A DNA stretch of 64,000 nucleotides from the NCBI GenBank assembly GCA_964202905.1, contig CAXNJO010000005.1, positions 160,001-224,000 on the forward strand, in the 5' to 3' direction. A program made the translations under genes and the position numbers. This document shows, piece after piece, positions 1 to 64,000 of the stretch; position 1 is the stretch's first letter; each line of letters starts with the position of its first letter. This DNA comes from Polyangiales bacterium. GTDB lineage: Bacteria > Myxococcota_A > Polyangia > Polyangiales > JADJQN01. Under the pieces are notes generated by a model. That model worked only from the letters and a program-made list of their open reading frames with translations, had not been told where the DNA came from and made no database searches.

Positions 1-3000
1 CTCGCAGCGCTCGTTGCAGCCGTCGCCGGCGACGAGGTTCGCGTCGTCGCACAGCTCACCGACGCCGCGGATCCCGTTGCCGCAATTCGACGCGCAGGCC
101 GCGTCGGGCGTGGGCCGCGCGAAGCCGGGCGCGCACTCGCACGTGAACGGCGCGCCGAGCACGTTCACGCAGATCTCACCGGATTCGCAGCGCCCGGTGC
201 CGTCGGCGCACTCGTCGACGTCGGCGCAAGTCACGCCGCTGCCCTCGTAGCCCGGGTTGCACGCGCAGGCGTACGAGCCCGGCGTGTTGGTGCAGGCGGC
301 GAGCAGCGAGCACTCGTTGAGCGACGTGCTCGCGCACTCGTCGACATCGGTGCACGCGTTGCCCGGGCCCTCGTAGCCCGCGTTGCACGTGCACGTGAAG
401 CCGCCGTCGATGTTGGCGCACGCGGCGTTCGCGTCGCAGTCGTCCGTCCCGAGCGCGCACTCGTCGACGTCCGAGCAGGTGCCGCCGAAGCCGGGCGCCT
501 CGTAGCCCGCCGGACACGAGCAGAAGTACTCGGTCGGCAGGCCCTGCACGCAGGTGCCGACGCCACACGGCAGCGGTCCGCACTCGTTGATGTCGATGCA
601 GCGTCCCTCCTCCGCGAGGAAGCCCGCCGGGCACGTGCACGCGTAGGAGCCCGCGGTGTTCGCGCACGTGCCGGGGTCGCAGGGAGACCCGGCGCACTCG
701 TCGACGTCGGCGCAGGCGCCGCCCGTCGCGGGCGCCGCGTAGCCCTCCAGGCACTCGCAGGCCCAGGTGCCGGGGAGGTTGGTGCAGGCCGCGCGCGCGT
801 CCCCGCACGTCGTCGCCGTCGCGCACTCGTCGATGTCGTCGCACACGCCGCCCGTCGCGGGCGCCGCGTAGCCCTCGTTGCACGCGCACGCGTAGCTGCC
901 CGCCGTGTTCGTGCAGCCCGCGCGCTCCGCGCCGCACGTCGTCGCGGTCGCGCACTCGTCGACATCGGTGCACGAGCCGCCGGAGGCCGGGGCCACGTAG
1001 CCGCCCGGGCAGGTGCAGACGTAGCTGCCGCCGACGTTCGCGCAGGCGCCGAGCCCGCAGGGCGCGCCCGCCGCGCACTCGTCTACGTCGGTGCACGCGC
1101 CACCCGAGGCCGGCGCCGTGTAGCCCGCCGCGCAGCCGCACACGTAACTGCCCGCCGTGTTCGTGCACGTCTCGCGCGCGTCCCCGCACGTCTCACTGAA
1201 TGCGCATTCATCGACGTCCGCGCACGCCCCGCCCGCGGCCGGCGCCGTGAAGCCCGCCGCGCAGCCGCACACGTAGCTGCCCGCCGTGTTCGTGCACGAG
1301 GAGCGGGCACTCCCGCACGTCGCGCTGAGCGCGCATTCATCGACGTCCGCGCACGCCCCGCCCGCGGCCGGCGCCGCGAAGCCCGCTGCGCATGCACAGA
1401 CGTAGCTGCCCGCCGTGTTCGTGCAGCCTGCGCGCTGTGGGCCGCAGGTCGCGGCGTTCGTGCACTCGTTCACGTCGCTGCACGTGCCGCCCGTCGCGGG
1501 TCCGGCGTAGCCGGCGGGACACGTGCAGGCGTACGAGCCCGCGAGGTTCGCGCAGGCGCCGAGGCCGCACGGCACGCCCGTCGTGCACTCGTTGGTGTCG
1601 ACACACGTCGCCGAGAGGCCGCTGCCCGAGGTCCGGTACCCGGCGCCGCACGCGCACGCGTAACCACCCACCGAGTTGGTGCACGTCCCCGCGCCCGCGG
1701 ACGCGCCGCAGGTCGTCGGCGTCACGCACTCGTCCACGTCCGCGCAGGAGGCGCTGAGTCCGCTGCCCGAGGCCGCGAAGCCCGCGCCGCAGCCGCACGT
1801 GTAGCCACCCGACGTGTCCGTGCACGCGTTGACCGCGCCGCCGGTGAGCAGGCGCCCGCAGCGCGAGTCGGTCGCGCACTCGTCGACGTTGACGCACGAC
1901 GCCGTCAGGCCGCTGCCCGACGCCTGGAAGCCCGCGCCGCACGCGCACGCATAGGACCCCGACGCGTCCGTGCAGGCGTTGACGACGCCGCCCGTGAGCA
2001 CGCGTCCGCACTGCGACGCCGTCGCGCACTCGTTCACGTTCACGCACGTCGCGGTCGCGCCAGTGCCCGAGAGCACGAAGCCCGCGCCGCAGCCGCACGT
2101 GTAGCCGCCCGACGTGTCCGTGCACGCGTTGACGGCGCCGCCCGCGAGCGTCCGGCCGCACTGGGACGCGGTCGTGCACTCATCGACGTTCACGCACGTG
2201 GCCGTCGCGCCGCTGCCCGAGAGCACGAAGCCCACGCCGCAGCCGCACGTGAAGCCGCCCGACGTATCCGTGCACGTGTTCACCGTGCCGCCGGTGAGCG
2301 CGCGCCCGCACTGCGACGCCGTCGCGCACTCGTTCACGTTCGCGCACGTCGCCGAGAGCCCGCTGCCCGAGAGCGAGAAGCCCGCCCCGCAGGTGCAGGT
2401 GTAACCGCCCGTCGTGTCGGCGCAGGCGTTCACGCCGCCGCCCGTGAGCGCGCGTCCACACTGCGACGCCGTCGCGCACTCGTTCACGTTCGTGCACGTC
2501 GCCGAGAGGCCGCTGCCCGAGGCGCCGAAGCCCGCCGCGCACGTGCACGTGTACCCGCCCGACGTCTCCGTGCACGCGTTCGACGTCGACACGTCGCGCC
2601 CGCACGTCGCGGCCGTCGCGCACTCCGCGATGTCCACACAACTCGCGCTGAGCCCGCTGCCCGACGCCTGGAATCCCGCGCCGCACGCGCACGTGAAGCC
2701 ACCCGAGGTGTCCGTGCAGGCGTTGACGGTGCCGCCCGTGAGCGCGCGTCCGCACTGCGACGCGGTCGCGCATTCGTTCACGTTCACGCACGTCGCGGAG
2801 AGCCCGCTCCCCGAGAGCACGAAGCCCGCGCCGCACGTGCACGTGTAGCCACCCGTCGCGTCCGCGCAGGCGTTGACGCCGCCGCCCGAGAGCGCGCGAC
2901 CGCACTGCGACGCCGTCGCGCACTCGTCGACGTTCACGCACGTCGCCGACGCGCCGCTGCCCGAGAGCACGTAGCCCGCGCCGCAGCTGCACGTGAAGCC

Positions 3001-6000
3001 GCCCACCGTGTCGGTGCAGGTGTTGGTCGCCGAGAGGTTCTTGCCGCACGCCGTCGTCGCGAGACACTCGTTCACGTCGCCGCACGAGGCGCTGAGCCCG
3101 CTGCCCGTCGGCAGATAGCCGCTGCCGCACGCGCACGCGTAACTGCCGACGGAGTTCGTGCAGCCGTTCGTCGCGGAGAGGTTCTGCCCGCACGTCGTCG
3201 AGGTCGCGCACTCGTTGACGTCACCGCAGTTCAGCGTCGCGCCGCTGCCCGTCGTCGCGTAGCCCGCGCCGCAGCCGCACGTGAACGCACCGACCGTGTT
3301 GGTGCAGGTGTTGAGCGGCGAGAGGTCCTTGCCGCACGCCGACGCAGAGCCGCACTCGTTGACGTCCACGCACGCGGCGGTGAGGCCGCTGCCCGCGGCG
3401 GTGAAGCCGGTCGCGCAGCCGCATGCATACCCACCCGCCGAGTTCGTGCAGGTGTTGCTCGCCGAGAGGTCACGGCCGCAGGTCGAGGCCGTCGCCGTGC
3501 ATTCGTTGATGTCCGCGCACGTCGCGCTCAGGCCGGAGCCAGAGGCCTGATAGCCGCCCGTGCAGCCGCACGCATACCCACCCACCGAGTTCGTGCACGT
3601 GTTGCTCGCCGAGAGGTTCTTGCCACATGCGCTCGCGGACGCGCACTCGTCCACGTCCACGCACGTCGCCGACGCGCCGCTGCCCGAGAGCACGTATCCG
3701 GCGCCGCAGCCGCACGTGAAGCCGCCCACCGTGTCGGTGCAGGTATTGGTGGCCGAGAGGTTCCTGCCGCACGCCGTCGTCGCGAGACACTCGTTCACGT
3801 CACCGCACGACGCGCTGAGCCCGCTGCCCGTGGGCAGATAACCGCTGCCGCACGCGCACACATAACTGCCGACGGAGTTCGTGCAGCCGTTCGTCGCGGA
3901 GAGGTTCTGCCCGCACGTCGACGGTCGTCGCGCACTCGTTGACGTCGCCGCAACTCAACGTCGTGCCGCTGCCCGTCGTCGTGTAACCGGCGCCGCACCC
4001 GCACGTGAACGCGCCCACGGTGTTGGTGCAGGAGTTGAGCGACGAGAGGTCCTTGCCGCACGCCGACGAGGAGCCGCACTCGTTCACGTCCACGCACGCG
4101 GCGGTGAGTCCGCTGCCCGCGCTCTGGAAGCCCGCTGCGCAGCCGCACGCATAGCCACCCACCGAGTTCGTGCAGGTGTTGGTCGCCGAGAGGTCACGGC
4201 CGCAGGTCGAGGCCGTCGCCGAGCATTCGTTGATGTCCGCGCAGGTCGCGCTGAGACCGGAGCCGGAGACTCTGGTACCCCGCCGTGCAACCGCACGCGT
4301 AGCCGCCCACGGAGTTCGTGCAGGTGTTGCTGGCGGAGAGGTTCTTGCCGCACGCCGTCGACGCCACGCACTCGTCGACGTCGACGCACGTCAGCGTGGC
4401 GCCGCTCCCCGACGACGCGTAGCCCCCCGCGCAGCCGCACGTGTAACCGCCGCTGTTGTTCGTGCACGTGTTCGACGCCGAGAGGCTCCGACCGCACGCG
4501 GAGGTCACCGCACACTCATCGACGTCGACGCAGGTCAACGAGGCGCCGCTCCCCGACGACGCGTAGCCCGAGCCGCAACCGCACGAGAAACCGCCCACGG
4601 TGTTCGTGCAGGTGTTGGTCGCGGAGAGGCTCTGCCCGCACGTCGTGGTCGTCGCGCACTCGTTGGTGTCGACGCACGTCGTGCCGTTGAAGTTGTAGCC
4701 GGTCGGACACGAGCAGCTGTACGAGCCGGTCGCGTTCGTGCAGGTGCCGAGTCCGCACACCGAGCCGCTCGAGCACTCGTTCACATCCACGCACGTCGTG
4801 CCGTTCGACGTGTAGCCCGCCGGGCACGAGCAGTTGTAGGAGCCGGCCGAGTTCGTGCAGGCGCCGACGCCGCACACCGAGCCGCTCGAGCACTCGTTGA
4901 CGTCCGTGCAACCCGTCCCGCCCGAGGCGACGGTGCGCCCGTTGCCCGTGTAGCCGGACGGGCACGCACAGGTGTAGCTCGTGGGCGTGTCCGTACAGAC
5001 CGCGACCGAGGGGACACACACGTTCATGCCCGTCGTGCACTCGTTCTCGACGACGCAGGTCGTGCCGTCGAAGCCATATCCGCTGCTGCACGAGCACGAG
5101 TAGCTGCCCGTGGCGTTCGTGCACGTGCCGTAGCCGAGGTTCGCCGCGCAGGTCGTCGACGTGCTGCACTCGTTCACATCACCGCAGCTCGCGCTGAGGC
5201 CGCTTCCCGTGCCTTGATAGCCGCTGCCGCAGGCGCACGTGTAGCCGCCGACCGTGTTCGTGCACGTGCCGTATCCGACGTTGACGTTGCAGGTCGCGAC
5301 GTTGCTGCACTCGTTGACGTCCGCGCAGGTGGCCGAGAGACCGCTGCCCGAGAGGACGAAACCCGAACCGCACGCGCACGTGTATCCGCCCGAGGTGTCG
5401 GTGCAGCCGTTGAGCGCGGAGAGGTTCTTGCCGCACGCAGAGGCCGATGCGCACTCATCCGCGTTGACGCACGTCGCCGAGAGGCCGCTGCCCGAGACCA
5501 CGAAGCCCGCGCCGCACGAGCACGCGTAGCCGCCCGACGTGTCGGTGCAACCGTTGACGCTCCCGCCCGAGAGCGTGCGGCCGCACTGCGCGGTGGTCGC
5601 GCACTCGTTCACGTTCACGCACGTCGCCGACAGCCCGCTGCCCGAGGCGACGTAGCCCGCGCCGCACGAGCACGTGTATCCGCCCGTCGTGTCCGTGCAG
5701 GTGTTGCCCGCGGAGAGGTCCTTGCCGCACGCCGTCGACGACGTGCACTCGTTCACGTTCGCGCACGTCTCGGTCGCGGTGCCGTTCCCGCTCACCGCGT
5801 AGCCGGCGGCGCAGGTGCAGTCGTAGCCGCCCGCGAGGTTCGCGCAGGTGTTGCTCGTCGAGAGGTCCTTGCCGCACGCGGTCGACGACGCGCATTCGTC
5901 GTTGTCCGCGCAGGACTCGCTCAGCGTGCCCGAGCCCGTCTCGGTGAAGCCCGAGCCGCACGCGCAGCCGTAGCCGCCGGAGCTGTTCGTGCAGACGTTG

Positions 6001-9000
6001 GACGCCGAGAGGTTCTTCGCGCAGGCCGTCGCAGGCGCGCACTCGTCGAGGTCCGCGCACGACGCCGAGAGCCCGGTGCCCGTCGCGCCGAAGCCCGCGC
6101 CGCACGTGCACGCGAACCCGCCCGACGTGTTGGTGCAGGCGTTCGCGCCCCCGCCCGCCAGGTCACGCCCGCACTGCGAGGTCGTGCCGCACTCGTTCAC
6201 GTCGACGCATGTCGCGCTGAGCCCGCTGCCCGAGAGCACGAAGCCCGCACCGCACGTGCAGGCGTAGCCGCCCGAGCTGTCCGAACAGCCGTTGACGCTG
6301 CCGCCCGTGAGCGTGCGGCCGCACTGCGAGGCGGTCGCGCACTCGTTCACGTTCACGCACGTCGCGGAGAGCCCGCTGCCCGAGGCGACGTAGCCCGCGC
6401 CGCACGCGCACGTGTATCCGCCCGTCGTGTCCGTACACGTGTTGTCCGCCGAGAGGTCCTTGCCGCACGCCGTCGACGACGTGCACTCGTTCACGTTCAC
6501 GCACGTCTCGGTCGCGGTGCCGTTGCCGCTCACCGTGTAGCCGGCCGCGCACGTGCAGTCGTAGGCGCCCGCCAGGTTCGCGCAGGTGTTGCTCGCGGAG
6601 AGGTTCTTTCCGCACGCGGTCGCCGACGCGCACTCGTCGTCGTCCGCGCACGTCTCGCTGAGCGTCCCCGAGCCCGTCTCCGTGAAGCCCGTGCCGCACG
6701 CGCAGCCGTAGCCCCCCGAGCCGTTCGTGCAGACGTTCGACGCCGAGAGGTTCTTCGCGCACGCCGTCGACGCCGCACACTCATCGACGTCCACGCACGT
6801 CGCGCTCAGCCCCGTGCCGGAGAGCGCGAAGCCCGCGCCGCACGTGCACAGATAGCCCCCGGAGCTATCCGAGCAGACGTTGACGCTCCCGCCCGTCAGC
6901 GTGCGTCCGCACCGCGAGGCCGTCCCGCACTCATCCACGTTCACGCACGTCGCGCTGAGACCGCTCCCGGAGGCCGTGAAGCCCGCGCCGCACGTGCACG
7001 CATAACCTCCGGAGCTGTCCGAGCAGGCGTTGACGCTCCCGCCCGTGAGCGTGCGGCCGCACTGCGAGGCCGTGCCGCACTCATCCACGCTCACGCACGT
7101 CGCGCTCAGCCCGGTTCCCGAAGACGTGAATCCCGCGCCGCACGTGCACGTGTATCCGCCGGTCGTGTCGCTGCAGGTGTTCGTGCCGGAGGCGCCGAGA
7201 TCCTTGCCGCATGCGGTCGCCGACGCGCACTCATCCACGTTCACGCACGTCTCGGTCGCCGTGCCGTTGCCGCTCACGGTGTAGCCCGCGGCGCACGTGC
7301 AGTCGTAGCCGCCGGCGGCGTTCGCGCAGGTGTTGCTCGCCGAGAGGTTCTTGCCGCACGCCGTGGACGCCGCGCACTCGTCCGTATCGACACACGTCTC
7401 GCTGAGCGTGCCCGAGCCCGTCTCGGTGAAGCCCGCCGCGCACGCGCAGCCGAAGCCGCCCGAGCTGTTCGTGCAGGTGTTGGAGGCCGAGAGATTCTTG
7501 CCGCACGCGGTCGCCGCGGCGCACTCGTCGAGGTCCGCGCACGACGCCGTCGCGCCGCTGCCCGTTGCGCCGAAGCCCGCGCCGCACGTGCACGTGAAGG
7601 AGCCCGACGTGTTCGAGCAGGCGTTCACGGTCCCGCCCGTCAGCGTGCGCCCGCACTGCGAGGCCGTCGTGCTGCACTCGTTCAAATCCGCGCACGACGC
7701 GGAGAGACCGCTCCCCGACGCCGCGAAGCCCGTCCCGCAGGTGCACGCGTAGCCGCCCGACGAGTCCGAACACGAGTTGAGCGCCGACAAATCCTTGCCG
7801 CACGCCGTCGACGACGTGCACTCGTTCACGTTCACGCACGTCGCCGTCAGGCCGCTGCCAGACGCCGTGTAGCCCGCGCTGCACGTGCACGAATACCCAC
7901 CTGACGAATCCGAACACGTGTTGAGCGCCGACAAATCCTTGCCGCACGCCGTCGACGACGCGCACTCGTTCACGTTCACGCACGTCGCCGTCAGTCCGCT
8001 CCCGGAGGCCGTGTAGCCCGCGCCGCACGTGCACGAAAACCCACCTGACGAATCCGAACACGTGTTGAGCGCCGACAAGTCCTTGCCGCACGCCGTCGAC
8101 GACGCGCACTCATCCACGTTCACGCACGTCGCGCTCAGCCCGCTTCCCGAAGACGTGAATCCCGCGCCGCACGTGCACGCGTAGCCGCCCGACGAGTCCG
8201 TGCAGGAGTTCACGCTCCCGCCCGTCAGCGTCCGACCGCACTGCGACGTCGTCCCGCACTCATCCACGTTCACGCACGTCGCGCTCAGCCCGCTTCCCGA
8301 AGACGTGAATCCCGCGCCGCACGTGCACGCGTAGCCGCCCGACGAGTCCGTGCAGGAGTTCACGCTCCCGCCCGTCAGCGTCCGACCGCACTGCGACGTC
8401 GTCCCGCACTCATCCACGTTCACGCACGTCGCGCTCAGCCCGCTTCCCGAAGACGTGAATCCCACGCCGCACGTGCACGCGTAGCCGCCCGACGAGTCCG
8501 TGCAGGAGTTCACGCTCCCGCCCGTCAGCGTCCGACCGCACTGCGACGTCGTCCCGCACTCATCCACGTTCACGCACGTCGCGCTCAGCCCGCTTCCCGA
8601 AGACGTGAATCCCGCGCCGCACGTGCACGCGTAGCCGCCCGACGAGTCCGTGCAGGAGTTCACGCTCCCGCCCGTCAGCGTCCGACCGCACTGCGACGTC
8701 GTCCCGCACTCATCCACGTTCACGCACGTCGCGCTCAGCCCGCTTCCCGAAGACGTGAATCCCGCGCCGCACGTGCACGCGTAGCCGCCCGACGAGTCCG
8801 TGCAGGAGTTCACGCTCCCGCCCGTCAGCGTCCGACCGCACTGCGACGTCGTCCCGCACTCATCCACGTTCACGCACGTCGCGCTCAGCCCGCTTCCCGA
8901 AGACGTGAATCCCGCGCCGCACGTGCACGCGTAGCCGCCCGACGAGTCCGTGCAGGAGTTCACGCTCCCGCCCGTCAGCGTCCGACCGCACTGCGACGTC

Positions 9001-10214
9001 GTCCCGCACTCATCCACGTTCACGCACGTCGCGCTCAGCCCGCTTCCCGAAGACGTGAATCCCGCGCCGCACGTGCACGCGTAGCCGCCCGTGCTGTTCG
9101 CGCAGGTGTTCGTGCCCGAGCTCCCGAGATTCTGACCACACGTCGAGGTGGTGCTGCACTCGTTGGTGTCCGCGCACGACTCGCTCAGCGTGCCGTTGTT
9201 CCTCACCGAAAAGCCGGCGCCGCACGTGCAGTCGTACGCCCCGCTCGAGTTCGTACAGCTGTTGACGCTGCCGCCCGTCAACGTGCGACCGCAGGTCGAG
9301 GAGGTCGAGCACTCGTTGTCGTCCGCGCACGACTCGCTCAGCGTGCCGCTGCCCGTCACCGAGAAGCCGGCGCCGCACGTGCAGTTATAGCTACCCGCGG
9401 AGTTCGTACAGGAGTTGGCGCTGCCGCCGGTCAACGAGCGACCGCAGGTCGAGGCGGTCGAACACTCGTTGATGTCCGTGCAACCGGTCGCGCCGCTGTC
9501 GGAGATGCCGTCGGAAAGGTGGTCGACGCGACCGTTGCCGGTGTAGCCCGCGTCGCACGAGCAATCGAAACCGAAATACCAGGAGCCCGTCGGCTCCCCG
9601 GACAGCGAGCTCTCAGCGTCGTCCTCCGCACAGTCCACGTAGCTCCCCGACGCGCAGTTCGTGAAGGCGAACGACGAGGAGGAGAGAACGGAGTCGAGGT
9701 AGCACTCGTTCGTGTCGTAGCTGGTGCTGCTGCCCGGGCGCGTGGAATAGGCCGTGTACGGGTCCGCGGTGCCCGGCGTCCACGACGAGCTCGTGTAGAC
9801 GAGCTCGTGCCAGTTGGGTTTGCCGTCGCTGTCGGAGTCCTCCGTGCGGAGCGCAGCGTCCCAGGAGAACGCGGTGTGGGTGCCCACCCCCGAGCGCGTC
9901 CAGGCGGTGCCGAAATCACTCCCGAAGATGTTCCAACACTTGCCGTACGAGTTCGTGACGGTGTCGTTGGCCGTGGTGCACGCCGTGGTGCCGGGGTCAG
10001 TGGCACAACAGTTCTCGCCCGCGCTGCAAGGCGGAGAGGGGCAGTTGCTGCCGCCGTAAGCGTTGTTGTGACAGGTCAGGCAACCATGCGTCGCGCCGTT
10101 CGGGACGTCGTCGAGGTAGAACGACCAGGCGGCCGCCCGCGACGCGAAGGCGCCCATCGCGAGCAGCGCGAGCGAACACCACAGCGAGAGTGTGTTGAGC
10201 CGAACCGACGACAT
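1..10214 (-). CDS. Giant secreted calcium-binding EGF-repeat surface protein with N-terminal CxxCH temptin-like domain (3' end outside window; two apparent +1 frameshifts at ~4270 and ~3920)
   Basis: Signal peptide, then CLTCH, then roughly 65 repeats of D-x-[DN]-E-C...C-x-[DN]-x4-[YF]-x-C-x-C-x2-G-[YF]. The 2008-aa ORF (4194..10220) leaves frame at YQ/SLRLR, resumes in ORF 3800..4162, then continues in a third frame that is still coding at base 1 (SNCGNGIRGVGELCDDANLVAGDGCNERCE, a Myxococcus Cys-rich repeat). GGGGGAG RBS lies 5 nt before ATG 10214. Confidence 0.88.
2941..4390. repeat. Higher-order ~723-bp duplication (five EGF units) within the giant gene
   Basis: The block starting cgtcgccgacgcgccgctgcccgagagcac at 2941 recurs at 3664 with colinear, diverged downstream sequence. 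Confidence 0.75.
8105..9091. repeat. Near-perfect 150-bp tandem repeat, ~6.6 copies (50-aa EGF unit)
   Basis: catccacgttcacgcacgtc recurs at 8111, 8261, 8411, 8561, 8711, 8861 and 9011. The only difference seen is at 8464 (Ala->Val). Confidence 0.95.
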
Positions 10215-10298
10215 GGTCACTCCCCCAGACGACGACGAGACGAACCCGGAACCTGCGAACTGAGACCCACGCCCCGCGCCGCGGAACGCGCGAGTCGC

Positions 10299-12776
10299 TC
10301 AGCGTCGCGGGCGGCGACGGCGCGAGACGCGCGCAGCAAGCAGCGCGACGAACCCGAGCGCGAGCAGCGTCGGGCCCGAGTCGCGCGACGACCCGCCCGC
10401 CGCGCGGCAGCCGCAGCCCCCGTCGGACGCCGGGCCGGGCGGCGGCAGCGAGGCGTCGCCCGCGCCCCCGTCGGGCACGCCACCGTCGGCCGCGCCCGCG
10501 TCCCCGACGCCCATATCCGCCGGCGGATTGCCACAGAACGGGTCGTCGACGTGCTCGCAGTCCTGCATGTCGGCCGTGCAGCGGTCGGTCGTGCACGGGT
10601 CGGCGTCGTCGCAGACCGTCGCCGGGCCGCAGAGACACTGCGAGTCGGCCAGATCGATCCGGCCGTCACAATCGTTGTCGATGGTGTCCTCGCAGGCCTC
10701 GGAGGCGCGCGGTGTGATGGCGGCGTCGGTGTCGTCGCAGTCGGCGCCGAAGCGGTCCTCGCCGAGGTCGAGACAGTCGCCGTCGCCGGTGTCGTCGATG
10801 CCCATCCCGCAGAAGCCGTCACGGTCGCGGTCGAGCAGGTAGAAGCAGCCGGTGTCGAGGAGGTCGACGTCGCCGTCGCAGTCGTCGTCCTTCGCGTTGC
10901 CGCAGGCCTCCGTCGAGCCCGGGTTCAGCTCCGCGCGTCGGTCGTCGCAGTCGCTCACCGCGAGGTTCTCGCCGCTGTCGAGGCAGTCGCCGTCCCCGTT
11001 GAGGTCGCGGCCGATCGGACAATAGCCGTCCATGTCCGCATCGACGTCACGCACGCAGTCGGTGTCGTCGCGGTCGACGCTGCCGTCCTGATCGTTGTCC
11101 TTGCGGTCGAGGCAATTCTCACGCGCCGTCGGATAGATGGTCGGATCGTAGGGCGCGACGTCGGTGCCGCCGCCCTGCTCGGCGGTGTCGGAGCAGTCAC
11201 CGTCGCCGTTCGTGTCCGGACCGATCTCACACCAGCCGTCACGATCGAAATCGAGGTAGCGCGTCGAGCACGACGAGTCGTAGGCATCGATGCTGCCGTC
11301 ACAGTCGTTGTCGACGGCATCGGTGCAGAACTCGGTCGCCGCCGGGTTGAGCGCGGCGGCGGCGTCGTCGCAATCGGTGCTGCCGCTCTCCTCGCCTGCA
11401 TCCGCACAATCGCCGTCGGTGTTGCGATCGAAGCCGACGAAGCAATACCGATCGCGGTCACCGTCGAGATATCCGGCGCAGTCCACATCGGCGAGGCTCA
11501 CGACGCCATCGCAGTCGTCGTCGATCGCGTTCGTGCAGAGCTCGCCGAGCCCGGGGCTGCGCGCGGCGCTCGCGTCGTCGCAGTCGACGACGCTGCCCTC
11601 CTCGCCCGGATCCGCGCAGTTTCCGTCGCCGTCGAGGTCGCGCCCGCCGGGGCAGTAGCCGTCGCCGTCGCCGTCGCCGAGCCGCGCGCAGGCCTCGTCG
11701 AGGAAATCGACGAATTCATCGCAGTCGTTGTCGAGTCCATCACCGCACGTCTCGGCGAGCCCGGGGCTGACCATCGGGTTCGCGTCGTCGCAGTCGGAGG
11801 TCCCCGACGCCTCACCGGCGTCGCGGCAGTTGCCGTTGCCGTTGAGGTCCCGCCCGATCGGGCAGTAGCCGTCCATGTCGTCGTCGCCGTCACCCGTGCA
11901 GCGCGGGTCGGCGAGGTCGATGAGCGCGTTGCAGTTGTTGTCGATGCCGTCGCCGCAGTTCTCGCCGCCGCCCGGCTTCACGGTCGCGCGGGTGTCGTCG
12001 CAATCGACCGTCCCGTCGTCCTCCCCCGCGTCGGTGCAGTCCCCGTCGCGGTTCATGTCGCGGCCCATCACGCAGGCGGAGTCGCCATCGGCGTCGAAGA
12101 CGCTCGCGCACTCGGAGTCCGAGCGCGGCGCCTGTCCGTCACAGTCGTTGTCGAGGCCGTTGGCGCAGATCTCGGTGATGCCCGAGTTCACCGTCGACAT
12201 CGTGTCGTCGCAATCGACCGCGGCACTCGCCGTCGTCTCCTCGGGGCTGGTGCAGTCACCGTCCGCGTCGAGGTCACGGCCGAAGTAGCAATAGCCGTCC
12301 ATGTCGGCGTCGCGCAGGCCGGGGTTGTCCGACGGGAAGCCGGGACGCGTGCGGTAGGCGGGGACGCCGGGGGCCGGCTGGCCGGGCCGCCAGACACCGA
12401 GCGGATCCTGCAATTCCTGGCCGTTCGTGAAGCCGTCCATGTCGGCGTCCATCCCGGCGAGCGCGGCGCTCCAGGCGAACGACGCGGTGCGGAACTGGGT
12501 GCCGAAGGGGTTCAGGCAGAACGGGACGTCGGTGGCGCCGTAGACGTCCATCCCCACGCAGCCCGAGCCGCCGTCGGGGTTGTTGTGGCAGTTGATGCAA
12601 GGCCGCACCGTGCCGACCGAGTTGGCCGTCGTCGCCGGGTTCGGGACGCGCGCCGCGTAGTACTCGTGCGCCGAGGCGGAGAGCGGCGCGACGGTCACGA
12701 CACAAAACGCGAGGCCGAGTGTCGATGCGATCCGGATGCGGTCCACGGCCCCTCGTATGAAGTTGGGAAGACGCAT
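10299..12776 (-). CDS. MYXO-CTERM surface protein: CxxCH temptin-like domain plus 8 Asp/Cys-rich putative Ca/metal-binding (MopE-like) repeats
   Basis: Signal peptide ending ASA, then CINCH and NPFG...W...DADMDGFTNGQELQDP. Eight repeats of DxDxDG[YF]C...DCDD...PG..E.C.DG.DNDCDG follow. C-terminus is GGCGC + hydrophobic stretch + RRRRPRR. Likely start is ATG 12776. Confidence 0.88.
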   Translation of the reverse strand: MRLPNFIRGAVDRIRIASTLGLAFCVVTVAPLSASAHEYYAARVPNPATTANSVGTVRPCINCHNNPDGGSGCVGMDVYGATDVPFCLNPFGTQFRTASFAWSAALAGMDADMDGFTNGQELQDPLGVWRPGQPAPGVPAYRTRPGFPSDNPGLRDADMDGYCYFGRDLDADGDCTSPEETTASAAVDCDDTMSTVNSGITEICANGLDNDCDGQAPRSDSECASVFDADGDSACVMGRDMNRDGDCTDAGEDDGTVDCDDTRATVKPGGGENCGDGIDNNCNALIDLADPRCTGDGDDDMDGYCPIGRDLNGNGNCRDAGEASGTSDCDDANPMVSPGLAETCGDGLDNDCDEFVDFLDEACARLGDGDGDGYCPGGRDLDGDGNCADPGEEGSVVDCDDASAARSPGLGELCTNAIDDDCDGVVSLADVDCAGYLDGDRDRYCFVGFDRNTDGDCADAGEESGSTDCDDAAAALNPAATEFCTDAVDNDCDGSIDAYDSSCSTRYLDFDRDGWCEIGPDTNGDGDCSDTAEQGGGTDVAPYDPTIYPTARENCLDRKDNDQDGSVDRDDTDCVRDVDADMDGYCPIGRDLNGDGDCLDSGENLAVSDCDDRRAELNPGSTEACGNAKDDDCDGDVDLLDTGCFYLLDRDRDGFCGMGIDDTGDGDCLDLGEDRFGADCDDTDAAITPRASEACEDTIDNDCDGRIDLADSQCLCGPATVCDDADPCTTDRCTADMQDCEHVDDPFCGNPPADMGVGDAGAADGGVPDGGAGDASLPPPGPASDGGCGCRAAGGSSRDSGPTLLALGFVALLAARVSRRRRPRR

Positions 12777-12786
12777 GAACAGCGCC

Positions 12787-13983
12787 TCAGTTGCGGGTGA
12801 TGCGGAGGCGATAGGGAGCGGGTGCGGTGGCGCCGAGGTCGGAGGCGCGCACCCAGATCGTGTAGACGCCCGTCGGCAGGCCCTGCGCATCGACGCTCGG
12901 GCACGGCGCGCCCGTCACCGGTGTGCCGCGCGGATTGCCGAGCGCATCGCGGAGTTGGATCGTGTAAAGCGTGCTCGAGGGGCTCGTGCACACGGCACCC
13001 GCCGCGGTGAGCGAGTCGACGCGGATGTCGGTGCCCATCGTATCGACGCGCACCTCGAAGACGTCGGGATAACAATCCCCACCGCCGCCGACGTCACCGG
13101 AGATCTCGACCTCCGTCGTCGTCGCGCCGACGAACAGCACCTGATTGGCCTCGACCGAGTTGTCGTTGAACTCGGCCTCGGTGGGGAAGTCACCCATCGT
13201 CGTGCGGCCGACGAGCTTGCGACAATTCGGGGAGCAGGTCCCCGACGCCATGTCGTCGCAGGACTCGCCGTGCTCCTGGATGCCGTTGCCGCACTGCGGG
13301 CGGAAGGCGTCGAGCTGGTAGTGGCCGCCGCCCGGATTCGCGTCGTCGATGCCGATGTAGAAGCGGCCGGGCGCAGGCGCGACGAACGCGAAGTGCTCGT
13401 CGGAGCGGCCCGCGCACGAGTTTGCGAAGACCGCGGCGCAGTTCGTCGGCCGGTCGTTGCAGCCGCCGGCGCCGTCGCTGCCGACGACGTAGACGATGGG
13501 GTCGCGCATCGTTTCGGTCGGCGCGAACATCGGATCGGCCGCGACGTGGAAGTGCCAGTACTCGCCGGCGGCGACGTCGATCGCGAAGTAGCGGTCGTTG
13601 CCGCGCGCAGTCGAGCCGGCGCACGAGGGCGTGAGCGAGGAGGCCGTGGCGTCCGTCGTGTCGATCTTGAGCGAGCGCGTCGTGCCCGCGAGCACGAGCG
13701 TCATCGGATCGCCGCAGATGTCGGCCGCCACTGCTACCGGCGGGCCGAGGTCGGGCGAGCCGAGATCCGGATCGCCGAGGTCGGGCGAGCCGAGATCCGG
13801 ATCGCCGAGGTCGATGCCGGCGTCGAAACCGGCGTCCACGGTCCCCGATGGGAGCGACTCGTAGAAGGACGCGTCGACCACGAAGCAGCCCGAGAGCCCG
13901 ATGGCGACGAGGGGCGCGCCGACCGCCGCGAGGCCGGTGCGCAGGGGACGGAGAAGCGAAACGTGCATGTGGGTCGTGGCCAT
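12787..13983 (-). CDS. Lipoprotein with DLGxP linker, PPC-like beta domains and a Myxococcus Cys-rich repeat
   Basis: Lipobox LSGC, (DLGDPDLGSP)x2, CGNGIQEHGESCDD and G.YYI.ID / G.YTIWV-type motifs. Ends 10 bp upstream of the next gene. Confidence 0.75.
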   Translation of the reverse strand: MATTHMHVSLLRPLRTGLAAVGAPLVAIGLSGCFVVDASFYESLPSGTVDAGFDAGIDLGDPDLGSPDLGDPDLGSPDLGPPVAVAADICGDPMTLVLAGTTRSLKIDTTDATASSLTPSCAGSTARGNDRYFAIDVAAGEYWHFHVAADPMFAPTETMRDPIVYVVGSDGAGGCNDRPTNCAAVFANSCAGRSDEHFAFVAPAPGRFYIGIDDANPGGGHYQLDAFRPQCGNGIQEHGESCDDMASGTCSPNCRKLVGRTTMGDFPTEAEFNDNSVEANQVLFVGATTTEVEISGDVGGGGDCYPDVFEVRVDTMGTDIRVDSLTAAGAVCTSPSSTLYTIQLRDALGNPRGTPVTGAPCPSVDAQGLPTGVYTIWVRASDLGATAPAPYRLRITRN

Positions 13984-13997
13984 GAGGGTCCTGGGTC

Positions 13998-14957
13998 TCA
14001 GAAGCGGTGCACGAAGCCCGCGACGCCGCCGTGTGCGTCGAGGGAGAGCGTGGGGAGCGTGCGGAGCGTGGCGCGTGTGGCCGGCGCCGCGGCCTCGCCA
14101 CCGCCCCAGTCGGTGAGGAAGAAGAGCACGGCCGTCGCCGCGCCGAACACGACGGTCCCAGCGAGGAAGACGTTGGTGAGCAGCTGCCGCGAGGCGGCGT
14201 CATCGTGAAGGAGCTTCGCCTGCGACTGCTGCGCGCCGGGCGCAGTGGCGTAGGTCTCGTAGTCGTCGTTCAGCGCAAGGGTGTCGAGACCCGCCCAGAT
14301 CGAGAGCCCACCCGCGACGGCCGTGAGCCCACCCGCGACGAAGAAGAGCGCGGGCGGCGTGCCACCGCTCGCGTCGGCGCCCGTCGGCGGCGGTGTGGGC
14401 TGCTCGCCCCCGCCCTGCTGCTGCGCGAGCTGCTCGCGCTCCGCGGCCTCGCGCGCTTCGCGCTCCGCGGCCTCACGCTGCTGCTCCGCGGCGCGCTCGC
14501 GCTCGCCCGCTGCGGCCTGATCGCGCTGCTCGATGGCCGTGCGGAGCACGCGGATGCGCGCCTCGATTTCGGTGCGATTGGCGACGTTCGGATCCGCGGC
14601 GAGGAAACGCTCGAAGGTCGAGAGCGCCTCGTCATCCTGACGAAGGCGATCGAGCGTCGTCGCGATGTTGAAGAGCAGGCCCGGGCGCGGGCTCGCCTCG
14701 TAGGCCTGACGGAACCGGGCGAGGGCCGTCGTGTAGTCGCCCTCGCCGAACGCGGTGCGGGCCGACTCGAACAAGAGCCGCGCGGCCTGATCGAGCGAGC
14801 CAGGCGCGGTGCCCCCCTGGGCCTGCGGCGCCGCCGGCGTGCCCGCGTCCGGCGAAGTACGCGGCTGCGCGGCGACGCGCGTGGCGCCGCTCGCAACGGT
14901 GGCGATCATCACCGCCGCGACGACCGCCGTCGCAGAGGCCCGCTTTGCATCAAACAT
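13998..14957 (-). CDS. Secreted/membrane TPR protein with C-terminal hydrophobic hairpin
   Basis: ARLLFESARTAFGEGDYTTALARFRQAYEASPRPGLLFNIA TPR pattern, two TM segments, terminal GFVHRF. GGAGG RBS before ATG 14957. Confidence 0.85.
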   Translation of the reverse strand: MFDAKRASATAVVAAVMIATVASGATRVAAQPRTSPDAGTPAAPQAQGGTAPGSLDQAARLLFESARTAFGEGDYTTALARFRQAYEASPRPGLLFNIATTLDRLRQDDEALSTFERFLAADPNVANRTEIEARIRVLRTAIEQRDQAAAGERERAAEQQREAAEREAREAAEREQLAQQQGGGEQPTPPPTGADASGGTPPALFFVAGGLTAVAGGLSIWAGLDTLALNDDYETYATAPGAQQSQAKLLHDDAASRQLLTNVFLAGTVVFGAATAVLFFLTDWGGGEAAAPATRATLRTLPTLSLDAHGGVAGFVHRF

Positions 14958-15135
14958 CCATCCCCTCCACCTGGTTCGTGAACGACGGGACGCTAGCATG
15001 ACTGGACTTTGCGTTGCACGGGTCCAGATCTCCGAGCAGGTCGATTGGGTCCGGGGCCTCGATCGTCCAGAAATATCTGCCCCGTCCATGTGGCGAGCCG
15101 CGCCGCGATGTTAGAGTCGGCCTGCGAGGAGCGCG

Positions 15136-16314
15136 ATGCGACGAGCACACTGGCGAATCTGGGCGGCCCTCACCCTCAGCCTCGGCGTCCCGGCCTGCGG
15201 CCACGACGGCCTGATCCTCCCCGATGCAGGCCTGCCGCCGGCGGACCAGGGGGTCGATGGGGCGGACCCGGCCGACCTCGGCAGCGCGGATCTCGGCGGT
15301 GACGACCTCGGCGGTGACGACCTCGGCGGGGCGGATCTCGGCCCCGGGGACGCAGGCCCCGCGGACCTCGGTCCCGAAGACGCCGGTCCTCCGGACCTCG
15401 GCGCACCGTGCAGCGGGCCTCCGGGCCTGTACATCGAGGGCTCGTGCACGATCCTCGCCCCGGGCGTGCGCCCGTACTCCCCGCGCTACGTGCTCTGGTC
15501 CGACAGCGCGCAAAAGGATCGCTTCATCTCGCTGCCGAGCGGCGCACGGATCGACACCTCGAACCCGGACGCGTGGGTCTACCCGCTCGGAACGAAGCTA
15601 TGGAAGACGTTCTCGCGCGACGGGGTGCGCCTCGAGACGCGCTTGCTCGAGAAATTCGCCACCGACATCGGCCCGTCCGCGTGGCGCATGCGGGTGTTCG
15701 CGTGGAACGTCGAGCAGAACCGCGTGAGCGAGGTGACCGAGGGCCGGATGAACGTCCTCGGCACCGATCACGACATCCCCTCGCAGGCCGACTGCGTCCG
15801 CTGTCACGACAACGCGACCCGCGACGCGTCGCTCAGCTTCACCGCCATCCAACTCAACCACGCCGGCACCCCGCTCTCGCTGCAGACCCTGCTCGACGAG
15901 GGCCGGCTCTCGCACCCGATCGCGACGAGCGACGCGGTGGTCCCCGGCGACCCGATGGCGCGCGATGCGCTCGGCTACCTGCACGCCAACTGCGGTCACT
16001 GCCACGGCGGACCGATGCCGCAGGCGGGCATGCGGCTCTGGGTCGACGTCGGTCTGCGCACGGTCGAGGAGACGGGTACGTGGGTGACCGCCGTCGATCA
16101 GATCAGCGGCTGGCTCGCGACCGTGCCACCCACGGTCACCGCGCGCATCGCGCCCGGCGATCCCGGCGCGAGCGCCGTGATCCGGCGCATGTCGCTGCGC
16201 GGCTCGCCGACGATGACGACCGACTACGCGAACCAGATGCCGCCCCTCGGCACGAAGCACGTCGACACAGCCGGCGTCGAGCGCGTGCGAGCCTGGATCG
16301 AGTCGCTGCCCTGA
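15136..16314 (+). CDS. Diheme c-type cytochrome lipoprotein (SO2930-like)
   Basis: Lipoprotein-type signal ending PAC and a DLGGD linker. Motifs LWSD.A.K.R, YP.GT.L.KTF, ETRLL, CVRCH (15793-15807), YLHANCGHCH (CxxCH at 15991-16005), PGDP..S and QMPPLG. Confidence 0.85.
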   Translation: MRRAHWRIWAALTLSLGVPACGHDGLILPDAGLPPADQGVDGADPADLGSADLGGDDLGGDDLGGADLGPGDAGPADLGPEDAGPPDLGAPCSGPPGLYIEGSCTILAPGVRPYSPRYVLWSDSAQKDRFISLPSGARIDTSNPDAWVYPLGTKLWKTFSRDGVRLETRLLEKFATDIGPSAWRMRVFAWNVEQNRVSEVTEGRMNVLGTDHDIPSQADCVRCHDNATRDASLSFTAIQLNHAGTPLSLQTLLDEGRLSHPIATSDAVVPGDPMARDALGYLHANCGHCHGGPMPQAGMRLWVDVGLRTVEETGTWVTAVDQISGWLATVPPTVTARIAPGDPGASAVIRRMSLRGSPTMTTDYANQMPPLGTKHVDTAGVERVRAWIESLP

Positions 16315-16350
16315 GCGCAGCGGTTCGGGGCGCCCGGCGAGGCGCGACCC

Positions 16351-17106
16351 TCACGCGTACCCGAGCACGAGCGCGCGCGCGAGCAGGTAGAAGCCGTCGA
16401 CGAGGACGAGCAGCAGCAGCTTGAACGGCATGCTCACGGTGGTCGGCGTGAGCATGTGCATGCCGAGCGCGAGCAGGACGTTCGCGACGACCATGTCGAT
16501 CACGAGGAACGGCAGGAACACGAGGAAGCCGATCTGGAAGGCCTCCGTGAGCTCCGTGATCAGGAAGGCCGGCAGCACCACGAGGAAATCCGTCTCGCGC
16601 ACCTCGGCGCGGGTCGCCTCGGGCCGGGCACGCCGAGCGAGGTCGAGGAAGAGCGCGCGCTCCCGAGGGCTCGCGTTGCGCGCGAGGAACGACACGAGCG
16701 GCGCCTTCCCGGCGCGCAGCGCAGAAAACAGCGTCTCGGCGCTCTCGCCCGCGAGCGGCTCGGTGGCGTCGACGCGCGCGACGATCGGCGTGACCGCGTC
16801 GACGATCTCCGCGCCGACAGGCGCCATCACGTAGAGCGTCAGGATCGCCGAGAGCGCGGTGACGATCGTGCCCGACGGAACCTGCCCCGCGCCGAGCGCG
16901 TTGCGCAGGATCGAGAAGACGACCGACATCTTCACGAAGCTCGTCGCCGTCATGAAGACGAACGGCAGGAGCGACAGCACGCCGAGCGCGAGGAGCGTCA
17001 GGAGCGGGCGGCTCGTCGCGAGGCCCGCGGTCGCATCCTGCGCGCGCGCCGCGCCCGCCCAGAGGCACGCGCCGACCATGGCGGCGAGGGGCGCGCAGCG
17101 CGCCAT
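16351..17106 (-). CDS. fliP: FliP/SctR (EscR) family type III export gate protein
   Basis: LLPFVFMTATSFVKMSVVFSILRNALGAGQVP, LPAFLITELTEAFQIGFLVFLPFLVIDMVVANVLLALGM and SMPFKLLLLVLVDG. Confidence 0.92.
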   Translation of the reverse strand: MARCAPLAAMVGACLWAGAARAQDATAGLATSRPLLTLLALGVLSLLPFVFMTATSFVKMSVVFSILRNALGAGQVPSGTIVTALSAILTLYVMAPVGAEIVDAVTPIVARVDATEPLAGESAETLFSALRAGKAPLVSFLARNASPRERALFLDLARRARPEATRAEVRETDFLVVLPAFLITELTEAFQIGFLVFLPFLVIDMVVANVLLALGMHMLTPTTVSMPFKLLLLVLVDGFYLLARALVLGYA

Positions 17107-17612
17107 CGTGCGCACGAGCCCGCGGACCGCGACGCACGCAGCGCGGCGGCCCACCGTCCCTTGCGCGGGGCGTGCCCACGCCGCGCTGCGCCCCGAGCCG
17201 AGCCCACAACGTCGCATCGCGCGAACGTTCGCACGGGCCGCACGGGGCGCGCAACACCCGCCGCGTCCGCCGCGCGCACGCGGCGTGCGCAACACCCGCC
17301 GCGTCCGCCGCATCCGCCGCCTGAAGGCGGCGCGGGCACGCGACACAGCGCGGCCCGTCGCGCTGCGCATGGCGTGATACGCCCCTGTGCCGCGCACAGC
17401 GAACCTCACCCTCCCTCGAGGCAGCCCGCCTCGCGCAGGCGAGGGTCGACGCCGACCGGCGCGCGGCGTTCGCGGTCACGGCATGCTGAACGCTGCGCAG
17501 CACCGGATGCTGCACGGCGCCGCGGGCGAGGCGCGCTGCGCGTGAGAGGGATGGGTCGAGCACCGGGCGCGGCAGACGGCGCGGGCCCGCACGCGTCAGC
17601 GCCCGGCCGGAC

Positions 17613-17738
17613 TCACTTCTTCGCGGGCGGGGCCGCAGCGGACTGCGCGGCCTCCTGCTTTTCACGCCACTTGAGGAGCTTCTTGGTGGCGCGGTTCTTC
17701 TGCTTCTTGCGGGCCGGGGGATCCTGCGGGCTGCTCAT
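17613..17738 (-). CDS. Small basic hypothetical protein (41 aa)
   Basis: MSSPQDPPARKKQKNRATKKLLKWREKQEAAQSAAAPPAKK, with AAG-rich codon usage typical of real genes here. Confidence 0.55.
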   Translation of the reverse strand: MSSPQDPPARKKQKNRATKKLLKWREKQEAAQSAAAPPAKK

Positions 17739-17866
17739 GGCGGCGGGGTATACGGAGATCCGCGCGGATTCGCAACCTCCGCGTGCGCGCGCGGCGGGCC
17801 GCGGCCCGGCCAGGGACCGCGCGACGCTGGCCCTCGGCACGCACCCCGCGCTACCCTCGGCGGCCC

Positions 17867-18250
17867 ATGACGGCCTTGCTCCAGTCCTCGCAAGCGCTCC
17901 CGGGCGGCTACGGCGCCACGTTGTTGCAGACGCTCCTCGCGCTGGCGGCGGTCTGCGTGCTCGCGTGGGTCGTGCTGCGCTGGGGCGCGCAGCGCGGGCT
18001 CGGGACGGGTCGCCTCGCAGGGCGCGTGCGCGTCGTCGAGCGCATCCCGCTCGACCCGCGGCGCTCGCTCTACGTGGTGAAGGCGGGAGAGCGCGTGCTG
18101 CTGCTCGGCGTCGGCGACGGCGCGGCGCCCTCGCTCCTCACGGAGTTGGACGCATCTCTGTTGCCGGCGCAGCCCGAGCCTCGCCCCGGGGAGGCGCGCT
18201 TCCGGGAGGTCCTCGCCCGCCTTCGCGGGGGCACGCCCCCCGGCGTGTGA
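17867..18250 (+). CDS. fliO: FliO/MopB family protein
   Basis: Single TM helix followed by RVRVVERIPLDPRRSLYVVKAGERVLLLGVG...LLTELD. Confidence 0.85.
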   Translation: MTALLQSSQALPGGYGATLLQTLLALAAVCVLAWVVLRWGAQRGLGTGRLAGRVRVVERIPLDPRRSLYVVKAGERVLLLGVGDGAAPSLLTELDASLLPAQPEPRPGEARFREVLARLRGGTPPGV

Positions 18251-18475
18251 CGCGCAGCGGGGCGCGCCGGCGACGCAGAGCGCCGACCACGCAAGCGACG
18301 CGCGACTCGCGCTCTGCTCAGGCGAAAGGCGCCCGGGCGCGAAACACGCCACCGCGAAACACGCCAGCGCACAGCGCGCAACATGCCAGCGCGCACTGAA
18401 CCGCTGTTCATTCCGCGGGAGCGCGCGCCGGGACACGCGCGGCGCGCGAGGCGCCGACGCGCGGTGGAGGGCGGT

Positions 18476-20659
18476 TCACTCGGCCGCGGCCGGGAGCGCC
18501 TTCTTCGAGAAGTCGACGGAGAGCGCGAGCATCTCCGCGACGTCGAGCTGCTTGATCTCTTCTTCCTTGTCCTCGGCCTTGATGCCGTCGGAGATCATCG
18601 TCATGCAGAACGGGCAGCCCGAGGCGAGCGTCTTGGCGCCGGTGTCGAGGAGCTGCAGCGTGCGCTTCTTGTTCACGCGGTGCTCGTTCTGCTCCTCCAT
18701 CCACATCTGCGCGCCGCCCGCGCCGCAACACAGCCCCTTGTTCTTGTTCCAGTAGGGGACCTCGACGAGCTCGACGCCGGGGATGCGCGAGAGGATCGCG
18801 CGCGGGGAGTCGTAGACGTCGTTGTAGCGGCCGAGGTAGCAGCTGTCGTGGTAGACGACGCGCCCCTCGACGCGCTTCTCGGGGACGAGCAGGCCGCGTG
18901 CGACGAGGCCGTTCAGGAAGTCCGTGTGGTGCACGACCTCGTAGCGGCCGCCGAGCTGCGGGTACTCGTTGAGCAGCGTGTTGAAGCAGTGCGGGCACGC
19001 CGTGATGATCGGCTTCTTGTCGATGCCGTAGCCGTTCAGCGTCTCGACGTTGCCCTGCGCGAGCATCTGGAAGAGGTACTCGTTGCCCGCGCGCCGCGCC
19101 GGGTCGCCGGTGCAGTTCTCTTCGCTGGCGAGGATCGCGAACTTCACGCCCGCGTGCTGGAGGAGCTGCGCCGTCGAGCGCGCGACCTTCTTGGCGCGGT
19201 CGTCGTAGCTCGCCGCACAGCCGACCCAGTAGAGGACGTCGAACTCGCCGCCCTCGCCGACCACCGGGATGTCGAGCCCGTCGGCCCAGTCGCCGCGCGA
19301 CATGCGCGAGAGGTTCCAGGGGTTGCCGTTGGTCTCCATCCCGCGGAAGGGCTTCTCCAGCTCGGGCGGGAACTCGTTCTTCGACATGACCTGATCGCGG
19401 CGCATCGACACGATCTTGTCGACGTACGTGATCATCACCGGGCAGTGCTCCTCGCACGCGCGGCACGTCGTGCAGGCCCAGATGACGTCGGGGTGCACGA
19501 TGTTGGGGACGAGCTCGACGTCGGACGAGTCGCGGAAGTAGCCGCCCGCCGGCGCCGGGGGCGTGGTGTGGAGCGAGGGGCGGACGCCGTCGGCGTCGGG
19601 GCCGAGCGCGCGGGTCGCGTTCACCGGCACGTCGCCGGCCCCGATGAGCGCGGCCTCGGCGTCGTTGAGGTGATCGCGGAGCGCGAGCGTGAGGTGCTTC
19701 GGCGAGAGCATCTTGTCCGTGGTGTAGGCGGGGCAGTTGTCGCTGCAGCGCCCGCACTCGGTGCAGGTGTAGAGGTCGAGGTTGTCCTTCCACGAGAGGT
19801 CACGCGCGCTGCGGATGCCGATGGGCTCCTCGCGCTCGATGCGGCCCTCGATGTCGTCGACGGGCGGCAGCGCGCCACGCGGCGTCTGGTTGCGCGTGAA
19901 CACGTTGGGGAGCGACGTGATGATGTGGAAGTGCTTGGAGTACGGGAGCAGGTTGCCGAAGAAGAGCACCATGCCCGAGTGCCACCAGAAGCCCGCGTGC
20001 TCGAGGCCGCGGAGCCACGCGTTGGGGAGGGTATCGAGCGCCATCGCGACGATGGAACCGACGGGCTCCCAGACGTGGAAGGCGGGGCTCCCTCCGGCGA
20101 TGCGTGCCTCGCGGGCGATCGCCGCGCCGACGTAGAGGAAGTCGGAGAGCATCATCGAGATGATGATGCCGAGGATGACGAGGCCCTCGACGCCGAGGGT
20201 CATGCGCTGCGAGCGCGCGACGACGCGGAGATAGACGAACACGAGGGCGCCGAGCACGACGGCGGCGGCGAACAGCTCCTTCAGGAGGCTGTACCCGTCG
20301 CCGAGGAACGTGCCCCGCGCGAAGACGCCGAAGAGGTCGAAGTGCTCGTCGTAGCCGCGACCCCAGAGGAGGATCGTGTTGAGCGTGAGCACCCCGAAGC
20401 CGCCGAAGATCGCGATGTGCGCGAGGCCGGCGGCGCGGTAGCGCCCCTGCGGCATGCGGCGCTGACCGAGCGCGTAGACGGCGACGTCCACGAGGCGGTT
20501 GACCAGCTCCGGCAGGGCCGCGGCCACGCTCGTCGCGCTCGCCAGGGTGAAGCGAGGCTCGGGCGCGCCCGAGAAGAGCTGCGCCCAGCGCCGGTTGGCC
20601 GTCCACGCGAAGAAGCCGGCGGCGGCCACCAGCGCGAGGGTCATCAAGATCGGTTGCAT
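18476..20659 (-). CDS. Membrane-bound Fe-S oxidoreductase (FadF/HdrD-like, CCG domains)
   Basis: N-terminal TM helices, CTECGRCSDNCP, CTTCRACEEHCP, WVGC, CPHC, YHDSCYLGR and CCGAGG. Confidence 0.92.
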   Translation of the reverse strand: MQPILMTLALVAAAGFFAWTANRRWAQLFSGAPEPRFTLASATSVAAALPELVNRLVDVAVYALGQRRMPQGRYRAAGLAHIAIFGGFGVLTLNTILLWGRGYDEHFDLFGVFARGTFLGDGYSLLKELFAAAVVLGALVFVYLRVVARSQRMTLGVEGLVILGIIISMMLSDFLYVGAAIAREARIAGGSPAFHVWEPVGSIVAMALDTLPNAWLRGLEHAGFWWHSGMVLFFGNLLPYSKHFHIITSLPNVFTRNQTPRGALPPVDDIEGRIEREEPIGIRSARDLSWKDNLDLYTCTECGRCSDNCPAYTTDKMLSPKHLTLALRDHLNDAEAALIGAGDVPVNATRALGPDADGVRPSLHTTPPAPAGGYFRDSSDVELVPNIVHPDVIWACTTCRACEEHCPVMITYVDKIVSMRRDQVMSKNEFPPELEKPFRGMETNGNPWNLSRMSRGDWADGLDIPVVGEGGEFDVLYWVGCAASYDDRAKKVARSTAQLLQHAGVKFAILASEENCTGDPARRAGNEYLFQMLAQGNVETLNGYGIDKKPIITACPHCFNTLLNEYPQLGGRYEVVHHTDFLNGLVARGLLVPEKRVEGRVVYHDSCYLGRYNDVYDSPRAILSRIPGVELVEVPYWNKNKGLCCGAGGAQMWMEEQNEHRVNKKRTLQLLDTGAKTLASGCPFCMTMISDGIKAEDKEEEIKQLDVAEMLALSVDFSKKALPAAAE

Positions 20660-20826
20660 GGCGGGCCGATATAGACGCGAATCGGGGCGCTTACCAGAGC
20701 GAATCGCGCACCGCGGCACGCCCGCCGCGCGGCTACGTGGGGAGACGCCGCAGCGCGACGCCACGGGGAACGGCGCGCGCGTGACCGAACATCACGGGCG
20801 CGACTGAACCGCGATTCAGTGCCGGG

Positions 20827-21378
20827 TCACCTCGGGAGCTTGGCGTCGAAGAACGCCTTGAGCTTGATCAGGTTCTTCTCCTCGCGGGAGAAGCTCGGCG
20901 ACTCGTAGGACTTCGCGAAGCCGCGGACGTCCGAGAGGAACTCGCCGCGCACGCCCTCGTTGGCGAGGATGTCGTCCACGGTGCGGCCGCGCGCGGAGCC
21001 TTTCTTCAAGCCGGCCACGTACGCCTCGAGGCGCGCGTAGTCCTTGTCGAGGTAGTCGCGCAGGAGGTCGCAATCGTTGGCGAGCCGGCCGATGGCGCGG
21101 AGCTTGTCGCCTTCGGCCTCGCCGGTGTCCTCGCGCATGGCGAGATCGGCCGCGACGCGGAGCACGAAGGCGTCGTCGAGGTAGCCGATGTCGTCGATGC
21201 CGTCCGGGATGAGGTCGAGCGACTTGAAGAGGTAGTTGAGGCCGCCGGCGATCGCCTGCGCCGCGGGCTGCGCGAGGCCGGGCTCGCCGAGGAGCGCCGC
21301 GAGGTGCTCGGCATCGTCCCCGAGACTGCGGAGCCACGTGGGAAACGTGTCGAGGTACTTGGCCGTCTGGTCGCTCAT
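20827..21378 (-). CDS. DUF1232/YkvA family protein
   Basis: YLFKSLDLIPDGIDDIGYLDDAFVL motif. GGAGG RBS before ATG 21378. Confidence 0.85.
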   Translation of the reverse strand: MSDQTAKYLDTFPTWLRSLGDDAEHLAALLGEPGLAQPAAQAIAGGLNYLFKSLDLIPDGIDDIGYLDDAFVLRVAADLAMREDTGEAEGDKLRAIGRLANDCDLLRDYLDKDYARLEAYVAGLKKGSARGRTVDDILANEGVRGEFLSDVRGFAKSYESPSFSREEKNLIKLKAFFDAKLPR

Positions 21379-21525
21379 CGATCCTCCCGGGGGGCCGAGT
21401 GGCCCTGTGTTCACGCAGGGCGCGGAGGGTAGCCGATCGCGCGCGCCGGGTTCAAGCGCGGGGCGCCGATCCGCGCAGAGGACGTTTGGATTCGCGGACG
21501 GGCGCGGCTATCCTCCGGCCCCGAC

Positions 21526-22698
21526 ATGTCACGGCTCGCCGCACTCGCCTGCTCCCTCGTCTGCGCGCTCGCACTCCCCACCGTCCGCGCGGCCGCGCAG
21601 CAAGCCGGCGGGGCGACGGGGACCGCCGTGTCCCCGCCTCCTGCGGCGCCCGCACAGGCTGCGCCCGGACAGGGCGCGCCGAGCGCGGGCACATCCGCTG
21701 CGAGCGCCCCGGGCGCGACGGCGACGACGGCCGCTGCGCCCGCGGCTGCGCCGCCCCCCACCACGATGGCGGCGCCGCCCTCGACGCAGGCCACCGCGCA
21801 GGCCGCGACGCAAATCACCGCCGCGCCGCGCCTCGTGCTCCCGGTGGTCGTGATCGGCATCCCCGATCGCGCGGTGCAGCCCGCGACCCTCGCGGCGATC
21901 CGCGACGCGGTCGTAGCCGGCCTCGCGCCCGCCGCGGGGGGACGCCCCGTCGTCGCGCTGCCGGACGAGGCGCGCATCGCGGCCGTCGCGGCATGCAGGG
22001 ACGCGGCGTGCCTCGGCGCGCGGCTGAACGAGCTTCAGGCCATGGCGGGCGTGTTCGTGCGGGCGACGCGGCGCAACCGCACGGCGCCCATCGACGTGCG
22101 CGTCGAGGTGCTCGATCCCGTGAGCGGGGCGGCCCGGCTCGCGACGCCGGTGAGCATCGCGCTGCCCGCGGCCGCCGAATCCGCGCCCGCGGCCGCGCTC
22201 GCCGTGGTTCTCGCGCAGCTCGTGTCGGCGCTGCCCTGGCCCCCGCCGCCCCCGCCATCGCTGCTCGTCGTGACGAACGTCGACGACGCCGTCGTGACCC
22301 TCGACGGGAACGAGCTCGGGCGCGCGCCCCTCGCGGCCGTCGAGGTCGCGCCGGGACGCCACAACGTCGTCGTCACCGCGCGCGGCTGGCAGAGCGGCAA
22401 CCGCATGGTGCAGGTCGGCGAGACGGGGCTGACCCGCGCCGACTTCGACCTCGAGCCCGAGGGCGCGACGCGCGCGGCGCTCGAGTCGGGCCACGCCTGG
22501 TCGGGCGGCAGCGGCGGCACGGGCCCCGCGGAGCCGGGCGGCGAGGAGACGCCGCTCTACGCGCGCTGGTACGTGATCGGCGGCGCCGCGGCCGTGGTCG
22601 TCGCGACGGTCGTCCTCATCGCCGTCGCCGCGAGTTCCGGCGACCCCGAGATCGGCCCACCCGCGGGCATCCCGGTCCCCCCCATCCAGCCCCGCTGA
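21526..22698 (+). CDS. PEGA domain membrane protein
   Basis: Signal peptide, Ala/Pro linker, LLVVTNVDDAVVTLDGNELGRAPL...VAPGRHNVVVTARGW PEGA motif, then PLYARWYV + TM. Confidence 0.85.
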   Translation: MSRLAALACSLVCALALPTVRAAAQQAGGATGTAVSPPPAAPAQAAPGQGAPSAGTSAASAPGATATTAAAPAAAPPPTTMAAPPSTQATAQAATQITAAPRLVLPVVVIGIPDRAVQPATLAAIRDAVVAGLAPAAGGRPVVALPDEARIAAVAACRDAACLGARLNELQAMAGVFVRATRRNRTAPIDVRVEVLDPVSGAARLATPVSIALPAAAESAPAAALAVVLAQLVSALPWPPPPPPSLLVVTNVDDAVVTLDGNELGRAPLAAVEVAPGRHNVVVTARGWQSGNRMVQVGETGLTRADFDLEPEGATRAALESGHAWSGGSGGTGPAEPGGEETPLYARWYVIGGAAAVVVATVVLIAVAASSGDPEIGPPAGIPVPPIQPR

Positions 22699-22707
22699 GC
22701 GAACCCG

Positions 22708-23301
22708 ATGCGACACCTCTTCCCCCGCCTCCTCCCCCTGCTCGCCGCGCTCGCAGCGCTCACCGGCTGCGGCGGCGACGTCGTCCCGGCCCCCTCGTTC
22801 ACGCTGCGCGTCCGCTCGATCGGCACGACCACGGCGCCCGCCGTGCTGCTCGACTCGGTTGGCCAGCTCGAGGTCATGATCCGCGCACAGTCCCCCTCAC
22901 GCTTCGTGGAGCTCCCGCCGCAGTGCTCGTTCGACGACTGCGGCGGCATCCAGTGCTGCAAGTACGAGGGCGGCGCGGTCTCGACCTTCATCAGCGCCGC
23001 GGGCGAGTACGTCATCCGCTTCGACGGCGCGTGGGTGCGCGCGCGCGCCGAGGTCACGCCCACCGGCTTCATCGTCCCCGTGCCGATCTTCGCGACCAGC
23101 GACATGGACAGCCCCGGCGCGCTCGACCCCGTCGCGTTCGGCACGGTCATCCGCGGCGCGGATCGCATCGCGAGCGGCGCGATCACGCTGATGTGGCCGC
23201 TGCGCGGCGGCAACACGCAGGACCTGCCCGTCATGTGCTCGCCCGGCTTCGAGGCGCAGTGCATGAACGTCGACGCCGCGCCGCTCGACGGCGGCCCCTG
23301 A
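22708..23301 (+). CDS. Hypothetical lipoprotein
   Basis: Lipobox LTGC. Starts 9 bp after the upstream gene. Confidence 0.7.
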   Translation: MRHLFPRLLPLLAALAALTGCGGDVVPAPSFTLRVRSIGTTTAPAVLLDSVGQLEVMIRAQSPSRFVELPPQCSFDDCGGIQCCKYEGGAVSTFISAAGEYVIRFDGAWVRARAEVTPTGFIVPVPIFATSDMDSPGALDPVAFGTVIRGADRIASGAITLMWPLRGGNTQDLPVMCSPGFEAQCMNVDAAPLDGGP

Positions 23302-23303
23302 CG

Positions 23304-24431
23304 ATGGGCGCGCGCGCGGGGGCACGGCCCGGCGCCGTGGCGCTCCTCGCGCTGCTCACCGCGTGCGGTGCCGCGCGCCCCGAGACGCCCGTGGCGCGTC
23401 GCCTCGGCGGAGAGCGCACGCTGGGCGTGTTCGTCTCCCCGAGCGCGTACGAGTGGTTCATCCGTGGGGAGCTCGCCGCGAACGCGGCGCGCTGGCAGGA
23501 AGCGGCGGCCGCGTATCGCCTCGCGCTCGCCTCCGCCGACGAGGATCCGCTCGTCTTCGCGCGTCTCGCCCTCGCCCTCGAGCGGGCGAGGCAGCCGGCC
23601 GAGGCCGACGCCGCGATCGCGCGCGCGCTGGCGATCGACCCCGACTCGGAAGCGGCGTACCTCGCGCGGGGCGAGGTGGCCGAGCGCCGTGGGGATCTGC
23701 GCGGGGCGGTCGCGGCCTTCGAGCGCGCGCGCACCGTCGCGCCGGGAAGCGAGGCGGGGCCGCTGCGCCTCGCGGAGATCCTGCGGCGGATCGGCGCGAC
23801 GAAGCGGGCCGACGCCGTGCTCGATCGGCTGGCGCGGGAGGGCGGCCCCGCGAGCGCCACGGCGGCGCGCGCGCGCCTCGCAGCGGCCCTCGCCGGCGAC
23901 GACGCCGAGGCTGCGGGCGAGGCGGCGCTGGCCCTGCTAGAGGTCGCGCCCGTGCGACGCAGCGACGTGCGGGACGCCGCAGCGCGCGCGCTCGAGGCGG
24001 GGCGCATCCCCCTCGCGGCCCGGCTCGTGGCGGCGCTGCCGACCCACGACGCCGACCTCGCGCTGCGTGTGCGCGTCGCCCTCGCGCGCGGCGCGCGCGA
24101 CGACGCGGAGGGCCTGCTCGCGACGGCGACGCCCGACGCGCTCGGTGGCGCCGTCGCGACCGCGCGCCTGTGGCTCGCGACCGGACGCGCGGACCGCGCG
24201 TACGAGCTCGCGCGCGAGGCCGTCGCGCTCGAGCCCGGACCCGAATCCGAGTGCGTCGTGGGAGACGCAGCGCTCGCCGCGGGGCTCTACGACGAGGCCG
24301 CCACCGCCTACGCCCGCGTGCCACGCGGCGCGAGCGGCCACCCCGCCGCGCTGCGCGGGCTCGCCGATGCGCTCACGCGCGCGTCGCTTCCGGCGCTCGC
24401 GGCCGATGTGCGCGCGCACGCCCCGCGCTGA
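23304..24431 (+). CDS. TPR-repeat lipoprotein
   Basis: Lipobox LTAC, VSPSAYEWFIRGE and TPR repeats (ALAIDPDSEAAYLARGEVA). Confidence 0.8.
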   Translation: MGARAGARPGAVALLALLTACGAARPETPVARRLGGERTLGVFVSPSAYEWFIRGELAANAARWQEAAAAYRLALASADEDPLVFARLALALERARQPAEADAAIARALAIDPDSEAAYLARGEVAERRGDLRGAVAAFERARTVAPGSEAGPLRLAEILRRIGATKRADAVLDRLAREGGPASATAARARLAAALAGDDAEAAGEAALALLEVAPVRRSDVRDAAARALEAGRIPLAARLVAALPTHDADLALRVRVALARGARDDAEGLLATATPDALGGAVATARLWLATGRADRAYELAREAVALEPGPESECVVGDAALAAGLYDEAATAYARVPRGASGHPAALRGLADALTRASLPALAADVRAHAPR

Positions 24432-24897
24432 TCGCGCGCGGCAGCTGCCGCACAGGCCGGTCCCGCCCTGGCCCGTGCATGGCTCGGCGAACGCGGCACG
24501 CCCGCGCAGGCCCGACACGCCCGCCCATCGCGTGCCCGCCGTGCTCGTCGGCCGTGGAGCGGCGGCGTGCGGCTCACCTCCCGACGCGGCTCCAAAAGAC
24601 CGTCACCGGCGCGTGGGCGACGGACTTCGTGGGCCCGTGTTCGGATCGCCGCCGCGGTCTGGCGCAAGGGGTGCCGCCGTCGTGCCGTGCCGCCGTCGTG
24701 CCGTGCCGCCGTCGCGCGGTGAGGCCGTCGCACAATAAAACTGTCGCGCGGTGAGGCTGGCGCGCGGCGTCTCGATCGCGGCAGCCCGTGCGCGTGTCGA
24801 CGGGCCACGCACGCTTCGCGTCGTCATGTCGTCTCGCGGAGAAGCAGTGTCCGCGTCACGCCGCGCTGTGTGGCCAGCGCCCCGAGAGGTCGTGTTG

Positions 24898-25055
24898 AAC
24901 GACACGGCGCTTCAACCGCACAGACCTTCATCGACACGGCGCCTCAACCACACAGCGCGCACACCAACCGTGCATCGCCAACACTGCGCTTGATCGCCTC
25001 AACGACACTGCGCTTGCTCGCTTAAACGACACTGCGCTTAAACGACACAGTGCCC
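24898..25055. repeat. Degenerate short direct-repeat array (AACGACACWGCGCTT-like, ~8 copies)
   Basis: Copies start at 24898, 24914, 24930, 24946, 24977, 25001, 25025 and 25041, mostly 16 or 24 bp apart. Confidence 0.75.
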
Positions 25056-25078
25056 CGTGGGATGGGGCACTGTGTCGT
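25042..25078 (-). terminator. Hairpin downstream of tRNA-Pro, probable terminator
   Basis: Perfect 15-bp inverted repeat acgacacagtgcccc/ggggcactgtgtcgt with a 7-nt loop, 14 bp from the tRNA 3' end. The U tract is short. Confidence 0.65.
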
Positions 25079-25092
25079 CGACCGTCGGTGTT

Positions 25093-25169
<77 letters not shown>

Positions 25170-25209
25170 AGTTGAACAGGCGCCGACAATAGCTGAGGAC
25201 GCGCGTTCG

Positions 25210-26595
25210 TCAAGCGCGCGCCGCGGGAATTCGCTGCCAGGCGTGCACCTGATAGGCGTCCGGTCCGTGCCCACCCGCGTCGTCCCACGGCCCGATCCGG
25301 AGGAGTCCGTCCGCATCCGGCGCGACCGTCGAGAGCGCCAGCGCCTCGGGATGCGGGCGCATCCACGGGAGGGCGGCGCCCACCTCCGCGACCACCCCGG
25401 CGCCCTCCTCCGCGGTGGGCGAACAGACGGCGTACACGAGCGTGCCCCCGGGCCGCACCAGCCTCGCCGCGTTCGCGAGGATGCGCGTCTGCAACACCGC
25501 GAGGCGCGCGGGGTCGTCGGGACCGACGCGCAGCAGGATCTCCGGGCGGCGGTGCACCGTGCCGAGGCCGGTGCACGGCGCGTCGACGACGACGCGATCG
25601 AAACGCCCCTCGAGCCCCGCGGTGCCCACCGTCAGGTCGACCGCCACGGTGTCGAGCGCGTCGGTCGCGAGCCGCAGCCGCGCGCACTCGGCGCCGATGC
25701 GCTCGAGCTTCCCTTCGTAGAGATCGAGCGCCGTCACCGCCCCCGCCGCGCCGACCGCGCGCAGGAAGAACGTCGTCTTGCCGCCGTGCCCCGCGCAAGC
25801 GTCGGCGACACGCTCGGCCACGCGGGCCCCCGCCGCGAGCGCGACCGCCTGCGCGCCCTCCTCCTGCACGCTGAACCGGCCCTCCGCGTAGCCGGGCAGC
25901 CGCCGCGGATCACCGGCCCCGCGCACGAGCAGCGCGCGCGGCGACACGGCGCCCGGCCGCACGTCGATCCCGGGGCGCGCCGCGATGAGCACCTCAGCGA
26001 GCGCGTCGCGCGCGCCCGCCGCGTCCCCTTCGACGCGGAGCACGATGGGCGGCGGCAGCGCGCGCGCCGCGAGGAAGGCCAAAGCGCGCGCCTCGCCGAG
26101 CGCGGCGGAGAGCGCCTGGCCGAGCCATGTCGGCACGACGAGCGCGGTCGGTGGGTGCGGCTCCGCGGGGCGGTTCGCCGCGACCTTGCGGAGCACCGCG
26201 TTGACGACGCCCGCGAGCGTCCGCCCGCGCTCGCGCACGACGAGCCCCACGGCCGCGTCGACCACGGCGTGCGGCGGCACGCGCCCGAGGTGCAGCAGCT
26301 GGTACGCGGCCGCGCGCAGCGCCGCCCGCAACATCGGGTCGAGCGTGTCAGCGCCGCGCCGCAGGTGAACGCCGTACGCGGCGTCGAGCGTCGGCAGGAC
26401 GCGCAGCGCGCCGTACACGATCTCCGTGGCGAGCGCGGCGTCGCGCGGATCGAGGCGCGCGCGGCCGAGCTCCGCGTCGAGGACGCGCGACGCGTACGCG
26501 CCGTCCTCGGCGACACGGAAGAGCACGAAGGTGGCGAGCTCGCGCGCGTCGGGCGCGCGGGGCGGACGCGGCGGGCGACGTGGCTCAGCGGGCAT
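25210..26595 (-). CDS. rsmB: 16S rRNA m5C967 methyltransferase (Sun/RsmB)
   Basis: NusB-like N-terminus, VQEEGAQ, DACAGHGGKT, VDAPCTGLG..RRPE and LVYAVCS. Confidence 0.92.
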   Translation of the reverse strand: MPAEPRRPPRPPRAPDARELATFVLFRVAEDGAYASRVLDAELGRARLDPRDAALATEIVYGALRVLPTLDAAYGVHLRRGADTLDPMLRAALRAAAYQLLHLGRVPPHAVVDAAVGLVVRERGRTLAGVVNAVLRKVAANRPAEPHPPTALVVPTWLGQALSAALGEARALAFLAARALPPPIVLRVEGDAAGARDALAEVLIAARPGIDVRPGAVSPRALLVRGAGDPRRLPGYAEGRFSVQEEGAQAVALAAGARVAERVADACAGHGGKTTFFLRAVGAAGAVTALDLYEGKLERIGAECARLRLATDALDTVAVDLTVGTAGLEGRFDRVVVDAPCTGLGTVHRRPEILLRVGPDDPARLAVLQTRILANAARLVRPGGTLVYAVCSPTAEEGAGVVAEVGAALPWMRPHPEALALSTVAPDADGLLRIGPWDDAGGHGPDAYQVHAWQRIPAARA

Positions 26596-28258
26596 CGCGA
26601 CCCACCGCCTCGACGATGCTCGGCCACTGCCGCTGCAGATCGTTCGCGAAGGCGAACACCATGAGGAGGAGGAGTACGGAGAGCCCGGCGACCGACGCGT
26701 ACTCGCGCAGGCGACGCGGCACGGGCCGCCGCGTCACGGTTTCGAAGAGGAAGAACACGAGGTGACCGCCGTCGAGCAGGGGGATGGGAAGGAGATTGAT
26801 GAGCCCGAGGTTGATGCTGATGAAGGCCATCAGCTTGAGGTAGTCGAGCGTCCCGGCCCGCGCGGCCTCGCCCGCGTAGGAGAAGATCTGCAGCGGCCCG
26901 CCGAGCGAGCGCGCGCTCAGCTTGCCCTGCAGCAGCCGGACGACCGAGTACACCGTCAGTTCGACGACGTCCGCGGTGTTCGCGACCGCCTCGCGCGCGG
27001 CGTAAAGCACGCGGTGCGGGTTCGGCACGGGCGGATCCGCGCGTGCGGGCACCCAGTGCCGCATCGAGACCGCATAGCGGTCGTAGCGCTGCCCGTACTC
27101 CGTCGTGCCCCGCTCGTGCTCGAGCGCGTAGCGCGCGCTCAGCGTGCGGCCCGCGCGGCGCCAGACGAGCGTGTGCGTGCGCCCGCCCCCGGCGCGTAGA
27201 TCCTCGAGAAACGTGGCCCACACGCGGATCGCGCGGCCGTCGAGCGACACGAGCCGATCGCCGGGCCGCAGCCCGATGCGGTGCTCCGGCGAGCCGGCCT
27301 GCACCTCGCTCACGTAGAGCTCCGCGCTCTCGAGGCCGGCGCGCGCGAGGCCGCTCGCATCCCCAGGCTCGGGCGTGACGGTCGCGACGTGCGGCTCGTA
27401 CACGTCGAGATCGACGAGCCCGCCGAGCGCGCTCCCGAGACGCTGCGGGCGCAGGTACGTGAGCGGAATCAACTCGCCGCGGTTCTGCGCGAGCGCGGCG
27501 TCGAGGTCGATGAACCGGCGGATCGGGCGGCCGCGCGCCGCGACGATGACGTCGAAGGTCTGCAGCCGCGCCGCCCCCGCGGGGCTCGCCGGGCTCGCGA
27601 CGCCGACGACGGCCTCGGGGTGCACGGGCATCACGCCGATGAGCCCGGTGCGCTCGACGAGATCGAGCGGCGCCTTCACACGCGTCACGAGCGCAGGCGT
27701 GATCGTCGTCTGGACCTCGCGCCCGCCGCGCTCGACGACGAAGTCGAGCGGGTCCCCCGCGTGATCTTCGACGATGTCGACGAGGTCGTCGAAGGTCTGG
27801 ATCTCGTCGCCGTCGATCGTGCGCACGCGATCGCCGGGGCGGAGCCTGCCGTCCGCGGGGCGATCGGGGAACACGATCCCGATGACCGGGGGCGGGAGCT
27901 CGCGGTCGCCGAGCGCGACGACGAAGTAGAGGACGATCGGGAACGTGAGGTTCATCAGCGGTCCGGCGACCACGATGACGAACCGCTTCCAGATGGCCTT
28001 CTCCGCGAAGGAGCGCGGCGCGTCCGCGGCGCTCACGACGTCCTGCGGGCCCTCGCCGAGCATGCGCACGTAGCCGCCGAGCGGGAGCGCCGCGAGGACA
28101 TATTCTGTCCCACCACGCTGAAAGCCCGCGATGCGCGGCCCGAAGCCGAGGGAGAAGCGCAGGACCTGCACGCCGAAGAACTTCGCCCACACGAAGTGCC
28201 CGAGCTCGTGCACGAAGACCAGCACGCCGACGAGCACGATGAAGTAGACGACGTCCAT
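26585..28258 (-). CDS. rseP: RIP metalloprotease RseP with PDZ domains
   Basis: HELGH, FSLGFGP, PLGGYVRM, AGPLMN and NLLPIPLLDGGH. Confidence 0.95.
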   Translation of the reverse strand: MDVVYFIVLVGVLVFVHELGHFVWAKFFGVQVLRFSLGFGPRIAGFQRGGTEYVLAALPLGGYVRMLGEGPQDVVSAADAPRSFAEKAIWKRFVIVVAGPLMNLTFPIVLYFVVALGDRELPPPVIGIVFPDRPADGRLRPGDRVRTIDGDEIQTFDDLVDIVEDHAGDPLDFVVERGGREVQTTITPALVTRVKAPLDLVERTGLIGVMPVHPEAVVGVASPASPAGAARLQTFDVIVAARGRPIRRFIDLDAALAQNRGELIPLTYLRPQRLGSALGGLVDLDVYEPHVATVTPEPGDASGLARAGLESAELYVSEVQAGSPEHRIGLRPGDRLVSLDGRAIRVWATFLEDLRAGGGRTHTLVWRRAGRTLSARYALEHERGTTEYGQRYDRYAVSMRHWVPARADPPVPNPHRVLYAAREAVANTADVVELTVYSVVRLLQGKLSARSLGGPLQIFSYAGEAARAGTLDYLKLMAFISINLGLINLLPIPLLDGGHLVFFLFETVTRRPVPRRLREYASVAGLSVLLLLMVFAFANDLQRQWPSIVEAVGRDAR

Positions 28259-28334
28259 CGGTGGCCCGGGCGCGACCCTAGCAGCCGCCCGCGGGCGGAG
28301 GTAGCGCGCCGCGCCGTGGTAGCGTCGGAGCGCG

Positions 28335-29456
28335 ATGGCGGACGCAGCGGGGGAAGCGGACGCGGGCGCGCCGGGCCCGGCGGACACGGACGCGGCCGAG
28401 GCGGTGTCCTACGCGGGGATCGTCGGGCGCGGCGCGCCGATGCGCGCGCTCTTCCACATGCTCGAGCGTCTGCGCTCGACCACGGCGACCGTGCTCGTCA
28501 CGGGCGAGCACGGCACGGGCAAGGAGCTCGTCGCGCGCGCCGTGCACGCGCAGTCGCGCCGGGCAGCCGGACGCTTCGTCGCGACGAACTGCGGCGCGCT
28601 CAGCGACGCGCTCCTCGAGAGCGAGCTCTTCGGCCACCGTCGCGGTGCCTTCACGGGCGCGATGGCCGACAAGGCCGGGCTCTTCGAGGTCGCGGACGGC
28701 GGCACGTTCTTCCTCGACGAGGTGGGCGACATGTCGCCGGCGATGCAGGTGAAGTTGCTGCGCGTGCTGCAGGAGGGCGTGTTCTTCCCGGTGGGCGCCG
28801 TCGAGCCGCGCCGCGTGGACGTGCGCATCGTCGCCGCGACGAACCGCGACCTCGCCGGGATGGTCGCGCGCGGCACGTTCCGCGAAGACCTCTTCTACCG
28901 GCTGAACGTCGTCGCGCTGCGCGTGCCCGCGCTGCGCGAGCGCACGGAGGACATCCCGCTGCTCATCGCGCACGTCCTCGCGCGCCTCGCCGCGCGCGAC
29001 GGCCGCACCAAGACGTTGTCGCCGCGCGTGCGCGCCGCGCTCCTCGCGCACCCGTGGCCGGGCAACGTCCGCGAGCTGGAGAACGAGCTCGAGCGGCTCT
29101 GGGTGCTCGCGGGCGACGACGCGGTGCTCTCGGACACGCACCTCTCGGCCGCGGTCGCGCGGCGGCCGCCCATCCCCGAACCGCGCGCGGTCGGCAGCAC
29201 GGTGACGGACGCCGCGGGCGTCCCGGCGGAGTTCGCGGGGCTCTCGCTGCCGGCGGCCGTCGCGACGCTCGAGCGGCGCATGATCGCCGCCGCGCTCGCG
29301 CGCACGGGCGGCAACAAGACCCACACGGCCACCGCACTGGGCGTCAGCCGCCGCAACCTCATCCGCAAGGTGCGCGCGCTCGGCCTCGCACCGCACGCCG
29401 ACGATCCGGAGAATACGGAAGATCCGGGAGAAGACGAAAAATCAGGCGATCCGTGA
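28335..29456 (+). CDS. Sigma-54-dependent Fis-family activator lacking an N-terminal sensor domain
   Basis: [46 protein letters not shown] and a C-terminal HTH. Only ~25 residues precede the AAA+ domain. Confidence 0.92.
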
Positions 29457-29517
29457 CGTGCCGCCCACGTCGCGCCGCGGGCCTCGCGACGGGGCCCCAG
29501 CGCCGGGTGCGCTCCGC

Positions 29518-31633
29518 TCAGGGGCAGGTGCCGCCGAGCCCCTCGGCGAGCGCCGTGACCTCGCTGATCGCGGGGTTGTCGGGCACGAGGCGACAGAAGC
29601 GCTGGTAGGCGGCGAGCGCGTCGCCGATCCGGCCGGAGCGTCGGAAGCAGTCGCCCTGCAATTTCAGCGTGATCGCGGGCGCGCCTGCCGCGAGCGCGCG
29701 CTCGACGAGCGTCGAGCAGGCCTCGGGCTCACCGCGCGCATACGCGCGACGCGCCTCGGCGAGCAGCGAGGCCGGGGTCGCGGGGGGCTCGGCGGCGGGC
29801 GCCGAAGGCAGTGCCTCGGGTGGGGACGCCGACGCGCGCGCAGGTCGTCCTGCCGGCGGGCGCGGAGGCACCGCGCGATCCGCGGAGGCCGAGGCGGCGG
29901 CGGACGCGGGCGGCGGTGGGGCAGGCTGCGACGGGGCAGGCTGCGACGGAGCAGGCAGCGACGGGAGAGCCTGCGTCGGGGCCGGCAGCGACGGGGACGC
30001 GGGCGGCGCCGCGGCGCCCGACGGGGCCTTCGCGGGCATGGGCGGCGCGGGGGCGGGCGGCGCGAAAGCTGGCGCGGGAGCGAGCCCCGGCGCAGAGGCC
30101 GGATGCCCCGAGAGCACGGACGCCGGACGCGCGGGAGCGCGGTGCGCCGAGAGCCAGCCGAGCGCGGCCATCACGGCGATCATCGAGGCCGCGCCGGCGA
30201 GCAGCGCGACGACCAACACGGCGAGACGCACGAGGCCGGGCCCCGCGCGACGCATCCCGGGGATCGCGTCGACCTCGACCTGATCCGGCGACGCGAATCC
30301 GCGCGCCGGACCGGACACGCCAGCATGGTGTCCGGGCCCGACGGCGCTGGCCGCCGACGCCGACCCCGCGCCGCGTGGCGCCGAGGGAGGCGCCCAAGGC
30401 GCGGACGGGCCCGGCGCTGCCTCGCGCGACGCCGCCTCGTGCCCCGCGCGCGGTCCGGCAAGCGGCGCGTCGACCGACCGGGGAGGCGCCGCGATCGGCG
30501 CGACGCGCGCCGCCGCGAAGCCCGAGGCGTGCCCGGCGCGAGCTCCTCCGGCGAGGGCGCCGACGGCGCCGCGGCCGGCGTGCGCGCCGTCGCGCCGAAG
30601 GTCGGGCCCTGCGCGAGCGTCGCGACCGACGCGCGATCCGAGAGGCCCGCGACGCCGAGGGCCTCGGGCGCGGCCTGCATGCTCCGAGCACGGCCGTCGC
30701 CATGCCCGCCCGCGCGCGCGCCGGTTCCGGCCTGCTCGCGCGGCCGACCGCCGCGGTGAACGCATTCGCGAGCTCTTCCGGCGTCGCGTAGCGGGCCTCT
30801 CTCGCGCGCGCCATCGCCCGCACGACGACGCTCTCGACCTCGGGGGGCAGATCCCCGCGCACGCTGCGCAGGGGCGCGAAGCGGCCGTGCAGGATGGACA
30901 CGATGAGGTCGCTCGGCGTCGCCCCGAGGAAAGGCGGCTGCCCCGCGAGCGCCTCGTAGAGGATCACGCCCAGCGCGTACACGTCGACGCGCGCGTCGAG
31001 GTCCTGATCCGCCGCGAGCTGCTCCGGCGCCATGTAGCGTGGCGTGCCGAGCAGCTGGCCCGTCTGCGTGAGGCGCTCGGAGCCGAAGACCTTGGAGATC
31101 CCGAAGTCGAGGAGCTTCACCGTCGGCGCGCCATCACCGGGCGCCCCGGCGAGGAAGATGTTCTCCGGCTTGAGATCGCGGTGCACGACGCCGCGCGCGT
31201 GCGCCGCGGCGAGGGGCGCGCAGACCCCGGCGAGCAGGGGCGCGACATCGCCCGGTTCCATCGCGCCGCAGCGACGCATGTGTGCGCCGAGCGTCTCGCC
31301 CGTGAGCAGCTCCATGGCGAGAAAGAGCGTGTCGTCCTCGAGCGCGCCGAACGTCTCGACGCGCACGATCCCCGGGTGCACGAGCGCCTGCAGCAGCTCC
31401 CCCTCGCGCCGGAACCGGGAGGCGGCCTCCGGGATCGCGCACAAGTCCGCGCGCAGGATCTTCAAGGCGACGGGGCGCGAGGTCGCGAGGTCGGTCGCGC
31501 GGTAGACCGCCGCCATGCCGCCTTCGCCGATCAGCGCCTCGACCCGGAAGCGCCCGGCGACGACGCTCCCCGGCGGCCGCCCCTCGCCACGGGTGCGCTC
31601 GAACGTCGCTGCCTTCGCCATCGGTGCGGCCAT
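29518..31633 (-). CDS. Membrane Ser/Thr protein kinase with C-terminal TPR-like domain (apparent frameshifts ~30683 and ~30526)
   Basis: IGEGGMAAVY, VALK, HRDLKPEN, DFG and GTPRYMAPEQ lie in ORF 29729..31660. The linker lies in ORF 30180..30680, and the TM plus TPR in ORF 29518..30765. Confidence 0.85.
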
Positions 31634-31718
31634 GATCCGCAGTCCGGCTCGCGGCGTCAACGCGCTCCGACGCGGACGCGGACGCGAACGCGGGTCGACG
31701 GCTCACGCCGCCGGGCGC

Positions 31719-32282
31719 TCACCAGAGCCAGAGCGTGACGCAGCGCGTGACCCAGACGGTCAGCGACACGAGCGCGAGCACGAGCGCCCAGCGCTCGACC
31801 GCCAGCCGCTCGAGCACGGGCACGACCGCCCAGCCGCGCGCGAGCCCCAGCAACGCGAGCGGCACGGTCGTCGCGGACACGAGGAAGAGCAGCACGCCGA
31901 ACGCGTTGGCGCGCGCCGCGTCGATGACGTGCCCGTCCGCCATGTTGGCGAACGCCGTCGTGAGCCCGCACCCGGGGCAGGGGTAACCCGTCACGACGAG
32001 GAAGCCGCACGGCGGCAGCCCGAGCTGCGTATGCGTGCCGTGCCCGAGCGGGTTCGGGGTGAGCGCCGCGGCCGTCGCGATCACGGTCCCGGGCAGAAGC
32101 GCGAGAACGAGCCACACGAAGCGCGAGATCCAACCGCCGCGCGGCAGCCCGAAGCGCGCGTCCTGCGGCTCGACGGCGGGCACTGAAAACCGCGCAGCGT
32201 GCGGCGCGGCCCCGGACGCCACGGCGACGTCCGGCAGGTTCGGCGCCTCGACGGGCGCGGGGCGGACGGCGGTCTCGCTCAC
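31719..32282 (-). CDS. DUF2752 family membrane protein
   Basis: GTHTQLGLPPCGFLVVTGYPCPGCGLTTAF motif. GTG start is inferred. Confidence 0.82.
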   Translation of the reverse strand: MSETAVRPAPVEAPNLPDVAVASGAAPHAARFSVPAVEPQDARFGLPRGGWISRFVWLVLALLPGTVIATAAALTPNPLGHGTHTQLGLPPCGFLVVTGYPCPGCGLTTAFANMADGHVIDAARANAFGVLLFLVSATTVPLALLGLARGWAVVPVLERLAVERWALVLALVSLTVWVTRCVTLWLW

Positions 32283-32357
32283 GGGCCGAAGATCGCCACG
32301 AGCCCGCGCGGGCGTCAAGCGTCCGCGGCCGGGCGAGCGCGCTACGCTCGGCCGCGC

Positions 32358-33245
32358 ATGCACGTCCACCTCGTCGACGGCACCTTCGAACTCTTCCGGC
32401 ACTTCTACGCGCCGGGCGCCTCCTCGCGTCGGCGTGGCGGTCCCGCGCGCGAGGCGGGCGCCGCGCTCGGCGTCGCGCGCTCGCTGCTCGCGCTGCTGCG
32501 CGAGCCGGACGTGACGCACGTCGGCGTCGCCTTCGACACCGAGATCGAGTCGTTCCGCAACGCGCTCTTCGCGGGCTACAAGACGGGCGACGGCCTCGAC
32601 CCGGCGCTGCATGCGCAGTTCCCGATCGTCGAGGCGCTCTGCGCGGCGCTCGGCTTCGTCGTGTGGCCCATGCACGAGTTCGAAGCCGACGACGCGCTCG
32701 CGACCATGGCGGCGCGCGCGGTCGCCGATCCGCGGGTCGAGCGCGTCGTGATCTGCTCGCCGGACAAAGACCTCGCGCAGTGCATCCGGGGCGCGCGCGT
32801 CGTGCGGCGCGATCGCGTGCGCGACGTCGTGCTCGACGAGGACGGCGTCCGCGCGAAGTACGGCGTGTCACCGTCCAGCATCCCGGACCTGCTCGCCCTC
32901 GTCGGCGACACGGCCGATGGCATCCCGGGCATCCCGCGCTGGGGCGAGAAGAGCGCCGCGAAGGTGCTCGCGGTCTGGGGCCACGTCGACGCCATCCCCG
33001 ACGACGACACCGCCTGGCGCGTCGCCGTGCGCGGATCCGCCGCCCTCGCTGCGGAGCTCGCCGCGCGCCGCGCAGACGCCCGCCTCTACCGCACGCTCGC
33101 GACGCTCCGCGAGGACGTCCCGCTCGCCGAAGACGTGGACGCGCTCGCCTGGCGCGGCGCCGATCGCGGCGCGCTCACGGCGCTCGCCGCCGAGCTCGGC
33201 GACGCGTCGCTGCCCGGACGCGCACCCCGCTTTCGAGAGACCTAG
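32358..33245 (+). CDS. 5'-3' exonuclease / flap endonuclease (stand-alone)
   Basis: HLVDGT, VAFD, FRN.LF.GYK, EADD, SPDKD and ALVGDTADGIPGIPRWGEKSA. Confidence 0.92.
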   Translation: MHVHLVDGTFELFRHFYAPGASSRRRGGPAREAGAALGVARSLLALLREPDVTHVGVAFDTEIESFRNALFAGYKTGDGLDPALHAQFPIVEALCAALGFVVWPMHEFEADDALATMAARAVADPRVERVVICSPDKDLAQCIRGARVVRRDRVRDVVLDEDGVRAKYGVSPSSIPDLLALVGDTADGIPGIPRWGEKSAAKVLAVWGHVDAIPDDDTAWRVAVRGSAALAAELAARRADARLYRTLATLREDVPLAEDVDALAWRGADRGALTALAAELGDASLPGRAPRFRET

Positions 33246-33363
33246 AAGCCCAACGAATCCAGCAGCTTACGGCATCCGGCGCGGTGATGTAGCGCGCCCT
33301 CGGGGGCGCACCGCCGCGCACACGGCGACGCACGGCACGGCGGCGTCCGAGGCCCACTCGCCC

Positions 33364-34158
33364 TCAGCGGCGCATCGCCGCGCGCACCGCGGCATAGGGC
33401 GCCTCGACCGCGGGCGCGAGGCGCTCAGCGCCGAAGAGGAGCCGGAGCGCGGCCTGCCCGCGCGGGTCGGCTGCGACCCCGAGCAGCGCCGCGAGCGCGC
33501 GCGTGCGCAGCGCCGGGTCGAGGTCGCGCGCGGCGCAGAGGACATCGCTCGGGATGGGATCGGTGGTCATCAACGGGCGCATCGCGACGTCGCTCGCGTC
33601 GTACCAGCCCGCGGACATCGCCCCGCTGTCGGAACGCGTGAGGTCCATGTTGAAGAAGGTCGCGCCGACGTCGACCTCGCCCGCCGCGACCCGGCGCACG
33701 ACCTCCGCGTGGCTCCCGCAGAAGATCTCGGACCCGAAGAAGCGCCCTGGGTCGAGCCCGCGCAGCACGAGCGCCTGCCGCGGGAACAGGTAACCGCTGC
33801 ACGAGTCCGGCCCCACCCATGCGACGCGCGTCCCCCGGAGGTCCTCGACGCGCTTCCACGGCGAGTCCGCGCGCACGAAGAGCGTACCGAAGAAGTGGGG
33901 CCCCGTGCCCCGCACCACCTCCGCGAGCAGCACCGCGAGACCCTCGTCGAGCGCGCGCACCGCGAGCGCGGGCGGCATCCAGGCGAGTTGCGCCGTGCCT
34001 GCGCGCACGCGCGCCTCGAGCGATGGGTAGTCCGCGCACGGCTCCACGCGCACGTCGAGCCCGAGCTGCGCCCCGAGCAACCGACCCAGCTCTGCGCACC
34101 GTTCCCCGACGGCGCGATGGCCCCGCAGCGGGCCCGTCGCAAACACCAGCGTCCCCAC
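33364..34158 (-). CDS. PhnD/phosphate-phosphonate-type substrate-binding protein (no signal peptide seen)
   Basis: DLRGTRVAWVGPDSCSGYLFP, GSHAEVV..V..GEVDVGA and IPSD. Confidence 0.8.
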   Translation of the reverse strand: MGTLVFATGPLRGHRAVGERCAELGRLLGAQLGLDVRVEPCADYPSLEARVRAGTAQLAWMPPALAVRALDEGLAVLLAEVVRGTGPHFFGTLFVRADSPWKRVEDLRGTRVAWVGPDSCSGYLFPRQALVLRGLDPGRFFGSEIFCGSHAEVVRRVAAGEVDVGATFFNMDLTRSDSGAMSAGWYDASDVAMRPLMTTDPIPSDVLCAARDLDPALRTRALAALLGVAADPRGQAALRLLFGAERLAPAVEAPYAAVRAAMRR

Positions 34159-34294
34159 CGGGGCGCAGCGTGTGCGGGCCGCGACGCGCCTGCAAGCCGC
34201 CGCCCGCGTCCACCGCGGCGCGCCCGCCCGCAGAGCGCACCGCCGGTTCCCGTGATTCGCCGAGGCCCGTCCTTCGCCCGATCGGCGAGGTCGC

Positions 34295-35680
34295 TCAGCG
34301 GCGCGGACGCCGACCCGCAGCGCGCGCGAAGGCGACGAGCGCCATCAACCCGGCGAGCGCCCCCGCGAGGCCGCCCGGCGCGCCGCCCGGGCCGCCGACC
34401 GCCGTGCATGCGCAGCCGCCCTCGTTGCTCGGCGGCACCCCGCGCGCGGGCGGCGTCGGCTCGTCCTCGGCGGGCGGCTCATCGCCGCCGGGAGGCGCGG
34501 GCGAGTCGGGCGGCACGCAGCCGCCGTCCACGCAGAGGAAGCCGCCCGGGCAGATGGCCCCGTCGTCCACGGCGCCGTTGCAATCGTCGTCGGTGGCGTT
34601 GCAGGTCTCCCCGCGCGCCATCACGCCGCCCACGCACGCGCCCCACGCGCCGCCGGTGCACGACTGCGTGCCCACGGCGCATCCGCCCACGTCCATGCCA
34701 CAGGGCCGCGACGCGCCGTCCGTGCACTCGCAGCCCGGGTCGACCTCGCCGTCGCAGTCGTCGTCGATCCCGTTGCAGACCTCCATCGCGCCGGGGTTCA
34801 CGGCCGCCGCGGTGTCGTCGCAGTCGACGCGGCCGCCCTCGAGGAGGCCCGGCGTCGCGGGGTTCCAGCCGCAGAGCGAGTAGCCGTCGCCGTCGACGTC
34901 ATAGCCCTCGTCGACCTGCCCATCGCAGTCGTTGTCGAAGCCGTCGCAGACCTCCTCGCTGATCGAGCGGCCGATGTCCGCGAGCGCGAGGCGCAGCTCC
35001 GCGAGGTCGTTGGCCTGCGCGTAGCAGTGGTTCGCTGCCGCCGGATCGCTGAGGGTCACGTCGCAGCCCGGGAGCTCCGTGCCCGCCGCGACCGCGGCGC
35101 GGTTGAGCGTGAGCGGGTCGACCGAGGCGCCGAAGCCGACGATGTGCACCGTGAGGCCGAGCGCGCGCAGGCGCGTGACGGAGTCGACCGGGGAGAAACG
35201 CGTGCTCGGGTCGTAGGGGCTGCACCACTGCCAGCCGTCGGTCACGAGGATGACGTGGTTGGTGCGCGTCGCGTCCTGCAAGCGCGCGTAGCCGCCGATG
35301 ACGTCCAGCGTCTGCGCCATCGGCGTGAAATTGCCCGCGCTCGGGGGCGGCGTGCCGAGGCCGCCGACGATCGTGGCCGCGGGGTTCGCGCCGACGTCGA
35401 TCGAGATGCGCCCGGGCTCACAGCGATCGGGGAACGGGAAGACCTGCAGGCCGAAGTCGATCTGGTCGGCGTAGGCCGTGGCGATCTCGCCGATGGCCAT
35501 CGTCGCGGCCGACCACTTGGTGCCGCCGCCGGGGAGCGTGCCCAGCATGCTCGACGACTTGTCGACGACGAGCAGGACCTGGGGCGCGACGCAGCGGTCT
35601 GCGTGCGCCGTGGCCGCGGGAACGGCGAGCGCGAGGGAAGCGAGCAGGGCGGACGTCGAAGTGAGCCGGGAGGACGACAT
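34295..35680 (-). CDS. vWA-domain surface protein with MopE-like repeats and MYXO-CTERM
   Basis: MIDAS motif DKSSSM, TP, LVTDG and EVC.GIDDDCDG repeats. C-terminus is GGCAC + TM + RRPRR. Confidence 0.88.
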   Translation of the reverse strand: MSSSRLTSTSALLASLALAVPAATAHADRCVAPQVLLVVDKSSSMLGTLPGGGTKWSAATMAIGEIATAYADQIDFGLQVFPFPDRCEPGRISIDVGANPAATIVGGLGTPPPSAGNFTPMAQTLDVIGGYARLQDATRTNHVILVTDGWQWCSPYDPSTRFSPVDSVTRLRALGLTVHIVGFGASVDPLTLNRAAVAAGTELPGCDVTLSDPAAANHCYAQANDLAELRLALADIGRSISEEVCDGFDNDCDGQVDEGYDVDGDGYSLCGWNPATPGLLEGGRVDCDDTAAAVNPGAMEVCNGIDDDCDGEVDPGCECTDGASRPCGMDVGGCAVGTQSCTGGAWGACVGGVMARGETCNATDDDCNGAVDDGAICPGGFLCVDGGCVPPDSPAPPGGDEPPAEDEPTPPARGVPPSNEGGCACTAVGGPGGAPGGLAGALAGLMALVAFARAAGRRPRR

Positions 35681-35908
35681 GGGGGCGGACGATAGCAGGC
35701 CCCGTGCCGCGCTCGCGCGCTCTCTTCGTCGCGCGCGCACCGCGGGAAAGCACGAGGCGGCCCGGGCCCCCGCCGCCGCAGCCGGCCACTCGCGCCGCCA
35801 GCGACCAGGACGCACGCGGCCAGTCGGGTCGCCACCGGCGGCCGAGCGCGCGAAGGGAACTCGCGGAGCGTGGCGGGGCCGTGCTAACTTCGCCGCCGGC
35901 ACGCGAAG

Positions 35909-36746
35909 ATGGCCAAGGGCCCCTCACCCCTGCTCGGATACAACACGAACGTCCGTCACAAGGGGCGCGTGTATCACATCCAGACCGAGGACTCGGGCCT
36001 CGCTCACCCGCACGTCATCACGCACCTCTTCGCGGATGGCGGCCGCATCGTCGCCTCGCGGAAGACCGATTACGCGCAGCACGTCGGCGACGAGGGCTAC
36101 GCGGCGATCGTCAAGCGGCTGATGCAGGAGCAGCACAAGGCGCTCTTCATCGCGCTGCGCGACGGCGTCTACGACCGCGACCTCGAACCGTCCGTCGCGA
36201 GCGTGCCCCCTCCCCCCTGGGCCGCGACGACCGCGAGCGGCAACACCCGCGCCCCGACGGCAGGCGCGTGGCCGCCGAGCCCCTCCGCCCTGCACGCGGC
36301 CGTGACGCAGGAGGCCGCGCCACGCGACACGGCACCGCATGGGACAAGGCCGCTCGCGTCAGCGCCGCATGAAGCAACGCCGCACGAGGCAGCAGCGCGT
36401 GAGGCAGGGATGCACGCCCAGCGCGGTGGCCGCGACCTCGAGGCACTCGAGCGCGCCGCGGCGGCCATCGGCGGCGCCGCGCCGACCGCACGGGACCTCG
36501 ATGCGCTCGAGCGCGCCGCGGCCGCCCTCGGGGGCACGGTGCCCGCACCGCTCGTCGGTGGTGAGCCGCCCGTCGCTGCGGGGCGCTACCAGTCGACGCG
36601 CCCGGCGGTCCGGGCCGAGCGCGTGAGCCCCGCCGCCCGACGACGCGCACGGCGCGCCCGCATTCGGGGGCGATCTGCTCACGGAGCGCTCGCTCGACGA
36701 AGTGATCCTCAGCTACCTCGCCGAGGACCTGGAGCAGGAAGGCTGA
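35909..36746 (+). CDS. Conserved hypothetical protein (apparent frameshift ~36635)
   Basis: N-terminal GYNTNVRHKGRVYHIQTEDSG. A plausible C-terminus, FGGDLLTERSLDEVILSYLAEDLEQEG*, lies in another frame and ends at TGA 36744-36746. Confidence 0.7.
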
Positions 36747-36751
36747 GCGCG

Positions 36752-37396
36752 ATGCGCGCGCCGGACCGGGGCGACGCGCTCGCGGCGGAACGGGAGACGG
36801 CGTCGTCGACGCGCGCCGCGCAGCTCCTCGCGCGGGCCTTCCACGCCGACCCCTTCATCCGCTGGGCGGAGCCCGACGGCGCGCGTCGGCCCCGCACGAT
36901 GGGCGCGGTCTTCGAGGCCGTGATCGCGCAGGGCGCGAAGCACGGCGGCGTGCTCCACGAGCCGGGCGTCGGTGTCGCGGAGTGGACGTCGCCCGCGCAC
37001 CTCGACATCGGCGTGCTCGACGGCCTCGTGCACGGCGTCTGGCGCGTGGCGCTCGCGACGCCGCCCGCCGTGTGGTGGCGCCTCGCGACGCACGACGCGG
37101 CCGCGCTCGATCGCGTACGACCCTTCCTCGGCCCGCGCTCCGTCTACCTCGCGACGCTCGGCGTCGAGCCCGCGGTCGCCGGTCGCGGACACGGCGGGCG
37201 CCTGCTCCGCGCGGCGCTCACGGCGATGCGCGCGCACGGCGAGACGTGCGTGCTGCGCACCGAGCAGCCGAAGAACGTCGCGTTCTACCGGCACGCGGGC
37301 TTCAAGATCGTGGACGAGTCCGTGATCGCGTCGAGCGGCCTGCGCGTGTGGGTCTTCGCGCGCTCGCTCGCCGACCTCGCGCCCGACGCGGCGTGA
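36752..37396 (+). CDS. GNAT family N-acetyltransferase
   Basis: LARAFHADP, YLATLGVEP...GRGHGGRLL and NVAFYRHAGF. Confidence 0.85.
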   Translation: MRAPDRGDALAAERETASSTRAAQLLARAFHADPFIRWAEPDGARRPRTMGAVFEAVIAQGAKHGGVLHEPGVGVAEWTSPAHLDIGVLDGLVHGVWRVALATPPAVWWRLATHDAAALDRVRPFLGPRSVYLATLGVEPAVAGRGHGGRLLRAALTAMRAHGETCVLRTEQPKNVAFYRHAGFKIVDESVIASSGLRVWVFARSLADLAPDAA

Positions 37397-37464
37397 GTCG
37401 CTCTGCCTCCACGCACGACCCGCCTGCACGCTCCGCCTGCGGGACCCGCGCAGTGGTTCAACCA

Positions 37465-38679
37465 CTACGCGCCGAGCGCGGCGATCTCGGTGTCTTCGAA
37501 GCCGGCTTCGCGCAGCACCTCGCGCGTGTGCGCGCCGTGACGCGGGGCCTCGGCGTCCGGTCCCGGCGCGGAGCCCGCGCCGAGCGGCGTGCGCGGCACG
37601 TCGAGCGTCGCGCCGTCCGCGAGGGTCACGCGCGAGAAGACGCCGCGGGCGCGGTGCTGCGGGTCGTCGGGGAGCTCCTCGGGGTCGAGCACGGGCTCGA
37701 GGCAGCAGTCGTGCGCCTCGGCGAACTCGGCCCACTCCGCGCGCGTCCGCGACGCGATGATCTCGGCGACCTTGCGCTTGCACTCCGCCTGATGCGGCCC
37801 GGGCGCGAGCGCCTCGAGGTCGAAGGGCAGGCCGACGCCCCGGCAGAACGTGCCCCAGAACTTCGGCTCGAGCGCGCCGAGCGCCACGGCCCGGCCGTCG
37901 CGCGTGCGGTAGGTGTTGTACGGCGCGATGCCGCCGCCGAGGACGTCCGCGCCCGCGACGGCGCCCATCCCGCCGAAGCGCGACATCATCCCGAACAACC
38001 CGAACGAGAGCGCGCCCTCGCACATGCTCACGTCGACGAAGCGCCCGCGCCCCGTCACGCCGCGCGCCATCAGCGCCGCGAGGATGCCCGCGACCGCGAA
38101 GAGCGCGCCGCCTCCGACGTCCGCGACCTGCATCCCGGGCAGCTGCGGCGCCGCGCCCTCGGGGCCCGTCATGCCGAGCACGCCGGCGCGCGCGAGGTAA
38201 TCGACGTCGTGCCCCGCGCGCTGCGCGAGCGGGCCCGTCTGCCCGTAGCCCGTGATCGCGCAGAAGACGAGGCGCGGGTTGGCCGCGGAGAGCGCGGCGT
38301 GACCGAGCCCGAGCCGATCGAGCACCCCCGGGCGGAAGCTCTCGACGACCACGTCGTAGCGGTCCGCGAGGCGCAGGAGCGCGGCCCGCGCCGCGGGCTG
38401 CTTCAAGTCGAGGACGACGCTGCGCTTGCCGCGGTTGAGCGCGTGGAACACCGCGTTCATGCCGCCGATCTGTGGCGGCATGAGCCGGAGGTAGTCGCCG
38501 CCGCCGGGGTCCTCGATCTTGTCGACCTGCGCCCCCAGCTCCGCGAGCATGCTCGTCGCGAGGGGGCCGGGCAGGAGCCGCGAGAGATCGAGGACCCGGA
38601 TCCCCGCGAGCGGGCGCGGGTCAGCACCGGGGCCGCCTGCGCCGCGCGCGTCGGGGGCGCCGGCAGCGACGTCGCTCAA
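37465..38679 (-). CDS. CaiB/BaiF family CoA-transferase (AMACR-like)
   Basis: LAGIRVLDLSRLLPGP, NRGKRSVVLDLK, ESFRPGVLDRLG and AGHDVDYLA. The TTG start overlaps the upstream stop. Confidence 0.92.
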   Translation of the reverse strand: MSDVAAGAPDARGAGGPGADPRPLAGIRVLDLSRLLPGPLATSMLAELGAQVDKIEDPGGGDYLRLMPPQIGGMNAVFHALNRGKRSVVLDLKQPAARAALLRLADRYDVVVESFRPGVLDRLGLGHAALSAANPRLVFCAITGYGQTGPLAQRAGHDVDYLARAGVLGMTGPEGAAPQLPGMQVADVGGGALFAVAGILAALMARGVTGRGRFVDVSMCEGALSFGLFGMMSRFGGMGAVAGADVLGGGIAPYNTYRTRDGRAVALGALEPKFWGTFCRGVGLPFDLEALAPGPHQAECKRKVAEIIASRTRAEWAEFAEAHDCCLEPVLDPEELPDDPQHRARGVFSRVTLADGATLDVPRTPLGAGSAPGPDAEAPRHGAHTREVLREAGFEDTEIAALGA

Positions 38680-38999
38680 GCGAGGATCTGCTGGAGCTTG
38701 GTCGCGAGCATCGCGTTGCCCGAGACCTTCAGCTTGCCCTGGAAGTAGAGCTGCATCGCCGCGCCGGGGTTCTCGCTCATCGTCTTCCAGTCGGCGTCGG
38801 TGAGCTCGAGCGTGCAGTCCGCAGCCCCACCCTCGCCCACGGTCACGCCCACGTTCTCCTTGAGATCGACGAACCACGTCCCGCCGTCGTCGCCGCTGAT
38901 CTTGAAGAGGAACGTCGCGCCGATGGCCTTCGCCTTGTCGGGGTTCGCGCTGATCTTGGCGGGGATGTTGGTCGTGAAGTCGGTCTTGGCGTCGGGCAT
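38676..38999 (-). CDS. SCP2 sterol/lipid-binding domain protein
   Basis: FKISGDDGGTW and AMQLYFQGKLKVSGNAMLATKL. Confidence 0.9.
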   Translation of the reverse strand: MPDAKTDFTTNIPAKISANPDKAKAIGATFLFKISGDDGGTWFVDLKENVGVTVGEGGAADCTLELTDADWKTMSENPGAAMQLYFQGKLKVSGNAMLATKLQQILA

Positions 39000-39215
39000 G
39001 GTCGGTCCTCCGTGGGGGTCACTGAATGGCGATTCAGCGCGACGGAACTAGCACCGGCCCGGCGCGGGCGTCAAGGCTGCGCGGTGCCCCACGGGGCCGC
39101 GCGCGCAAGGCGATCCGCGTGATCCGCGGCGCCCCGCGCGCACCCGCGACGCAGGCCGATCCGCGGGCCAGTTCGTCGCGCGTGGAGGCCGCGTAGTCCG
39201 CGCAGATCGGCGACG

Positions 39216-40076
39216 TCAGCGCCCGCCGCGCAGGGCGCGCACGCGCGCCTCGATCGTGGCGCGGCTCGGGTCCTCGGGGCGCGCGCGGAGGAACTCGCGG
39301 TAGTAGTCGATCGCCTCCTGCGCGCGGTCGAGCTTCTCCGCGGTGATCGCGAGGTTGTAGACGACCTCGGGCAGCCGCGCGAAGCCGTAGGCGGCCGTGA
39401 ACGCCTGCATCGCGGCCTCGAACGCGCGCCGCTGGAACATCGCGACGCCGCGCAGGAAGAACGTGCGCGCCTCGGCGGTGAGCTCGTCGGTCGAGGCCGG
39501 GGCGGCGAAGATCTGGTCGCGTTGTCGCGCGCGCAACGCCTCGAGCCCCGCGATGCGCCGCGCGACGTCGGCGCGCTCGCCCTCGCCGGGCGCCCCGTCG
39601 CGCAGGTAGAGCTGGAAGTACGCGATGCCCTGCTCCGCCTCGCCCATGCGCTCGCACACCCGCGCGACGTTGAAGGCGAGCTCCGCGGAGGGACGCAGCC
39701 GGTACGCGTCGTCGAGCCGCGCGCGCGCCTCGTCGAGCCGCCCCGCCTGGTACGCCGCGAGGCCCTCGGCGAAGAGCGCGCGGGCCCGCGAAAGCGCGGG
39801 ATCGTCCGCCGCCGACACGCCAGGCTCGGCCCCCGACCCGCTGCCCGACGCGTCCGCCTCGGCCCCTTCCGCGCGCGCACCGCCCTCGGGCGCCTCGCCG
39901 CCCGAGGGTGTCGCCTCCGCGCCGCCGGTCCCGCGCGCGTCGGCGGGGACGTCGTCCGTGCCTGCGCCCCCCACGACGGGCGCCGCGCCCCCGCACGCCG
40001 CGGCCCCGCACGCCGCGACTCTGAGCACGGCGGACGCAGCGAGCGCCCGCGAAACCGCCCCGACGGACGCGCGCAC
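39216..40076 (-). CDS. TPR protein, possibly a lipoprotein
   Basis: Two TPR blocks (ARALFAEG..AY / ARTFFLRG..F) and a Cys-containing N-terminal signal. Confidence 0.8.
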   Translation of the reverse strand: MRASVGAVSRALAASAVLRVAACGAAACGGAAPVVGGAGTDDVPADARGTGGAEATPSGGEAPEGGARAEGAEADASGSGSGAEPGVSAADDPALSRARALFAEGLAAYQAGRLDEARARLDDAYRLRPSAELAFNVARVCERMGEAEQGIAYFQLYLRDGAPGEGERADVARRIAGLEALRARQRDQIFAAPASTDELTAEARTFFLRGVAMFQRRAFEAAMQAFTAAYGFARLPEVVYNLAITAEKLDRAQEAIDYYREFLRARPEDPSRATIEARVRALRGGR

Positions 40077-40079
40077 CGC

Positions 40080-40367
40080 TCAGCCCTTCGAGGCCTCGGT
40101 GGCCTTGTTCTTCGCGCGCTCCTTCTCGAGCTCCTGCTCCATCTTGCGCAGCGCGCGCTTGAGATCGCGGAGCTCCGCCTTCGTGGCGAGGTTGAGCTGC
40201 TTCGCGAGGGTCTCGACGCGCGCGTCGAACTGCTCCTGCGCCTGCTGCTTGAGCTGGAAGCCCTTCATGACGGTCTTCATGACGCGCTCGTCCTGCACGA
40301 GCTTCATGAAGCGCGGGTCCTGCATCACCTTCATGCCTTGGGTCTGGAAGAAGCGCTTGAGGTCCAC
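40080..40367 (-). CDS. Small coiled-coil protein, phasin-like
   Basis: LNLATKAELRDLKRALRKMEQEL resembles the LNLP[TS]..E motif of PhaF/PhaI-type proteins. Confidence 0.65.
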   Translation of the reverse strand: MDLKRFFQTQGMKVMQDPRFMKLVQDERVMKTVMKGFQLKQQAQEQFDARVETLAKQLNLATKAELRDLKRALRKMEQELEKERAKNKATEASKG

Positions 40368-40407
40368 GTCGCGATCCCTTTCGAGTTGGCGGAGCCCGGC
40401 GTCGCGC

Positions 40408-41043
40408 TCAGTGACCGCCCGCGCCCCCGCCGAAGAGCAGGGAGACGAGGCTGCCGAGGAGCGCGAACAACGAAGCGCCGAAGAACAACAGCACGACCAG
40501 CGGCACCACGACGCTGGCGACGGCGAGCAGGATGCCGAGCCCGACGAGCGCGTAGTCGCCCGGATGCGGCTTTTCCTTTGGGTTTTCTTTGTATTTCTGG
40601 ATGATCTCGAGGTTGCGGCGGTTCGACTTCCAGAAGATGTCGAACACGTCGCCCGCGATCGGGACGCTCCCCGCGAGCGTGTCGACGCCGATGTTCATGA
40701 GCATCCGCCCGATCGCCACCGTCGGCACCTTGTGCTCGAGCGCGAGGAGCAGGAGCGCGATCGAGCCGAGGCCCGTGACGACGTCGCCCGCCGCGGGGAA
40801 GAAGAAGCCGAGCACCGCGTCGAGCCCGATGCCGAGGTTCGTGCCCGGCACGCGCACGACGTCGTCGAGAGTGCGCACGAGCTTCTCGGCCCACGGCGCG
40901 ACGAGCGTGGCGACGGCCTGCCGCTGCTGCGGCGTCGCCTCGGGGAGCAGGCGCTCGACGGCCTTGCCGGCGGCGGTCTGCGCGAGGTCCCGCCCGAGTT
41001 GCGCGGGCACGATCGCGTGGGGCGGAGGGGTGGGCTCGTTCAT
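40408..41043 (-). CDS. DUF4112 family membrane protein
   Basis: LDDVVRVPGTNLGIGLDAVLG..P..GD and GSVPIAGDVFDIFWKSNRRN. Confidence 0.88.
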   Translation of the reverse strand: MNEPTPPPHAIVPAQLGRDLAQTAAGKAVERLLPEATPQQRQAVATLVAPWAEKLVRTLDDVVRVPGTNLGIGLDAVLGFFFPAAGDVVTGLGSIALLLLALEHKVPTVAIGRMLMNIGVDTLAGSVPIAGDVFDIFWKSNRRNLEIIQKYKENPKEKPHPGDYALVGLGILLAVASVVVPLVVLLFFGASLFALLGSLVSLLFGGGAGGH

Positions 41044-42059
41044 CGGCGGTCCATCCAGTCTCTCACGAGCGGCCAGACCGTGAGCGGGGCGGCGCGACCG
41101 ATCACGAGGTCGACGTGGCCGAGGGGAAACTCGCGGTACGTCTTGTCGCGCGAGCGGCTGTTGTCGTAGGCCGGGCGCACGCTCTCGGGCGGCGCGAGCA
41201 GATCGTGCGTCCCGGCGACGACGAGCAGCGGGCGCTGCAGCATCTCGAACGCGACCCCGTAGTCCGTCTGACCGTCGAGGCTCTTCAGGGCCGCCTCCTG
41301 CCCGGCGCGCACGATGTCGAGCGCGACCGAGAGGCTCGTGTGATCGAAGGCGCGCGCGAGGTAGTCGTCGAGCACCGCGCGCTCCGTCGAGCCGGGCGAC
41401 CACGGGCGGATCGGCATCGGCAGGGCCTTCAAATCCCAGAGCGCCGCGCGCTTGCGCAGGTGCTTGCCGAGAAAGCGCAGCGGCACGGCGGGGTTCTCGT
41501 CGACGAGGCCGGTGAAGCGCACCGCGCTCGCGAGCGCCGAGACCGCGAGCAGCGTGCGGCTGCCGAGCCCGAAGCGATACGGCGAGCCGAGCGTCACGAC
41601 GCCGCGCACGCGGTCGCGCAGCAGCGTGCCCGCGACGCTGTAGGCGATGAGCCCGCCCATCGAGTGGCCCACGAGGAAGAGCTTGTCCTGGCCGGACACC
41701 GCGAGGGCCTCGGTGACGAAGGCGGGGAGGTCCTGCTGGATGTAGTCGTCGAGCAGCCGCGGGCGGCGCGCGCCGAAGCGCCGCGAGCGCCCGTGACCGC
41801 GCAGATCGACGTTGAAGACGTCCCAGCCATCGGCCGCGAGGTAGGCGGAGAAGCTGCGGTGGATGTTGTGCCACGTGTAGCGGTTCTGCCCGAAGCCGTG
41901 GATGAGCATGACCGCGCCGCGCGTCTCCGCGAGGCCGTGGAGGCGCTTGCGCACCATCCCGAGCGGGTGCTCGCCGGGGATCATGAGGACGTCCTTCGCG
42001 AAGACCGCGCGCTGGTCGCCGTCGATGGTCTGCTCGACGGTCTCGGAGCGGAGGAGCAT
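41040..42059 (-). CDS. Alpha/beta hydrolase
   Basis: HGFGQN, DLRGHG, GHSMGG, D.LAP and GHVDL triad motifs. Confidence 0.88.
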   Translation of the reverse strand: MLLRSETVEQTIDGDQRAVFAKDVLMIPGEHPLGMVRKRLHGLAETRGAVMLIHGFGQNRYTWHNIHRSFSAYLAADGWDVFNVDLRGHGRSRRFGARRPRLLDDYIQQDLPAFVTEALAVSGQDKLFLVGHSMGGLIAYSVAGTLLRDRVRGVVTLGSPYRFGLGSRTLLAVSALASAVRFTGLVDENPAVPLRFLGKHLRKRAALWDLKALPMPIRPWSPGSTERAVLDDYLARAFDHTSLSVALDIVRAGQEAALKSLDGQTDYGVAFEMLQRPLLVVAGTHDLLAPPESVRPAYDNSRSRDKTYREFPLGHVDLVIGRAAPLTVWPLVRDWMDRR

Positions 42060-42174
42060 GAGCGCGGGATGCTAGCAGCGGCGCGCGCCCGATGCTGCAC
42101 TGCGGCATGGCTTGCGCACGCGCGTGGCCCGGGGCAGCCGCGGGGCGCGCACGGCCGCGTGCTACCGTCGCGCG

Positions 42175-42759
42175 ATGCCCCGTATTTGTTGGACGCCTCC
42201 GCCCGCCCACCGCGCCGCGCTGCGCGGGCTCTCGTCCCTCTGTGCCGCGAGCGCGCTCGCCGCCGCGCTCCTCGCGCCGGGGGCAGCGCACGCCGCGCCG
42301 CCCGATGCGGGCCACGTCCGCGAGCTCTTGAGCGGCTACGAGGGCGGCCCCGCGGAGGCCACCTGGCGCGCGCTCGGCCCCGAGACGCTGGCGGTGCTGA
42401 TCGCGCTCTACGACGCGCCGCAGGAGGCGCCCTTCGTGCGTCAGCGCGCGATCGCGGCGGCCGCGTACTACCCGTCGGCCGCGACGCGCACCTTTCTGCA
42501 CGCGGTGCTCGTGACGCCCGGGCAGAGCGACCTCTTCCTGCGCACGGCCGTCGACGCGCTCGCGCGGGCCTTCGGCGCGGACGCGTGGGCCGAGGTGCAG
42601 CCGTGGCTCGCGCATCCCGCGGTGACGGTGCGGATGGGCGCGGTGCGCGCGGCCGTGCGCATCGGCACGCCGGCCACCCGCACCGCCCTGCGCGCGCGCC
42701 TGCGCGTCGAGCAGGACGCCGAGGTCCGCGACGCGCTCACCGCGGCCCTGGCTCGCTGA
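42175..42759 (+). CDS. Secreted HEAT-repeat protein
   Basis: Signal peptide ending AHA, then helical repeats (L.HP...VR..AV.A; E.D.EVR.A). Confidence 0.65.
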   Translation: MPRICWTPPPAHRAALRGLSSLCAASALAAALLAPGAAHAAPPDAGHVRELLSGYEGGPAEATWRALGPETLAVLIALYDAPQEAPFVRQRAIAAAAYYPSAATRTFLHAVLVTPGQSDLFLRTAVDALARAFGADAWAEVQPWLAHPAVTVRMGAVRAAVRIGTPATRTALRARLRVEQDAEVRDALTAALAR

Positions 42760-42856
42760 TCGGGCGCCCGCGCGCTCGTCACGGCAGGCACGCGGACCGC
42801 GACACGCCCGCGCGCCGACATCGACGCGCGCGGGCTGACCGTGGCGCGTGGTGGGG

Positions 42857-43744
42857 TCAGCGCCAGAGCGCGATGCCGCCGAGGATCCCCGCGTCGTTCG
42901 AGACGAGCCGCACGTTCGCGGGGAGCTCGCCGACGATGCGCTTCGCGTTGCCGCCCCCGAGGTAGATGACGCGCGGATTGAAGATGGGCTGCAATTGCGC
43001 GAGCGCCTCGCGCACGCGCTTCGACCACTTCTTCTTGCCGAGGCGCTCGAAGGTCGCGTTGTCGAGGTACTCCTCGTAGGTCGCGCCCTTGCGGAAGGGG
43101 TGGTGCCCGAACTCGAGGTTCGGCACGAGGATTCCGTCGATGAAGAGCGACGAGCCGACGCCCGTGCCGAGCGTCAGGCAGAGCTCGACGCCGTGCCCCT
43201 CGATCGCGCCGAAGCCCTGGATCGCGGCGTCGTTGAGCACGCGCGAGGGCTTCAGCGTGAGCTTGGTGACGGCGGCGTCGACGTCGACGTTCGCCCAGCT
43301 CGGGTCGAGGTTCGGCGCGGTGTGCACGATCCCGTCCATCACGACGCCCGGGAAGCCCACCGACACGCGGTCGAAGTGGGGCTGCACCTTGACCACCTGC
43401 GCGAGCGCGGCGAGCAGGGCGCGCGGCGTCGCGGGGCGCGGCGTGTCGACGCGGACGCGCTCGTTGAGCGGCTTGCCGTCGTGATCGAGCACCATGCCCT
43501 TGAGCCCCGTCCCACCGATGTCGAGCGCGAGGGTTCGCGGGCCTTTGGCCATCACCAAAGAGGGTGTCGCGTCGTCCGCGTGACGCGACGCGCCACGCTT
43601 CGCCGGCTTCGCCTCGACGTCCACGGACGCGGCGCGCTTCGGTTTCTTCGCGGCGTCGTCCACGGCCCCCGCGCGCTTCGCCTGCTTCGACTGCTTCGCC
43701 GCCACGTCCCCGACGCGCGGCGCCCTGCCCTTCGCGATGCTCAT
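42857..43744 (-). CDS. ROK family kinase (polyphosphate glucokinase-like)
   Basis: LALDIGGTGLKG, SVGFPG, NDAAIQG, TLGTGVGS, NLEFGH and YLGGGN. Alternative start at 43552. Confidence 0.88.
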   Translation of the reverse strand: MSIAKGRAPRVGDVAAKQSKQAKRAGAVDDAAKKPKRAASVDVEAKPAKRGASRHADDATPSLVMAKGPRTLALDIGGTGLKGMVLDHDGKPLNERVRVDTPRPATPRALLAALAQVVKVQPHFDRVSVGFPGVVMDGIVHTAPNLDPSWANVDVDAAVTKLTLKPSRVLNDAAIQGFGAIEGHGVELCLTLGTGVGSSLFIDGILVPNLEFGHHPFRKGATYEEYLDNATFERLGKKKWSKRVREALAQLQPIFNPRVIYLGGGNAKRIVGELPANVRLVSNDAGILGGIALWR

Positions 43745-43868
43745 GGGGCGCGAGGATACACACGGGACGCCACGCGGGACGCGTTCTTCGACCGCGGGGC
43801 GCCGACGGTCGCGGCAGCGCGAGGTCCGCGTTGCCATGCGCGGGCCGTTCGCGTTACGAGTCGCCCCC

Positions 43869-46256
43869 ATGGCCTCCTCTTCCTCCGCCGAGTCCGCCGC
43901 CCCCGCGGGCGCCCCCGAGCGCCCCGCGCCCGACGCCCCGCAAGAGGCGCACGACGCCTACTGGCTCGCGCACGTCTACAAGCCGGACGAGCCGCAGCTC
44001 ACGGCCCGCGCGGTGATCGCCGGGATGCTGCTCGGCGGCGTGATGTCCGTGTCGAACCTCTACATCGGCATGAAGATCGGCTGGAGCCTCGGGATGGCGA
44101 TCACCTCGACCATCCTCGCCTTCGCGTCGTTCAAGCTCGCCGAGTCGCTGCGCCTCACGCGCCGCGGGCTCTCGCAGCTCGAGAACAACACCGTCGCGAG
44201 CACGGCCTCGGCCGCCGGCTACTTCTCGTCCGCGGGCATGGTCTCCGCGATCCCGGCGCTCTTCCTCACGCAGCAGCGCGTGCTGACGTGGTGGGAGCTC
44301 TCGGTGTGGATGTTCGGCGTGTCGGTCGTCGGCGTGTTCATGGCCATCCCGATGCGGCGGCAGATGATCGACATCGACCGCCTCCCCTTCCCGAGCGGCA
44401 TCGCGTGCGCCGAGACGATCCGCTCGATGGGCGAGAGCGCGGGCGAGGCCGTGAAGAAGGCGCGCGCGCTGCTGCTCGCGGGCGTGTTCGCGGCGCTCGT
44501 CGAGATCCCCGCGCAGGTCGGCGCGATCACGCGCCGCACGGGCGAGGTGCTCTTCAAGAACCCGCTCACCTGGGGTGAGCACCTGCACCTGCCTGGCGCG
44601 CTCGCGGGCAAGAGCTTGCTCTCGTACACGCTCGCGCTGCCGACCTCGCCGCTGCTCTACGCGGCGGGCGCGCTCATCGGTGTGCGCGTCGCGTTCTCGC
44701 TCGCGTTCGGCTCGCTCGTGCTCTACCTCGGGCTCGTGCCGTGGCTCGCGGAGAGCGGCATCGTCGTCGTCGTCCCCGACCAGCCGGGCCTCACGTACCG
44801 ATCGGTGCTCGCGTGGTCGGTGTGGCCGGGCGTGATGGCCGCGCTCGCGGCGAGCCTCGTGCAGTTCGCCTTCAAGTGGCGGACGGTGCTCCAGGCCTTC
44901 GGCTCGCTCGGCAAGCTCGCGAAGACGGGCAGCGGGCCGAGCGGGATCGCCGCCGTGGAGGTGCCGCCCGCGTGGTTCCTCTGGGGCATGCTCGGCGCGA
45001 CGATCTACGTCTGCATCGCGGGGTACGCGATCTTCGACATCCCCGTGTGGATGAGCGTGCTCGCGGTGGCGATGTCGTTCCTGCTCTCGATCGTGGCCTG
45101 CCGCGCGACGGGCGAGACGGATGTCACGCCGATCGGCGCGCTCGGGAAGATCACGCAGCTCACCTTCGCGGCGCTGCACCCCGGCAGCTACGCGACGAAC
45201 CTCATGACCGCGTCGGTGACCGCGGGCTCGGCCGCGCACTCCGCGGATCTGCTCACCGACCTGAAGACGGGACACCTGCTCGGCGGCTCGCCGCGGCGGC
45301 AGTTCATCGCGCAGATGTTCGGCATCCTCGCGGGCGCGGTCTTCTGCGTGCCGGCCTACCTGCTCGTCGCGCAGCCCGACAAGATCGGCACCGCGGAGCT
45401 CCCCGCGCCCGCCGCGCAGACCTGGGCCGTGGTCGCGGATCTGCTCGCGCGCGGCGTCGAACAGAAGGAGCGCGGGGAGGGCGTCGCGGTCGCCGCGGAC
45501 CTCGAGGCCGTGGGCGTGACGCGCCGGCCGCCGGGCACCGTCGCGGGCGACACGCTCGTCGTCGACGCGGGCCCCTTCGCCGGCAACTACCGCATCGCGT
45601 CGGTGCTGCGCGGCGCGCTCGTGCTCGCGCGCGACCTGCCCACGCTCCCGGCGGCGGAGCAGGAGGGCGCCCCCTTCGCCGCGCACGTCCGCGGCGCGGA
45701 CGGCACCGAGCGCGGCGAGACGGGGGTCAAGCGCGCGGTGACGCGCAAGCCCGCGCTCCGCTTCGGGCAGCCCGTCGCGGGCACGCAGGTCGGCGACTAC
45801 GTGCTCGCCTCGCTGCCGGGGCGCGAGGTCTGGCATCGCATCGAGGCCCGGCGGGGCGACGTCGCGTCGCTCGATCACGCCTTCGCCGGCGGCGCGGACG
45901 AGACGCGCGTCGCGGTGAGCAAGCGGACGCTGCCGCCCTTCGCGATGACGGCGACGGCGCTCGGCGTGCTGCTCGGCATCCTGCTCGCGCTCACCGAGAT
46001 GTTCGCCCCCGCGGGCGTGCGCCGCTACATGCCGAGCATCGCGGGGATGGGCATCGCGTGGGTCATCACGGGCTACGACGCGCTCGCGATGGCGATCGGC
46101 GCCGCGCTCGCGTGGGTCTTCACGCGCGTGAACGCGAAGGGCGCGGAGGCGTTCACCGTGCCGGCCGCCTCGGGCATCCTCGCCGGCGCCTCGCTCATCG
46201 GCCTGCTGGTCATCTTCCTCAAGGACATCCTCAAGGTGCTCGCCGGCGTCGAGTGA
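43869..46256 (+). CDS. OPT/YSL family oligopeptide transporter with soluble insertion
   Basis: PQLTARAV, ENN....ASA, LPFPSG.A.AE, GETD.TP, DLKTG.LLG..PR.QF and PAPAA..W. Confidence 0.92.
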   Translation: MASSSSAESAAPAGAPERPAPDAPQEAHDAYWLAHVYKPDEPQLTARAVIAGMLLGGVMSVSNLYIGMKIGWSLGMAITSTILAFASFKLAESLRLTRRGLSQLENNTVASTASAAGYFSSAGMVSAIPALFLTQQRVLTWWELSVWMFGVSVVGVFMAIPMRRQMIDIDRLPFPSGIACAETIRSMGESAGEAVKKARALLLAGVFAALVEIPAQVGAITRRTGEVLFKNPLTWGEHLHLPGALAGKSLLSYTLALPTSPLLYAAGALIGVRVAFSLAFGSLVLYLGLVPWLAESGIVVVVPDQPGLTYRSVLAWSVWPGVMAALAASLVQFAFKWRTVLQAFGSLGKLAKTGSGPSGIAAVEVPPAWFLWGMLGATIYVCIAGYAIFDIPVWMSVLAVAMSFLLSIVACRATGETDVTPIGALGKITQLTFAALHPGSYATNLMTASVTAGSAAHSADLLTDLKTGHLLGGSPRRQFIAQMFGILAGAVFCVPAYLLVAQPDKIGTAELPAPAAQTWAVVADLLARGVEQKERGEGVAVAADLEAVGVTRRPPGTVAGDTLVVDAGPFAGNYRIASVLRGALVLARDLPTLPAAEQEGAPFAAHVRGADGTERGETGVKRAVTRKPALRFGQPVAGTQVGDYVLASLPGREVWHRIEARRGDVASLDHAFAGGADETRVAVSKRTLPPFAMTATALGVLLGILLALTEMFAPAGVRRYMPSIAGMGIAWVITGYDALAMAIGAALAWVFTRVNAKGAEAFTVPAASGILAGASLIGLLVIFLKDILKVLAGVE

Positions 46257-46354
46257 GCCACTGAAACATCTGTAGTTTCAATATTCTAGCGACGAGTGAG
46301 CACCATCTCCCATCGCCGTCGCGCGGGCCGAGGCAGGGACTCCAACGTCACCGA

Positions 46355-46389
46355 AGAATCCGATTCTTCTGCACCGAGAATCGGATTCT
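46355..46389. terminator. 13-bp inverted repeat between convergent genes
   Basis: agaatccgattct-N9-agaatcggattct in an AT-richer spacer. Confidence 0.5.
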
Positions 46390-46401
46390 GAGCGCAGCGA
46401 A

Positions 46402-47470
46402 TCAATCGTTGTTGGGCGCGACTGCGAGACCGAGGCAGTCGACGTTGTACGGCACCGTACCGTCGGCATCCGGCGTGCCGGCCGTGCTCGTCCCGCTCGT
46501 CTGGCCGAGCACCTTCACGGGCGCGTCGGTGTACGCGAGCATCACGCACATCTCATCCTCGCGATCGAGGCCGAAGAGCACGGGCGCATCGGAGGCGTTG
46601 TCGTACGTGCACGTGAGCCGGAAGCCCGTCGCGCCCGCGACGTTGAAGGGCTCGGTCATCGTCAGGCCGAGCGGGTCGCCGACGCCGCCGCCCGAGTCGT
46701 AGACGACGTCGCCGTCACGCGTGCCGCCGGAGAGTTCGAGCGTGAAGCCCGTCGCGATCTCGTGAAAGTGCGGGAGCACGTAGTAGATGTTGAAGTCCAT
46801 CGGGCGACGCGCGCGGCTGCGGTAGCTCGTCGCGACGTTGCAGTCGGTGCTGAACGCGCCGACGGTGCGCGCGGGGATCTCGAGCGCGGAGTTCGAGATG
46901 TAGAGCTCCTGGAGCGGCGTCGTCACGGAGGCCTCGGGCAGCGTCACCGCCTGCACCGTCATCGCCGTCGTGAAGCGCTCGCTCGTGATGTTGAGCAGGT
47001 GCACGCCGCCGAGGATGCGCGAGCGCGGCGGGATGCGGAACGCCGCGCCGGGGGGAAACGCCTGCCGATCCGTCTCCGACTGCGTGCTCATCGCGAAGAA
47101 CACGCCGCCCGCCGTACCCGCGACGACCTCGCTGTACTCGCGCGCATTGCAATCCCACATGCCGTCGGGGCCCGTGAACTGGTCCTCGGGGACGAAGAGC
47201 AGGTTCGCGTGGTGGAAGCCGCCCTGCGTCGTCATCTCGACGGTGTTGATCCAGAGCTCTTCGTCGTTGTCGAGGGTCCAGCTCTGGCACGTGTAGACGT
47301 TGTCGCCGGGGTTCAGCACGAAGCCGGGGAAGGTGTGCGCGATCGTGCCCGGCGGAGGAGGCGGAGGCGGCGGGCGGCATCAGCGGGCGCCTCGGTCCCG
47401 CACGCGGACGCGAGCAGCAGGGCGAGCGGAGCGACGCACGACGAGAGCGAGCGGAGGGAGACGCGCGATC
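46402..47470 (-). CDS. PHM/DBH-like copper monooxygenase-fold lipoprotein (5' end frameshifted, ~47375)
   Basis: FHH, HLLN, PHFH, CTYDN and DEMC match the CuH/CuM ligand pattern. A lipobox (LASAC) lies in a different frame upstream of PPPPPPPGTIAHTFP. The start is uncertain. Confidence 0.72.
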
Positions 47471-47521
47471 ACCGGCCGACGGTAGCGAGCGACGCGGCGC
47501 GGGGTCAAACGCCGCGACGAC

Positions 47522-48349
47522 TCACAGATCGATCGCCTCGACCGGCAGCGACTCGACGTCGATGCCGACGAAGCGCGAGGCCATCTCCGCGAAGCGCCCC
47601 GGCAGATCCGTGACGAGGAGGCGCAGGTCGCCGCCCTGCTCGCGGCCACGCGCGAGGCCACGCGCCTCGAGCAGCAGCCGCAGCTCGTGCGCCGTCGCCT
47701 GCGCGCTGTCGACGACGGCGACCGGGTGCCCCACCGCGCGCTCCGCTTCCGCGCGGATGATGCCGGCGAGCAGCGGGTAGTGCGTGCACCCGAGCACGAG
47801 CGCATCGATGTCGTGGCGCGCGAGCGGCGCGAGGTAGCGGCGCACGGCGAGCTCGGGCACCTCGCCCTCGAGCCAGCCCTCCTCGACGAGCGGGACGAGC
47901 AGCGGCGCGGCCTGCTGGAAGACCTCGACGCGCGAGCTCTCGCCCGCGATGGCGCGCGGGTAGGCGCCCGAGAGCACCGTGCCCGCCGTGGCGAGCACGC
48001 CGATGCGACCGCTGCGCGTGGCCGCGACGCCCGCGCGCGCGCCCGGCTCGATCACGCCGAGCACGGGGATGTCGAGCTCGACGCGCAAGGCGTCGAGGGC
48101 GACCGCGCTCACCGTGTTGCAGGCGACGACGAGGAGCTTCACGCCGCGCTCGGCGAGGCGTCGGCCGCAGCCCTGCGCGTACCGCACCACCGTCGCGGCG
48201 CTGCGCGTGCCGTAGGGGACGCGCGCGGTGTCGCCGAGGTAGACGAGATCCTCGCCGGGGAGCGCGTCGCGCAGCGCCCGCGCGACGGTGAGGCCGCCGA
48301 GTCCGGAGTCGAAGACGCCGATCGGCGCCGCGGGCGAGGGCACGGGCAT
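47522..48349 (-). CDS. murI: Glutamate racemase
   Basis: IGVFDSGLGGLTV, DTARVPYG, ACNT and LGCTHYP. Confidence 0.97.
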   Translation of the reverse strand: MPVPSPAAPIGVFDSGLGGLTVARALRDALPGEDLVYLGDTARVPYGTRSAATVVRYAQGCGRRLAERGVKLLVVACNTVSAVALDALRVELDIPVLGVIEPGARAGVAATRSGRIGVLATAGTVLSGAYPRAIAGESSRVEVFQQAAPLLVPLVEEGWLEGEVPELAVRRYLAPLARHDIDALVLGCTHYPLLAGIIRAEAERAVGHPVAVVDSAQATAHELRLLLEARGLARGREQGGDLRLLVTDLPGRFAEMASRFVGIDVESLPVEAIDL

Positions 48350-48583
48350 CGACGCTCAGCGCGCGCCCCGCGACGCCAAGCGCCGCTCGCTCTCCCCTGC
48401 GCGCCACCGCTCCATCGCGGCTTTATACGGGCGTCGGCGCGGGGCGGCCAGCGTGGGCGACACGCGGCCAGCGCGGGGTCGGGCGTCACGCGCGCGCGGC
48501 GACGCGGCCGCACGGCGACGGACGCGAAGCTAGGCGGGGACGCAGGGTGTTGGTAGAGTGGCCGCGGCTCCGGCCGCGTCTGC

Positions 48584-51037
48584 ATGACCTCCGCGCCTCA
48601 GATCCTGATCGTCGACGAGGACGCGGGCCACCGCGGCGCGCTCGCGGGCGCGTTGCGGGAGGCCGGGCTCGACACGCTCGAGGCCCCCGACGTCGCGCAC
48701 GCGCTCGCGGCGATCGCGGCGACGCGCCCCGGGCTCGTGCTCTGCGGCCTTCCCGTCGACGAAGCGGTCGACCTGCGAACCCTGGCGGGCGCCGCGGACG
48801 CGACCGCGGGCGACTTCACGCTCGTCGTGCTCGTCGACGGAGACGACGAGGTCGAGCGGGCCTTCGACGGCGGCGCGGACGACGTGCTGCGCAAGCCGCA
48901 GCGCCCCGCGGAGCTGCGCCGCGCGGAGCTGCTCGGACGCGTGCGGAGCCACCTGCGGCATCGGCATCACCTCGAGGAGCTCGGCCGCAAGGAGCACGAC
49001 GCGCAGGTGATGGTCGAGCTCACGCAGGCCCTCGCCTCGTCGCTCGACTTCCGCGAGATCCTCTTCACGGTCGTGCGGCGCATCGCGGACGTCGTGCGCG
49101 TCGACCGCGTGAGCATCGTGCTCGCGCCGGAGGACGCCAAGGTCGGCTACGTGGTCGCGGCCTCCGACGACGAGCAGCTCGCGAATCTGCGCATCGATCT
49201 CGCGAAATACCCCGAGATCCAGCAGGTTTTGCGCACGCGCGCGGCGCTCGCGATCCCGGACGTCGCGACGCATCCCGTGCTCGACGGAGTGCGCGACGAC
49301 GTGGCGCGCACGGGCCTCGCGTCGCTCTCGCTGCTGCCGATCGTCTGGGAGGAGCAGGCCATGGGCGTGCTCTTTCTGCGCGCGGCCTCGACGCGCGGCC
49401 CGCTCACGCCGCGCGAGGTCGGCTTCTGTCAGGTCGTGGCCAACGCGACCGCGGTCGCGCTCCGCAACGCGCGCGTGATGCAGTCGCTCCGGGACGAGAC
49501 GCAGCAGGTCACCTTCGCGCGCTTCGAGGCCGAGCGGCGGAGCCGCGCGCTCAAGCGCTACGCGGACTACTTCGTATCGGCGGCCGATGGACTCGCCGCG
49601 CTCGACACCGAGGGGCGTCTGCTCTTCGGCAACCCGCGCGCCTTCGAGCTCGTCGGCTACGAGGAGCAGGATCTGCTCGCGCACAAGCTGCGCGAGATCG
49701 TGCACCCCGACGACGTCGCCCGGGCGCGCGCGCTCTCGGCGGGCTTCGCGCGCGGTGAGTTCCCGCGCGGCGTCGACCTGCGCGTGCGCCGCAAGGACGG
49801 CGCCGAGCGCACGCTGAACTTCAGCTTCTCGCCCCTCATCGACGGCGAAGGCGCGGTGCTGTTCTCCTTCCGCGACGTCACCGAAGAGCGCGCGACGGCC
49901 GCCGAGCTCACGCAGACGAAGGAGTTCCTCGAGTCGCTCATCGACGCCTCGGTCGACCCGATCGTCGCGGCCGACATGCGGGGCACGATCCTCCTGTTCA
50001 ACACGGGCGCCGAGCGCGTCTACGGCTACGCCGCCGCCGACGTCGTCGGCACGATGAGCGTCGCGCGGCTCTACCCCAAGGGCGGCGCGCACGAGGTCAT
50101 GCGCCTGCTCCGCGCGCCGCAGCACGGCGGCGTCGGGCGCCTCACGAGCCTGCGCTGCGACGCGGTCGACGCGGCGGGCGCGATCATCCCCATCTCGCTC
50201 TCGGCCGCGATCGTCTACGACGGCGCCGAGGCCGTCGCGACCTTCGGCATCTTCACGGATCTGCGCGACAAACTCCGCGCGGAGGAGCGCCTCGCGCAGG
50301 CGCAGGAGAAGCTCGCCGTCACCGAGAAACAGGCGCTCATCGCGGAACTCGCGGGCACCGCCGCGCACGAGCTGAACCAGCCGCTGCAGTGCGTGATGGC
50401 CTACGCGGACATGCTCGTCCGCAAACTCCCGCAGGGCGGCAGCGAGCAGCACTACGCGCGCACCGTCGTCGGCGAAGCCGAGCGGATGAAGGACATCGTC
50501 CGCAAGATCGGCAAGATCACGAAGTACGAGACGAAGTCGTACGTCGGCGCGCAGCGCATCCTCGATCTCGACAAGGCCGTCGGCGACACACGCGAGAGCG
50601 AGCCGGGCCGCCTCACCTCCTCGTGGCCCCCGGCGCCCGCCCCCGCGCGGCCCAGCCAGCCGCCCCTCGAGTCGCTGCCGCGGCCGAGCGCGACGCCGAC
50701 GGACGACCTCCCGCGGCGCAGCCAGTTGCCGCCGGGCGGCTTCCCGCGGCCGAGCCAGTCGCCGCCGAGCGGCCTGCGACGCCCGGCGCCGCTCGGCCTC
50801 GAGGGGGGCGCGGGCGCCTTCCCCGTCGAGGGCGCGTCCCGCGCGAGTCAGCTCCCGCCTGGGGGCTTTGCGCGGCCGAGCCAGTCCCCGCCGCCCGCGC
50901 ACGAGCCAGCGCCGCGCGCGCCCTCGGCCGTGTTCAAGCGCCCCAGCTCCCCGGGTCGCGAGGTGGCCCCCGATGAGGTCGGCGGTACGGACCCATCCAC
51001 CCCCCCCCTCCCCCCCAAGGAAGGGGGCGGCACATGA
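48584..51037 (+). CDS. Pseudo-REC-GAF-PAS-PAS-HisKA signalling protein lacking HATPase, with Pro/Ser-rich tail
   Basis: ILIVDED, GAF, two PAS domains and AHELNQPL. No N/G1/F/G2 boxes follow. Confidence 0.85.
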   Translation: MTSAPQILIVDEDAGHRGALAGALREAGLDTLEAPDVAHALAAIAATRPGLVLCGLPVDEAVDLRTLAGAADATAGDFTLVVLVDGDDEVERAFDGGADDVLRKPQRPAELRRAELLGRVRSHLRHRHHLEELGRKEHDAQVMVELTQALASSLDFREILFTVVRRIADVVRVDRVSIVLAPEDAKVGYVVAASDDEQLANLRIDLAKYPEIQQVLRTRAALAIPDVATHPVLDGVRDDVARTGLASLSLLPIVWEEQAMGVLFLRAASTRGPLTPREVGFCQVVANATAVALRNARVMQSLRDETQQVTFARFEAERRSRALKRYADYFVSAADGLAALDTEGRLLFGNPRAFELVGYEEQDLLAHKLREIVHPDDVARARALSAGFARGEFPRGVDLRVRRKDGAERTLNFSFSPLIDGEGAVLFSFRDVTEERATAAELTQTKEFLESLIDASVDPIVAADMRGTILLFNTGAERVYGYAAADVVGTMSVARLYPKGGAHEVMRLLRAPQHGGVGRLTSLRCDAVDAAGAIIPISLSAAIVYDGAEAVATFGIFTDLRDKLRAEERLAQAQEKLAVTEKQALIAELAGTAAHELNQPLQCVMAYADMLVRKLPQGGSEQHYARTVVGEAERMKDIVRKIGKITKYETKSYVGAQRILDLDKAVGDTRESEPGRLTSSWPPAPAPARPSQPPLESLPRPSATPTDDLPRRSQLPPGGFPRPSQSPPSGLRRPAPLGLEGGAGAFPVEGASRASQLPPGGFARPSQSPPPAHEPAPRAPSAVFKRPSSPGREVAPDEVGGTDPSTPPLPPKEGGGT

Positions 51038-52737
51038 GCACGCGCGATCGCGGCGGGAGCGGCGCCGGCGAGGAGACGCCCCTGCGCGGGTCTCCGCTCG
51101 ACGACGTCGACGCGCTCGCCCGCGTGTCGCGCGTGAGCGACGTCGTCCCGAGCCGCGACGAGACGCTCCTCGTGCCCACGCCGGAGCGCACGCTCGCGAC
51201 GGTGCTCGAGCTGAGCCGCACGCGCTTCGTCGAGCAGCAGGACGAGCAGATCGTGCACGGCTACGTCGCGGCGCTGTGCCAACTCCTGCCCGGACGCCGC
51301 TTCTGCGTGCGCCTCGTCGCGCCCGACACGGGCGCGCTGCGCGTCGTGTACGCCACCGGCCGGCTGCGCCCCGAGACGCGCGAGCCGCTCCGTGTCTCGC
51401 GCGACGCGCTCGTCCGGCACGCGCTCGAGCTGCCGCTGCCCGGCGTCACGCGGAGCGAGGCCTACGTCCCGCTCTTCCATGCGGACGCCGCGGGCTTCGA
51501 CGTGCCGGTCGTCGACGGGCCGCGCTTCTTCGGCGTGCTCGCGGTCGAATACACGCCCGGCGTCGCGCCCCCCGCGCGCGACGCGACGAGCGTCGTGCCG
51601 CTCGTGCTCCAGCTCGCCGCGACGCTGCGCAACGCCCAACTTTACCGCGAGTCGGCGTACCTCCGGGACTACCTCGCCAAGCTGCTCGAGAGCGCCAACG
51701 CGCCCATCGTCGTGCTCACGCCCGACCGCACGGTCGGCGTCGTGAACCGCGCGTTCCTCGCGCTGACGGGCTACACGCGCGAGTCGCTGCTCGGGCGCGA
51801 CTTCCTCGAGCAGCTGCCCGAGGCCGAGCGTCGCCGCCTGCTCCCCGTGCACGCCGCGGCGCTGCGCGGCGAGGCCACCTCGAACCTCGAGCTCTCCATC
51901 CCGCGCGCGACGTCGGGCTTCGTGCGGCTCTCGGTGAACGTCGCGTCGATCCTCAGCGCGGACGGCGAGGTCGAGGGCGTGGTCGCCGTCGGCCGCGACC
52001 TCACGGAGGTGCGCGAGCTCGAGCACCAGATCATCCAGGCCGAAAAACTCGCCACGCTCGGCCAGCTCGCGGCGGGCGTCGTGCACGAGCTGAACAACCC
52101 GCTCACGAGCATCACGGTCTACGCCGAGCACCTGCTCCGCAAGAACCAGCGGACCGAGGGCGACCCGACGGACAGCGAGCGCCTCGGCCGCATCCTCGAA
52201 GCCGCGCAGCGCATCCTCAACTTCACGCGTGACCTCGTCACCTACGCGCGGCCGAGCGCGGAGGAGCCGCGCGAGGTATCGATCGAGACGCTGCTCGAAC
52301 AATCGGTCGTCTTCTGCGAGCACCTCATCACCGAGCGCGGCGTGCACGTCGAGCGGCACTACGCCCCCGCGCTGCCCACGCTCCAGGCCGTCCCATCGCA
52401 GCTCCACCAGGTGTTCATCAACCTCATCACCAACGCCTGCCACGCGATGCCCGAGGGCGCGGGGAAGCTGGTGCTCGAGACGGCGCAGGAGCACGCGGGC
52501 GGGCCCGTGACGGTGCGTGTCCGCGACAACGGCGGCGGCATCCCGAGCGCGCTGCTCGATCGGATCTTCGAGCCGTTCTACACCACCAAGAGCGAGGGCA
52601 AGGGCACGGGGCTCGGCCTCTCGATCGTACGCAACATCGTGCACCAGCACCGCGGGGACATCGGCGTCGAGAGCGCCCCGGGCGCGGGAACGACGTTCAC
52701 GGTGTCGCTCGTGGGCAAGGCGGCAGCGGGCCACTGA
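51034..52737 (+). CDS. GAF-PAS sensor histidine kinase
   Basis: HELNNPL, QVFINLITNA, DNGGGI, FEPFYTTK and GTGLGL. ATGA overlap with the upstream gene. Confidence 0.93.
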   Translation: MSTRDRGGSGAGEETPLRGSPLDDVDALARVSRVSDVVPSRDETLLVPTPERTLATVLELSRTRFVEQQDEQIVHGYVAALCQLLPGRRFCVRLVAPDTGALRVVYATGRLRPETREPLRVSRDALVRHALELPLPGVTRSEAYVPLFHADAAGFDVPVVDGPRFFGVLAVEYTPGVAPPARDATSVVPLVLQLAATLRNAQLYRESAYLRDYLAKLLESANAPIVVLTPDRTVGVVNRAFLALTGYTRESLLGRDFLEQLPEAERRRLLPVHAAALRGEATSNLELSIPRATSGFVRLSVNVASILSADGEVEGVVAVGRDLTEVRELEHQIIQAEKLATLGQLAAGVVHELNNPLTSITVYAEHLLRKNQRTEGDPTDSERLGRILEAAQRILNFTRDLVTYARPSAEEPREVSIETLLEQSVVFCEHLITERGVHVERHYAPALPTLQAVPSQLHQVFINLITNACHAMPEGAGKLVLETAQEHAGGPVTVRVRDNGGGIPSALLDRIFEPFYTTKSEGKGTGLGLSIVRNIVHQHRGDIGVESAPGAGTTFTVSLVGKAAAGH

Positions 52738-52904
52738 CGGGCTGCTCGGAGCGCCACGGGCGAACTCCGCGGACCGCCGCGGGCGGCACTCGCGGCGCGC
52801 CAACGCCGCGCGCAGGGCACCGTGGACAACACGCGCAGGACAACATCGACCGCGGCGCCGCACGCGGCCCCGGCGCGGGGCCCGCGGCGCGTACGGTGGC
52901 GGGT

Positions 52905-53498
52905 TCAGCCGAGGTCGGCCCGGCGCTCGATGATGCGGGTCACGAGGCCGTAGTCCTTCGCCTCGACGGACGTGAGCCAGAAGTCGCGGTCGGAGTCGTT
53001 CTCGACCTTCGTGAGGTCGCGGCCCGTCGCGGCGGCGACGATCTGGTTGTAGCGGCGCTTGAGCGCGACGATCTGGCGCGCGGCGATGTCGATGTCCGTC
53101 GACTGTCCGCGCGTGACCGTCGAGGGCTGGTGCAGGAGGAAGCGCGAGTTCGGGAGCGCGAGGCGCTGTCCCTCGGCGCCGCCGAGGAAGATGAGGACGG
53201 CCGCGGATGCGACCAGGCCGTTGGCGACCGTGCGGATGGGCGCCGGGGAGAAGCGGAAGAGGTCGTAGAGCGCGAAGCCGACGTCCGCGGCGCCACCCGG
53301 CGAGTTGACCAGCACCGTGATGGGGCGCGCGGCGTCCTTGCGCTCGAGGATCGCGAGCTGCGTGGCCACCTTGCGGTAGAGGACGTCGCTCACCTCCTCG
53401 CCGACGATGATCGTGCGCGACTCGAGCAGCTCGCTCTCGAGGCGCGGGCTGCCGGTGTCCTTGGGCTCGTGCGCGCCCTCTTCTGCATAGCGGGTCAT
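52905..53498 (-). CDS. clpP: ATP-dependent Clp protease proteolytic subunit
   Basis: NSPGG, GLVASAA (Ser), LHQP (His) and DRDFW...EAKDYGLV. Confidence 0.9.
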   Translation of the reverse strand: MTRYAEEGAHEPKDTGSPRLESELLESRTIIVGEEVSDVLYRKVATQLAILERKDAARPITVLVNSPGGAADVGFALYDLFRFSPAPIRTVANGLVASAAVLIFLGGAEGQRLALPNSRFLLHQPSTVTRGQSTDIDIAARQIVALKRRYNQIVAAATGRDLTKVENDSDRDFWLTSVEAKDYGLVTRIIERRADLG

Positions 53499-53576
53499 GG
53501 GTCCTCCTCGGGGTCGGCCGGACGCTAGCACCGCCTCCGGCGCCGCGCCTCACCGCGCTCAACCGACGCCAGTTTC

Positions 53577-53602
53577 GTTTCACACGTTGAAACATCGTTT
53601 CA
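53577..53602. promoter_or_regulatory. TGAAAC-N3-GTTTCA palindrome plus an extra half-site (putative enhancer/UAS)
   Basis: gtttcacacgtTGAAACatcGTTTCA, ~65-80 bp upstream of a sigma-54 promoter. Confidence 0.65.
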
Positions 53603-53666
53603 CGACCGCGCGTCCCGACGTGGCTCCGCACGCGCGGAGGCACGCGCGAACGGGCGCCACTGCCGC

Positions 53667-53682
53667 TGGCACCACGCTTGCT
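53667..53682 (+). promoter_or_regulatory. Sigma-54 (-24/-12) promoter
   Basis: TGGCAC-CACGC-TTGCT, an exact match to the consensus TGGCAC-N5-TTGC. Confidence 0.82.
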
Positions 53683-53748
53683 CAGTGCGTACCTGCAGCG
53701 CGACGCTGCGGCGGGGCGCCCCACACCGGCCCCGCGGAGGAGACCCCC

Positions 53749-54873
53749 ATGCTGTTCCGCCAACTCTTCGACGCCGAGACCTCCACCTGGACCTACCTGC
53801 TCGCCGACGAGTCCACCCGCGAGGCCGTGCTCATCGACCCCGTGCTCGAGCAGGTCGAGCGCGACCTCACGCTGCTCGGCGAGCTCACGCTGACGCTGCG
53901 CTTCACGGTCGACACGCACGTGCACGCCGACCACGTCACGGGCGCCGGCGCGCTGCGCGATCGGACGGGCGCGCGCACGGTCCTCAGCGAGCGCGCGGGC
54001 ACCGGGCGCCCCGATCTCCTCGTGAAACAGGGCGATCTCGTGCCCTTCGGCCGCTACGCGCTCGAGGTCCGCGAGACGCCCGGTCACACGAGCGGCTGCG
54101 TCAGCTACGTCGCGCGGGACGGCGCACGCACGCTCGCCTTCACGGGCGATGCGCTGCTCATCCGCGGGAGCGGGCGCACCGACTTCCAGCAAGGCGACGC
54201 GCGCACGCTCCACCGCTCGGTGCACGAGCAGCTCTTCACGCTCCCCGACGACACGCTCGTCTACCCGGGCCACGACTACAAGGGCCGCACGGTCTCCACG
54301 ATCGGCGAGGAGAAGCGCCACAACCCGCGGCTCGGCGGCGGGCGCAGCGCGGAGGACTTCGACGCGATCATGGCGGCGCTCGTGCTCGCGCAGCCCAAAC
54401 AGATCGAGCGCGCGGTGCCGGCCAACCTGCAGTGCGGGGTACCCGTCGGCCTGCGCGCGGACGGGGAGCGCACGCTCGAGCGCGGCTGGGCGCCGGTCGA
54501 GCGCACCGCCGCGGGCGTCTCGGAGCTGTCACCCGAGTGGCTGGCCGCCCACCCGACCGCCGCGCGCCTCGTCGACGTCCGCGAGCCGGCCGAGTACGTC
54601 GGTCCGCTCGGGCACATCGAGGGGGCGGAGCTCGTGCCGCTCGCGACCGTCGAGGAGGCGGCGGCCACGTGGGACCGCGCGCAGCCGCTCGTCGTCGTCT
54701 GCCGCTCCGGGGGGCGCTCCGCGAAGGCCGCGCTCGCGCTCGAGGCGCTCGGCTTCAAGCGCGTCGCGTCGCTCCGCGGCGGCATGACGCGCTGGAGCGA
54801 GCTGGGCCTCGCCGCCCGCGGCGCCGCGTCTGCGGAGCCCGCGCAGCCGGCCGCGCCCGGCGTGTGCGGTTGA
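53749..54873 (+). CDS. Persulfide dioxygenase (ETHE1-like MBL) - rhodanese fusion
   Basis: MLFRQLFD, THVHADHVTG, TPGHT.GC, FTGDALLIRG.GRTDFQQG and YPGHDYKG. C-terminal rhodanese motifs DVREP.E and CRSGGRS. Confidence 0.93.
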   Translation: MLFRQLFDAETSTWTYLLADESTREAVLIDPVLEQVERDLTLLGELTLTLRFTVDTHVHADHVTGAGALRDRTGARTVLSERAGTGRPDLLVKQGDLVPFGRYALEVRETPGHTSGCVSYVARDGARTLAFTGDALLIRGSGRTDFQQGDARTLHRSVHEQLFTLPDDTLVYPGHDYKGRTVSTIGEEKRHNPRLGGGRSAEDFDAIMAALVLAQPKQIERAVPANLQCGVPVGLRADGERTLERGWAPVERTAAGVSELSPEWLAAHPTAARLVDVREPAEYVGPLGHIEGAELVPLATVEEAAATWDRAQPLVVVCRSGGRSAKAALALEALGFKRVASLRGGMTRWSELGLAARGAASAEPAQPAAPGVCG

Positions 54874-54908
54874 GCGGCCGCGCCTGCGCCGACGCGCCCA
54901 CCGCGGGT

Positions 54909-54978
54909 CTGAAACACGTTTCACGACGCTGAAACAAGCGGCCCTGAAACACGTTTCACCGCGCTGAAACATGCGGGC
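54909..54978. promoter_or_regulatory. Duplicated 35-bp unit with TGAAACACGTTTCA palindrome plus TGAAAC half-site (putative UAS)
   Basis: cTGAAACacGTTTCAcgacgcTGAAACaagcggcc followed by cTGAAACacGTTTCAccgcgcTGAAACatgcggg. Confidence 0.72.
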
Positions 54979-55033
54979 CGGACGCGACGCGCGTCCTGCG
55001 CCGCGAGCCCGTCAAAACAGGGGCGAACGCGGC

Positions 55034-55049
55034 TGGCACGATCGCTGCT
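55034..55049 (+). promoter_or_regulatory. Sigma-54 (-24/-12) promoter
   Basis: TGGCAC-GATCG-CTGCT with correct GG-N10-GC spacing. Confidence 0.75.
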
Positions 55050-55095
55050 CAAGGAGCGCTCGAGGTCGCCGACGGTCGGCGCGGAGGTCCCCATC

Positions 55096-55983
55096 ATGCT
55101 CATCCTCGGAGTCGCGCTGTCGGTGCTCGTGGGCGTCGCGCTCGGCCTGCTCGGCGGCGGCGGCTCGATCCTGACCGTGACGGTGCTCGTCTACGTGCTC
55201 GCGCTCCCGCCGCACGAGGCGATCGCCACCTCGCTGCTCGTCGTCGGGGCGACGAGCCTCGCCGCGCTGGTGCCGCATGCGCGCGCCGGTCACGTCCGGT
55301 GGCGGACGGGCGTGCTCTTCGGGCTCGCGGGCATGGCGGGCGCCTTCGGGGGCGGGCGCGTCGCGCGGCTGATCCCCGCGGGGCTGCTGCTCACGCTCTT
55401 CGGCGTGGTGATGCTCGTGACCGCCGTCGCGATGCTGCGCGGCGGCGCGCAGACCACGGCGCCGCAGCCCCGCGCAGGGCGGAGCGCCCTCGGGCGCAGC
55501 GCGTGGCTCGGCGTGCAAGGCCTGCTCGTCGGCGTCGTCACGGGGCTCGTGGGCGCGGGGGGCGGCTTCCTCGTGGTGCCCGCGCTCGTGCTGCTCGGCG
55601 GCCTGCCGATGAGCGCGGCGGTCGGGACGTCGCTGGTCGTCGTCGCGATGAACGCGCTCGCGGGCTTCGCGGGGCACCTCGGCACGACGCCCATCGACGC
55701 GCGCCTCGCGGCGCTCGTCACCGGGGCCGCCGTGGTCGGCAGCCTCCTCGGGAGCCGGTTCGCGGGCCGCATCGCCCCGGACACGCTGCGCCGCGGCTTC
55801 GGCGTCTTCGTGATCGCGATGGCCGTCTTCATCCTCGGCCAGCAGATCCCCGAAACCCTCGGTGTCGCGCGCGGCATCATGCTGCCCTGGGCCGCCGCTG
55901 CAGCCCTGCTCGCCTTCGCGGTCGGGCTGGCGGCGAACGCCGTGCGCCGCGCCCGCCTCCCGGCCCCGCGGCCGACCCCCTAG
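55096..55983 (+). CDS. TauE/SafE family sulfite exporter
   Basis: LGLLGGGGSILTV, AIATSL, GLVGAGGGFLVVPAL and AVGTSL, with many TM segments. Confidence 0.92.
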   Translation: MLILGVALSVLVGVALGLLGGGGSILTVTVLVYVLALPPHEAIATSLLVVGATSLAALVPHARAGHVRWRTGVLFGLAGMAGAFGGGRVARLIPAGLLLTLFGVVMLVTAVAMLRGGAQTTAPQPRAGRSALGRSAWLGVQGLLVGVVTGLVGAGGGFLVVPALVLLGGLPMSAAVGTSLVVVAMNALAGFAGHLGTTPIDARLAALVTGAAVVGSLLGSRFAGRIAPDTLRRGFGVFVIAMAVFILGQQIPETLGVARGIMLPWAAAAALLAFAVGLAANAVRRARLPAPRPTP

Positions 55984-56018
55984 ACCCGATCCCCACCCCC
56001 GACGAAACGAGGACGACC

Positions 56019-56195
56019 ATGTGTCAGGCAGTGACGTGTGCGAAGTGTGGCAAGGCAGGCTGGCGCGGTTGCGGCGCCCACGTCGAGCAGGTGCTCGCGG
56101 GCGTCCCCGCGGCGCAGCGCTGCGCGTGCGCGGGCGGCGCGCAGTCGAAGCCGCTCGGGGAGTCGATCCGCGAGATGTTCGGCATCAAGAAGTGA
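56019..56195 (+). CDS. Small Cys-rich protein (58 aa)
   Basis: MCQAVTCAKCGKAGWRGCGAHVEQVLAGVPAAQRCAC. GAGG RBS upstream. Confidence 0.8.
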   Translation: MCQAVTCAKCGKAGWRGCGAHVEQVLAGVPAAQRCACAGGAQSKPLGESIREMFGIKK

Positions 56196-56297
56196 CCGAC
56201 TCCCCGCAGCCCCCGGGCAGCGCGCTCGGCATGGCGTGGTCGCGGCACCGCGGCCGCCCAGCGTCCGGTCCGCGCGCGCAGCGGAGCGCCTCGACGG

Positions 56298-56409
56298 TGT
56301 GACCGAATGCGACGCGTCCGGCTTCCGGTCCGCGCGCGCGGCGGAGCTCCTCGCGAGCGCAGGCTTCACCGTGCACGACCTCGGCGCGATGGGCCGCTGG
56401 GGCGGCTGA
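56298..56409 (+). pseudogene. Rhodanese C-terminal remnant
   Basis: [31 protein letters not shown] matches the rhodanese C-terminal half. The N-terminal half is not recognisable. Confidence 0.6.
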
Positions 56410-56488
56410 CGCCGCATCCGCGGGAAAGACCGCGCAAGCGCACGTCCCCTCTCCACAGTGGCGCGAAGATGCGGTACGAGGCGGGCCC

Positions 56489-57193
56489 ATGGGCGCGCAA
56501 TGGAAGCTGAAGGGTCGGACGGAAGCGGCAGCGGCGAAGGGCAAGCTCTTCACCAAGCTGGCGAAGGAAATCATGGTCGCGGCGCGGAGCGGCGCGGACC
56601 CAACGATGAACCCACGGCTGCGCATGGCGGTCGACGCCGCGCGCAAGGCCTCGATGACGCGTGACACGCTCGAGCGCGCGATCAAGAAAGGCGCCGGGCT
56701 CCTCGACGACGCCGCGCAGTTCGAGACGATCAGCTACGAGGGCTTCGCGCCCTACCAGGTGCCGGTCATCGTCGAGTGCCTCACCGACAACAAGAACCGC
56801 ACCGCGCCCAACATGCGCCTGCTCTTCCGCAAGGGGCAGCTCGGCGCGAGCGGCTCGGTGACGTGGGACTTCGCGCGGCTCGGCGCGATCGAGGCGACGA
56901 CGCCGGATGCGGGCGTCGACGCCGAGGAGGCCGCGATCGAGGCGGGCGCGCAGGACCTCGAGGCGGGTGACGACGGCCAGACGCGCTTCTTCACGGAGCC
57001 GACGGCCCTCGACACGGTGAGCAAGGCGCTCGCCGAGCGCCGCTGGACGGTGACCTCCGCGGCGCTGATCTGGCGCGCGAAGAACCCGGTGAAGCTCGAC
57101 GATCCGGCGCAGCGCGCGGAGGTCGAGGCCTTCCTCGCCGCGATCGACGACGACGACGACGTGCAGCGGATGTTCGTCGGCCTCGCCGACTGA
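56489..57193 (+). CDS. yebC: YebC/PmpR family protein
   Basis: [29 protein letters not shown] and DDDDVQ. Confidence 0.93.
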
Positions 57194-57295
57194 CCTGCGC
57201 GTCCGCACCACGCGCGCGCCCCTGTGCGCGCGGCCGCGGCGACCCCAAACAACATCCCGATCACGTCACTGAATCGCCATTCAGGAGATCGCCCG

Positions 57296-58483
57296 ATGGA
57301 CATGTCGTTCAGCCAGGAGCACCTCGCCTTCCGCGACGAGGTGCGCGCGTGGATCGCGAAGACGATGCCCGAAGACCTCGCGACGACCGCGGCGGTCGAC
57401 GGCCACTTCGAGCACTCGGACGTCATGCGCTGGCACAAGCTGCTCGCGCAGCAGGGCTGGGTCGCGCCGCACTGGCCCGCGGAGGTCGGCGGCCCCGACT
57501 GGGATGCGACGCGCCGCTTCATCTTCAACGACGAGCTCGAGCGCGCGGGTGCGCCGGGCCTCTCGCCGTTCGGCCTCTCGATGGTCGGCCCGCTCATCAT
57601 CCAGTTCGGCACCGACGCGCAGAAGCAGCGCTTTCTGCCGACGATCCTCGCCGGCGACGAGGTCTGGTGTCAGGGCTACTCCGAACCGAACGCCGGCTCG
57701 GACCTCGCGTCGCTGCAGACGCGCGCCGACGACGACGGGCAGGGCCACTTCGTCGTGAACGGCCAGAAGACCTGGACGACGTACGCGCAGTACGCGGACT
57801 GGATCTTCCTCCTCGTCCGCACCGACTCGTCCACCAAACAGAAGCAGCAGGGGATCAGCTTCCTGCTCGTCGACATGAAGACCCCGGGCGTCACGGTGAA
57901 GCCCTTCCTGACGACGGGCGGCACGCCGGCCTTCTGCGAGACGTGGTTCGACAACGCCCGCGTGCCCAAGGAGAACCTCGTCGGCCCGCTGCACGGCGGC
58001 TGGACGCTCGCGAAGGCGCTGCTCGGCCACGAGCGCACGCTCATCGCCGCGGTCGGCCAGTCGTCGCGCGTGCTGCGCCGGGTGAAGAAGATCGCGCAGG
58101 AGACGCACGCGGGCGACGCGCGCCTGATCGACGACCCGGCCGTCCGCCTGCGCATCGCGCGCATGGAGGTGAAGCTGCGCTCGCTCGAGATGGCGAACTT
58201 CCGCGCGCTCGCGGGCGCACAGCTCGGGCACGCGCCGGGGCCGGAGTCGTCGATCCTCAAGATCCGCGGCTCGGAGGTCATCCAGCAGATGTTCGAGCTC
58301 GCGATGGACGTCATGGGCCCCGCGTCGCTCACCTGGTTCAACGACCCGGGCGTCGTGCCGCCCGATCAGGAGTACCTCGGCTCGCTCTTCAACTACATCC
58401 GCGCCTCCACGATCTACGGCGGATCCAACGAAATCCAGCGCAACGTGATCGCCAAGATGATCCTCGGCATGCCGAGCAAGTGA
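57296..58483 (+). CDS. Acyl-CoA dehydrogenase (PimC-like subunit)
   Basis: WCQGYSEPNAGSDLASL, NGQKTWTT and TIYGGSNEIQRNVIAK. Confidence 0.93.
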   Translation: MDMSFSQEHLAFRDEVRAWIAKTMPEDLATTAAVDGHFEHSDVMRWHKLLAQQGWVAPHWPAEVGGPDWDATRRFIFNDELERAGAPGLSPFGLSMVGPLIIQFGTDAQKQRFLPTILAGDEVWCQGYSEPNAGSDLASLQTRADDDGQGHFVVNGQKTWTTYAQYADWIFLLVRTDSSTKQKQQGISFLLVDMKTPGVTVKPFLTTGGTPAFCETWFDNARVPKENLVGPLHGGWTLAKALLGHERTLIAAVGQSSRVLRRVKKIAQETHAGDARLIDDPAVRLRIARMEVKLRSLEMANFRALAGAQLGHAPGPESSILKIRGSEVIQQMFELAMDVMGPASLTWFNDPGVVPPDQEYLGSLFNYIRASTIYGGSNEIQRNVIAKMILGMPSK

Positions 58484-58496
58484 CGGAGCTGCGACC

Positions 58497-59633
58497 ATGG
58501 ACTTCGAGCTGAGCGACGATCAGAAGATGTTGGTGGGTCAGGCGCAGTCCTTCGTCCGGAAGGAGTCGCCCGTCACCCGCGCGCGCGCGCTGCGCGACGA
58601 CGAGCGCGGCTGGGACCCGGCCGTCTGGAAGAAGATGGCCGACCTCGGCTGGATGTCGCTGCCCTTCCCCGAGCATGTCGGCGGACTCGACGGCAGCTTC
58701 GCCGACGTGACGCTGATCCTCGACCAGCTCGGCACGACGCTCGTGCCCGAGCCCTTCGTCGAGAGCGTGATCCTCGCGGGCACGGCCATCCTCCGCGCGG
58801 GCAGCGCCGCGCAGCAGGAGCGCCTGCTCACGCCGATGATCGCGGGCGAGACGTCGCTCGCGCTCGCCGCGCTCGAGCGCCGGAGCCGCTACGACGTGTG
58901 CGCCGTCGACACGCGCGCGACGCAGCACGGCGACGCATGGACGCTCACGGGCGAGAAATACTTCGTCCTCAACGGGCACGCGGCGGACCACCTCGTCGTG
59001 AGCGCGCGCACCTCGGGCAAGCACGACGAGCGCAACGGCATCTCGCTCTTCGCCGTCGCGCGCGACGCGGCCGGTCTGCACGTGCAGACGGTGAAGACGA
59101 TGGACGGCCGGCGCGCGGCGATCGTGCGGCTCGAGAACACGCCGGGCGAGCTGCTCGGCGCCGAGGGCGCGGCGGCGCCAGTGCTCGAGGAGGCCATGGA
59201 TCTCGGCGCGGCGGCCGCGTGCGCCGAGGGCACCGGCATCATGCGCACCGTCTTGTGGATGACCGTCGAATACCTGCGCACACGCGAGCAGTTCGGCGTG
59301 AAGATCGGCACGTTCCAGGCGCTGCAGCACCGCGCCGTGGACATGTTCATCGAGGCCGAGCTCGCCAAGTCGACGAGCATCCTCGCGGCGATCAAGGCGA
59401 CGGCGCCCGCGGGCGAGCGCGCCTACGAGATCTCGAAGGCGAAGGCGCAGCTCACGCAGAGCGGCCACTTCGTCGTGCGACAGGGCACGCAGCTGCACGG
59501 CGGCATCGGCGTGACCGACGAGCACGACATCGGCCTCTACTTCAAGCGCATGCAGGTGCTCGGCGCGCTCTTCGGCGACGAGGACTTCCACCTGCACCGC
59601 TTCTCGTCGATGCCGCAGTTCATGGCGACCTGA
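58497..59633 (+). CDS. Acyl-CoA dehydrogenase (PimD-like subunit)
   Basis: REQFGVKIGTFQALQHR and QLHGGIGVTDE. Confidence 0.93.
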   Translation: MDFELSDDQKMLVGQAQSFVRKESPVTRARALRDDERGWDPAVWKKMADLGWMSLPFPEHVGGLDGSFADVTLILDQLGTTLVPEPFVESVILAGTAILRAGSAAQQERLLTPMIAGETSLALAALERRSRYDVCAVDTRATQHGDAWTLTGEKYFVLNGHAADHLVVSARTSGKHDERNGISLFAVARDAAGLHVQTVKTMDGRRAAIVRLENTPGELLGAEGAAAPVLEEAMDLGAAAACAEGTGIMRTVLWMTVEYLRTREQFGVKIGTFQALQHRAVDMFIEAELAKSTSILAAIKATAPAGERAYEISKAKAQLTQSGHFVVRQGTQLHGGIGVTDEHDIGLYFKRMQVLGALFGDEDFHLHRFSSMPQFMAT

Positions 59634-59683
59634 GCGCGCGCCGGGCGTGCGGAGCGAGCGACGCGCGTAGTAGCCTCCGCGGC

Positions 59684-61486
59684 ATGCGTCACTCGCTCTC
59701 GCGCGCCTCGTGCGCCCTGTTCTTCGTAGGGATCGCGCTCGTCGCGGGCTGCGGCGGGGCGACGGAATCCGCGCCCGGCGGTGTCGACGATGCGTGCACG
59801 GTCGAGTCCGACTGCCGCGTCGGGCTGATCTGCGACGAAGGCCGCTGCGCGCCGCGCGGTGACTCGCTGAGCGGCGATTCCTGCACGCTGACGGGCGAGT
59901 GCGCGGCGGGCCTCTATTGCAGCCCACGGCGCATGTGCGAGCCCGCGGGAGACGGCGGCTCCGGTGCGCCGTGCGGCACGACGGGCGACTGCGCGATGGG
60001 CCTCGTCTGCGCGACGGTGCGCGGCGAATCGCAGTGCACGGACGCGGGGAGCGGCGATCTCGGCGACGCCTGCGACGACGACCGCGACTGCCTCGCGGGG
60101 CTCACCTGCCGCGACGAGGGCGGGCGCCGGGTGTGCGCCAGTGGCGCAGGGTCGATGGACGGCGGCACCCCGCGCGATGGCGCCACGGGCGACGCGTCGA
60201 TGGACGGTGGCGTCATGGATGCAGGCGAGCCGGTCGACGCCGGGCCCGGCCCCTACCCGATCGGCGGGCGCGTCACGGGCCTCGCGGGCGGCTTCGTCGA
60301 GCTCGCGCTGAACGGCAGCGAGACGCTGCGCGTCGAGGCCGACGGCGCCTTCACCTTCGCGACGCTCGTGCCGCGGCTTTCGCCGTGGGAGGTCGCGCTG
60401 CGCACGCCGCCCGCGGGGCGCGTGTGCACCGTGTCGGGCGGGCGCGGCGTCGCCTCGGGCCCCGTCGATTTCGTCGCGGTCGACTGCAACGAGGGCTCAC
60501 CCGTCGCGACGTGGGAGCCGGTGACGCCGCCGTCCGTCGCGATCACGCGGCGCTTCAACGATGTGTGGGTCGCCGACGCCGAGCGCGTCTACGTCGTCGG
60601 GCCCGTGAACTCGGTGCTCGCGTGGGACGGCACCGCCTTCGCGATGGAGACGCTGCCGACGACGGGCCGCACGTTCTACAGCGTGAGCGGCACCGACCGC
60701 GAGCACATCTGGGTCGGCGGCTCCTCGAGCCTGATGCTCTTCCATGACGGCGTGCGCTGGTCGGAACTCACCGTCGGCAGCGGCCAGAACTGGCAGGGAA
60801 TGTGGGCGCCCGAGGGCCGCGTCGAGAGCGAGCCGCCGGGCGTCTGGGTGAAGGAGTGGATCCCACAGACGGTCGTGTGGGCGGTGTCGTCGGGCGGCCG
60901 CATCGCGCGCTTCGACGGCACGACGTGGAACATCGAGACGTCCGAGGTCGGCGACTACTTCGCGATCGACGGCTTCGATGACGCCAACCTCTACGTCGCG
61001 CGCAACGTCGGGCGCGTGCTCTCGGGCGCGACGGCCGCCTTCACGCGCGCGTGGGACATGGGCGGCCCGACGAGCGAATACCGCGGAATCACCGTGTTTC
61101 AGACCGCCTTCGACGAGCGCTCGACGCGCGACGTCGACGAGACGGAGTGGGACATCGTCGCCGTCGGCGCGACGATCGACGACCGCGCGCTGATCGTGCG
61201 CGGCCGCGCCTCGTACGAAGACATCCCCTTCGGCCGACCGCGCCTCGTCGTCAACTGGGCGGCCGAGGGCGCGCCCTCGGGCACGCCCGCGCTCGAAGAC
61301 GTGTGGGGCATCGCGCGCGACACGATCTGGGCCGTCGGCGCCGCGGGCACCGTGCTCCACCACGACGGCACGCGCTGGGTCCGCCAGGAAAGCGGCACCA
61401 CCGAAGACCTGCGCGCCGTCGACGGACTCGACGCCGCGAACGTGTGGATCGTCGGCGACGGCGGCGCGATCCTGCGCGGCCGCTGA
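59684..61486 (+). CDS. Lipoprotein with Cys-rich repeats, Ig-like segment and beta-propeller repeats
   Basis: Lipobox VAGC, four G..C....[DE]C..GL.C repeats, IGG.VTGL...NG.E.L....DG.FTF, and VWG...D.IWAVG..G..LH.DG..W repeats. Confidence 0.8.
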   Translation: MRHSLSRASCALFFVGIALVAGCGGATESAPGGVDDACTVESDCRVGLICDEGRCAPRGDSLSGDSCTLTGECAAGLYCSPRRMCEPAGDGGSGAPCGTTGDCAMGLVCATVRGESQCTDAGSGDLGDACDDDRDCLAGLTCRDEGGRRVCASGAGSMDGGTPRDGATGDASMDGGVMDAGEPVDAGPGPYPIGGRVTGLAGGFVELALNGSETLRVEADGAFTFATLVPRLSPWEVALRTPPAGRVCTVSGGRGVASGPVDFVAVDCNEGSPVATWEPVTPPSVAITRRFNDVWVADAERVYVVGPVNSVLAWDGTAFAMETLPTTGRTFYSVSGTDREHIWVGGSSSLMLFHDGVRWSELTVGSGQNWQGMWAPEGRVESEPPGVWVKEWIPQTVVWAVSSGGRIARFDGTTWNIETSEVGDYFAIDGFDDANLYVARNVGRVLSGATAAFTRAWDMGGPTSEYRGITVFQTAFDERSTRDVDETEWDIVAVGATIDDRALIVRGRASYEDIPFGRPRLVVNWAAEGAPSGTPALEDVWGIARDTIWAVGAAGTVLHHDGTRWVRQESGTTEDLRAVDGLDAANVWIVGDGGAILRGR

Positions 61487-61506
61487 GCGCTGCGGAACGA
61501 GCGCGC

Positions 61507-62337
61507 TCAGCCGCCCGCTTGCGCCGGGAGGTCGGTCGTCGCGGCGGAGGCGTCGAGGAGCGCGTCGTCGGGCTCGTCCGGCGGGGCGTCGAGGCCGAGC
61601 GCCTGCTCGAGCCGCGCGAGGCGGGTGCGGAGGCGGTCGTTCTCGTCGCGGAGCGCGCGGACCATCTCGCTCACCGGGTCGGGCAGGCTCGCGTGGTCGA
61701 GCGTCGCGTCGAAGCGTGCGCGCCGATCCTGCGTGCGCGGCACGACGCGGCCGGGCACGCCGACGACGGTGCCGCCCGCAGGCACGGGCCGCACGACGAC
61801 GGACCCCGAGCCGATGCGCGCGCCGTCGCCGATGGGGATCGCCCCGAGAATGCAGGCGTTCGAGCCGACGACGACCTGCTTGCCGAGCTGCGGGTGGCGC
61901 ACCGTGCGCGCCATGCTCGTGCCCCCGAGCACGACGCCCTTATAGAGGATGCAACCATCGCCGATGGTGGCCGTCTCGCCGATCACGACGCCCATCCCGT
62001 GATCGATGAAGACGCCCTGCCCGAGCGTCGCGCCCGGGTGGATCTCGACGCCCGTCACGAAGCGCCCGACGTGCGAGAGGACGCGCGCCGCGAGCTTGCG
62101 ATCGCGCTTCCAGAGGCCGTGCGCGACGCGGTGGCTCCACACCGCGTGCAGGCCAGGATACGTGAGCACGACCTCGAGCGGCGAGCGCGCGGCCGGGTCG
62201 TGCGCGAGCACCGCGTCGACGTCGCGCGCGTAGCAGGCGAGGCGCAGGCGCAGCCGCGCGAGCGGGCCGGCGCCGGGCGGCGGCGCGCAGTCCGGCGTGG
62301 GCGGGCTGACGTGGGGCGGCGAAGGATCGGAGGGCAC
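61507..62337 (-). CDS. cysE: Serine O-acetyltransferase
   Basis: [44 protein letters not shown] and RHP. Confidence 0.95.
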
Positions 62338-62441
62338 GACGCGGCGAGCTTAGGGTCGCCCCGCGATGCTGTCGATTTCGCGGGCCGCGCCGTGTCACCA
62401 CGCGCCGTGCGCACGCCCGCGCCGCGCGATACCGTGGGCCC

Positions 62442-63356
62442 GTGGCGCGGAAGAAGAAGGGCGGTGTGCCCGAGCTCTCGGACGACGAAGCGAAGCTGCC
62501 GGTGCGGCCGCCCGAGCGCATCGCGCGGCCCTTCGCCGACGCGCTCGCGGGCGTGACCCCGGCGAAGCCCAAAGTCGCTGCGACGAAGCCCGGCGCTGCG
62601 CGCTCCTTCGCCGAAGCGCTCGCGGCGCGTGGCGGTGCGGCAGCCGGCGATGCGCCCACGACGCCGGAGGCCGCGAAGCCCGGCGACGCAGAGGCCGGGC
62701 GCCCGCGCTCGTTCTCCGAGGCGCTCGAGATCCGCGAGCGCGCCGCCTCGCCCGAGGCGAAGGCGACCGAGCGCTCGCTCGCCGATCGCATGGCGCTCCA
62801 CAACGCCTTCGCCGGCGTGACGCCGCTCGGGGCGCGCGATCAGCGGCGCGTCGCCGTCCCGACGCCGGGCGCTGCCGGGCCCGTCGCGCGCGGCGTGCTC
62901 CCCGACCTGCGCGACGTCGACACCGAGGCCCGCAAGCGGCTCGACGCGCTCGTCGCCGACGCGGTGCGCTTCGAGATCACCGACGACACGGACGGCACCA
63001 CGCGCGGCACCGCGATCGATCGCGGCGGCCGCCTCGCGATGGACACGAACGCGCTCACGCAGCTCGCCCGCGAGACGCCCGACGCGGCGCTCGATCTCCA
63101 TGGAAAAACAGGCGATGAGGCCGAGGCGCTGCTCGCCCGCTGGGTGCGCCAGCAGCAGCGTGCGGGCGCGCGCAGCGTGCGCATCGTCCACGGCAAGGGC
63201 CTGCACAGCGAGGGCGGGCTGCCCGTGCTGCGCGACCGCGTCGTGCACGCGCTGACGACCGGCGGCGCGGCGCCGCTCGTCCGCGGCTTTGCGACCTGCG
63301 ATGCACGCGGCGGCGGGACGGGCGCGCTGATGGTGCGGCTCGCGACGGCTCGGTAA
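62442..63356 (+). CDS. Smr/MutS2 domain protein
   Basis: LDLHG, IVHGKG.HS and GGTGAL.V.L. Confidence 0.88.
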   Translation: MARKKKGGVPELSDDEAKLPVRPPERIARPFADALAGVTPAKPKVAATKPGAARSFAEALAARGGAAAGDAPTTPEAAKPGDAEAGRPRSFSEALEIRERAASPEAKATERSLADRMALHNAFAGVTPLGARDQRRVAVPTPGAAGPVARGVLPDLRDVDTEARKRLDALVADAVRFEITDDTDGTTRGTAIDRGGRLAMDTNALTQLARETPDAALDLHGKTGDEAEALLARWVRQQQRAGARSVRIVHGKGLHSEGGLPVLRDRVVHALTTGGAAPLVRGFATCDARGGGTGALMVRLATAR

Positions 63357-63410
63357 CGTGCGCGCGCGCGGGGTGCGCGACCCGCGCGATGCGGCTAGCG
63401 TCGCGCCGCC

Positions 63411-64000
63411 ATGCTGGAAAGAGAACTCGACGAGGCCGCGTCCCTGGCGCGCGAGGCGGGACGCATCCTGCTCGACATCTACGCGACGAATTTCGCCGTC
63501 CGCATGAAGGGCCAGGCCGACCCGGTGACCGAGGCCGACACCCGCGCCAACGCGCTGCTCGTGCAGGCCCTGCGCGCGCGCTTCCCGGGCGACGGCATCG
63601 TCGCGGAAGAGACGGCCGACACGAGCGACGGCCTCCGCGCCGGGCGCTGCTGGTACGTCGACCCGCTCGACGGAACCAAGGAGTTCGTCGCGAAGAACGG
63701 CGAGTTCAGCGTGATGCTCGGCCTCGCCATCGACGGCGCGGCGGCGCTCGGCGTCGTCTACCAGCCTGTCGGCGATCGCCTCTACGCGGGCGTCGTCGGC
63801 CAGGGCGCGACGCTCGACGAGGCCGGCGTGCGCACCGCGCTCCGCCCGACCGACGAAGCCGATCCGACGCGCCTGCGCCTCGTCGTCTCGCGCTCGCATC
63901 GTGCCGCCGAGGTCGACGCGCTCAAGGCCACGCTCGGCATCACGCAGGAAGCCGCGAGCGGCAGCGTGGGCCTGAAGGTCGGCCTCATCGCGCGCCGCGA
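63411..64000 (+). CDS. cysQ: 3'(2'),5'-bisphosphate nucleotidase CysQ (partial, runs off window)
   Basis: Manual translation gives DPVTEAD, AEE, WYVDPLDGTKEFV.KNGEFSV, VSRSH and GSVGLK. Confidence 0.85.
   Translation, partial: MLERELDEAASLAREAGRILLDIYATNFAVRMKGQADPVTEADTRANALLVQALRARFPGDGIVAEETADTSDGLRAGRCWYVDPLDGTKEFVAKNGEFSVMLGLAIDGAAALGVVYQPVGDRLYAGVVGQGATLDEAGVRTALRPTDEADPTRLRLVVSRSHRAAEVDALKATLGITQEAASGSVGLKVGLIARR

Follow-up and report, generated by a model that had tools for sequence, protein, structure and literature searches.

Several described systems bear on the locus analysed here. PgcA of Geobacter sulfurreducens has extracellular monoheme c domains parted from their partners by heme-free tethers, and is described as transferring electrons by tethered diffusion (PMC11520253, PMC10570954). 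In the working model for MYXO-CTERM surface proteins, the tail is cleaved to a lipid anchor and the membrane helix and cytoplasmic tail are removed (PMC11980579); the words 'heme' and 'cytochrome' appear nowhere in the available part of that account. In cytochrome f, the N-terminal amine is described as an iron ligand (PMC6616624, PMC3138771). Temptin is known as an Aplysia pheromone and as the N-terminal domain of some DBH-like copper monooxygenases; its Ca-binding motif is given as DSDXD (PMC10075465), and its fusion to the monooxygenase has been treated as lophotrochozoan-specific (PMC2762978). Here we compare with these systems a gene cluster in a 64,000-nucleotide stretch of DNA from a Polyangiales bacterium (the window), in which putative heme-binding heads sit on short or very long repetitive stalks.

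Results

The window contains a minus-strand run of four genes, encoding a TPR protein, a lipoprotein and two head proteins, A and B, with gaps of 14, 10 and 84 bp (the A-B gap is 78 bp if B starts at the GTG at 10220), and divergent from this run lies a gene for a diheme lipoprotein (15136..16314, plus strand). An earlier note on this DNA had described four co-directional genes with gaps of 14, 10 and ~85 bp and a divergent lipoprotein with two CxxCH motifs, and both descriptions stand. The exported TPR protein (13998..14957, minus strand; ~319 aa, TPR_19 above cut-off) has a hydrophobic C-terminal part and is predicted to be a scaffold or assembly factor. The lipoprotein (12787..13983, minus strand; 398 aa, TIGR02232) comprises PPC-like domains and one Cys-rich acidic repeat, has no CxxCH, and has Atlas look-alikes of the DUF4215/PPC type from Myxococcota. 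We found no regulatory motif common to the diheme and TPR gene starts in 17 loci and no promoter-like site, and terminators were at chance level; no RNA data set was listed as a holder of the sequence. A sctR/fliP-like neighbour was rejected as a cluster member, as it was not found in other loci.

Gene A (10299..12776, minus strand) encodes 825 aa with a signal peptide, a head matching Pfam Temptin_C (E 1e-11) and containing CxxCH (12585..12599, minus strand), eight MopE-type Asp/Cys repeats (Cu-binding_MopE in 8 stretches) and a MYXO-CTERM (10311..10424, minus strand; TIGR03901, 24.6 bits against a cut-off of 20). Alignments, an AF2 model (pLDDT 85.7) and register counts place its mature head domain, which has a DxDxDG Ca-binding-type loop, at 12324..12668 (minus strand), with the mature N-terminus predicted at His37. 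Gene B (1..10214, minus strand; ~3,607 aa) encodes a signal peptide, the same kind of head (CxxCH at 10068..10082, minus strand), 65 cbEGF units as counted by pattern and Cys-rich repeats; it continues past the window to G000:C5:159389, where its MYXO-CTERM-like tail lies. A third head+EGF gene, C, begins 38 bp after B, also outside the window (C5:159351 to ~154081), and a fourth head gene of the genome lies at C1:890365. Export of the head proteins was judged from their signal-peptide-like N-terminal sequence, and in B and C the MYXO-CTERM features (Cys motif, hydrophobic helix and Arg tail) were recognised by reading the sequence. Heads A and B can be aligned over ~115 residues and have one CxxCH each, in keeping with what the earlier note had proposed, namely a shared N-terminal CxxCH domain on differing stalks, one with eight Asp/Cys repeats and MYXO-CTERM and the other with ~65 cbEGF units. 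Its further statement that the stalks have no additional CxxCH, and so are not a heme wire, agrees with our finding of no CxxCH in the stalks, and hence of no chain of closely spaced hemes. It had not recognised the head as a temptin domain, nor noticed the probable ligation by the N-terminus or gene C.

Two apparent +1 frameshifts interrupt B, at ~4271 and ~3923, and each corresponds to one extra base in the assembly. The extra base at 3921..3926 is missing from the short-read contigs of all four runs (X1-X4), and that at 4270..4272 from those of all three covering runs (X1, X3 and X4). Real frameshifting or pseudogenisation is ruled out by these contigs; the frameshifts are assembly errors and B is one gene of ~3,600 aa.

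Profile matches and alignments identify the head as a bacterial temptin domain (Pfam PF24784, Temptin_C; cut-off 27 bits). Head A and the C1 head score 52.6 and 54.6 bits, respectively; heads B and C fall just under the cut-off (26 and 22 bits) and both align with A. An hhalign comparison with the oyster temptin-like protein P0229 gave 97.7% over 48 columns, and bacterial heads and eukaryote-type temptins have in common PN, a His, NxFG, a Trp, DxDxDG..N..EL and the N-terminal register. The DxDxD is invariant in 131/131 heads, whereas the Cys pair flanking the Ca loop is found in 16/18 eukaryote-type members against 7/133 bacterial heads and is absent from heads A-C. The head is N-terminal in 40 of the 41 longer bacterial proteins scanned, followed mostly by spacer domains and surface-sorting tails; one of the 41 also has cytochrome c7/c3 domains. 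We note that bacterial temptins, together with a diatom fusion (P0074), run counter to a lophotrochozoan-only fusion. The profile of our representative search took in T9SS tail columns, so that its total of 158,289 matches at E<=0.001 is not a count of heads, and the 92/401 phylum genomes with matches include weak ones and are likewise not a safe head count.

The model of head A matched 0 of 48,161 PDB chains at Z>=2, which is not proof of a new fold, and neither a Foldseek PDB search nor a viral fold library gave a fold match; weak MauG rows in the Foldseek search were dismissed as noise. Among solved structures, neither the head nor the diheme had a sequence match apart from weak EF-hand-like matches to the DxDxDG loop. 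An analogy with DOMON domains was judged weak, the human DBH DOMON being described, in the available part of the source, as lacking heme ligands (PMC4846438).

CxxCH is present in 71/74 homologues, 127/131 distinct heads and 131/137 domains among 50%-cluster representatives, and those without it are either eukaryote-type temptins that lack Cys or sequences cut short at the N-terminus. In the eukaryote-type temptins both Cys are gone together and the His is kept, this His being invariant across bacterial and eukaryote-type members (15/15 rows). The motif in heads A and B is not a product of chance, since composition predicts only 0.015 (A) and 0.09 (B) occurrences and only 3 of the 39 Cys-rich repeat frames of the genome contain CxxCH, all three being head genes. 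The genome encodes heme maturation proteins (CcmE and three Cytochrom_C_asm, PF01578), and the NCBIfam 'GEGP motif diheme protein' model matches the head region below its cut-off (E 1.6e-6). Covalent heme on the head is likely from these sequence features, and because the heme-attachment motif is kept, the head is likely an unrecognised cytochrome.

The alignment of distinct heads contains no conserved His, Met or Lys after CxxCH, and thus no conserved side-chain distal ligand. An Ala stands nine residues before a conserved Pro in 105/117 scored heads, and a small residue stands there in 116/123 scored independent representatives. A processed N-terminus predicted at a fixed distance, with no side-chain distal ligand, is the combination that marks the cytochrome f type, and together the register and the missing distal His/Met suggest a cytochrome-f-like ligation by the mature N-terminal amine. 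Alternatively, the structure itself may demand an N-terminus at a set position, which would explain the register with no iron ligation, and P0220 speaks against amine ligation in that its internal repeats have CxxCH but no free N-terminus. No sequence or fold match between cytochrome f and the head was found.

The diheme lipoprotein (392 aa) consists of a lipobox, a low-complexity Asp/Gly linker, a beta-sheet domain ending in the first CxxCH (15793..15807, plus strand) and a class-I-like cytochrome c domain with the second (15991..16005, plus strand) and a conserved Met; the C/H/M columns are invariant. It is SO2930-like but below the family cut-off (TIGR03806, E 3e-34, 118.6 bits against 313.3; model positions 22-314), and an above-cut-off member is encoded on C6. 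SO2930-family dihemes are paired with a parallel beta-helix partner in Shewanella, and no partner gene of that type lies beside the diheme in the window. For the N-domain, cytochrome c'-beta and P460 fill the first three rows of the fold search (Z 6.2, 5.6 and 5.4, all under 8; rmsd 3.9-4.0, 110-115 aligned) from a low-confidence model (pLDDT 49.8), Foldseek placed P460 first (E 0.11), and Pfam P460 weakly matches 2/13 diheme members; a P460/cytochrome c'-beta-like fold is weakly indicated by this modelling.

The cluster is conserved in uncultured myxobacteria. Across 23 orthologous loci we found the lipoprotein in 21 (directly upstream of A in 21/23), the TPR gene in 20, an adjacent SO2930-like diheme in 19 (16 divergent, 3 downstream) and a second CxxCH head gene in 11. 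Synteny with the diheme is therefore conserved in 19/23. Two of the three findings that the earlier note had named as fatal to its proposal, a CxxCH that varies among homologues and a lack of synteny with the diheme, are contradicted by these counts. Three loci (L090, L092 and L155) have downstream, instead, a distantly related diheme paralogue (26-29% identity), which suggests, from sequence comparison, repeated recruitment. In eight loci the flanking genes are shared as well. Simple vertical descent accounts for part of the synteny, and related genomes cannot be counted as independent; in the nearest kin (G001-G003) the queries used detected no head. In an order-level sample of 151 evenly drawn genomes, A-type heads occur in 15, next to the lipoprotein in 15/15 and next to a diheme in 13/15, against close dihemes in 73/151. 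The diheme family is multi-copy: a paralogue in this genome stands without TPR, lipoprotein or head, and so do close dihemes of other genomes in 9/9 loci inspected (L145-L153, of which some lie on short contigs). At 51 other head loci, mostly non-myxobacterial (Bacteroidota, Ignavibacteriota and other phyla), tblastn found a diheme beside the head in none, with two weak HMM matches. The earlier note's proposal that heads and diheme may be functionally coupled thus keeps the support of adjacency in 19/23 loci but is weakened by a diheme that is multi-copy and occurs without heads, and by heads that occur without it; a dedicated partnership is only partly supported. Kinase- and phosphatase-like genes, as read from sequence, flank the diheme in some loci.

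Discussion

The reading we prefer, tentatively and at something short of an even chance, is that the head proteins are likely c-type cytochromes with one heme each, held at the cell surface by a predicted lipid anchor. By moving on their tethers, the heads would shuttle electrons between the predicted diheme lipoprotein, their likely surface partner, and donors or acceptors outside. The signal-peptide-like N-terminus, head, stalk and MYXO-CTERM tail are present in the sequence. By the published MYXO-CTERM model, Sec export and folding in the periplasm would be followed by lipidation, cleavage and delivery to the surface through the T2SS; the Ccm/Ccs genes of the genome would provide for periplasmic heme attachment at CxxCH. 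The free alpha-amine of the processed N-terminus may then serve as sixth iron ligand, the arrangement described for cytochrome f, and the heme would be closed and low-spin, and suited to electron transfer. Ca-binding repeats would set the reach, A being short and conserved and B and C long and variable. As the stalks carry no heme, a head would have to be charged by folding back onto the diheme or another head, or by coming into contact with one of them. This step is the weakest of the proposal, together with the supposed scaffold or assembly roles of the TPR protein and the PPC lipoprotein, and it is hard to see how a head on 65 units of stalk would touch a partner close to the membrane.

Heme c on the heads might instead trap or turn over ligands (NO, peroxide, hydroxylamine or sulfide). 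The heads would then build up, at graded distances, a layer that is protective or modifies the matrix, and the diheme would perform related surface chemistry. A heme with no conserved side-chain distal ligand also fits five-coordinate iron, no such diheme accompanies the head at the 51 other loci, and the families named by the top fold rows of the diheme N-domain, cytochrome c'-beta and P460, bind NO or oxidise hydroxylamine. Those rows come from the poor model with Z under 8 and the Pfam matches are few and weak, and the fixed N-terminal register would be left unexplained, so that we consider this reading doubtful. Rather unlikely, in our view, is that the proteins are adhesins or recognition receptors in which any heme is a structural cofactor of the binding head and the neighbours aid display. 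The stalk of TraA is Cys-rich. The combination of head, Cys-rich stalk and MYXO-CTERM resembles TraA, described as a surface kin receptor (PMC11980579), animal temptin is described, in the literature available, as the 'glue' of a pheromone complex, and genomes have several paralogues each, with stalks that vary; yet the A-type heads, with a mean column identity of 71%, are conserved and not polymorphic, and adhesion does not account for the adjoining diheme.

That CxxCH is a disulfide or metal site, with the diheme a mere neighbour among surface-protein genes, would suit proteins so rich in Cys, a head that no cytochrome family or solved cytochrome significantly matches, and a temptin literature that, in the parts available, gives disulfides and a Ca motif rather than heme. 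We nevertheless think this improbable: all full-length bacterial heads examined have the five-residue motif unchanged, eukaryote-type members have dropped the two Cys together while keeping the His, heme maturation genes are present, and other Cys-rich stalk proteins do not have CxxCH. Redox sensing with signalling into the cell, raised in the earlier note, could draw on a predicted surface-exposed heme domain and on the kinase- and phosphatase-like genes near some dihemes, but strikes us as very improbable, because MYXO-CTERM processing, as described, leaves a lipid anchor with no cytoplasmic part for output (PMC11980579) and the conserved cluster core contains no transducer gene.

We rate a bolder reading as unlikely. 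Temptin would form a class of its own among c cytochromes, not described before and ligated by the N-terminal amine, and Polyangiales would display an array of graded, heme-tipped, Ca-stiffened stalks, up to ~150-200 nm, served by a P460-like surface diheme; eukaryotic temptins, as pheromone and as copper-monooxygenase-fused domain, would descend from a Polyangiales-like gene, have lost the two Cys, and might have kept the ability to bind heme b, using the remaining His and the N-terminus. For a family so far known solely from mollusc pheromone signalling and biomineralisation, the analysis raises a direct biochemical question, that of heme binding. The analysis also points to a predicted c-type cytochrome for which no solved fold was matched and which may be a further example of amine ligation, to head proteins tagged for the cell surface across several phyla, and to a conserved four- to five-gene cluster in Polyangiales, predicted to act in surface redox chemistry. 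We found no description in the literature of a single heme at the end of a non-conducting stalk.

Unlike eukaryote-type temptins, which have xxxGH at the position of CxxCH, the bacterial heads retain both Cys and sit on surface-tagged stalks. The diheme resembles the SO2930 family (TIGR03806) in being a lipoprotein with two CxxCH. Cytochrome f, the N-terminal domain of Cyc2/Cyt572 and the head each have one CxxCH ~15-25 residues past the signal-peptide cut, and Cyt572, in which only the His is predicted as ligand in the available account (PMC13741234), starts AANA/YPGF where head C starts AAA/YPGY; the head proteins have no porin barrel, and the likeness to Cyc2/Cyt572 is one of N-terminal features. 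TraA and other MYXO-CTERM surface proteins have the same order of signal peptide, head, stalk and MYXO-CTERM, but TraA is a polymorphic kin receptor, unlike the conserved A-type heads. PgcA has three hemes per chain, in several monoheme domains joined by flexible PT-rich linkers, whereas each head protein has one CxxCH, and thus one predicted heme, on an EGF or MopE-type stalk of disulfide/Ca repeats (up to 65 units), with a MYXO-CTERM anchor and no PDB fold match. By analogy, the tethered diffusion of PgcA is the closest working comparison for these stalked heads.

A conserved cluster of head, lipoprotein and diheme genes

We find that the four co-directional genes with short gaps described in the earlier note all lie on the minus strand of the window, which spans G000:C5:160001-224000, separated by 14, 10 and 84 bp: a TPR gene (13998-14957), a lipoprotein gene (12787-13983), gene A (10299-12776) and gene B (from 10214, ending outside the window at C5:159389). 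As that note had described, A and B carry homologous N-terminal CxxCH heads on very different stalks, and a diheme lipoprotein gene lies divergently at 15136-16314. A has 8 MopE-type repeats and a MYXO-CTERM tail, B 65 EGF-like units and a MYXO-CTERM-like tail. The assembly splits B over three frames. One base at 3921-3926 is absent in short-read contigs from 4/4 runs and another at 4270-4272 in 3/4, the fourth run having no cover there, and B is therefore one gene of ~3,607 aa. A third head gene, C (C5:159351 to ~154081, just before window position 1), starts 38 bp after B; it has the same head, close to that of B, ~27 EGF units and its own MYXO-CTERM-like tail, with several frameshifts in its repeats (the read check covered those of B). 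A fourth head and EGF gene, frameshifted in its repeats (G000:C1:890365-892011; L001, L159), is unlinked to TPR, lipoprotein or diheme genes. CxxCH occurs in just 3 of the genome's 39 Cys-rich repeat frames, all three being head genes, which argues that Cys richness does not by itself produce the motif.

Beyond the cluster, what we take from sequence likeness to be an SctR/FliP-like gene (16351-~17000, minus strand) converges on the diheme gene, and a FliO-like gene lies at 17783-18250 on the plus strand. These may belong to a needleless type III system, and their adjacency to the cluster is not conserved. A membrane Fe-S oxidoreductase with CCG-type motifs (18476-20764, minus strand) is presumably heterodisulfide-reductase-like.

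A orthologues are encoded at 23 of the 74 genome loci examined, and named relatives place the cluster in Polyangiales/Sandaracinaceae-like Myxococcota. The lipoprotein lies directly upstream of A in 21 of the 23, the TPR gene is present in 20, and the diheme is divergent in 16 and downstream in 3, counts that include non-independent kin (8 loci also have further flanking genes in common); in two loci the sequence stops too soon upstream, and two lack every one of these neighbours. A second CxxCH head gene follows A directly in 11 of the 23, once fused in frame, and five database proteins have two heads per chain. Among 151 genomes drawn evenly from the order, 15 encode an A-type head (E<1e-30); the lipoprotein adjoins all 15 and the diheme 13, the other two being on contigs that end nearby. 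Dihemes of this type occur in 73 of the 151, and the cluster is missing beside all 9 close dihemes inspected in other genomes and at the source genome's own diheme paralogue; the three nearest kin yielded no head with the queries used. By tblastn, a diheme was found at 0/51 other head loci. The earlier note's coupling of heads to the diheme is thus partly supported, by synteny with A (19 of 23 loci), and this synteny does not extend to the 51 other head loci. Taken together, the conserved A cluster, dihemes without heads and heads without a diheme indicate that the head is a module found widely on its own. The cluster is an arrangement specific to Polyangiales and built round A, to which EGF-stalk genes are variably added. 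One lineage has three loci where a distant paralogue of the diheme occupies a different position, which suggests that recruitment happened repeatedly.

We note that A-type and EGF-type genes are fused in one frame in P0007, P0031, P0033, P0039, P0042, P0085 and L091:908-5785, with a MYXO-CTERM and a second signal-like segment between the two parts; these may reflect read-through, overlapping starts or a processed polyprotein.

The diheme itself matches TIGR03806 below cut-off. The second of its domains is like class I cytochrome c and has a conserved Met. In a poor model (pLDDT 49.8), the closest folds to the first domain are cytochrome c'-beta and P460, which fill the top three rows at Z 6.2, 5.6 and 5.4, and Foldseek ranks P460 first at E 0.11; a P460/c'-beta-like fold is a lead only. 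At L148-L151, headless close dihemes adjoin a different lipoprotein, with CxxCH seen in one member, which suggests that the diheme has various surface cytochromes as partners.

The temptin head and its probable heme

Head A matches Pfam PF24784 above cut-off. Temptin is an Aplysia pheromone and also replaces DOMON as the N-terminal domain of some DBH-like monooxygenases (PMC2762978, PMC10075465). The CxxCH, whose conservation the earlier note had made a test of its proposal, is kept in 71/74 homologues, in 127/131 distinct heads pooled from proteins and loci, and in 131/137 domains (drawn from 130 of 143 further representatives of 50% clusters); the sequences that miss it are all either truncated or eukaryote-type temptins lacking the Cys. 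In a joint alignment, all 15 rows keep the His, and eukaryote-type members, several of them metagenome proteins classed as eukaryotic by likeness only, read xxxGH. The genome encodes CcmE and three cytochrome c assembly genes. An exported CxxCH protein in a cell with maturation genes normally carries attached heme, and we consider it highly probable that the heads do so at this motif.

Across the 131 distinct heads, no His, Met or Lys is conserved downstream of CxxCH. A signal-peptidase-type site lies in fixed register with a conserved Pro: Ala stands nine residues before it in 105 of the 117 heads scored (131 in all), and Ala, Ser or Gly in 116 of the 123 representatives scored (143 in all). 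The register recurs in 13 of 14 eukaryote-type proteins whose N-terminus reaches the site; the exception, P0073, also has Tyr replacing the His. The head is N-terminal in 40 of 41 longer bacterial proteins, followed mostly by Ig, cohesin, CHRD, fn3 or EGF domains and T9SS-type tails, and its AF2 model is confident (pLDDT 85.7). Because there is no conserved side-chain ligand, the cleavage register is fixed and heads are N-terminal, we lean towards the N-terminal amine as sixth iron ligand, as in cytochrome f, where that amine is a heme ligand (PMC6616624, PMC3138771).

Two distant relatives, P0220 and L017 (G026:C131), carry up to 7 tandem CxxCH-DxDxDG repeats or are fused to another heme domain, of the NCBIfam GEGP diheme type, and are predicted multiheme versions of the head module; the internal repeats of P0220 show that relatives can manage without a free N-terminus. 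Bacteroidota, Ignavibacteriota and other groups commonly encode proteins of ~220 aa with a head and T9SS tail (L094-L144), some of them near multiheme genes (L098, 23 CxxCH; L120, 13; L144, 8 and 6).

A quick tree without a root, built from 80 of 151 rows and 103 columns, groups the Cys-less temptins together (SH-aLRT 95); a branch holding them and three CxxCH heads of this order (SH-aLRT 96) hints at a myxobacterial-like source but does not establish it. Seven myxobacterial heads (L012, L043, L044, L047, L050, L052, L053) combine CxxCH with a Cys pair of the eukaryote type round the Ca loop and are possible intermediates. A diatom temptin-monooxygenase fusion (P0074) and an oomycete temptin (P0232) fall outside the lophotrochozoan range given in PMC2762978.

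Bacterial temptins are already on database record, as a Pfam domain and as bacterial Temptin_C clusters in the Atlas. No title among the matches listed for 'temptin' named a bacterial one, and no publication on a temptin with heme was found, in searches of papers outside subscription journals; PMC11495043 is among the papers that name Myxococcota together with c-type cytochromes. The cluster is real, conserved and apparently undescribed, and its products would be tethered surface cytochromes of a new form.

Possible functions of the heads

The sequence of B has no further CxxCH beyond its head, and the stalks cannot conduct electrons, so the earlier note was right that this is not a heme wire. 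A cbEGF unit is ~2.5-3 nm long, and the stalk of B could therefore reach 150-200 nm. Under the MYXO-CTERM model (PMC11980579), folding would take place in the periplasm, a compartment in which heme attachment is possible; a lipid anchor would afterwards hold the proteins on the surface, leaving nothing of them in the cytoplasm. The anchor predicted by this model argues against signalling, and the redox sensing put forward in the earlier note is accordingly disfavoured; we regard a sensor as very improbable.

Heads without heme would be improbable given the conserved motif and the maturation genes. With heme, the heads might act as a ligand trap or catalyst, which is possible if unlikely, or as an adhesin with structural heme, which we hold to be a little more doubtful. 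Our tentative preference is that they carry electrons on a tether, one heme to each chain, and that the diheme is their partner at the surface, a reading that draws on analogy to PgcA (PMC11520253, PMC10570954).
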